The notes under the pieces: generated by a model | What the model saw: the letters and a program-made list of their open reading frames with translations, nothing else | The model's database searches: none | What the model was told of the DNA's origin: nothing | Assembly: GCF_003231495.1 (NCBI RefSeq) | Contig: NZ_PQWO01000003.1 | Location: 360,001 to 392,000, forward strand | DNA length: 32,000 bases | Origin: Acaryochloris thomasi RCC1774 | GTDB lineage: Bacteria > Cyanobacteriota > Cyanobacteriia > Thermosynechococcales > Thermosynechococcaceae | Reading direction: 5' to 3' | In this document: positions 1-32,000 of the stretch, piece after piece | Layout of the letters: every line of letters starts with the position of its first letter | Position numbering within the stretch: the first letter of the stretch is position 1 | Position numbers and translations under genes: made by a program

Positions 1-105
1 GCTCCACAAGTTGAGCTTCAATATTTGCATTACTGGTGTTTTCCCTCAGGCGTAGCGGACTCGATACCCGATCTAAGACTGTCATTCATAACATTTAGGA
101 CCGGC

Positions 106-1824
106 ATGGCTGAAATATCTAGAGAAAATATTTTTTCGCAGCAGAACGTCAGGTTCTGGTTTGGCCTGTCTCTGTTGATCCCCATCTACTACTGCATCGT
201 CACGCTGCTCAACGTGTTTAGCCATGAGCACATCGTGCAGGATGATGCGCGACTACACGTTGTTTGGCTACAGCGTTTCGTCGATCCGGATCTGTTCCCA
301 AAAGATTGGATTGCCGACTACTACATGGCCTATGCTTCGCCAGGATTTAAGGCACTCTATTGGTCTGTGGCCCAGATCGGGATAGAGCCAATGCTGTTCG
401 CCAAGCTATTGCCGATTCCGGTGGGTCTGGTGGCGACGGCCTATTTCTTTGGGCTGGTTCTCCAGATTTTTCCGCTGCCTGCGGGGGCGTTTCTGGCAAC
501 GCTGATTTTCAATCAGGGGTATTGGTTCAAAAACGATGTGCTGTCGGCGACGGCGCGGGGCTTTACCTATCCATTTTTTGCCGGGTTTTTGTTCTATCTG
601 CTGAAGGGACGGGTGATTCCCTGCCTAGTTTTTATTGCCCTTGAGGCGCTGTTCTATCCGATGATTGCGCTGGTGTCGGTGGGTATCTTGATCCTCCGGC
701 TCATTCAACTTAAGGGCCGATCGCTGCAGCTCTCTCGGGAGCGCGTTAGCTATGTGCTGGCGGTGGGCGGCATGATCGTTCTTGTGATTGTGCTGTTGCC
801 GACGGTGTTACGGACGACTCCCTTTGAACCCCAGGTAACGGCGGCTCAGATGAAGGAAATGGTTGAGTTCTCGCCTGAGGGGCGCTCTCCCTACTTCGGC
901 TTTAGCCCGCACTTGTTCTGGACCCATGGCAGAAGCGGGGTGAGGATTCCACTGCTGCCGCCGATTGCTTGGCTGGCGTTTTTGTTGCCTTGGTTCCGTC
1001 GATCACCGCGCGGCTTGATGAAGCACGTGACGCCTAAAATCGAGATTCTGTGGCAAATCTTGCTGCCGTCGCTGGCTCTGTTTGTGCTGTCCCATATTGT
1101 GCTGCTGAGGCTATATCTGCCCAGCCGGTATACCTACTTTAGCTTTCGGTTCATCATGCCGATTGCGGCGGGTATCGTGCTGACAGTTCTGCTGGAGAGA
1201 TTTTGGAAAGCGCTCTCTGCCATTCGGCGCAGCGGTAAGTGGATGACGCCTAAGCAGTTTTTGCTGTCTAGCTTTGCAGCGTTTCTCTGCTTTGTGTTCA
1301 TTTTTGTGCCGTTGGTGCCGCTGGTGTTGAGGAGTAATCAATATTGGGTGATTGCAAAGCGTCCAGAGCTGTATGAATATATTGCCCAGCAGCCGAAAGA
1401 TACGATGGTGGCGTCTCTGAGTGGCTATGCCGATAATATTCCGTCGTTTGCGGAGCGTTCGATTTTGGTGAGTCGTGAAATTGCGATCGCATTCCATCTT
1501 GGCTACTACAGCGAGATTCGACAGCGGGCGCTCGATTTGCTCTCAGCCCAGTACAGCACGGATCCTGAACAGGTGAAGCGCTTCATTGAGACCTACGGCG
1601 TTGATTTCCTGCTGTTGGATAAGGGGGAACCAGGGACTTTTACCCCTGAATACGTATCTGAGAATCCGTGGCTGATGCAGTTTGAGCCTGCGGCAGGGGA
1701 TGCGATCGCAACCCTAAAACAGTCTGAAAAACCCGTAATAGAAAAACTCTCAGAACAATGCTCAGCCTTAACGGGCGTCAAGTATATTTTGCTAGACGCT
1801 CAATGCCTCAAACAGCAGTCCTAA
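106..1824 (+). CDS. polytopic integral membrane protein, function unknown (GT-C-like glycosyltransferase is only a guess)
   Basis: Track ORF 25..1824 opens at a TTG; the first ATG is at 106 (MAEISRENIF). Roughly a dozen hydrophobic spans are followed by a ~150-aa soluble C-terminal domain. There is an acidic pair in the first predicted loop (HIVQDDARLH). No family recognised with certainty. Confidence 0.6.
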   Translation: MAEISRENIFSQQNVRFWFGLSLLIPIYYCIVTLLNVFSHEHIVQDDARLHVVWLQRFVDPDLFPKDWIADYYMAYASPGFKALYWSVAQIGIEPMLFAKLLPIPVGLVATAYFFGLVLQIFPLPAGAFLATLIFNQGYWFKNDVLSATARGFTYPFFAGFLFYLLKGRVIPCLVFIALEALFYPMIALVSVGILILRLIQLKGRSLQLSRERVSYVLAVGGMIVLVIVLLPTVLRTTPFEPQVTAAQMKEMVEFSPEGRSPYFGFSPHLFWTHGRSGVRIPLLPPIAWLAFLLPWFRRSPRGLMKHVTPKIEILWQILLPSLALFVLSHIVLLRLYLPSRYTYFSFRFIMPIAAGIVLTVLLERFWKALSAIRRSGKWMTPKQFLLSSFAAFLCFVFIFVPLVPLVLRSNQYWVIAKRPELYEYIAQQPKDTMVASLSGYADNIPSFAERSILVSREIAIAFHLGYYSEIRQRALDLLSAQYSTDPEQVKRFIETYGVDFLLLDKGEPGTFTPEYVSENPWLMQFEPAAGDAIATLKQSEKPVIEKLSEQCSALTGVKYILLDAQCLKQQS

Positions 1825-1834
1825 CGATGAGATC

Positions 1835-2998
1835 CTAGAGAACTACCCGAAGTCCCTTCGTCAAACGCCCCATCCCTTCAGCAACCTGATCTTTATCTAA
1901 AGCACCGTAGGCCACCCGCAAATAACACCCTTTCTCTGTGCCAAACGTATCGCCAGGAATAACAGCGACACCGTGTTCTTTAATCAGCCGTTCCACAAGG
2001 GCCATCGCGTTTAGCTCCGTGTTCACTTTGAGAAAAACGTAAAAGGCTCCGTCAGGTTGGGGAATTGAACAAAGATCGTGGACTGAATCTAGAGTGCTTA
2101 GGGCTTGCTGATGGACCAGTGCAATTTGATTCAGGTGGTCTTGGCAATAGTCTCGACCCGCCTCCAGCGCTCCTAGCGCCGCGTACTGAGAGACCACGGG
2201 CGGACAAATCAAGATCGTGTCTTGAATCTTTTTCACTGCCGTCATCAGGTGCGCTGGAATCACCATGTAGCCGATGCGCCAGCCTGCAAACCCATAGGCT
2301 TTGGAGAGGCTGAACAAAGAAATGGTGTGCTTCCCTGCCAGATCAAAGGTGGCGGGTGAGACGTGCTGTGCCTGACCGTAGGTGAAGTACTCGTAGGCTT
2401 CATCGCTGATGTGATAGAGGTTGCGATCTCTGCACAGCCGATTGACTGCCGCCAAATCTTCGGGTGGATAAACGGCCCCGGTAGGATTATTCGGCGAAAT
2501 CGTGACGATGGCGCGGGTGCGATCTGTTATCGCAGCCTCAATCGCTGAAAGCCTGAGCTGATAATGGTCATCGGTGGGGATGCATATCGCTTTGCAGCTT
2601 GCAGTTGCGATCGCCATCTCATGATTGAAGTAATAGGGCGTCTGCAAGATAATCTCGTCACCGGGCTGTGTAATCGCCAGCAGCGCATTCATGAACCCCA
2701 TATTGCTGCCCGCCGTGACCACGACCTGCGCGTGAGCATCCACTGCAATTTTGTTCTCAGTTTGCAGCTTGTGAGCAATGATTTCTAATAAGGGTGCAAT
2801 ACCTTGAACAGCCTTGTACTTGTGGTTCTCAGGATCTTGAAGGCAGTCAGAAATCCGCATAATGGCCTGAGTTGGTGGTCCATAGGAGACAACGCCCTGT
2901 CCCAGCGAAATCGTGCCAGGATGCTGTCGAATCAATTCCCCTATCACCGGAATAATCGGGGCCTGAACTTGCTCCATGCGAGAGGTAAAAGCAGTCAT
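1835..2998 (-). CDS. PLP-dependent aminotransferase, class I/II (AspC-like)
   Basis: 387-aa ORF with the SPNNPTGAVY motif and the PLP-lysine motif SLSKAYGFAGWRIGY. The ATG at 2998 overlaps the stop of the upstream gene (ATGA at 2995-2998). Confidence 0.9.
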   Translation of the reverse strand: MTAFTSRMEQVQAPIIPVIGELIRQHPGTISLGQGVVSYGPPTQAIMRISDCLQDPENHKYKAVQGIAPLLEIIAHKLQTENKIAVDAHAQVVVTAGSNMGFMNALLAITQPGDEIILQTPYYFNHEMAIATASCKAICIPTDDHYQLRLSAIEAAITDRTRAIVTISPNNPTGAVYPPEDLAAVNRLCRDRNLYHISDEAYEYFTYGQAQHVSPATFDLAGKHTISLFSLSKAYGFAGWRIGYMVIPAHLMTAVKKIQDTILICPPVVSQYAALGALEAGRDYCQDHLNQIALVHQQALSTLDSVHDLCSIPQPDGAFYVFLKVNTELNAMALVERLIKEHGVAVIPGDTFGTEKGCYLRVAYGALDKDQVAEGMGRLTKGLRVVL

Positions 2999-3516
2999 AT
3001 CAAAGTTTTTGCCAACTCTAGAAACTGTGCAACCTGCCGAGCTGATTGAAGGTGATAGACCTGTTTAGAATTTTGAGTCTCGGTAATATACTTTCGATAT
3101 CTTGGCGTCAGCAGCCGATGGCATAGCCGCAAAACGCGATAGCTACTGAGCGAACTCTTCCATATGGGGCTTTTGTCCGGCCAACCGGTCGGGGGACTAA
3201 AAAATCCCGTGAGCAATCGCTTCGTCACCCACCAGAAATGCAGCGGCAACGGTAGATCAATGTAAATCAGCGTATCTGCCGTATCTAGACGTTCCCAGAG
3301 CATATCGAGCGAGCCAAACCCATCAATAATCCAGCGTTCAGTTGCCAGAATCTCTTGGTGAAACTGCTGGAACTCTGCCTCAGGCACCTCAGCGCCCCCA
3401 GTTTGGTATTTAATCTTGTCCAATACATAAAGGGGTAAGCCAGTGATGTCTGCCAGCTTTTTGCTGAGTCTTGACTTACCTCCACCTGCATTGCCAAACA
3501 CAGCCACTTTTTGCAT
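2995..3516 (-). CDS. small P-loop NTPase, adenylate-kinase / FlaR-like
   Basis: Walker A GNAGGGKS near the N-terminus (MQKVAVFGNAGGGKSRLSKKLA). The ~170-aa size is typical of small nucleoside/nucleotide kinase-like proteins. ATG at 3516. Confidence 0.8.
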   Translation of the reverse strand: MQKVAVFGNAGGGKSRLSKKLADITGLPLYVLDKIKYQTGGAEVPEAEFQQFHQEILATERWIIDGFGSLDMLWERLDTADTLIYIDLPLPLHFWWVTKRLLTGFFSPPTGWPDKSPIWKSSLSSYRVLRLCHRLLTPRYRKYITETQNSKQVYHLQSARQVAQFLELAKTLI

Positions 3517-3518
3517 AA

Positions 3519-3755
3519 TTACCGCGCCTCCAGCATTTTGCTGATGAACGCATATCTCTGACAGAAATCATCTAACAGACTTTTCGTATGAATAACATGC
3601 AAACCTGCACTGGTCTCCCAATTCTGGAGGGCTAGCATAAAGCTCTTAGCGAGACTTTCCAATATCGCTAAACAAGGGTGCACACCTAATAATGATGCTT
3701 CATATAAAAAGTCCAAAGCCTCTCCGTCCCCAAAATTGAAGGTGGAGAGGGTCAA
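3519..3755 (-). CDS. hypothetical 78-aa protein
   Basis: The ORF fills the gap between the VOC gene and the P-loop gene exactly (stop at 3519, next ATG at 3516). It starts at a TTG only and has no recognisable motif. It is kept because of the operon fit. Confidence 0.35.
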   Translation of the reverse strand: MTLSTFNFGDGEALDFLYEASLLGVHPCLAILESLAKSFMLALQNWETSAGLHVIHTKSLLDDFCQRYAFISKMLEAR

Positions 3756-3763
3756 AAATATCT

Positions 3764-4135
3764 CTAGTGAGCAGCACTTCCTGCTGGTACAGGATTAGGC
3801 TGCAGCAAACTTAGCAGATGTCCATCAGGAGAGCGCATTGCAGCCACCTTACCGAAAGAAGGTTCGCGGACCCGGCCCTCTAGCTGAGCACCCATCGATT
3901 CTAGAGTGGCAATGGAATTATGTACATCATCGACATGAAAGCTGAGAATAGGCGAATCTGCCCCTGCGCTGGTCTCGCCCGCAGCATGGAGCGCAATCGT
4001 TGTGCCATCAGCATCTAGCTCAGCCCAACCCGGACTTGCCATCTTCACCTGCAGACCCAGACCCTCTGAGTAAAACTTCACCGTGGCGGGAATATCTTTC
4101 ACCATCAGCATTACGTGCTTAAAGTGAGCAGCCAT
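3764..4135 (-). CDS. VOC (glyoxalase / bleomycin-resistance / dioxygenase) family protein
   Basis: N-terminus MAAHFKHVMLMVKDIPATVKFYSEGLGLQV is the typical VOC beta-alpha-beta-beta-beta start. ATG at 4135 is preferred over the longer track ORF start at 4171. Confidence 0.85.
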   Translation of the reverse strand: MAAHFKHVMLMVKDIPATVKFYSEGLGLQVKMASPGWAELDADGTTIALHAAGETSAGADSPILSFHVDDVHNSIATLESMGAQLEGRVREPSFGKVAAMRSPDGHLLSLLQPNPVPAGSAAH

Positions 4136-4385
4136 ATCGAATCTCCGTAAATAATGCAGGCGTTTCTTCACTCATGCTTACATTTTTTCGCTGAGGCGGG
4201 CAAGGACGAGGTGCAACCCGATAAAAAGTTGTGCTATCGTTAGGCCAATGCACTTTAGAGTGGCATTTTGACCATGAAATTGAACAAACTATAGGAGGTG
4301 ATGCCCATGGTAGAAGGTAGTACTAAATTGGGTTTTCAGTTTAACTCTGGCCGGCTGTGTGCCGGGACTGTTCTCTAAAAATCTG

Positions 4386-4516
4386 CTGGTTCGCCAGTTT
4401 GGTTCGGGGTTCTCCCGGCAGTCAGGTCTTAATCTGAAGACCCGCTAGACCGCTCCTAACGCAGTAAGCTGCTGTAGATCTTCTACAATGCAACTGTTGG
4501 GAGCGGATAGTTTTTT
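4386..4516 (+). promoter_or_regulatory. highly structured leader or small-RNA 3' region ending in T6, 15 nt upstream of the 4532 start
   Basis: Hairpins read by hand: 4386-4397 (CTGG-TTCG-CCAG, a UUCG tetraloop), 4405-4417, and 4425-4442 (GGTCTT/AAGACC). An outer 7-bp helix pairs 4450-4456 CCGCTCC with 4500-4506 GGAGCGG. It encloses two hairpins at 4461-4472 and 4473-4487 (TGTAGA/TCTACA). T6 follows at 4511-4516. Confidence 0.3.
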
Positions 4517-4531
4517 AAAGCCAGATATGGC

Positions 4532-6166
4532 GTGAATCTTAAAGCTTTAACTCAAATCCATCGAGTGTCTGCTTTTGGCTCTCGACATCGCAGAATGCTC
4601 TCTCTTCTCTGCGTCTTAGGGAGCATCTTTGTTGTAGATTATCTGTTCTCTCGACTCTATCAGTTCCGACCGCTACCCTCCGTCAATCTGATTGAGATTG
4701 GCTTTGTCCCTGAAGTTTGGCTGTCTCTGATTGGTCTAACGCTAGGGACTTTGGTGATCGCTATTTCGATTGCCTCTCAAAATATTCCTAAGATCGCTGA
4801 ACTCTACATTCAAGACTGGGTGAGCTTGTTCTATCTCTGGTTCTTGATTCTGGGGGGTGCCCACGCTCTGTTCGTCAAGTTTCACCAGGAATCTGGTTTA
4901 GACGCCACGGCTAGCACGATCCTAAATGTTTATATTTTCCTGCCGGTCTCGATCATTTTTTCTTTTTCTTACATCTTTTATGTCTTAAACAGCATTCAGC
5001 CGCTCACCGTCGTCAAAAAGGTGGTCAAGACCCACTACCGCAATCTGCATCAGCTCTACCGCTATCCAGCTCGGCAATTGCTGAACGTTGAGGCTTATCG
5101 AGAAGACTATCAGCATCAGCTTCTAGAGTCGCTGAACCAGCTTGATAATCTACTGGAATATGTCACGTTCAAAGAACTCAAAGCTGAGATCCTGCAAGAT
5201 GTGAGTCTGCTTCTGCAGGACTTTGTTTGTCTAAAGCCTAAGGTTAACCCTGCATTCTTTAAGGTAGGACCGGCGGTGCGCTCAGATATTTCGTTTAAGA
5301 CGATGGTGGATCAGCTTGATGGTGTCGAGCACAATCGCACATTTTATGAGCAAAAGTGTTTTCGCCTGCTGGGTAATGCCTATGTCCATCTCTTAGAAGA
5401 GTCAGAGTTTGACCTCGCTTCGCTTTGCGTTTCAGAGATCAGTAAGATTGGGTCCAAAGCTCTAGCCATCAATGATGACCGGCTGCTGGATGTATTGATT
5501 GTTCGCTTTAACACCCTGTGTCGCTTTGCTCTCAAGCACGGTGTCAAGCACAATGAAGCCCGGAATTTATACAACCTAGCGTTTCACTACCGCACTTTTA
5601 TCGCTAGCTTGGTCCACCATGACAAGCTGCAGCAGGCTCAAGATAGCTTTATCTATCTGCGCCGCTACGGGAATGAAGCTTATGCTTACGGCCACATGAG
5701 TTCGGCAATGTATTTTATTGTGGATGTGATTGCAGCTGAGATGAAGAAAATCTTGGTCTTGGTCCATGAGCAAAGCTGGCCGCCAGAGATTCAGGCTCGG
5801 CTTTTGGACGAGATGCTGCAGGTAGATAGCCCGCCAGAGATTGATGAGAACAATCCTGAACAGCCTCACCTCAATAGCGGTGTGAGGACGCTGCAGATTG
5901 GTCTGGCGTTGTTTTACCTCAAGGCAGGCCAGCGTGATTTTGCCCACCGAATTGTGATTGATATTTTGGATGATCTGACGATTCTAGGCAAAGATTTGTT
6001 TGAGCAGGCGATTCAGAGAACTTGCGATCGCCTCCGTATTTCTCAACCCAACTTCTGGGAAGATACGGATCGAGGCAACACCAACCTCTACTACACCCCA
6101 GACCACGACCAGCTCGATGCCTTTTGTGAGCTTTTGAATGGTGCTATGGTCTCCGACCGGCCTTAG
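4532..6166 (+). CDS. membrane-anchored protein of unknown function (N-terminal 4-5 TM helices plus a ~380-aa helical soluble domain)
   Basis: 544-aa ORF with a GTG start at 4532 (alternative ATG at 4595). Hydrophobic helices lie within residues ~20-165; the remainder is helix-rich and hydrophilic. No catalytic motif recognised. Confidence 0.7.
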   Translation: MNLKALTQIHRVSAFGSRHRRMLSLLCVLGSIFVVDYLFSRLYQFRPLPSVNLIEIGFVPEVWLSLIGLTLGTLVIAISIASQNIPKIAELYIQDWVSLFYLWFLILGGAHALFVKFHQESGLDATASTILNVYIFLPVSIIFSFSYIFYVLNSIQPLTVVKKVVKTHYRNLHQLYRYPARQLLNVEAYREDYQHQLLESLNQLDNLLEYVTFKELKAEILQDVSLLLQDFVCLKPKVNPAFFKVGPAVRSDISFKTMVDQLDGVEHNRTFYEQKCFRLLGNAYVHLLEESEFDLASLCVSEISKIGSKALAINDDRLLDVLIVRFNTLCRFALKHGVKHNEARNLYNLAFHYRTFIASLVHHDKLQQAQDSFIYLRRYGNEAYAYGHMSSAMYFIVDVIAAEMKKILVLVHEQSWPPEIQARLLDEMLQVDSPPEIDENNPEQPHLNSGVRTLQIGLALFYLKAGQRDFAHRIVIDILDDLTILGKDLFEQAIQRTCDRLRISQPNFWEDTDRGNTNLYYTPDHDQLDAFCELLNGAMVSDRP

Positions 6167-6589
6167 GCCATCGTTACAGATGCAGCAGTTTTCATCTAGG
6201 GAGGAGATCGTCATGGCTCCTGAAAGACTTGCCCAGCAGCAGCTCTAAAATTGGATGCGTCCCCAATTAAGCGGCGATCTGCTATAAAACCTCAGCTAGA
6301 TTGAGCGTTTTGACTCATCTCTTAGTATCCCCTCATTGATGGATAGCGATAGAATCGTGCCTATCTACTTAATAAAAGCTGAAAGCATCACCTCAAGAGG
6401 TGTTCTTCCTGCCGTTTAGTGCTGTGTTCAACACCTTCTATAACAGCCTCGAACAGAGAAATCTCATCAGTAAGCCCATGAATGCTAGAGTTGCTGCTGT
6501 ACCATCGTGGACCTGGAAAGATTTTGCTCTACGCCAATAGTCTTGATGGAACCATCGTTTTCCGCTGCTGTTGATTAACTCTTTTGTCT

Positions 6590-7843
6590 ATGGCGACTCC
6601 CGGCCCCCAGCCTCCGAGTAGCGGCTTCCAATCTCTGATGCGCAACCGAGGATTTGTGATTCTTTGGTCAGGGCAAATTGTGTCGCAGCTCGCCGACAAG
6701 ATCTTTTTTGTGTTGCTGATTGCGCTAGTGGTGAATTACCCCAATCCACCCCAGTTTTTAGAAAACTCCATGCGCTCGGCGGTCATGATCGCCAATACGC
6801 TCCCTGCCGTCTTCGTGGGTTCTGCCGCCGGTATCTTTGTCGACCGCTGGTCCAAGAAACAGATCCTGTGGACGACGACCCTGGGGCGAGGACTGCTGGT
6901 CTTGCTGATCCCGTTACTACCAAATCAGTTCTACTGGCTGCTGCTCATCGCCTTTTCTGAGTCGATTTTGACGCAGTTCTTTGCGCCCGCAGAGCAGGCG
7001 GCTATTCCCATTTTGGTAAAGTCCCACAACCTCATGTCGGCCAATGCCCTGTTTACCACCACGATGATGGGGTCGTTAGTTGTGGGATTTGCGATCGGAG
7101 AGCCTGTTCTGACTTGGGCGACCACTTGGGGCGGAATCAATGGCCGTGTCTACCTAGTCGGAGGGCTATATGTACTCTCGGCAGTTGTTGTCGGTATTTT
7201 ACCGATGCGGGAGCGAAAGAAAGACAAAGAGCTGGCTATGCACCCTTGGCAAGATTTGAAGTCAGGCTTCAAGTATCTGCGCAAAAATCGCTTGATTAGC
7301 AATGCAATGGTGCAGCTTACGATTCTCTACTGCGTGTTTGCCGCGCTGTCGGTGCTCGCCATTGGTCTCGCTGACCGAATTGGCCTGAAGCCGGAGCAGT
7401 TTGGCTTTTTACTTGCAGCGACCGGCATTGGCCTAATTTTAGGTGCTGGCGTTCTAGGGCAGTGGGGCGAACGCTTTCATCACCTGCCGCTACCGTTGGT
7501 GGGCTTTTGCAGTATGGGCGTCGTGCTAACCGTCTTTTCCTTTGTCCACCATGTATGGGTTGCCCTCTTGCTCAGCGTTTTGCTAGGACTGGGAGCGGCA
7601 TTGGTGGGAGTGCCGATGCAGACCTTGATTCAGGTCCAAACTCCGCCAGACATGCGGGGGAAGGTGTTTGGCTTTCAAAATAATGTGGTCAATATTGCCC
7701 TGAGTTTACCCCTTGCGATCGCAGGTCTATTAGCAGATGCAGTGGGCCTCCGTCTTGTTCTCACCAGCATGGGCATCATTGTCGTGATTGCCGGTTTTTG
7801 GGCTTGGCGCAACACTCGCAATGTTTTGCAGGATGTTATTTAA
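6590..7843 (+). CDS. MFS transporter
   Basis: ~12 TM spans and an MFS-type loop motif between TM2 and TM3 (GIFVDRWSKKQ). ATG at 6590 lies two codons inside the track ORF. Confidence 0.85.
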   Translation: MATPGPQPPSSGFQSLMRNRGFVILWSGQIVSQLADKIFFVLLIALVVNYPNPPQFLENSMRSAVMIANTLPAVFVGSAAGIFVDRWSKKQILWTTTLGRGLLVLLIPLLPNQFYWLLLIAFSESILTQFFAPAEQAAIPILVKSHNLMSANALFTTTMMGSLVVGFAIGEPVLTWATTWGGINGRVYLVGGLYVLSAVVVGILPMRERKKDKELAMHPWQDLKSGFKYLRKNRLISNAMVQLTILYCVFAALSVLAIGLADRIGLKPEQFGFLLAATGIGLILGAGVLGQWGERFHHLPLPLVGFCSMGVVLTVFSFVHHVWVALLLSVLLGLGAALVGVPMQTLIQVQTPPDMRGKVFGFQNNVVNIALSLPLAIAGLLADAVGLRLVLTSMGIIVVIAGFWAWRNTRNVLQDVI

Positions 7844-7913
7844 GCTTCTCTTCAGGAATCTGGCGTCTAGACTATCGACACAGATTAATTGCTGGCGCTA
7901 AGATTAAGGATTA

Positions 7914-7946
7914 ACCGCCACTTATTGGCGGTGTACAACCTTTTTT
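7914..7946 (+). terminator. hairpin plus T-run after the MFS gene
   Basis: 7-bp stem ACCGCCA (7914-7920) / TGGCGGT (7926-7932) with a 5-nt loop. T6 lies at 7941-7946, separated from the stem by 8 nt, so it is not a canonical intrinsic terminator. Confidence 0.35.
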
Positions 7947-7948
7947 CT

Positions 7949-9772
7949 ATGGATGGGGTTCCCCTCGTGCGTGCAACCGGAGCTTTTGCATTAATTGACA
8001 GCCTGAAGCGTCACGGCGTCAAACATATTTTTGGCTATCCTGGTGGCGCAGTTCTGCCCATTTACGATGAGCTATATCTGGCAGAAGAGCGCGGGGATAT
8101 CCAACATATTCTGGTGCGTCACGAGCAGGCAGCAGCCCATGCGGCTGATGGTTATGCTCGAGCAACAGGACAAGTGGGCGTTTGTTTTGGCACCTCTGGT
8201 CCAGGGGCAACCAACCTAGTGACGGGCATTGCCACGGCCCACCTCGACTCCATCCCGATGGTGGTGATTACGGGACAGGTGCCCCGACCCGTGATCGGCA
8301 GTGATGCCTTTCAAGAAACCGATATTTTCGGGATTACGCTGCCGTTGGTGAAGCACTCCTACGTGGTGCGCGACCCGTCCCAGATGGCGCAGTTTGTCGC
8401 TGAAGCCTTCCATATTGCTGGAACTGGGCGTCCCGGCCCTGTCCTCATCGATGTTCCGAAAGATGTGGGCCTAGAAGAGTTCGAGTATGCCCCTGTCGAG
8501 CCGGGTTCGGTCCATCTAGCTGGGTATCGGCCTACCGTTAAAGGGAATCCTCGACAGGTCAAGCAGGCGATTGATCTGATTCAGCAGTCGGCAAGACCGC
8601 TCCTTTATGCCGGGGGTGGAGCGATTACATCCGGTGCCCATACCGAAATTAAAGAGCTAGCCGAGCGGTTTCAGATTCCGGTGACCACGACTTTGATGGG
8701 CAAGGGAGCCTTCGATGAAGCCCACCCGCTGGCGGTGGGAATGCTGGGAATGCACGGCACAGCCTACGCTAACTTTGCGGTCAGTGAGTGCGACCTGCTA
8801 ATTGCTGTGGGTGCGAGATTTGATGATCGGGTAACCGGGAAGTTAGATCAGTTTGCCTCGCGGGCAAAGGTGATTCACATCGACATTGACCCGGCGGAGG
8901 TGGGCAAAAACCGCGCGCCTGAGGTGCCCATTGTCGGCAGCGTCAAGCCGGTGTTGATGGAGTTGCTGCAGGTTGCCAGACAATCAGAGGCAGCAAACGG
9001 ACGCACTCAGGATTGGCTCGATCGCATCAACCGCTGGCGACAGACCTATCCCCTACAGATTCCTCATCCGACTGAGAAGCTCTCACCTCAAGAGGTGATT
9101 GTGGAGCTGGGACGTCAGGCACCTGACGCATTTTTCACCACTGATGTCGGACAGCATCAGATGTGGGCAGCACAGTTCCTTAAAAATGGTCCTCGGCGCT
9201 GGATTTCTAGCGCAGGTCTCGGAACAATGGGCTACGGCCTCCCTGCAGCAATGGGAGTAAAAGTGGCGGTGGCCGACCAGCAGGTGATTTGTATTAGCGG
9301 TGATGCCAGCTTCCAGATGAATTTGCAGGAGCTGGCAACGCTGGCCCAGTACGGCATCAATGTCAAGACGGTGATTGTCAATAATTTCTGGCAGGGAATG
9401 GTGCGCCAGTGGCAGCAGGCCTTTTTTGGCGAGCGCTATTCTAATTCCAATATGTCTCGGGGGATGCCCGATTTTGTGAAGCTAGCTGAGGCGTTTGGCG
9501 TCAAGGGTATGCTGGTGCGGGAAAGGGGAGAATTGGGGGATGCGATCGCAACCCTCTTAGCCCACGACGGTCCCGTCTTATTGGATGCTCAAGTTACCCG
9601 TGACGAGAACTGCTATCCCATGATTGCACCGGGTCAGAGCAACGGCCAGATGCTAGGGCTACCGGAACAGGAAAAGCTAGAGAAGGCAGTAGAGCTAATC
9701 TACTGCAGTGGATGCGGCGCTAAAAATGCTGCGAGCAATCATTTTTGTCCTGAATGTGGGGCCAAGCTATAA
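7949..9772 (+). CDS. ilvB: acetolactate synthase (acetohydroxyacid synthase) large subunit with a C-terminal zinc-ribbon tail
   Basis: Motifs [31 protein letters not shown] and [10 protein letters not shown], plus the ThDP-binding region [14 protein letters not shown]...[17 protein letters not shown] at 7949 ([19 protein letters not shown]) is preferred over the TTG at 7889. The tail is [22 protein letters not shown]. Confidence 0.95.
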
Positions 9773-9775
9773 AGC

Positions 9776-10231
9776 ATGAGTTTACAGGACCAGATTCAAA
9801 CCCTCGTCAACGAAGCACCGGAGGATGGCAAAACGCCCCAAGCGATGCAGACGATCGGTCCTGTCTTAGCGCAGGTCGCCCACAACCTCAATCATCTGGA
9901 ATACTACATCCTGCAAAACTTGGGGCAGAACTGGCAAATCACAACGCTTCGGCATCAAAGCAAACCAGAGCTTGAAAAAACCGTAGTGTATGCCTACGCT
10001 CACCTCAAAGACGCCACTCACTCCTGCTCAGATCCAAACTTAATTGCCATTCCAAAGCCAGTAATTTTGCTACTGTTTCAGCTCCTAGCCATGAAGCCAG
10101 TGGATAGCCTGATTTTCTTTGATAATCCCAAGGGGCAAGATTCTGGATACGAAGTTCCACGCGAAGCAATCCAGCAGCTTGTGCAGGAAAGTTTGCGGCA
10201 GCTAGTAGAACCCCCTACAGAGATTGCCTAA
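9776..10231 (+). CDS. hypothetical protein
   Basis: 151-aa ORF whose ATG lies 3 nt after the ilvB stop. No motif recognised. Confidence 0.6.
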   Translation: MSLQDQIQTLVNEAPEDGKTPQAMQTIGPVLAQVAHNLNHLEYYILQNLGQNWQITTLRHQSKPELEKTVVYAYAHLKDATHSCSDPNLIAIPKPVILLLFQLLAMKPVDSLIFFDNPKGQDSGYEVPREAIQQLVQESLRQLVEPPTEIA

Positions 10232-10283
10232 AAATTGATCTTCGAGACGTAACCCGAGTTACAGCATTAAGTTCTAGGGATAC

Positions 10284-10422
10284 CTATTCTTCCAGCGATA
10301 GGTATTGAGGTCGCTGCTCATCAACAGAAAAGATTTGACCATACTCTAAATATTCGGCCAGAATCACCAACAACGCGACGATTTGCGGGGGCAAGCCAAA
10401 AGCCAGTATCAACAATAGTCAT
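10284..10422 (-). pseudogene. decayed PIN-domain (VapC-like) toxin remnant
   Basis: Hand translation from the ATG at 10422 gives MTIVDTGFWLAPANRR..., a PIN-type N-terminus with the first acidic residue in the DTGFW context. It stops after 33 codons at 10321. The +1 frame continues ...ILAEYLEYGQIFSVDEQRPQYLSLEE* (stop at 10284-10286), which resembles a PIN C-terminus. Total length is far short of a ~130-aa PIN domain. Confidence 0.35.
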
Positions 10423-10601
10423 TACCGCTTGCCGTACTTATCTTTTAGGGACTCTGCCAACTGAGCTTTATAACGGATAGACAAATCGCTCTCAGCTTCG
10501 CCACATCCAATGAAACCACTATTTATACATGCATTAACAGGATCAGCCTGAGTCATAGATTGATAATAAGCATCTAGTATTGATTTGATGATTTCCGTCA
10601 T
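10422..10601 (-). CDS. 59-aa ORF, possible antitoxin of the decayed PIN module
   Basis: Hand translation gives MTEIIKSILDAYYQSMTQADPVNACINSGFIGCGEAESDLSIRYKAQLAESLKDKYGKR*. It is one codon below the 60-aa track cutoff. Its stop overlaps the PIN-remnant ATG (TAATG), the usual toxin-antitoxin coupling. Confidence 0.3.
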   Translation of the reverse strand: MTEIIKSILDAYYQSMTQADPVNACINSGFIGCGEAESDLSIRYKAQLAESLKDKYGKR

Positions 10602-10704
10602 GCTAGTAAATTCATGTGAGATAAGTTTTCAACATGTCGATTTGAGACGTGGCCTTCAATCTAGTTAGAGGTTAGATTGGACAACCGACCCTGGCTTGGC
10701 CTCC

Positions 10705-11646
10705 ATGTCTCAAACACAGTCTCCTGTCAATCTAATTCTACCCGTGGGCACACAGGTCGTTAGCCGCATTGAAGTCAAAAATGCCGCAGGGGAAGCGCTG
10801 TGCCCACAGGGTGCGGTAGGGGTGATTGTGCGATCGCCTACAGATAATTCTCATACCTATCAAATCAAACTGCCAAACGATACACTCATCAGCCTGAAAC
10901 GACTGAATTTCAGTATTCGAAAGCATTTTCAGCGGGAAGGTTTGGAACCGCCTCAGTCGGCATTGGAAGAGCTGAATCTTTTTGATCACGTTATCTATCG
11001 CTGCGTGATTGGCTCCAGAGCCTACGGCCTTGATGATTCTGAGTCTGATACAGATCGGCGCGGCATCTATTTACCTCCGGCCCAGATGCACTGGTCACTC
11101 TATGGCATCCCAGAACAAATTGAGCACAAAGAAGAACAGGAGTGTTATTGGGAACTACAGAAATTTCTGGTACTGGCACTGAAGGCCAATCCCAACATAT
11201 TGGAGTGTTTGTACTCCCCCCTTGTGGAAACCGCAACGCCGTTAGCCCAAGAGCTGCTCAGTATTCGAGAGATTTTCCTTTCTCGGCTGGTGTACCAGAC
11301 CTACAATAGCTATGTGCTTTCACAGTTCAAGAAAATGGAGCAAGATCTCCGCACAAAGGGAATCATTCGGTGGAAGCATGCGATGCACCTGATTCGACTT
11401 TTGCTCTCCGGCATTACGGTCTTGAGGGATGGGTTTGTGCCCGTTCGAGTGGAAGCCTATCGAGATCGCCTCATGGCGATTAAATACGAGCAACTATCCT
11501 GGGATGAGATCAATCAGTGGCGCTTGAGCCTGCATACAGAATTTGATCACACCTTTGCTCAGACCCATCTACCCGAGCGTCCTGACTATGAAAAGGCCAA
11601 TGCCTTCTTGGTTCAGGCACGGCAAAGTCGAGTCGGCGAGCAATAG
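10705..11646 (+). CDS. Pol-beta-fold nucleotidyltransferase, YcgL/RlaP-like (PF10127-like), with an extra ~95-aa N-terminal domain
   Basis: NTase signature VIGSRAYGLDDSESDTDRRGIYLPP (G-S...D-x-D). The helical C-terminal half is homologous to the next ORF. ATG at 10705 lies inside the TTG-initiated track ORF. Confidence 0.8.
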   Translation: MSQTQSPVNLILPVGTQVVSRIEVKNAAGEALCPQGAVGVIVRSPTDNSHTYQIKLPNDTLISLKRLNFSIRKHFQREGLEPPQSALEELNLFDHVIYRCVIGSRAYGLDDSESDTDRRGIYLPPAQMHWSLYGIPEQIEHKEEQECYWELQKFLVLALKANPNILECLYSPLVETATPLAQELLSIREIFLSRLVYQTYNSYVLSQFKKMEQDLRTKGIIRWKHAMHLIRLLLSGITVLRDGFVPVRVEAYRDRLMAIKYEQLSWDEINQWRLSLHTEFDHTFAQTHLPERPDYEKANAFLVQARQSRVGEQ

Positions 11647-11649
11647 ACC

Positions 11650-12408
11650 ATGAATGCAGTAGATCCCCGACTGGTTAATGTTGTTGCTCAACAACCCTAC
11701 CCACTCCTGTTTGTAACGGTGAGTGGTGCACATCTCTATGGATTTCCTTCGGCTGATTCTGACTACGATCTTAGAGGAATCCACCAACTTCCCTTGACTG
11801 AGCTAGTCGGTTTAAGAAGGGGAAAAGAAACGATAGAAGTTTCCAATATTCAGCAAGGGCTAGAGATTGATTTAGTGACGCATGAGGCTAAAAAGTTTTT
11901 CAGTCTGCTGTTAAAACGCAATGGCTATGTACTAGAGCAGCTCTATTCTCCACTCGTTGTTCACCAAACAGGGCCAGAATATAACGAACTAAAAGATATT
12001 GCCAAGCACTGCATCACGCGTAATCACAGCTATCACTACTTGGGTTTTGCAAAAACACAATGGCGACTCTTTGAAAAAAGCAGCCCAAAACGGGTCAAGA
12101 CTCTGCTGTATGTCTATCGAGTTTTACTAACCGGCATCAACCTGATGCACAGTGGCGTCATCGAAGCGAATCTTGTCACTTTAAATGAAAAATTTCAGCT
12201 TCCTTACGTACCCGATCTGATTAATGCCAAGATCACAGGGACAGAGAAGAACACGCTGGATGTCTCCGATGTTGAATTCCATGAGCGAGAGTACATGAGG
12301 CTGTATCAAACACTTGAAGCCGCAAGCCAGGCAAGTCATTTGCCTGATGAACCCTCAGCAAAACCCGACCTGCATGATTTATTAATTAGGTTGCGATTAC
12401 AGGGCTAA
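11650..12408 (+). CDS. Pol-beta-fold nucleotidyltransferase, YcgL/RlaP-like (PF10127-like), paralog of the preceding gene
   Basis: NTase signature VSGAHLYGFPSADSDYDLRGIH. The ATG lies 3 nt after the upstream stop. The C-terminal helix VKTLLYVYRVLLTGINLMHSG parallels WKHAMHLIRLLLSGITVLRDG in the neighbour. Confidence 0.8.
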   Translation: MNAVDPRLVNVVAQQPYPLLFVTVSGAHLYGFPSADSDYDLRGIHQLPLTELVGLRRGKETIEVSNIQQGLEIDLVTHEAKKFFSLLLKRNGYVLEQLYSPLVVHQTGPEYNELKDIAKHCITRNHSYHYLGFAKTQWRLFEKSSPKRVKTLLYVYRVLLTGINLMHSGVIEANLVTLNEKFQLPYVPDLINAKITGTEKNTLDVSDVEFHEREYMRLYQTLEAASQASHLPDEPSAKPDLHDLLIRLRLQG

Positions 12409-12428
12409 AACACTCTGGAAGTCAGCAA

Positions 12429-12512
12429 TCAAGCACACAGCACGAGTATTTGCAGCGCCGAAGAAGCTTCTCTTAAAATGCTTTGAGCCAATAGCAAACT
12501 ATCAAGTCTCAC
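12429..12512 (-). pseudogene. ghost copy of the ctaB 3' end (last ~27 codons plus stop)
   Basis: The minus-strand translation RLDSLLLAQSILREASSALQILVLCA* aligns with the real CtaB C-terminus [26 protein letters not shown]. An ungapped hand alignment of 12429-12512 against 12566-12649 gives 56/84 identical nt. This includes 8/8 at the stop end (tcaagcac) and 24/27 at the inner end. Confidence 0.55.
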
Positions 12513-12565
12513 TATCAATAGCGCTCGAAGTATAGAGCAAATAGACCCAAGGTCATGACTGATTT

Positions 12566-13534
12566 TCAAGCACCCAATACAAGCATCTGTAATACCTGAG
12601 AGCCTTGAGCAACGAGGTTTTGAGTTAATGGCAAACTATCAAGTCCCATCCCTGCACAAAGCAACATCATGTATAAAATCGAGAATTTAAAGACAGATCG
12701 AGCCATTGTCTTATCTGCGGGACTCTGATTGAGCTGCCAGACCTTTTGTATGAACATGCCGCCTAGGACAAGTGCGATCGCACCATAAACTCCACCCGAA
12801 GCATGGAGCGGATACACCAATAGCAAAGACGTGGGCACCAGCAACACTGTATAAAACATCATCTGCTTAGCCGTGGAATCATCACCATCCACCACCGGCA
12901 TCATCGGCACGCCAACCTTGGCATAGTCCTCTTGAATCATCATCGCCAGAGGCCAGAAGTGAGGCGGTGTCCAGACAAACACGATCGCAAACATTGCCCA
13001 AGCCGCCAAGCTCAAATCCCCCGTGACCGCAGCCCAGCCCACCAGTGGCGGAATCGCACCAGCCGCACCGCCAATAACAATATTTTGCGTGGAAGAACGC
13101 TTCAGCCAAGCCGTATATACAAAGAAGTAGGCCGCAATCCCTGACATGGCGAGGCAGGCGCTTAGCAGATTGGCAACGGTGGCGAGAAGCGTGAAGGATA
13201 TTATTGCAAGTGCGATCGCAAACACCAAAGCCTGCCAAGGCTGAATCCGACCCGAAGGTAGCGGACGGTGGCGGGTGCGCTCCATTACATAATCAATATC
13301 GCGATCGTAGAGACAATTGATTGTATTCGCCGATCCTGCAGCCAAGGCTCCACCCGTCAAAGTTGCCAAAACTAAAACGCCATCCACTTGGCCCTTTGCC
13401 GCAACCCACATCGCCGCCGCCGTCGTAATCAAGAATAGAAGAATCAGACGGGGCTTCGTGAGCTGATAATAGTCCGCGATAGTTTGGGTGACACTCTCTT
13501 GCCAATTAGTTCCAGGCCAAGTCAGTCGTTGCAT
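12566..13534 (-). CDS. ctaB: protoheme IX farnesyltransferase (heme O synthase)
   Basis: UbiA-family polytopic protein with the motif [26 protein letters not shown] at 13534 (a GTG at 13546 is also possible). It sits next to ctaA and opposite ctaCDE. Confidence 0.93.
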
Positions 13535-13575
13535 AATAATCCCCACGTTCAGAGTTCAAAAATTTTGTAGTGAGA

Positions 13576-13597
13576 GAGCATCTCAATTCAGATGCTC
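13576..13597. other. perfect 8-bp hairpin in the ctaA-ctaB spacer
   Basis: GAGCATCT (13576-13583) / AGATGCTC (13590-13597) with a 6-nt loop, about 40 nt upstream of the ctaB ATG inside a 255-nt intergenic spacer. Confidence 0.4.
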
Positions 13598-13789
13598 ATC
13601 AGTCAAGATGTAGCGATTTTTAATCCAGAAGCAAAGTTGAAGACGTCCCCAGCTTTCTGCTTTCTCCCCCCAGAAGTGGAGCCACTGCGTTTGGCGGGTT
13701 CCCCGACTTGAAACAAGTGGCATGGGGGCCGGAAGGGCCAGTGCAAAGCGTTCATAATATCTCCCAAACGCCAGCGCTCCTTACATCCG

Positions 13790-14743
13790 TCATAAATTTG
13801 TTCCAATATTCAGATCCTGAGAACGATGGTCTCCACCCGGCTCTCGGCCATCGCGCCATGCCCAAACCGTAAACAGAACCAGTGATCCAAGCAGCGCCGC
13901 CCCAATCGCCTGATGAGCCACCGTTAATGCCACCACCTGCAAGTGCAGCCGTAGCGTAGACACACCCAAAACAACCTGAAGACCCAGCAGCAGCGTCATA
14001 ATCTGCGTCAGCATCCGCAGTCGAGGATGAAGCGCCGCCGTTCTCATCGCCAGCACCACCAGCACCACCACAGAAAACACCGCCGGTACTACTCCAGCAA
14101 AATGGCTATACATCACAGAACAGAGACGAGAACCGCCCAAACACTGATGCGCGGCCCAGCGAGATGCAACCACGCCACCTAAAATGCTTTGACCGTAGAC
14201 ACAGCCTACAGCCGCCATGCCCAGCCAGGACAGCCGACCGACAACGCCTGTCCCCTGGTAAGTTACGAGGGCAGCACCAATACCCAGCAGACAGCTAAAG
14301 AACATCAGTCCAGTTGCTAAATGGGCCGTCACAATATCAAACCGGAGCAGCTGGGTCACCGTCAGACCGCCCAGAATCCCTTGAGCAATGACCAATAGCA
14401 GACAGAGTCCAGCAGCCACGGGCACCCAACGCGGAATCTGCTTTCGCCAGAAGAGCGTCATGCCGGTTAAAGCAATCATCAAAAAGCCAATGGAAGAAGC
14501 GACCAGCCGATGGAACCACTCCAGAAAAACCTGAAGGTTCATTTGTTGTGCAGGTACTAACTCTCCGTAACAGAGAGGCCAGTCAGGACAGGAGAGGCCC
14601 GCATTCATGACTCGTGTGGTGCTGCCCAATGCCATTAAGAAAAAGGTCAGTACAGCCATACTCAGAAACATCCAGCCCAGACGCTCGGAAGGACTGCCTG
14701 CACTAGATTCAGCGGTGGAATTATTCAGTAAGCTATCAGCCAT
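13790..14743 (-). CDS. ctaA: heme A synthase (COX15/CtaA family)
   Basis: Multi-TM protein with histidine-bearing helices (EWFHRLVA, TAHLATG, VAHQAIG). ATG at 14743 lies inside the TTG-initiated track ORF. Confidence 0.9.
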   Translation of the reverse strand: MADSLLNNSTAESSAGSPSERLGWMFLSMAVLTFFLMALGSTTRVMNAGLSCPDWPLCYGELVPAQQMNLQVFLEWFHRLVASSIGFLMIALTGMTLFWRKQIPRWVPVAAGLCLLLVIAQGILGGLTVTQLLRFDIVTAHLATGLMFFSCLLGIGAALVTYQGTGVVGRLSWLGMAAVGCVYGQSILGGVVASRWAAHQCLGGSRLCSVMYSHFAGVVPAVFSVVVLVVLAMRTAALHPRLRMLTQIMTLLLGLQVVLGVSTLRLHLQVVALTVAHQAIGAALLGSLVLFTVWAWRDGREPGGDHRSQDLNIGTNL

Positions 14744-14776
14744 GAACCTCAATCGACTATTAACTAGACGCTTTGA

Positions 14777-14790
14777 CGTGATGAATCACG
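14777..14790. promoter_or_regulatory. inverted repeat CGTGAT-GA-ATCACG upstream of ctaA
   Basis: Perfect 6+2+6 palindrome located ~35-45 nt upstream of the ctaA start in the divergent ctaA/ctaC control region. Confidence 0.25.
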
Positions 14791-14962
14791 CCTCTTCAAT
14801 TTAATGAAAACGAAACGGTATTTGTACTCAATCGTGAACTTATATCACCTACTCTCAAGTCATATTGAGGTTGGCTGAGCTTTTATAAGCAAGTCTTAAT
14901 ATCAAGTAGAGGCTTCCCTAGCCCGGATTCCAGCATTCGCAACCGTTGGACTCGCACAGATC

Positions 14963-14990
14963 CCTAAGAAAAGCCTAAGACTCGCCTAAG
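14963..14990 (+). promoter_or_regulatory. three CCTAAG direct repeats phased at 11 bp upstream of ctaC
   Basis: CCTAAG occurs at 14963-14968, 14974-14979 and 14985-14990 (tCCCTAAGaaaaGCCTAAGactcGCCTAAG). GACTCGC also occurs twice, at 14949 and 14979. Confidence 0.3.
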
Positions 14991-15080
14991 CTTTGCAACT
15001 CTTCCTTGTCGCCTGATCTACTTTAGTTAAAGTAAGAGGGTCAGTATTTGCTGGCTACACCATCGAAGGGTCCGTCTATC

Positions 15081-16064
15081 GTGAATGTTCCAAGCTCCGT
15101 TGCCACGCTTATCATTGGCATCGCCATTACCTTGATTAGCCTGTGGGTCGGGCAGAATAACGGTTTGCTCCCCACCGCCGCCTCTGTTGAGGCGGCCCAA
15201 ATTGATAACCTGTTCAATGCGATGATGGCGATCGCAACCGGCTTATTCCTCTTAGTCCAAGGCGCGCTCCTCTACTCGCTCTTTGCATTCCGCAAGAAAA
15301 AAGACGATGACACTGACGCTGCCCCCGTTCACGGCAACGTCCCGCTAGAGATTGTCTGGACTGCGATTCCTAGTGCGATTGTGCTGTGGCTAGCGATTTA
15401 CAGCTTTGATGTTTACCAGTCCGTCAACAGTGGCGGCTTTATGGGCAGCGATCACATGGCCCACGCCCAATCCAAGATCGTCAACGTCTCTAACCAGACC
15501 CAGATGGCCGACATGGGTTCGGGCATGTCGAATCCCATTGATAATTCACTGGTGATCAACGTTAAGGGACTGCAGTACGCTTGGCTGTTCTACTATGACG
15601 GCACCGACATCGTTTCCGGCGACCTCCATGTTCCTTCTGGACGCCCGGTGGAGCTGAACATCAATGCTCAAGACGTTATTCACGCTTTTTGGGTACCCGA
15701 GTTCCGCCTTAAGCAAGATGCCGTTCCTGGTGTTGAAACCCATTTGGCCTTCACCCCCAATAAGCCCGGTAACTACCCAATCATTTGCGCTGAACTCTGC
15801 GGCGCCTATCACGGCGCAATGAAAACCCGCGTGATTGTAGACACCCCTGAAGACTATGAAACTTGGTACAGCAGTCGCGTGGTTGCCACCACCGACAGTT
15901 CCTCAGAGGTAGCGGCGACCTCCAATGCCGATCATCAGATGGCAAGCCTGACGCCCGAGCCTGACGCGTTGACAGACCTGCAGGCCGAGAACCCCAGCGT
16001 TGATTCTCAACAAATTCAGGCGCTGCTTAGCTCTGCCGAACCGTTGACGGCCCCCAATCTGTGA
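15081..16064 (+). CDS. ctaC: cytochrome c oxidase subunit II
   Basis: CuA site HAFWVPEFRLKQD...CAELCGAYHGAM. The GTG at 15081 gives an N-terminus (M)NVPSSVATLIIGIAITLISLW, which matches my memory of cyanobacterial CtaC N-termini. The track ORF starts at a TTG at 15048. Confidence 0.93.
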   Translation: MNVPSSVATLIIGIAITLISLWVGQNNGLLPTAASVEAAQIDNLFNAMMAIATGLFLLVQGALLYSLFAFRKKKDDDTDAAPVHGNVPLEIVWTAIPSAIVLWLAIYSFDVYQSVNSGGFMGSDHMAHAQSKIVNVSNQTQMADMGSGMSNPIDNSLVINVKGLQYAWLFYYDGTDIVSGDLHVPSGRPVELNINAQDVIHAFWVPEFRLKQDAVPGVETHLAFTPNKPGNYPIICAELCGAYHGAMKTRVIVDTPEDYETWYSSRVVATTDSSSEVAATSNADHQMASLTPEPDALTDLQAENPSVDSQQIQALLSSAEPLTAPNL

Positions 16065-16106
16065 CCTTCAAATGATTGAAAACGCCCCTGAAAACGTCCC
16101 GACTGG

Positions 16107-17849
16107 ATGGAGACTATGACCACAGCCCCCATAAATGCCTCAGATCACCATGTCGAAGTTGCTCACGGCACCCCGTGGAAGGAGTACTTTAGCTTCAGCA
16201 CCGACCATAAAGTGATCGGGATTCAATACTTAGTCACCAGCTTTGTCTTTTATTTGATTGGTGGCGTCCTAGCCGAACTGGTTAGAACCGAATTAGCGAC
16301 GCCAGCGTCTGACTTCGTGCCCCGTGAGGTCTATAACGAACTGTTCACGATGCACGCCACGATCATGATCTTTCTGTGGATCATTCCGAGCTTGACGGGC
16401 GGATTCGGTAACTTTTTGGTGCCGCTGATGATTGGGGCCAAGGATATGGCGTTCCCCAAATTAAACGCGATCGCATTTTGGATTATCCCCCCCACCAGCG
16501 TTTTGCTATTGATGAGCTTCTTCGTCGGCCCCGCCAGCGCCGGTTGGACCTCTTACCCGCCGCTGAGCCTGATCACGAATAAAGCCGGTGAAGCCATCTG
16601 GATTGCGGGCGTTATTTTGCTAGGCACCTCGTCAATCATGGCCGGACTCAATTTCCTGGTCACGATCTTAAAGATGCGGATTCCCAGCATGCCCATGAAC
16701 AAAATGCCCCTATTCTGCTGGGCAATGCTGGCAACCTCTGCGCTACAGCTTGTGGCAACTCCAGTTCTAACGGGTGCGATGGTTTTGCTCGGTTTCGATT
16801 TAATTATCGGCACCGCATTCTTTAACCCAACCGGCGGCGGTGATCCGATTGTGTACCAGCATATGTTCTGGTTTTACTCGCACCCAGCGGTATACATCAT
16901 GATTTTGCCTGCATTTGGGCTAATTTCTGAAATCTTGCCGGTCCATGCTCGCAAACCAATTTTTGGATACCAAGCGATCGCATACTCCAGTATTGCCATC
17001 AGCTTCTTGGGCCTGATTGTTTGGGCGCACCATATGTTCACTAGCGGCACCCCTGACTGGCTCAGAATGTTCTTCATGATTGCCACAATGGTGATTGCAG
17101 TCCCCACCGGCATTAAAGTCTTTAGCTGGGTGGCAACGGTATGGGGCGGCAAACTCAGGCTGTGCAGCGCCATGCTGTTCGGAATGGCCTTTGTTTCAAT
17201 GTTCGTCGTCGGTGGCCTCAGTGGTGTTATGGTCGCCGCAGTCCCCTTCGATATTCACGTCCACGACACTTACTTCATCGTCGCTCACCTGCACTACGTT
17301 CTATTCGGCGGCAGTGTATTTGGCATCTACGCAGGCATCTATCACTGGTTTCCTAAAATGACCGGCAAGATGCTCAATGAGCCTCTGGGTAAAATCCATT
17401 GGGCTTTAACCTTCGTCGGCTTCAACATGACATTCTTGCCCATGCACGTCTTAGGTCTACAGGGTATGAATCGCCGGGTGGCTGAATACGACCCGCAGTT
17501 TGCCACCATCAATATGATCTGCACCATTGGCTCCTATATCTTGGCCGTTTCTACGCTGCCCTTCATCGCCAACGCAATCTGGAGCTGGATGGCAGGCGAA
17601 AAAGCCAGCGATAATCCCTGGGAAGCCCTAACCCTAGAGTGGACAACCCCTTCACCGCCGCCCCATGAAAATTGGGACATTGAGCCAGTGCTCGTGGTCG
17701 GTCCCTACGATTACGGCATGAACCATAAGCTGCCAGTCAATATCCCGCTGGCTAAGGAGTCAGAGCCGGTCCTGGCAGCAGGTCCAAACTCCGCGTTACG
17801 AGCAGAGGGAAATCCCGAAGTTTCTCCAAGCGAAAATAGCGAAGAGTAG
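16107..17849 (+). CDS. ctaD: cytochrome c oxidase subunit I
   Basis: Motifs GGGDPIVYQHMFWFYSHPAVYIMILP, WAHHMFTSG and HDTYFIVAHLHYVLFGG. Confidence 0.97.
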   Translation: METMTTAPINASDHHVEVAHGTPWKEYFSFSTDHKVIGIQYLVTSFVFYLIGGVLAELVRTELATPASDFVPREVYNELFTMHATIMIFLWIIPSLTGGFGNFLVPLMIGAKDMAFPKLNAIAFWIIPPTSVLLLMSFFVGPASAGWTSYPPLSLITNKAGEAIWIAGVILLGTSSIMAGLNFLVTILKMRIPSMPMNKMPLFCWAMLATSALQLVATPVLTGAMVLLGFDLIIGTAFFNPTGGGDPIVYQHMFWFYSHPAVYIMILPAFGLISEILPVHARKPIFGYQAIAYSSIAISFLGLIVWAHHMFTSGTPDWLRMFFMIATMVIAVPTGIKVFSWVATVWGGKLRLCSAMLFGMAFVSMFVVGGLSGVMVAAVPFDIHVHDTYFIVAHLHYVLFGGSVFGIYAGIYHWFPKMTGKMLNEPLGKIHWALTFVGFNMTFLPMHVLGLQGMNRRVAEYDPQFATINMICTIGSYILAVSTLPFIANAIWSWMAGEKASDNPWEALTLEWTTPSPPPHENWDIEPVLVVGPYDYGMNHKLPVNIPLAKESEPVLAAGPNSALRAEGNPEVSPSENSEE

Positions 17850-17901
17850 CGCTCCAACTACGCTCAAGTGAATTAGCCCTACCCGAGGTGTCGTTTTATC
17901 C

Positions 17902-18513
17902 ATGCAAGGTTCAACCGTCGATCAAAATCAACCCGCAGTCAGCAGTGCCGCAGAACATAGCGAACATCCCGATCTACGCCTGTTTGGTTTTGTGATCTTT
18001 CTTGTCTCAGAAAGTATGTTGTTTGTGGGCCTCTTTGTGGCCTACCTCACCTTTAAAGCCATGAATCCAGAATGGCCCCCGGAAGGAACGCCCAGACTAG
18101 AGCTGCTTCTGCCCGGAATTAACACCGTCATTCTGCTCTCCAGTAGTTTTGTCGCTCACAAGGCAGACGAAGCGATCAAACACGAAGGTGATGTCGCGGG
18201 CGTCCGTAAATGGTTCGGCATCACAATGGCGATGGGGGTAGTCTTCCTCTGCGGTCAGCTTTATGAGTACAGCAACCTAGAATTTGGTCTGACGACCAAC
18301 GTGTTTGCCAGTACTTTCTACGTGCTGACAGGCTTCCACGGGCTGCATGTTTTAGTGGGCGTTTTGTTGATGGGAGGGGTTTTGTGGCGCTCTCGCAAAC
18401 CGGGTCACTACACGGCAGAAACACACTTCGGCATTGAGGCGGCTGAAGTTTACTGGCACTTTGTCGATGTCGTTTGGGTTATTTTATTCTCGCTTCTCTA
18501 TCTCTTACGTTAG
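17902..18513 (+). CDS. ctaE: cytochrome c oxidase subunit III
   Basis: Motifs FYVLTGFHGLHVLVG and AEVYWHFVDVVWV. It follows ctaD directly. Confidence 0.95.
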   Translation: MQGSTVDQNQPAVSSAAEHSEHPDLRLFGFVIFLVSESMLFVGLFVAYLTFKAMNPEWPPEGTPRLELLLPGINTVILLSSSFVAHKADEAIKHEGDVAGVRKWFGITMAMGVVFLCGQLYEYSNLEFGLTTNVFASTFYVLTGFHGLHVLVGVLLMGGVLWRSRKPGHYTAETHFGIEAAEVYWHFVDVVWVILFSLLYLLR

Positions 18514-18620
18514 CTTTACGGTTTGATCAGCTTGCTGCTCTTCTGAATGGTTCGGTTATCCGCAAATCTGGTCCCACAGACGGTTGAAGAACAACCCGGT
18601 AAGATAATGAGGTCTTGAAA

Positions 18621-18647
18621 TTAGCACTCTCTACAGTGGAGTGCTAA
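18621..18647 (+). promoter_or_regulatory. CIRCE operator (HrcA binding site)
   Basis: TTAGCACTC-TCTACAGTG-GAGTGCTAA is a perfect match to the consensus TTAGCACTC-N9-GAGTGCTAA. It lies 61 nt upstream of the groEL ATG, with TTGAAA immediately upstream at 18615-18620. Confidence 0.9.
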
Positions 18648-20378
<1,731 letters not shown>

Positions 20379-20417
20379 CCCTCCGCTTTTAGACCCACGA
20401 ACGCACCTTGAACTAAA

Positions 20418-20455
20418 GGGAAAGGGGCATTGATTAAGTTCAGTGTCCCTTTCTC
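20418..20455. terminator. long hairpin between convergent groEL and the glycan cluster
   Basis: GGGAAAGGGGCATTG (20418-20432) pairs with CAGTGTCCCTTTCTC (20441-20455), about 15 bp including G-U pairs, with an 8-nt loop. There is no clear T-run. Confidence 0.35.
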
Positions 20456-20518
20456 TATGGCAGTCAGAAAGAATCAGCGCAAGCGATTTGCTCTTTCAAT
20501 AGCTTTGAGTGTGAAGGA

Positions 20519-21409
20519 CTAGGTCGCCTGCTTTTTGGCCCAAAAGAAGCCCATAACGTTGGCGACCTGCGACATGAACAGCAGCAGAGAGACCAAAAAG
20601 CTAGGCTGGTTAGTGGGCTGCATGAACGGAAAACTCAGTAGCTTTGCATAGAAAGAAATAGGCTCCACTTTGATGTTGTCCTGTTTACGGTTCGCACGAA
20701 TAGCATGAAAGTAGAAAGCGCCGCGGCCGTAGTTAAAATGCTGACGCCAAAAGCTTTTGAACGTCAGGTGGTGGGCATGGTTAATAATGGCTTCCGGTGC
20801 GTAGTACATGGCATAGCCCTTGCTTGAGATGCGATCGCAAAATTCACGATCTTCCCCCGCAGCCAACGGGAAATTAGTATCGAATCCGCCTATCTGATGG
20901 AACAAATCTGCAGGGAGGGCAAAGTTATTGGAGGCAAAAAAACGTGCATTCTCTTCCCCTCCGTTGTAGTAGCTGTAGAGATAGTCAATCAAGAGCTGAC
21001 TAGTCGTGGAGTAAAGGTTTTTCTCTAGGGCGTTGAGAGTATGGCCACCAATCAGACCTTCGGATTTTTGCTCGAATTCGTGGGCAAACTGAGCTAACCA
21101 ATCAGGCTTAGGGGCACAATCATCATCGGTAAACACCAAATATTGACCCAGCGCACTCTCTGCTCCAGTATTGCGAGCCTTGGCAGGGCCGCTATTAGAT
21201 TGGCGAATCAAGCGAATCTGGATCTGTGACTGCACGGTGGCAATCACTGGCTCCATTGATTGTTCACTGCCGTCATCAACGACCACCACTTCCCAAGATT
21301 GCGTGGACAACGTTTGTTGAGTAAGGGCCTGAAGACATTGCGACAGCCTCTCAGGGCGGTTGTAGGTTGGAATAATAATAGACAGCAACGGCCTAGCTGA
21401 GTTCTCCAT
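20519..21409 (-). CDS. glycosyltransferase family 2
   Basis: LSIIIPTYNRPERLSQCLQAL, VVVVDDGSEQ, and a DxD-type FTDDDCAPKPDWL. Confidence 0.85.
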   Translation of the reverse strand: MENSARPLLSIIIPTYNRPERLSQCLQALTQQTLSTQSWEVVVVDDGSEQSMEPVIATVQSQIQIRLIRQSNSGPAKARNTGAESALGQYLVFTDDDCAPKPDWLAQFAHEFEQKSEGLIGGHTLNALEKNLYSTTSQLLIDYLYSYYNGGEENARFFASNNFALPADLFHQIGGFDTNFPLAAGEDREFCDRISSKGYAMYYAPEAIINHAHHLTFKSFWRQHFNYGRGAFYFHAIRANRKQDNIKVEPISFYAKLLSFPFMQPTNQPSFLVSLLLFMSQVANVMGFFWAKKQAT

Positions 21410-21490
21410 AAATTAATGCTCGGTAAGTGCAGCTATCGGCCGAGTCAACTCGGAGGCATCAAGCCGTTGAGAGCGCACGTTGTTCAATTA

Positions 21491-22207
21491 TCAACCTAAA
21501 TTAGAATATCGATTATTTTCTGAAAGCATTGTACTGATTGACTGAAATCCTACGCTTACAAAATAGAGTGACCAGCTAACGATTCCTAAGAACTTACTTC
21601 CATTCTCCATTAGAGAGCGGAGACTACTTTCAGCAATGCTTTCTGGCAGAGGGATAAAGCGCATATCTAAAGAAACTGAAAGCGCAAAGAAGGCAAATGC
21701 CAATGTAATCAACAACAGATTCCTATTAATTACTTTTCTTCTAAATTTCCAAAAGAATAGGATCATAGAAAGCCCATAAGCTAAAAGCAATAACTTTTGT
21801 GGAATTAAAAGATAGTCTGGGAAAATCTTTTCATGAATCAAGAACAAGTCATCAAATAAAAAGACAGCACTTATGAGGCCCGAACCGAGGAAGAATGAGT
21901 ACGTTTCCCGTTCATAGGGTCGATATTTGATCAGTGCTGCACAGAAGAAACAGATTCCTGCAGAGATGCACCATCCTAAAATCCCGAGATTAGAGAGCGC
22001 TCCTAAGTAAAACTTCTGGCCAGTTATTGTTGCCGGATCGCCAACCAGATAGAAGACATTGACTTTTTTTTGCAGTCCTACTCCAGTCAGTATCAGAAAA
22101 CTGAGGGAATAGATAACTAACAGTGTCTTAAAAAAGCTTTTGTTTTTATTGAATAAGGCTAATCGAAGCTTCATATAGCATAATACATCGATGGCTAGCA
22201 TGGCCAT
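21491..22207 (-). CDS. AT-rich small polytopic membrane protein, function unknown
   Basis: 238-aa ORF with about 6 hydrophobic spans. The gene and both flanking spacers are visibly AT-rich compared with all neighbours. It has its own 217-nt upstream spacer. Confidence 0.55.
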   Translation of the reverse strand: MAMLAIDVLCYMKLRLALFNKNKSFFKTLLVIYSLSFLILTGVGLQKKVNVFYLVGDPATITGQKFYLGALSNLGILGWCISAGICFFCAALIKYRPYERETYSFFLGSGLISAVFLFDDLFLIHEKIFPDYLLIPQKLLLLAYGLSMILFFWKFRRKVINRNLLLITLAFAFFALSVSLDMRFIPLPESIAESSLRSLMENGSKFLGIVSWSLYFVSVGFQSISTMLSENNRYSNLG

Positions 22208-22424
22208 GACACAGTTGTTTGTAGTCCGCTATTGCGGTCAGTGGCGGTGGCTAGCTAGCTCGTATTCTTAAGAAGAATCAAAATAAGCCAACAACAGCTA
22301 TGTCAATTAACCGCGATTTTATTTTAACGATATTTAATTGAAGCTTAACCTATATTTAGAGTAAAGTCTTAGGTATGCCCAGATAACTAAGCTATGGATG
22401 AATTTTGCTGCGAGTACAGCTTAA

Positions 22425-23894
22425 TTAGGCTTTCTGAGTGTCTTTAGACCGCGACAGCGCGACTCGGCCAATCTCCCAGAATTCAGCAACAATCTGAGGT
22501 GCCAGGGTACGAAGCATCAAACCGTAGGTCGCCGCTCCTAGAAGCGTGCATAGAGACAGGATTATGATTTGCATTTCTATGAGGGAAGTCAAGTAAGTCT
22601 TCACTGACAAAAGAAGCCCCATCATAACCAGTGAGCTAACCAAGGCTGCGGAGAACTGCCTCGAGTAGGTGAAGAAAGGAATCTTGACCATCCGACTGAG
22701 AACCCATTGCCCAACCGGAAAGACGATTAAGCCACGCATCATATTGGCAAAGGTGACGCCAATAATGCCCCAGCGAAACGCGATCGCAAATCCCACCAAG
22801 TTCAGCGTCACGCTCAAAAATTTCAGCTTCATGGCCCAAGCAGGTTCTCCTAAGGCCATAAAAACGGAGCTTTTAAAGAACGAAATGGAGCGCACGAGGC
22901 CCAAAATCGACAGCAACTGAATCACCGGCACGGCGGGTAGCCACTTCTCCCCAAATAAGACTGTCACAAGCTCAGGGGCCAGAACAGAGGTGCCGAGGAA
23001 GAAAGGAAATGCGATCGCGCTGGTCAATCGCGTCACCGTATAAAAGGCATTGCGGAATCGGTTGAGGTCGTGCTTTAGCCGCGAGAACGTGGGCAGCGAA
23101 ACGCCGCTTGTTGTCCGCACCAGCAGTTGCGTCATCACCTGCAAAATCCGGTAGGAAATGGCGTAGTACCCTAGGGCCACAGAGCCGAGGAAGTAGCCAA
23201 TTAAAAAATCATTGATCTTGGTATTAAAAAAATTAAGGAAGTTCAGCCCCAAAACATGACTCCCGAAGCGAAAGAGCTGCCGGAAGTGCCGGAGCGAAAA
23301 CCGGAAGCGGGGTCGCCAGTCGCTGGCCTTCCAGATCACAAGGGTGCCGACAAGTTCGTTCATAAACTGCTGCCCGACAAGGCTCCAGACCCCTAAGCCG
23401 GACAGGGCCATGCCGATGCCGGTGATGCCACCGATCATGATCCCCAATAGCGATCGCATCGCTATTGCCTTGAAGGCAAATTGTCGTTCTAGAACAGCCT
23501 GCTGCGTTCCGCGCAGCGCATTGATCAAGAAGATCAGCGAAAAACAGCGCAGAATCGGCGTCAGTCGCGGCTCATCAAAACCAGCAGCAATCCAGTCAGC
23601 GGTGAGCAGGCTCAGCAGACCGAGGGCAATACCGATGGCAATATTGGTCCAGAAGGCCGTATCTAAATGCTCAGGTTCTAGATCTTCGCGCTGAATCAGA
23701 GCCTGAGCAAATCCCTGCTCTAGAAAGATTTGCATAAACGCTAGAAAGACGTTCGCCAAGGCCACTAAGCCAAAATCGGCAGGCTCCAGCAGACGAGCCA
23801 GAACAAAGAAAACCAAGAAAGCTCCCATCTGGCCTGCCCAGTTTTGAATGCCTGTCCACAATGCGCCTCGAATGGCCTGCTGCTTAAGGGTCAT
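22425..23894 (-). CDS. polysaccharide biosynthesis protein / Wzx-type flippase (MOP superfamily)
   Basis: 489 aa with about 12-14 TM spans. The N-terminal region GALWTGIQNWAGQMGAFLVFFVLARLLEPADFGLVALA is typical of PST/Wzx proteins. The ATG overlaps the upstream stop (ATGA at 23891-23894). Confidence 0.85.
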   Translation of the reverse strand: MTLKQQAIRGALWTGIQNWAGQMGAFLVFFVLARLLEPADFGLVALANVFLAFMQIFLEQGFAQALIQREDLEPEHLDTAFWTNIAIGIALGLLSLLTADWIAAGFDEPRLTPILRCFSLIFLINALRGTQQAVLERQFAFKAIAMRSLLGIMIGGITGIGMALSGLGVWSLVGQQFMNELVGTLVIWKASDWRPRFRFSLRHFRQLFRFGSHVLGLNFLNFFNTKINDFLIGYFLGSVALGYYAISYRILQVMTQLLVRTTSGVSLPTFSRLKHDLNRFRNAFYTVTRLTSAIAFPFFLGTSVLAPELVTVLFGEKWLPAVPVIQLLSILGLVRSISFFKSSVFMALGEPAWAMKLKFLSVTLNLVGFAIAFRWGIIGVTFANMMRGLIVFPVGQWVLSRMVKIPFFTYSRQFSAALVSSLVMMGLLLSVKTYLTSLIEMQIIILSLCTLLGAATYGLMLRTLAPQIVAEFWEIGRVALSRSKDTQKA

Positions 23895-25390
23895 AGAGAC
23901 TGTGATGAGAGAGGAATAGCCCGCAGAAGCCAGCGTGTTTTGCTGGCCGCTTTGCCGAGCAGGTATTGGGGAAGGCTATGGGCCTTTGTGGACAGAATCT
24001 GCAGCGGTCCGAAGGATAAATCCTCTGGATTAAAGGGGTAGTCGAGCAGCTCTGGCACTGTTCGCCGGATGAGTGCCTCTTGAATCAGAGAGTTAAGGCG
24101 CTGGGACTCGGGGATGCTGAGCAGCAATGCATAGAGATAGGCACAGTTGAGAATGGGGAACCGCACTAGATCGGTCAAGTCGTAGACCTGCTCTTTGGCG
24201 CTCAGCCAGCCTGCCTGCCGCTGTTCAATAAAAAAGCGATCGCACCAGTTGAGATGAGGATGGGGATGGCGTGCGATCCAGGCCAGCCATTCTTGCAGAC
24301 CTGCGGTCGCTGAAGAGGTCTCACGTTCCTGAAAGAGCTGAGCCATGAGTTTGGCTCCGGTTTTAGGATTCGGCATCACTTCGGGAAGTTCGCGCAGTCG
24401 CCAGAACCCACTTGCGATCGCAAATCCATGTCCTCCAAACGCCAGTCCCTTAAGCTGATCGCGGTCACCTCTCACAAAAGGTTCAGCATCCCCAGCGGAG
24501 ATTTGCCCCCCGCTGTGTGCTTCGACTAGAGCCTGCCGTTCCGGGAATCGCTGATCTCGACGAAGAAAAGTGTGGGAATAGCCACAAACCTCAGCCAGCA
24601 GAGGCGGCAGTCGCTGGTCGGCAATCGACATCCGCGCAGCCACTCGCGTGTATAGCTTGACCTCAATTTGGGCCACTCGACAGAGAGCCATCATCAGCCG
24701 CGAATCATAGCCTGCCGTTAACCCTAGCCACAGCGGCTGGTTCTGGGTGGATAAGCGCTTGAGCGTTGTAACCAGGGACTGCTGAATAAGCTCTAGCCCC
24801 TGTTCGTATGCTCGCTCAGGCTGAATAGCAGGCATGAGCGGTCGAGGAATGGGGTTCCCTGTTTCTAGGCGGAGCGCCTGTGACGGCAGCAGCCGCTGAA
24901 TACCCAAAAATTGACTGCGGGGCGGCGGATACCAAGAGATTCCCGTTTCATAATGTAGATGGCGGGGATCGGTGACCTCAGCCGATAGAACCTCCGCTAA
25001 AAGCGCTGCGCTGCTAGAGGCCCAGGTCTTGCCCTCTGATGTTTGACCATAGAAGCAGCCCAGTAAACCACTGGCATCCAAGTACAGCATTTTCTCATCT
25101 AGGAGAATCCAGCGGCCTGCCCAGTTGGCAGAAAGCTCAGGAACTTTATCGGTAGTTGTCTTGGCAATATCGACGAGGGGTGCCGAGCGGTGTGGCTGGG
25201 TCTCAACAGCCAGCCCTAGCAAAAACCAGCGGGTGCCGTCCAGATCTTGAGCATTCCCGACCCGAAGTTCAGGGCAATGAGAGAGGTCAATCGAGGCGCT
25301 CACAGAGACAGAATGCCAGTGTCCGTTAGGGTTGACAGGAGTCGGCCCTAAGATGAACTGCCGCCGATGCAGGTGTTTAAATGCTGCCAT
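23891..25390 (-). CDS. asparagine-synthetase-like (AsnB-fold) protein lacking the N-terminal Cys nucleophile, with a variant PP-loop
   Basis: LWLGLTAGYDSRLMMAL sits where AsnB has LLSGGLDSS. The upstream segment GRWILLDEKMLYLDASGLLGCFYG...WASSSAALL resembles the end of the AsnB Ntn domain (F..D....L.RD..G..PLY....ASE.KAL). The N-terminus MAAFKH has no Cys2. Confidence 0.5.
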   Translation of the reverse strand: MAAFKHLHRRQFILGPTPVNPNGHWHSVSVSASIDLSHCPELRVGNAQDLDGTRWFLLGLAVETQPHRSAPLVDIAKTTTDKVPELSANWAGRWILLDEKMLYLDASGLLGCFYGQTSEGKTWASSSAALLAEVLSAEVTDPRHLHYETGISWYPPPRSQFLGIQRLLPSQALRLETGNPIPRPLMPAIQPERAYEQGLELIQQSLVTTLKRLSTQNQPLWLGLTAGYDSRLMMALCRVAQIEVKLYTRVAARMSIADQRLPPLLAEVCGYSHTFLRRDQRFPERQALVEAHSGGQISAGDAEPFVRGDRDQLKGLAFGGHGFAIASGFWRLRELPEVMPNPKTGAKLMAQLFQERETSSATAGLQEWLAWIARHPHPHLNWCDRFFIEQRQAGWLSAKEQVYDLTDLVRFPILNCAYLYALLLSIPESQRLNSLIQEALIRRTVPELLDYPFNPEDLSFGPLQILSTKAHSLPQYLLGKAASKTRWLLRAIPLSSQSL

Positions 25391-26474
25391 CGAGCTGATC
25401 CTGTGTCAGGGTCTGTGGAGATCCAATTTTGCCCCGTCCGTGCTGTTGTACGTTAAGCCGCTTTTGCTGTTGGGCGTGACGGTGGGTTAGGTAGCGGTTG
25501 ATGGGGTGTTCTAGTTTTGCGATCGCACGGGTTAGCAAAGAATTCCCCACACCAAAAGTCAGTTTGCGCGTTAGCGGCTCTAGCAATGTACCGTAGCGTC
25601 GCCAGCCTAACCTTTTGTATTTAGTCTTAAAGTAACCATCCTCGGCTAGATCCCACTTTTCACGCAGGCGCTTGAGGCTACCCAACGTCCACTCATCGCT
25701 CCAGCGCAGCATGTAGTAGTGCATATCACTGCGTTCCAGAGGCGGACCCGGGACGTAGGTGACGAGGCTATCGGGTTCAAAATAGACCGATTCGCTGAGC
25801 TGCCGCACCAGCATACAGAAATCCAAATGCTCTTTTGTGTTGAACATCGCCTCATCTAGGGGGCCTGTTTGCTCAAAAATCGAACGCCGCACCAGTACGC
25901 AGTGAAACTCCGCTAGCTCCGTCTGCGTGCGGGTCAGGCGCTGACGCACGGTGTACACCTGCTTGCCTTGGTCGTACATCTTTTCCCGCAGGCGACGACG
26001 GCCCAGTTTGTCCACCCAGATATGGGATTCTCCACCGGCGAAATGCACAACTTCGTGAACAGGCTCCTCTTGGCACATTAGGGGACCGACCACCGCTGCA
26101 CCCGTTTCATCGGCACAGTTCAGCAGCGCCGTTAGCCAACCTGGCGTGACCACCACATCATTATCAATAAAGACAACATAGGGCGTTTTAACCTGCGCTA
26201 GCCCTAGATTGCGAGCCTGATTGGGGTAGAGGTAGTAATTGGTCTGCAGCAGCAAGAAGTTCTTCTCTTGCGATCGCATCTCTAGATAGTCACGAACCTT
26301 CGCCGGAGAGTTGCCATCCACGTAGATCAACTGAAAGGGAAGCTGAGTATGGTCATAAATGCTGTCTAATGAAACTTGAGTACAGCTAAATCGCTCACGG
26401 GGAACGACAACAATGGTTACCCGAGGATTTTCCTGAGGCGTATTGCTGTGCTGTTGGGGGGCGGTGGGTGACAT
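25377..26474 (-). CDS. glycosyltransferase family 2-like
   Basis: VTIVVVPRERFSCTQVSLDSI, LIYVDGNSP, and a DxD-type FIDNDVVVTPGWL. The stop region overlaps the next ATG by 14 nt. Confidence 0.75.
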   Translation of the reverse strand: MSPTAPQQHSNTPQENPRVTIVVVPRERFSCTQVSLDSIYDHTQLPFQLIYVDGNSPAKVRDYLEMRSQEKNFLLLQTNYYLYPNQARNLGLAQVKTPYVVFIDNDVVVTPGWLTALLNCADETGAAVVGPLMCQEEPVHEVVHFAGGESHIWVDKLGRRRLREKMYDQGKQVYTVRQRLTRTQTELAEFHCVLVRRSIFEQTGPLDEAMFNTKEHLDFCMLVRQLSESVYFEPDSLVTYVPGPPLERSDMHYYMLRWSDEWTLGSLKRLREKWDLAEDGYFKTKYKRLGWRRYGTLLEPLTRKLTFGVGNSLLTRAIAKLEHPINRYLTHRHAQQQKRLNVQQHGRGKIGSPQTLTQDQLDGSI

Positions 26475-26506
26475 AACCGATAGCTCCGGGTCTTGCGATA
26501 AGTTGA

Positions 26507-27775
26507 CTAGCTAAGCTGATGCTGTGGAATATTCGGAGAAAGAGTGGGTGTCCCTGACAGCTCCCCATAGAGATGCACGAGCTGATGGTTAAGTTGACTC
26601 AGGCTGTAATTTTCCATGACGAAGGCTCGGCCCGCTTTACCCATCTGAGGCCATTGGTGAGGATGATCACATAGATACCGGAGTCGCTCCGCAAGGGCTG
26701 TTGCATCTCGCTCTGGAACCAAAAAGCCTGAAACTCCATCCTGGACTAGCTCGGGAATCCCGCCATGCTCGGTACTAATGACAGGGATACCCAAAGCCAT
26801 CGCCTCCTTTAAGACGTTGATGGGGGCATCCTGGTTGCCGTCCTTTGCAGTGACGCTGGGGGCGATGAAAATATGGGTTTGAGCCAAGATATCAATGATT
26901 TCATCCTCAGTTTGCCAGCCCCGCAACTGAATCTGAGAGGTTACTCCCAGCGTTTCGATCAGTTCCTGAAGCGGCTGCCTTAGAGGACCGTCACCCAGAA
27001 TTGAATACTGCAGCGAATAGCCCTGATCAATGAGCTGCGCCACGGCTCGAATCGCGTACTCAATGCCCTTTTTCTCTGCCAATCGTCCCGTTGTTGCCAC
27101 TCGGATCGGTCCCTGCTGGGGCAAAGAACGGGACTTAAACGGGAAACGATCGCATTCCAGGCCCGAGCGATGAACCACAATCCGGTCAGGAGGGCAGCCT
27201 AAGCGAATGGCACGGTCTCTAAAGAAATCGCAGTTGGTAAGAAAGAAATCACCCGCCTTAAAAAGGTGATCATAAATGTGGGATCCTTTCTGTTGGACAA
27301 ATCGGCTGATATCATCTCCGCGAAAGGTCGTGACCAGCTTAGCCTCCGGCGCGTGCATCGCTTGAAAACACAGACCTCGGTAGCTTTGAGTACCAAACTG
27401 ACAGTGGACAATGTCGTAATCCTTGTGATGGTTAGGGACCAGCGTATACAGCGCCCAAAGGGAGAGTGACCGTTTGCCCTGTTTGAGAATATTGAGCGAT
27501 CGCAACGTCGCGAAGGGATCTTGAGCCCAACAGTGGGCCAATAGCGGCAGTGCCTTAAGCACTCGAATCGCAAGATTTCCGGGTACTTTACTGAGATAAG
27601 TAGTGCGATCTAGAAGGTCATACTGCTCCACAAGCGGGTGCAGCTTTTGAGAATTGCCCTGCTGGTCAGCATAGATATCCACCTGATGTCCCCGCTCCAG
27701 TAAACCGGCGGCCTGATTGATGATAAAGGTCTCCGATAGGCTAGGAAAGGTACCGACAATAAAGGCAATGTTCAT
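26507..27775 (-). CDS. glycosyltransferase family 4 (GT-B, group 1)
   Basis: MNIAFIVGTFPSLSETF N-terminus and the C-terminal E-x7-E region EHGGIPELVQDGVSGFLVPERD. ATG at 27775 is preferred over the track start at 27793. Confidence 0.9.
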   Translation of the reverse strand: MNIAFIVGTFPSLSETFIINQAAGLLERGHQVDIYADQQGNSQKLHPLVEQYDLLDRTTYLSKVPGNLAIRVLKALPLLAHCWAQDPFATLRSLNILKQGKRSLSLWALYTLVPNHHKDYDIVHCQFGTQSYRGLCFQAMHAPEAKLVTTFRGDDISRFVQQKGSHIYDHLFKAGDFFLTNCDFFRDRAIRLGCPPDRIVVHRSGLECDRFPFKSRSLPQQGPIRVATTGRLAEKKGIEYAIRAVAQLIDQGYSLQYSILGDGPLRQPLQELIETLGVTSQIQLRGWQTEDEIIDILAQTHIFIAPSVTAKDGNQDAPINVLKEAMALGIPVISTEHGGIPELVQDGVSGFLVPERDATALAERLRYLCDHPHQWPQMGKAGRAFVMENYSLSQLNHQLVHLYGELSGTPTLSPNIPQHQLS

Positions 27776-27826
27776 AAGCGATCTATGTTCCACTGACTAG
27801 GCACAAGAAGACAGGACTAAACGACG

Positions 27827-28738
27827 TTAGCGGGGAGAAACGCCACCAAGTCGGAGCCTCACAAGCTCCCAAGCACTGACGTATCTGACAAAAAACATAG
27901 CAAGAGAGGCGGCTGCTTTTTGCTGCATCCCCTGCAGCGCTGAATTGCGAAACGTATTGACCACAAACCGCAGCGGCGGGACCAGATGTGTCGCTAGCGT
28001 CCAAGCAAAAAATGGGTCGGGCTGCGATCTCCGGTTGCTCAGATCGTATTCGCCTCCTACGAGACGAACAGTCCGCTGATAAAGCTGCCCCCAAGCGTAA
28101 CGAGCCGGGTGTTGAACCCTTGCTGCCTCAACGTAGCGCTGCTGATAGCCCGCTGCATAAACCCGCTGTCCCCACTCTAGATCGCCCCGAGACTTTAGCG
28201 ATCCATCGAACAGTCCCACGCGATCCATCACGGCCCGGAAGGTAAAAAGATTGGCCGTGGCCGCTCCTCTTTCTCGTGCCAGCAGGTCTGCCTGCGGAAA
28301 AGCGGTAATACTTTCGTACAGCTCAATGGGGTTAGGGCACTGCGGATTGCGAAAAAATATATCAATCGCCCCGGCCACTAAGCCACAGTTCGGTGTCTGC
28401 AAAAGTTCTGAGACACCCGCTTCTAACCAGTCTGCTGCTGGAATGCAGTCTGCATCAGTGAAGGCAAGAATGGTCCCTTTTGCGGCTGCAATGCCTCGGT
28501 TGCGAGCGGCGTAAGATCCTGGCTGAGGCTCATTGACATAGCGGGTCTGCCGGTGGTTCGCAGCAATTTCTGCAATGCCTTGACTGCGGTCAGAACCGTT
28601 ATCAATCACAATCACTTCGTAGGCGGAAGGATCATAGCTCTGCTGCTCCAGAGCTGCCAAGCAAAGCTGAAGTCGTTCAGCATCGTTAAAGACTGGCACA
28701 ATCACAGAAACAAATTGAGTCTGGTTCTGGTCACTCAC
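27827..28738 (-). CDS. glycosyltransferase family 2
   Basis: VSVIVPVFNDAERLQLCLAALEQQ, VIVIDNGSDRS and FTDADCIPAADWL. GTG start at 28738. Confidence 0.85.
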   Translation of the reverse strand: MSDQNQTQFVSVIVPVFNDAERLQLCLAALEQQSYDPSAYEVIVIDNGSDRSQGIAEIAANHRQTRYVNEPQPGSYAARNRGIAAAKGTILAFTDADCIPAADWLEAGVSELLQTPNCGLVAGAIDIFFRNPQCPNPIELYESITAFPQADLLARERGAATANLFTFRAVMDRVGLFDGSLKSRGDLEWGQRVYAAGYQQRYVEAARVQHPARYAWGQLYQRTVRLVGGEYDLSNRRSQPDPFFAWTLATHLVPPLRFVVNTFRNSALQGMQQKAAASLAMFFVRYVSAWELVRLRLGGVSPR

Positions 28739-28789
28739 GGCTCAACCTCAAAGAGATCACGCATCAAATTCGGGCTTGGGAATAGCAGT

Positions 28790-30247
28790 TCATCGAGCCG
28801 CCTGCTCAGCCTTCAGCTTCGTCCATTGCTCCTTGGTAAAATCTTCGTAGTAGGAGCGCTCTGTATTCACGTTCCAAAGATCGTGGGACTCGCCCAGAAT
28901 GTTTTTAGCCGCGAGCAGGCCCGTTAACATTGAGTGATCTTGGTTGTTATAGCGATGCATCCCGTTGCGACCAACGGTCTGCAGATTCTCAAAGGCTTCT
29001 AGATAATCACGAATAACCTGTAGATGCTGACGATATTCGCCGTCATAGACGGGGTAAGCTTTGCGCTGACGGATCACAACGCCGTCTTCCACCTGGCAAT
29101 CCTTGGGCATCAGGCCCAGGTCAGCGACTTCACGCGTGGCCAGCTCGATAAGGTTGCGATCGCACATTTCCCAAATCTCATCCCCTTCGCTGCAGAAATA
29201 CTCCATGCCTAGGCAGGTTTTGCTGGCATCTGGCACCATTGCCGGACTCCAGTTCTTGAAGTTTTGAATCCGGCCCACCTTAAAATCTGGATTGTGAATA
29301 TAGAGCCAATTATCGGGGAAAAGATCAGGATGATCGATGATCAGGGAAACAATCAGAAAGTCTCGGTATTTCAGCCCCTGGGCAGCTTCGAGCACTTCGG
29401 GCGGCGCGGCTGGAGACAGAAGCCGGACCAGCATCGTAACCGGAATACTAAAAATGAACTGCTCCCCTGAAAACTCAACTAAGTCTTCTCCCTGCTGAGC
29501 GATCACCCGCTCTATCATCATGCCTTGGCGTTCTACCTTGATCGCCTTCGTATTGAGATGGACTGATGCTCCCTTCTCAATGACTTTGTCCTGAAAGCGC
29601 TCCCACATCATGCCTGGCCCCAGCAAGGGATAGTCAAAAGTCTTAATAAGCGTCTTCGTATTTTCGCCCCCGAACAAAGCATTAATTACAGCCTGCTTCA
29701 GCGACAGCCCCTTGATTCGCTGAGCAGCCCACTCCGCTTGAATCTTGTTGCACGGAATTCCCCAAACCTTCTCTGTATAGGTTTTGAAAAAAGTCTGATA
29801 CAGCCGTCGTCCAAATCGATCGGTGACCCAATCTTCAAAGTTTTCAGGCTCCGGCCCCGGCGCTATTTTGGCCTTCGCCTTCGCCTTGAGATAGCTTAGA
29901 ACAATCGATGAACTCGTGATGGGGCCTAGATTCAAGAGCGTATTGAGAATGGATAAAGGATAATCAAAGAACTTCCCGTTGTAGTAAATTCTAGACATTC
30001 TCGGCACTTGAATAAATTCATCGCCCAGAACTTCTTGCCATAGTTGCTGCACTTCGCCAATTTTAGTGAAAAATCGGTGGCCGCCAATGTCAAATCGATA
30101 GCCTTTGTAAACCTCAGTACGAGAAATTCCGCCGACCATATCTGCCTGCTCTAAAACAGTGGGAGTTACACCATGTTTCGTCAGGTCATAGGCAGCCGTC
30201 AACCCTGCGGGACCTGCACCAATGATGATTGTTTCTTTCGATTTCAT
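28790..30247 (-). CDS. NAD(P)/FAD-dependent oxidoreductase (amine-oxidase / UDP-galactopyranose-mutase-like fold)
   Basis: Dinucleotide-binding motif IIIGAGPAGLTAAYDL followed by VLEQADMVGGISRT and FDIGGHRFF. 485 aa. Confidence 0.85.
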   Translation of the reverse strand: MKSKETIIIGAGPAGLTAAYDLTKHGVTPTVLEQADMVGGISRTEVYKGYRFDIGGHRFFTKIGEVQQLWQEVLGDEFIQVPRMSRIYYNGKFFDYPLSILNTLLNLGPITSSSIVLSYLKAKAKAKIAPGPEPENFEDWVTDRFGRRLYQTFFKTYTEKVWGIPCNKIQAEWAAQRIKGLSLKQAVINALFGGENTKTLIKTFDYPLLGPGMMWERFQDKVIEKGASVHLNTKAIKVERQGMMIERVIAQQGEDLVEFSGEQFIFSIPVTMLVRLLSPAAPPEVLEAAQGLKYRDFLIVSLIIDHPDLFPDNWLYIHNPDFKVGRIQNFKNWSPAMVPDASKTCLGMEYFCSEGDEIWEMCDRNLIELATREVADLGLMPKDCQVEDGVVIRQRKAYPVYDGEYRQHLQVIRDYLEAFENLQTVGRNGMHRYNNQDHSMLTGLLAAKNILGESHDLWNVNTERSYYEDFTKEQWTKLKAEQAAR

Positions 30248-30414
30248 AGAGCAACTACAATTTTTTCTGCAAGGGATCGTTGAGATAAAACGGTATAAAG
30301 AGATACACGCCTAAATAATTTCAAAAACAGACGCCGATCCTTAAGCCTGTTTCGTCTTGCTGGCTGCGGGAAAATGGCCCTTTGCAATTACAAGATTCAA
30401 GAGGCTAACTCAAA

Positions 30415-31428
30415 TCAAGGCGCAAACGTCGTCTCTTTAAAGATGAACCTCAGGTTGCCAATTGCAAATGATAGGCCACTGTAAAAATAATAGAAGATAT
30501 GCCAGGGGATGACCTGTAGTGCAAACAGAATACCTCTTTCTTTTTGAAAGAAGTGATACACAGGAATGTTGATCCCAATCACAAGACAGAGCAGTGCTGC
30601 CGTCAGGAGCCAGATGATTGGCCAAAATAAAGCAATGACGATGGATGCAAGGAACGCAAAGACTAGGACTACGCTCACTTGACTAGAAGTGCGTAGATTG
30701 AGATCGCTCGTAAACTTCGCGTAGTCCTGCGGACTTTCTTGCTTGATTTCTAACAGTAATGCTGTCCAAGGCAGAGCGCGATAGAAGACCTCAGCCCGCA
30801 GCAAAGAAAAAGGCTTCCAGCATTTCAAATGCTTCACCTGAATGTCTTTCTCTAGACCGATCTGATAGCCTGCTCGCTTGAGCCTGTAGCCCAGCTCGAT
30901 ATCTTCGATGCAGGGACGCCGATATTTTTCGTCAAATCCACCCACTTTTTCAAAAATAGGCCGTCGAATCGCTCCGCAAGCCCCCCAAAATGTGGAGGCT
31001 TCTTCATTGCCCAGCTGATGGTTGTAGTGGTGAAAGAGATTCTTATACTGAGACAGAAAGTTAGAGGCTCCGGGAGAATCATCATAGGAACCAATGAGCG
31101 CGGATAGGCTAGCGTTGTGTTCAAAGGCCTGTAGCACCTTGCTCATGGTGTCAGGATGGACCACCACGTCGGCATCAACAAAGAAAAGAATATCACCCTC
31201 TGCCACTGCCGCACCGGAGTTTCTTGCGACGGCTGGCCCTCTTGATTCAGGTAGCCTAATGAGCCGAGTCCCAAATTCATCCGCTAGCTTCCAGCTACTG
31301 TCTGATTCTCCGTCGGCAACAACAATGATTTCAGTGCCTGGAGGCGCAAACTCCGTCAGGCTCGCTAAGCATCGCCGAAAGCCATCTCCTCCGTTGTGTA
31401 CGGGAACAATTACAGATAGTTTTTGCAT
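30415..31428 (-). CDS. glycosyltransferase family 2 with a C-terminal transmembrane region
   Basis: LSVIVPVHNGGDGFRRCLASL, IIVVADGESDSS, FFVDADVVVHPD and CIEDIELGYRLKRAGYQI. The last ~100 aa contain hydrophobic helices (VVLVFAFLASIVIALFWPIIWLLTAALLCLVIGI). Confidence 0.85.
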   Translation of the reverse strand: MQKLSVIVPVHNGGDGFRRCLASLTEFAPPGTEIIVVADGESDSSWKLADEFGTRLIRLPESRGPAVARNSGAAVAEGDILFFVDADVVVHPDTMSKVLQAFEHNASLSALIGSYDDSPGASNFLSQYKNLFHHYNHQLGNEEASTFWGACGAIRRPIFEKVGGFDEKYRRPCIEDIELGYRLKRAGYQIGLEKDIQVKHLKCWKPFSLLRAEVFYRALPWTALLLEIKQESPQDYAKFTSDLNLRTSSQVSVVLVFAFLASIVIALFWPIIWLLTAALLCLVIGINIPVYHFFQKERGILFALQVIPWHIFYYFYSGLSFAIGNLRFIFKETTFAP

Positions 31429-32000
31429 AGCAAATGACAGCTAGATTCAGGATAGGCTTCTGTAAACAACAACCCATTGAGGATCGCATCTCTGCAAGCT
31501 TGGATTGACTGTGGCATGTTCATAAACATTCAGCGACTCTACATCTACATATTCAACAGTGCTGAATTGATCTACAAACGCCGAGTCGTGCGTCCCACAA
31601 AGTGAGGATCCCTAAAAGACAGTCATAACACATAGCATCGAGAAAGCTGCATCTAACTCCATCCGTCTGCCGAAGAAATTACGGGGGGAATGTGAGTTGA
31701 GATCGCACATGAAGCAGAACCGCTTGGCCATAAGATTCACAGAGGGTTCGGCACATAACAATACCTGATGTCTTGGGTCACCTGCCAGTTCAGCCAAGAT
31801 AGCTAAATGCCTAACCTTTGTTGCCCCTAACTTTAGGGCAGTGCTACTACTGACCTAGAGAAAAAGAATTTTCTTTCCACAGGCTAAATACTAGCATTGA
31901 AACCTCTATCCGTCCTGGTTTCGACCTATGAAAAAGTGGATTTATATGCCAATAAACGAAAGATTAGTAGAAGACTTAAGATTCAGAAGACATAGAAGTA

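Follow-up and report, generated by a model that had tools for sequence, protein, structure and literature searches.

Two co-oriented genes, which we term A and B, lie between ilvB and ctaB in Acaryochloris thomasi RCC1774, within a 32-kb stretch of DNA that was analysed as a whole (the window; Table 1). An earlier reading of this DNA, hereafter the original prediction, had described them as a tandem pair 3 nt apart, and both this arrangement and the peptides it quoted were found as described. A TTG codon at 10696 represents an alternative start of gene A, and the NCBI entry matches the 313-aa form. Gene B has a GC content of 0.441 and a GC3 of 0.427, as against 0.505 for the whole window, in agreement with the earlier remark that the second gene is AT-richer; gene A, with a GC content of 0.494, does not share this bias.

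Table 1. Features of the A-B locus, with positions counted from the first nucleotide of the window
Feature	Position	Strand	Remarks
Gene A, RlaP-family paralog	10705..11646	+	313 aa, ATG start; NCBI protein C1752_01438
SH3/Tudor-like N-terminal domain of gene A	10732..10929 (approximate borders)	+	Alignment, AF2, Foldseek
A-B junction	11644..11652	+	TAG stop, ACC, ATG of B; genes in same frame
Gene B, RlaP-family paralog	11650..12408	+	252 aa; NCBI protein C1752_01439

In profile searches both proteins matched the Pfam family RlaP (PF10127, cut-off 23 bits), with 147.7 bits and E = 6.4e-43 for A and 168.6 bits and E = 2.6e-49 for B, which confirms the family that had been proposed for them. Matches to the PHROG nucleotidyltransferase (NTase) families 388 and 14344 were also obtained, and the NCBIfam search gave no match. 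The two proteins are paralogs of each other and share 31% identity (E = 1e-13). The RlaP family, whose name derives from a gene adjoining an RNA ligase gene, was reportedly named by Burroughs & Aravind in 2016, and its biochemical function has been assigned only recently. Two members, PfRlaP from Pseudomonas fluorescens and PaRlaP from P. aeruginosa, add one or two NMPs to the 3'-OH ends of RNA with a preference for Mn2+, and accept neither DNA nor protein as substrates (Carruthers, Fatma & Huang, bioRxiv, December 2025; PMC12776372). In the same study the PfRlaP reaction was coupled to ligation and aminoacylation, and the 3'-OH that RlaP yields is the end that the Pnkp ligase requires (PMC12776372). 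The earlier statement that no substrate had been demonstrated for this family has thus been overtaken.

Active-site motifs and domain architecture

The original prediction credited both proteins with an intact signature of G-S followed by D-x-D. The D-x-D is present in both and the G-S in A only. In A, G103-S104 is kept in all 120 orthologs, and D115-x-D117, E140, E146 and E150 are invariant. The nucleotide-binding motif of B reads S25-G26-A27-H28, with G-A at the point where the canonical hG[GS] motif has G-S; its G26-A27, with S25 immediately before, is found in 118 of 120 orthologs. B retains the three catalytic aspartates of the family (D38, D40 and D74, each in 120/120 orthologs). In A the third-carboxylate position is occupied by Gln145 (116 of 120 close orthologs), followed by the invariant Glu146, whereas throughout the canonical RlaPs the third catalytic Asp is found here; an Asp in this column is common to the phage RlaPs, the RlaP of locus L035, the A-B fusion protein P0392 and B. 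The claim that both paralogs keep their catalytic aspartates therefore does not stand, and B for its part has G-A for G-S.

Among 68 more distant A-type proteins the third-carboxylate position is variable, with Q in 24, D in 22 and E in 12. Many A-halves of fusion proteins have D or E there, and some A-type proteins show QS, QL or QT, i.e. an acidic residue at neither of the two positions. The conservation of G-S, D-x-D, Q145 and E146 in A argues against a dead scaffold, and A could be active via E146.

Protein A consists of an SH3/Tudor-like beta-barrel at about residues 10–75, a linker, and an RlaP core of NTase and helical domains spanning residues 95–304. The N-terminal 95 residues have zero matches in Pfam, and the SH3/Tudor-like domain is unannotated. 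In the AF2 model of A (pLDDT 89.3) strands are placed at 17–71, and the models of A and of the fusion P0392 have five or six short strands in this region. Foldseek matched this part to SH3/Tudor domains with TM scores of 0.6–0.76 (matches include 6a9c, 1x6g, 4hcz and 6wau), and the core of A to Hailong HalB, ANT(4') and AadA. The region is conserved across A orthologs and full-length fusions, and is lacking from B and from canonical RlaPs. Searches of the PDB by sequence and by profile, run with each protein and with the alignment of B, returned no structure of an RlaP; against the PfRlaP crystal structure as its paper describes it, the AF2 secondary structure of A and P0392 fits the same build of an N-terminal Pol-beta NTase and a C-terminal helical domain, which is predicted to end in a terminal helix.

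Pairing, fusion and phyletic spread

A lies directly upstream of B in 58 of 80 B-seeded genome loci, so the tandem arrangement is not an oddity of A. thomasi, and, among the A-seeded metagenome loci, B is present in 60 of the 67 that could be assessed. In a survey of spacing in 55 orthologous pairs, 18 were found to overlap, 15 of them through a 4-nt start/stop overlap, and 6 others were 0–30 nt apart. Furthermore, natural A-B fusion proteins were recovered in at least 45 clusters, including representatives from Planctomycetes Pla163, Thermoanaerobaculia, Phycisphaerae and Dactylosporangium, in which a linker of about 40 residues replaces the A-B junction. The AF2 model of the fusion P0392 (pLDDT 92.1, pTM 0.81) has its disorder confined to this linker. 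The fusions, the 4-nt overlaps and the co-occurrence together support the heteromeric unit envisaged in the original prediction. This arrangement distinguishes A-B, as two diverged paralogs that behave as a unit, from PfRlaP and PaRlaP, each of which is encoded by one gene flanked by rtcB and rtcA and is only a distant relative.

Orthologous A-B pairs with 55–82% identity occur in Cyanobacteria, Acidobacteriota, Planctomycetota, Chloroflexota and Deinococcus and, to judge from these identities, the module has crossed phyla. In phage genomes we found no A-B pair and just distant RlaPs with less than 30% identity, some of which adjoin RtcB.

Gene neighbourhoods

The 32-kb window contains no RtcB, Pnkp, Hen1, Thg1-like gene, RNA ligase or kinase/phosphatase, in line with the earlier remark that RNA-repair partners are missing here. 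The pair had been placed between a dead toxin-antitoxin module and a recombination scar, in a mobile context. The two small ORFs upstream gave no family match in HMM searches, leaving the toxin-antitoxin module without HMM support, and the DNA around the pair, when searched for repeats, promoters and terminators, showed chance-level matches and HIP1 palindromes, with no repeats marking mobile-element borders or a scar. No Rfam family or tRNA was found in the window. An AbiEii/MenT-type toxin-antitoxin NTase was considered and rejected, given that Pfam assigns the proteins to RlaP alone, the upstream ORFs have no family and no conserved small partner is seen in 85 loci. Universal synteny with ilvB and ctaB, which would have pointed to a core housekeeping locus, was not observed: ctaB is shared with no other surveyed locus, and a single ilvB homolog, 4 kb away and on the opposite strand from its orthologous pair, is taken as a coincidence.

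Across the 85 loci there is no universal third gene, and no neighbour cluster occurs in more than 10 of them. The only neighbours that recur are RNA-repair genes, namely Hen1, Pnkp, Thg1-like, a small polynucleotide-kinase-like protein and DUF6717, with Pfam confirmation through Hen1_L, PNKP_ligase, Thg1 plus Thg1C and AAA_33. Such genes are found in 16 of 80 genome loci, and in the A-seeded metagenome loci Hen1 occurs in 16/80 and Pnkp in 10/80. The order Hen1-A-B-(hypothetical)-Pnkp is annotated on a megaplasmid of Deinococcus ficus and Hen1-A-B-Pnkp on one of D. gobiensis; A-B stands between hen1 and pnkp in the Deinococcus loci L086 and L087, in Pyrinomonadaceae (L043) and in Planctomycetota (L056). 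Pnkp also adjoins A/B orthologs in L072, L075 and L030, the last of which has B without A within a Hen1-DUF6717-B-Pnkp operon. The repair partners of A-B in the sampled loci are Pnkp/Hen1 or Thg1-like proteins and never RtcB, unlike those of PfRlaP and PaRlaP. For about three quarters of the orthologous pairs, the flanking 10 kb contain no repair gene, which makes a ligase-independent or a different role possible.

Defence-type genes are also seen near some loci, in the form of a type III CRISPR system in L003, AbiEi/AbiEii in L087, and Uma2 and AAA_21 neighbours.

Functional interpretation and alternatives

From the family to which both proteins belong, their pairing and fusion, their unequal motifs and the RNA-repair genes near their orthologs, we infer, with a probability of roughly 0.6, that A and B are subunits of a single asymmetric heteromeric RlaP-type RNA 3'-terminal nucleotidyltransferase that serves RNA repair. 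By homology with PfRlaP and PaRlaP, B is presumed to be the canonical catalytic subunit and would carry out the untemplated, Mn2+-using addition of one or two NMPs, at the 3'-OH, to an RNA that has been broken or trimmed; a tRNA is the most plausible substrate. Extension in this way might restore the 3' end to a length at which the RNA functions, or at which a ligase of the 5'-phosphate/3'-OH type, such as Pnkp/Hen1, could reseal it. A, with its NTP/metal-binding G-S and D-x-D motifs, a Gln for the third metal ligand and its SH3/Tudor-like domain, would have an accessory role, either in recognising the substrate or in regulation, or would at most provide a non-canonical second site. The A. thomasi pair could cooperate in trans with repair genes located at other sites in the genome; alternatively, it could mend 3' ends without ligation. 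More tentatively, and with odds we place well below even, the two might form an obligate asymmetric heterodimer, in which A is a non-catalytic or non-canonical "reader" that selects the damaged RNA and sets the number or the identity of the nucleotides added by the catalytic B; pairs that stand alone, as here and in about three quarters of the genomes, would repair or tag RNA 3' ends independently of a ligase.

The RlaP family and its role in RNA repair are already known. In the literature within our reach, which did not include the 2016 family-naming study, we found no description of a heteromeric pseudoenzyme-enzyme form of RlaP, and a pairing with one altered active site does not appear to have been described there. 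The heteromeric enzyme would add a component to the Pnkp/Hen1 and Thg1-like RNA end-repair cassettes; the text searched in PMC4411300, on the bacterial Pnkp/Hen1 system, makes no mention of an NTase component. The window itself, unlike the Pnkp/Hen1 cassettes, has neither of these genes, and most pairs are not beside them. The pair offers a ready-made system for testing how RlaP counts (one or two nucleotides) and picks its substrates, given that it is widespread and strongly conserved, combines a canonical site with an altered one, has an SH3/Tudor-like domain and occurs as fusions. A and B can also be given names more specific than "nucleotidyltransferase domain-containing protein".

A parallel for such an arrangement is provided by OAS2/OAS3 and TUT4/TUT7, which contain tandem active and degenerate NTase modules, the N-terminal NTase domain of TUT4/TUT7 being inactive. 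There too, two Pol-beta NTase units act together, and the one without a catalytic carboxylate is thought to bind substrate. For modules of this kind, 9h1z and 8opt were weak Foldseek matches. However, these are eukaryotic single polypeptides from other NTase families, and beyond the superfamily level the likeness is an analogy only.

Some of the same observations would accommodate two active subunits with divided labour, each specialised for a different nucleotide or step, such that the heterodimer restores a defined 2-nt sequence. The residues retained by A (G-S, D-x-D, E140, E146 and E150), the acidic residue (D or E) that about half of the distant A-type proteins and many fusion A-halves have at that third position, and the up to two nucleotides added by PfRlaP are all consistent with this. 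We nevertheless regard it as unlikely, because Q145 is fixed in the close orthologs, the QS, QL and QT variants have no acidic residue at either position, B can be encoded within a repair operon that lacks A (L030), and the equivalent AadA mutant, E87Q, serves to trap substrates for crystallography (PDB entries). A precedent for it is known from some bacteria in which tRNA nucleotidyltransferase activity is split between a CC-adding and an A-adding enzyme, which are class II CCA enzymes and both fully active. Like them, A and B would be paralogous NTases that jointly rebuild a short RNA 3' end, but the CC- and A-adding enzymes belong to a different family and are not known to form an obligate complex.

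The original prediction favoured a self-sufficient module with a possible role in defence. As a stand-alone anti-phage or toxin module, the NTases would nucleotidylate RNA or protein of the host or of the phage, or would synthesise a signalling oligonucleotide, like the MenT/AbiEii toxins, the CBASS CD-NTases or Hailong HalB. We consider this quite improbable. The variable genomic position, the AT-richness of B relative to its surroundings and the defence-type genes near some loci (type III CRISPR, AbiEi/AbiEii, Uma2, AAA_21) would fit such a module, but PADLOC-DB v2 gave no match at E <= 0.01, whether to A, to B or to the two small ORFs upstream of them, and no conserved effector, sensor or antitoxin accompanies the pair in the 85 loci. 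The 150 neighbour clusters show no defence enrichment, with defence-type families being rare (3 Uma2 and 3 AAA_21), and RNA repair is the sole recurrent functional context. High-identity orthologs across phyla could likewise be counted in its favour, yet 55–82% identity over such distances does not resemble the way in which defence genes usually diversify. HalB is among the best Foldseek matches, but its likeness is one of generic fold (TM about 0.44). On present evidence A-B does not belong in a list of candidate defence systems.

Even less probable, in our view, is that A and B are independent, redundant RlaPs from a tandem duplication, forming no complex and having no interdependence. Their paralogy and the 13 loci with full flanks in which B has no A within 10 kb speak for this. 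Against it, the duplication is ancient, since each paralog has its own orthologs with 55–82% identity across phyla; fusions are recurrent and translational coupling through overlaps is common; and the differences are consistently complementary, with the SH3-like domain and Q145 in A and G-A in B.

A small-molecule nucleotidyltransferase acting on aminoglycosides or other antibiotics is very improbable: the top Foldseek PDB matches are indeed ANT(4')/KNTase, AadA and AAD(9), but at low TM scores of 0.3–0.5 and 10–16% identity, and by sequence the proteins belong to RlaP, a family in which the members assayed act on RNA, with orthologs neighboured by RNA-repair and not resistance genes. ANT(4') (1kny, 6un8, 6p01), which works as a dimer with its active sites at the subunit interface, is the top PDB match for the fusion model and the second, after HalB, for the model of A. 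It has the build of NTase and helical domain that is predicted for the RlaP pair, but is a homodimer modifying aminoglycosides (TM about 0.35–0.4, 11–14% identity).

Conserved pairing and fusion of two RlaP paralogs

Genes A and B of Acaryochloris thomasi RCC1774 both match the RlaP family with E-values far beyond chance, bearing out the original prediction of a tandem pair of PF10127 nucleotidyltransferases (NTases). Sequence comparison showed the two products of these co-oriented genes to be 31% identical, and both are labelled nucleotidyltransferases in PHROGs, with no match in NCBIfam or PADLOC. At the A/B junction (window 11644-11652) only TAG-ACC intervenes and both genes lie in the same frame; read-through of the single stop codon would yield a fusion resembling natural ones. 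This arrangement is probably incidental, since A and B share a frame in only about 10 of 55 orthologous pairs.

Open reading frames of the pair and of its surroundings in the window
Feature	Coordinates	Strand	Length	Details
Gene A	10705-11646	+	313 aa	PF10127 (RlaP), E 6.4e-43 (Pfam)
Gene B	11650-12408	+	252 aa	PF10127 (RlaP), E 2.6e-49 (Pfam)
ORF upstream of A	10422-10601	-	59 aa	GC 0.39
ORF upstream of A	9776-10231	+	151 aa	starts 4 nt past ilvB stop
Low-GC ORF	21491-22207	-	238 aa	GC 0.378, GC3 0.393, no Pfam match

Each gene has thousands of relatives, the best 120 of each being 65-82% identical. A B-profile scan over one genome per species recovered at least 587 loci, the best 80 of which (61-76% identical) come from Cyanobacteria (42), Planctomycetota (14), Acidobacteriota (10) and Chloroflexota (4), with the remainder in Myxococcota and unclassified MAGs. 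An A ortholog lies directly upstream of B in 58 of these best 80 (48-82% identity, N-terminal extension included). In the reverse test, 67 of 80 metagenome loci seeded with A had contigs long enough for assessment, and 60 of these 67 contained B. Among the 55 pairs whose spacing was measured, 18 overlap (by 4 nt in 15 cases) and another 6 are separated by 0-30 nt. Natural A-B fusions of 480-628 aa account for at least 45 protein clusters, with members in Planctomycetes bacterium Pla163, Thermoanaerobaculia, Phycisphaerae and Dactylosporangium, among others. The AlphaFold2 model of one fusion, P0392, a stand-in for the window pair, has a mean pLDDT of 92.1 and a pTM of 0.81 with disorder only in the linker (309-323), which we take to mean that its halves would pack in a defined manner. 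Taken together, the pairing counts, overlaps, fusions and this model support the proposed heteromeric unit. In a Pseudanabaenaceae MAG (L035:3251-4336) B is followed by a different 361-aa RlaP instead of A; this protein contains a large helical insertion and has the canonical Asp at the third position.

Asymmetric active sites

Motifs were compared in an alignment of A and B with a Deinococcus pair, the two halves of one fusion, a further bacterial RlaP and two phage RlaPs. Apart from the A type, every aligned sequence carries Asp as the third carboxylate (motif h-D-h, ahead of the K-F helix), where both the window A and the Deinococcus A have Gln. Of 120 close A orthologs, 116 have Q and 4 have E in this column; all retain G103, S104, D115 and D117, and 119 retain E146. 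In 68 full-length A-type representatives at greater distance the residue varies (Q in 24, D in 22, E in 12), and some of these proteins read QS, QL or QT, with neither position acidic. In B, D38, D40 and D74 are kept in 120/120 orthologs, and the nucleotide-binding motif in register is G26-A27 (118/120), not G-S. Thus, the earlier claim that both paralogs keep their catalytic aspartates holds for the D-x-D of A and B, but not for the third position of A. This motif asymmetry, along with repair operons that contain B only, favors B as the canonical catalyst. Judging from its motifs, A has most likely retained metal and NTP binding, with an altered ligand for the catalytic metal. That both proteins are active, with two sites dividing the labor, appears unlikely.

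Residues 10-75 of A, conserved in the alignment of A orthologs and full-length fusions, had no Pfam match and form a small beta-barrel in the predicted models, which in Foldseek resembles SH3 and Tudor domains (TM 0.6-0.76). The catalytic cores resemble Hailong HalB, ANT(4')/KNTase, AadA and AAD(9) at the fold level only (TM 0.3-0.5); no RlaP structure was found in the PDB copy searched.

Genomic association with RNA end repair

A December 2025 preprint showed that two Pseudomonas RlaPs, both encoded between rtcB and rtcA, prefer Mn2+ and add one or two NMPs to RNA 3'-OH, accepting neither DNA nor protein, and can rescue aminoacylation of tRNA short of a nucleotide before ligation; the crystal structure comprises an NTase and a helical domain with three conserved Asp (PMC12776372). 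The preprint thus supersedes the earlier statement that no substrate had been shown. This very role had already been predicted by comparative work cited in PMC7824862 and PMC6514570. The classical RlaP context is seen in the phiKZ-like Pseudomonas phage phiHQ (L088:2968-5766), in contrast to the A-B pair: an RtcB-type ligase is encoded two genes downstream of a single canonical RlaP ('YcgL').

We clustered every ORF of 85 loci. RlaP was the only universal cluster, and the next commonest neighbor occurred in 10 loci, all from closely related Microcoleus. A Pfam scan of 150 distinct neighbor clusters revealed no recurrent family except generic methyltransferases, no RtcB, and only sporadic defense-type domains. 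A defense or toxin role for the pair, for which no positive evidence was found, seems improbable. RNA end repair is the sole recurrent neighborhood theme. The recurrent neighbors in Pfam are Hen1 (PF12623), Pnkp (PF16542, plus kinase and phosphoesterase domains), Thg1-like proteins (PF04446 and PF14413), a small AAA_33 kinase and DUF6717 (PF20475). RNA-repair neighbors lie within 10 kb in 16/80 genome loci (best 80 of at least 587), and despite short contigs the A-seeded metagenome loci include Hen1 in 16/80 and Pnkp in 10/80. Arrangements include Hen1-A-B-Pnkp (L043), Hen1-Pnkp-kinase-Thg1-A-B (L054), A-kinase-Thg1-B (L039), A-Thg1-B (L031) and, with B but no A, Hen1-DUF6717-B-Pnkp (L030); RefSeq-annotated operons on megaplasmids read Hen1-A-B-(hyp)-Pnkp in Deinococcus ficus and Hen1-A-B-Pnkp in D. 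gobiensis.

Thg1-like proteins are 3'-5' polymerases repairing tRNA 5' ends. Thg1-like and small AAA_33 polynucleotide-kinase-like genes are found within or beside the A-B pair (L031:3280-4023; L039:4535-5759; L054:7878-9078; L055:3-473; L027:176-925), which suggests cassettes mending both RNA ends. The 118-aa DUF6717 protein holds the place of A in a Pnkp/Hen1 operon (L030:9637-9993) and lies between A and B in metagenome loci L105, L106, L108 and L112; it may be an additional component of these cassettes.

None of these five neighbors is encoded in the 32-kb window. We favor, with a probability of about 0.6, A-B as an asymmetric heteromeric RlaP that would heal RNA 3' ends and have a functional link with Pnkp/Hen1 and Thg1-type repair, encoded apart from these in A. 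thomasi. The RlaP family, its chemistry and its link to RNA repair are already known; no description of the conserved pairing, fusions, Gln substitution or SH3/Tudor-like domain was found in the literature searched, which did not include the founding 2016 paper, so that prior mention is possible.

Three Blastocatellia-like contigs (L002-L004) have a Ser/Thr kinase upstream of the pair and a co-oriented downstream cluster (e.g. L002:2365-12941) encoding a 442-aa protein, DUF5691, an AAA_5 ATPase, a 229-aa protein and DUF5682; L003 also carries type III CRISPR genes (Cas10, Cas6) just upstream.

Mobility and surroundings of the pair

The window pair has ctaB at one flank and, at the opposite flank, ilvB together with the 151-aa ORF. 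We did not observe core synteny in the surveyed loci: there is no universal third gene, no other locus shares ctaB, and an ilvB homolog is nearby in only one. The orthologs are 55-82% identical across at least 5 phyla, in unrelated neighborhoods and on Deinococcus megaplasmids, and these points together do argue for horizontal spread and strong purifying selection. The second gene is AT-richer as predicted (GC 0.441 against a window average of 0.505), and A is not (0.494). The locus shows neither flanking repeats nor tRNA or mobile-element genes, contrary to the suggested recombination scar, and the supposed dead toxin-antitoxin module is unsupported, since neither ORF upstream of A matches any family in Pfam, NCBIfam, PADLOC or PHROGs. 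An inverted repeat enclosing most of the pair (10815-10837/12774-12796) was rejected as an element border: it is centered on GCGATCGC, the cyanobacterial HIP1 palindrome, is only 78% complementary, and was taken as a chance match. Elsewhere in the window, the low-GC ORF, which has a GT2 glycosyltransferase gene on one side and a flippase-like polysaccharide-biosynthesis gene on the other, may have been horizontally acquired.

Follow-up and report, generated by a model that had tools for sequence, protein, structure and literature searches.

Within the window, a 32,000-nt stretch of the Acaryochloris thomasi RCC1774 genome, a minus-strand glycan operon (positions 20519–31428) holds genes for a GT2 glycosyltransferase, a 238-aa unknown protein, a Wzx flippase, an AsnB-fold protein, a GT2, a GT4, a further GT2, an FAD oxidoreductase of the PRK07208 type and another GT2. 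The AsnB-fold gene (P0001; 23891–25390, minus strand, stop codon included) encodes a glutaminase-less PP-loop protein of 499 aa, and every motif quoted in a preliminary description of this DNA is present in its ORF: MAAFKHLHRRQ (residues 1–11), the Ntn-like block GRWILLDEKMLYLDASGLLGCFYGQTSEGKTWASSSAALL (residues 92–131) and the PP-loop region LWLGLTAGYDSRLMMAL (residues 220–236), the last two spaced by ~100–130 residues. The overlap with both neighbours described there was likewise read from the sequence, with an ATGA common to the stop TGA (23893–23891) and the ATG of the Wzx gene (23894–23892), and a 14-nt overlap between the ATG at 25390 and the end of the upstream GT2 gene at 25377. Farther upstream the frame contains no other start, and the residue after the initiator Met is not Cys. 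The gene is single-copy in its own genome, and it can be taken as real and conserved, given an orthologue at 90% identity and relatives numbering in the hundreds.

Among the adjoining genes, the Wzx/MOP-family flippase (22425–23894, minus strand) matches PF13440 (2e-95) and scores 268.7 bits with NF007773, against a cut-off of 273. The 365-aa GT2 (25377–26474, minus strand; PF00535) is the most constant neighbour of the family, its orthologue lying immediately upstream of the family gene in ~24 of 44 related loci, followed by the WcaL-like GT4 (26507–27793, minus strand; assigned with Pfam and NCBIfam, below cut-off), found a few kilobases or less away in ~30 of the 44. The eight-gene order recurs in Leptothermofonsia and two other cyanobacterial loci. 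Family genes occur in polysaccharide loci, most commonly straight after a GT4–GT2 pair, and their neighbours in 29–44 loci from several phyla are mainly GT2, GT4, Wzx or Wzm/Wzt, which bears out the glycan-cluster setting proposed earlier. Coupling to the flippase, also proposed, holds here through the ATGA overlap but is not a family trait, as the loci differ in their exporter, which is either Wzx or Wzm/Wzt. When the top 25 families among the 111 nearest neighbours were tallied, uronic-acid, pyruvyl-transferase and amine-donor genes were not enriched; the genome's only UDP-glucose dehydrogenase-family gene lies, with an epimerase/dehydratase partner, ~11 kb past the glycan cluster. A multi-pass membrane protein of ~535 aa, without a Pfam match, flanks the family gene in 10 other loci but was not found in the RCC1774 genome with a query from those loci, and so is not an obligate partner. 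A predicted complex of the adjacent GT2 and the AsnB-fold protein scored 0.00 and was weighed neither for nor against any reading.

The family comprises ~1,733 representatives at 50% identity, distributed patchily over Cyanobacteria, Pseudomonadota, Planctomycetota, Gemmatimonadota, Nitrospirota and other phyla. It has no Pfam or NCBIfam model and its members are labelled 'hypothetical protein'. A search for fused, longer forms (875–2495 aa) found none, which is weak evidence, and the literature yielded nothing specific on a characterised family member or on glutaminase-less AsnB homologues in polysaccharide loci.

Fold assignment

The AlphaFold2 model of the protein (pLDDT 91) has a two-domain layout, with an Ntn-type alpha-beta-beta-alpha N-domain and a PP-loop Rossmann-like C-domain. 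Searched with Foldseek, the model matches beta-lactam synthetase (BLS) and carbapenam synthetase (CarA) at E 1e-13, and PurF and GlmS through their Ntn domains, in agreement with the AsnB-type fold proposed from the sequence. At the profile level, hhalign of the family against AsnB gave 94% probability (E 2.5e-8), and a broader family profile run against the PDB picked up CarA (9e-4) and NAD synthetase (3e-3) through the PP-loop, which aligned with its counterparts in these two proteins and in QueC. The broader profile was required because a close-family profile returned only antibody matches to its W-x-W-V motif, which we rejected as spurious; with the single sequence, phmmer against the PDB gave only noise.

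Single-model searches were less telling. Pfam returned nothing up to E 10, PF00733 included, and the protein did not reach the curated cut-offs of PF00733 or TIGR01536, which together with PF13537 make up the signature of AsnB as a class II glutamine amidotransferase; among 28 relatives, one matched TIGR01536 at E 0.001 and one PF00733 at E 0.17. The sole curated model to match was NF033561 (E 6.6e-7, 28.3 bits, residues 74–236 only), which 19 of the 28 relatives also match. Of the HMM checks suggested in the preliminary description, PF00733 thus failed; AsnB/PP-loop homology is borne out by profile search through hhalign, NF033561 and the PDB match to CarA. The AsnB/beta-lactam-synthetase fold assignment, drawn from the model and profile comparison, is solid.

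Conservation and loss of AsnB residues

The N-terminal Ntn-like domain (residues 1–190; 24821–25390, minus strand), supported by structural match, hhalign, Foldseek and conservation counts, begins with MAAFKHLHRRQF. Its structural match starts at model residue 9–10 (R10/Q11), opposite residue 1–2 of AsnB and CarA. The Cys nucleophile that AsnB exposes after Met removal is absent from the protein and from its family: of 245 relatives, 228 have Gln at position 11 and none has Cys there, and an invariant H-R-R-Q-F motif occupies the Cys1 position. In hhalign, residues 92–131 pair with the AsnB Ntn core strands, and the glutaminase residues R49 and N74-G75-E76 face E41 and L58-G59-L60, only the Gly being kept of the AsnB set R49, N74-G75-E76 and D98. 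The glutaminase Cys and core are thus gone, as first described. Across the same 245 relatives, which extend down to ~28% identity and underlie all our conservation counts, the domain has its own invariant residues, namely H8, Q11, W25, G59, W90-G92-R93-W94, D105, S125–S127, P157 and Q171.

In the C-terminal PP-loop synthetase domain (residues 195–456; 24023–24808, minus strand), the PP-loop itself, L224-T-A-G-Y-D-S-R231 (24698–24721, minus strand), was located by alignment to AsnB, CarA, NAD synthetase and QueC, and T225-A-G-Y-D-S230 sits after strand 220–223 of the model. With hhalign it falls opposite AsnB L232-S234-G-G-L-D238-S239; it is itself a loop of the SGGxDS type, with its own first two positions off consensus. 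The S-to-T and G-to-A replacements noted earlier are therefore present, but they are not unusual. The family form is L-[T/S]-[A/G/S]-G-x-D-S-R, with T in 187 relatives and S in 58 at the first position, and A in 175, G in 55 and S in 13 at the second; since the variant is conserved in this way, T-A-G is the family norm and no oddity of this gene. A new subfamily, as had been suggested, does stand on its ~1,733 representatives without a model of their own, but not on PP-loop substitutions that are the majority state.

The rest of the loop is more strictly kept (G227, 245/245; D229, 244/245; S230, 237/245; R231, 245/245), and conservation of the active site over the 245 members extends to T248, D258 and G320. 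Other invariant residues of the domain are H273, H292, D301, W382-R-D-R385, E389-Q-R391, W395, E400-Q401, D404, N415, P452, N454 and P455. The AsnB adenine, ribose and Mg positions L232, V272, D279 and S346-G347 are kept, their counterparts being the adenine-contacting L224 and V250, D258 near AsnB D279, and G319-G320 at the ribose/phosphate turn. In hhalign, H321, F323 and A324 stand at AsnB E348, D351 and E352; the human ASNS equivalents of these three AsnB residues hold the amino group of the substrate and do not bind ATP (PMC6748925). AsnB Lys449, the counterpart of human ASNS Lys466, is essential (PMC6748925); its position is Asp450 here, variable in the family and in a low-confidence region of the alignment. 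The same low-confidence region shows no Lys conserved in the family near residues 450–455, and the mapping of Lys429 and Lys449 is tentative because the C-terminal 100 residues alone align to AsnB with a probability of only 1%. BLS and CarA have a catalytic Lys443 and a Tyr-Glu dyad; structurally, BLS/CarA 441–445 face model residues 454–456, a correspondence of ranges only, in which the invariant P452, N454 and P455 are seen and no Lys. From the alignments, the catalytic Lys449 is probably replaced, and on sequence the acidic cluster E348/D351/E352, the Lys449 site, Arg231 and H-R-R-Q-F are bigger departures from AsnB than the T/A of the PP-loop. The domain is followed by a basic helical tail (residues 462–499; 23894–24007, minus strand) that is sequence-variable and modelled at lower confidence (pLDDT 53–84 for helices 462–491); C-terminal ends in the family are K/R-rich and variable, and we infer a role in membrane association.

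Proposed function and rival explanations

We give about an even chance to the protein being an adenylating, ATP-dependent ligase for glycan decoration, and the family as a whole is predicted, probably, to put an amide-type decoration on surface glycans. It would work in the cytoplasm as a glutaminase-less AsnB/beta-lactam-synthetase superfamily member in the service of a polysaccharide pathway. By its residues, it would bind Mg-ATP and adenylate a carboxyl group, releasing PPi, and free ammonia or an amine would then attack the acyl-AMP to give the amide. The glycan is the most likely carboxylate source, candidates being a uronic acid or other acidic sugar, carried perhaps on a nucleotide-sugar or on an undecaprenyl-linked repeat unit from the adjoining GT4 and GT2. 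Aspartate would not be the carboxylate, since H321/F323/A324 replace the AsnB cluster. The phosphate contact of AsnB Lys449 may have passed to the invariant Arg231 and to basic residues in the W-R-D-R/E-Q-R helix. By analogy with beta-lactam synthetase, the N-domain, itself strongly conserved, probably contributes to the substrate site and does not deliver ammonia. The UDP-glucose dehydrogenase-family gene near the cluster speaks for this reading; the missing counterpart of Lys449, the failure of PF00733 and the lack of enrichment of uronic-acid, pyruvyl-transferase or amine-donor genes in the neighbour tally speak against it. A bolder version, which we consider unlikely, is an unrecognised class of glycan-tailoring ligase acting at the membrane on undecaprenyl-linked repeat units right before export, in which the Ntn set H8/Q11/R93/D105/S125–127 would be the binding or catalytic site for lipid-linked glycan or amine donor, and R231 with the W-R-D-R helix an Arg-based phosphate clamp in place of the canonical catalytic Lys.

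Amidine formation has been proposed for PP-loop amidotransferases of the WbuX/PseA type, and it is conceivable, if rather unlikely, that the present enzyme uses ATP to activate another group or reaches another outcome on the glycan, such as an amidine on an N-acetyl sugar, a hydroxamate, ester or lactam, or an amino acid added to an amino sugar. The substrate pocket residues are wholly unlike those of AsnB, the nearest structural relatives span amide, beta-lactam and hydroxamate formation, and carboxylated-sugar genes are not enriched in the neighbour tally; however, to our knowledge carboxylate adenylation is the rule for all characterised two-domain AsnB-fold enzymes (AsnB, BLS, CarA, TsnB9, lasso cyclases), and the data indicate no particular alternative. 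Loss of Cys1, the glutaminase residues, E348/D351/E352 and apparently Lys449 could also mark an inactive pseudoenzyme serving as scaffold, chaperone or specificity subunit for the adjacent glycosyltransferases or exporter, in keeping with the tight coupling to the GT2 and Wzx genes and the multi-pass membrane proteins that often adjoin the family gene. This we hold to be distinctly unlikely: the PP-loop Asp, Ser and Gly, Asp258 and G320 are (near-)invariant in 245 diverged members, which is hard to account for without nucleotide binding, and since the equivalents of E348/D351/E352 in human ASNS bind the amino group (PMC6748925), their loss argues for a different substrate and not a dead site.

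That the protein is a RiPP macrolactam or lasso-peptide cyclase, in a glycan operon by chance, is extremely improbable. NF033561 is the only curated model to match, and at one distant locus (L046) a divergent TTL–PqqD fusion gene adjoins the family gene, but the match reaches 28 bits against a cut-off of 300 over residues 74–236 only, Pfam and NCBIfam searches of the window revealed no lasso protease, RRE or precursor-like gene, and the genes next door, in one phylum after another, encode glycosyltransferases and exporters of glycans; on this score and the glycan context we ruled it out.

Surface polysaccharides of bacteria, cyanobacteria included, change in charge and antigenicity when they carry amide or aminoacyl decorations, and few of the enzymes responsible have been assigned. 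The AsnB-fold PP-loop family linked to GT4 and GT2 is a concrete candidate, and it adds to the known sequences of the AsnB/beta-lactam-synthetase superfamily a form that has neither the canonical Lys nor the acid cluster.

Comparison with known AsnB-fold systems

Relative to AsnB (1CT9; human ASNS, 6GQ3), the protein lacks Cys1, R49, N74 and E76, has H321/F323/A324 for E348/D351/E352 and, tentatively, Gln437 for Lys429, and does not conserve Lys449. AsnB-type amidotransferases of O-antigen and EPS loci (WbpS-type) have been proposed to amidate acidic sugars. Like our gene, the WbpS-type and TIGR03108 XrtA/PEP-CTERM amidotransferases are AsnB-superfamily members in surface-polysaccharide clusters, but they have an N-terminal Cys and glutaminase domain, ~600–650 aa and good PF00733/TIGR01536 scores, none of which holds for this family. 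The lasso and albusnodin/ikarugamycin macrolactam cyclases (NF033561) are also AsnB-fold adenylating amide-bond formers, with a weak but significant match (E 6.6e-7) that is partial, at 28 against 300 bits, and without RiPP context. The hydroxyamidotransferase TsnB9 (7YLZ), a natural-product enzyme of the trichostatin pathway, is longer (576–623 aa) and 12% identical. BLS (1JGT/1MB9) and CarA (1Q15) have the fold in common with our protein at only 12–14% identity. Their S-G-G-L-D-S-S contrasts with T-A-G-x-D-S-R, and no conserved Lys was found in the family at the position tentatively matched to their Lys443. Its N-domain is highly conserved and carries an H-R-R-Q-F motif of its own. Moreover, BLS and CarA belong to beta-lactam clusters, whereas the AsnB-fold gene belongs to a glycan operon.

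The AsnB-fold gene and its operon

The AsnB-fold gene (23891-25390, minus strand) encodes 499 residues, in which the three strings quoted in the preliminary description are all found: MAAFKHLHRRQ at residues 1-11, GRWILL...SSSAALL at residues 92-131 and LWLGLTAGYDSRLMMAL at residues 220-236. As that description had also claimed, the gene overlaps both neighbours: downstream, its stop codon and the start of the gene for a Wzx-type flippase (22425-23894) overlap in ATGA, and upstream, its start codon lies 14 nt inside a GT2 glycosyltransferase gene (25377-26474). It belongs to a nine-gene minus-strand operon (20519-31428) whose other products are four GT2 and one GT4 glycosyltransferases, Wzx, a PRK07208-type FAD oxidoreductase and a 238-aa protein (21491-22207, minus) with no Pfam or NCBIfam match and no counterpart in any of 44 related loci (tblastn, E 1e-10, half coverage). 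The FAD amine-oxidase-type protein (28790-30247, minus) scores 690 bits against NF005548 (PRK07208, 'hypothetical protein') and shows weak UDP-galactopyranose-mutase similarity; several cyanobacteria conserve it within this cluster. Outside the operon the window holds unrelated housekeeping genes (cytochrome oxidase, GroEL, acetolactate synthase and others); here we observed two adjacent RlaP-family genes (PF10127, RNA-repair-pathway nucleotidyltransferase; 10696-12408, plus; 316 and 252 aa) and an acetolactate-synthase-type TPP enzyme (7889-9772, plus) whose last 25 residues form a C-terminal zinc-ribbon (PF13240).

Just beyond the window (retrieved locus L087, G000:C3:391001-408000) lie genes for a PMT_2-type GT-C membrane glycosyltransferase (locus positions 1071-2615), a WecA/MraY-type priming transferase (6872-7990) and an epimerase/dehydratase, which forms a pair with the one UDP-glucose-dehydrogenase-family gene that the genome has (11725-14167). 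A larger, split glycan locus is possible. Given the last-named gene, uronic acids can be made; our neighbour survey of related loci found no acidic-sugar gene specifically tied to the AsnB-fold family.

Fold, homology and the N-terminal domain

Pfam gave no match to the protein even at E 10, and a single-sequence PDB search returned noise. The only curated model to respond was NF033561 (AsnB-type macrolactam cyclase; E 6.6e-7, 28 bits versus a cut-off of 300), confined to residues 74-236 and matched also by 19 of 28 relatives. With these 28 as input, AlphaFold2 produced a predicted structure that is confident (mean pLDDT 91.4, pTM 0.89), for which Foldseek retrieved beta-lactam synthetase (BLS), carbapenam synthetase (CarA), AsnB, human asparagine synthetase (ASNS) and the hydroxyamidotransferase TsnB9 at E 1e-13 to 1e-10; the paired values recorded for the structural matches were 21.8 and 392 for CarA, 21.6 and 358 for E. 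coli AsnB, 21.2 and 403 for TsnB9, and 21.1 and 369 for BLS. A wider profile of the family (A2, 40 sequences with identities as low as 28%) matched CarA (E 9e-4) and NH3-dependent NAD synthetase (3e-3), both aligned at the PP-loop, and profile-profile comparison with an alignment of E. coli AsnB and 12 cyanobacterial AsnB proteins gave 94% probability (E 2.5e-8). The lack of profile homology that, by the preliminary description's own account, would have refuted it thus did not arise, and the proposed AsnB/PP-loop homology is real.

Structural alignments begin with model residue 9-10 set against residue 1-2 of AsnB and CarA, so that R10/Q11, inside the chain, stand where the Ntn cysteine would be. 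Position 11 is Gln in 228 of 245 relatives, with gaps in the remainder and never Cys, and H8, R10 and F12 are likewise conserved. Moreover, hhalign pairs AsnB R49 with E41 and N74-G75-E76 with L58-G59-L60, bearing out the earlier proposal that the glutaminase cysteine and core are missing, and residues 92-131, as proposed, match up with conserved strands in the core of AsnB's Ntn domain. The N-terminal domain is therefore an Ntn fold without glutaminase chemistry. Its very strong conservation nonetheless (W25, G59, W90-G92-R93-W94, D105, S125-S127, P157, Q171) argues that it has a function.

Nucleotide core and substrate pocket

In its well-aligned middle section, the hhalign result pairs AsnB L232 (literature numbering) with L224, S234-G-G-L-D238-S239 with T225-A-G-Y-D229-S230, V272 with V250, D279 with D258 (within one residue) and S346-G347 with G319-G320. 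Across the 245-member alignment the PP-loop reads T187/S58, A175/G55/S13, G245, x, D244, S237, and R231 comes next in every case (245/245); D258 is likewise invariant (245/245), T248 and G320 nearly so (241/245 and 231/245). By these counts T-A-G is the normal state of the family and not the unusual substitution first described, and Thr/Ser and Ala/Gly swap freely at the first positions; the accompanying suggestion of a new subfamily fits the lack of any curated model for the family or characterised member in our literature searches.

AsnB E348, D351 and E352 are replaced by H321, F323 and A324. The equivalent human ASNS cluster (Glu364/Asp367/Glu368) holds the aspartyl substrate by its amino group and does not bind ATP (PMC6748925), so its loss points to a different substrate. 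A weightier concern is AsnB Lys449 (Lys466 in ASNS), which touches the adenylate phosphate and is essential (PMC6748925); in a low-confidence part of the alignment this region reads D450-Y-P-F-N-P, with P452, N454 and P455 invariant and position 450 variable (K45, E39, R37, Q30, A24, D21), and Lys429 pairs, also with low confidence, with Q437. We conclude from these alignments that the nucleotide-binding core is kept and that the pocket has been rebuilt on its phosphate and substrate side; R231, which is invariant, and the W382-R-D-R385/E389-Q-R391 helix are candidates to replace the lost contacts.

Distribution, glycan context and possible function

When 1.84 billion representatives were searched exhaustively with phmmer, 1,733 proteins matched at E <= 1e-3, of which 865 reached <= 1e-10 and 285 reached <= 1e-30. 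A word-indexed search returned mainly cyanobacterial 'hypothetical proteins' without Pfam domains, and neighbours in the ESM Atlas were clusters without names, drawn from Pseudomonadota, Actinomycetota and Chloroflexota, of which a few are partly covered by PF00733; named genome matches comprised many cyanobacteria together with Pirellulaceae, Gemmatimonadota, Nitrospira, Balneolales and Pseudomonadota MAGs. Within Cyanobacteria the gene is patchy, with no match at E <= 1e-20 in an even sample of 200 other species genomes. It is single-copy in A. thomasi RCC1774, whose genome has no canonical AsnB: our search turned up only GMP synthase and a cyanobacterial-type lasso-peptide cyclase fragment (NF033535, 296 bits), which is limited to the N-terminal half, lies on a 1.7-kb contig (G000:C65, L002) and appears frameshifted or cut by assembly. 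Longer fused forms were sought and none found. In two loci the cluster contains a further paralogue with 36-37% identity (L020:1463-2881 and L025:3446-4906), which suggests more than one decoration step.

Orthologues of the window GT4 lie near the gene in ~30 of the 44 loci and those of the 365-aa GT2 in ~24, where most lie immediately upstream and point the same way, and the whole eight-gene order recurs in Leptothermofonsia and two other loci. Among the 111 nearest neighbours from 29 loci, the commonest Pfam families are GT2 (19), GT4 (13), Wzx (10) and ABC/Wzt (5). The coupling to the flippase noted earlier holds for the overlap here, but Wzx follows the gene in only ~12 of 44 loci, and in Fischerella and other Nostocales the GT4-GT2-gene trio precedes Wzm/Wzt instead, linking the gene to glycan assembly rather than to the flippase as such. 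Distant members adjoin a pyruvyl transferase, a GFO/IDH/MocA oxidoreductase, a Bac_transf priming enzyme and an ATP-grasp protein. In one Pseudomonadota MAG (L046) the gene, which Wzx follows, is divergent to one for a 757-aa fusion of tubulin-tyrosine-ligase-type ATP-grasp and PqqD-like (RiPP recognition) domains (3399-5669, minus), an odd mix of peptide-ligase and glycan genes. Ten cyanobacterial loci place beside the gene an unannotated multi-pass membrane protein of ~535 aa (about 525-550; 7-12 predicted TM segments, 38-75% mutual identity) without Pfam match (L026:4873-6483, L027:6334-7959, L030:6347-7954, L032:6331-7941, L034:2492-4093, L036:24-1625, L019:9462-11030, L020:6362-7936, L025:4960-6606 and L056:11091-12710). 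This protein could be a polymerase of the Wzy type or some other partner in the membrane, and a search of the window's own genome did not find it.

The best-supported mechanism, to which we give about an even chance, is one in which the enzyme would use ATP to adenylate a carboxylate that ammonia or an amine would then attack, so tailoring, in the cytoplasm and ahead of export, the glycan made by the adjoining GT4 and GT2. Our analyses show the fold, the homology, the lost glutaminase site, the conserved nucleotide core and the glycan setting; ATP use, amide formation and substrate are here what we infer. Some different PP-loop chemistry is possible though unlikely, and a pseudoenzyme or scaffold, against which the invariance of the PP-loop in the family speaks, is somewhat less probable again. 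That NF033561 responds at all might recall a RiPP cyclase, but its score far below cut-off and the glycan genes around the gene make this very improbable.

Glutaminase-less AsnB-fold ligases are already known (BLS, CarA and lasso cyclases), as are AsnB homologues in O-antigen loci. The present family is set apart from those ligases by its T/S-A/G-G-x-D-S-R loop, by the missing Lys (placed from a low-confidence alignment) and acid cluster, and by a conserved, re-purposed N-domain.
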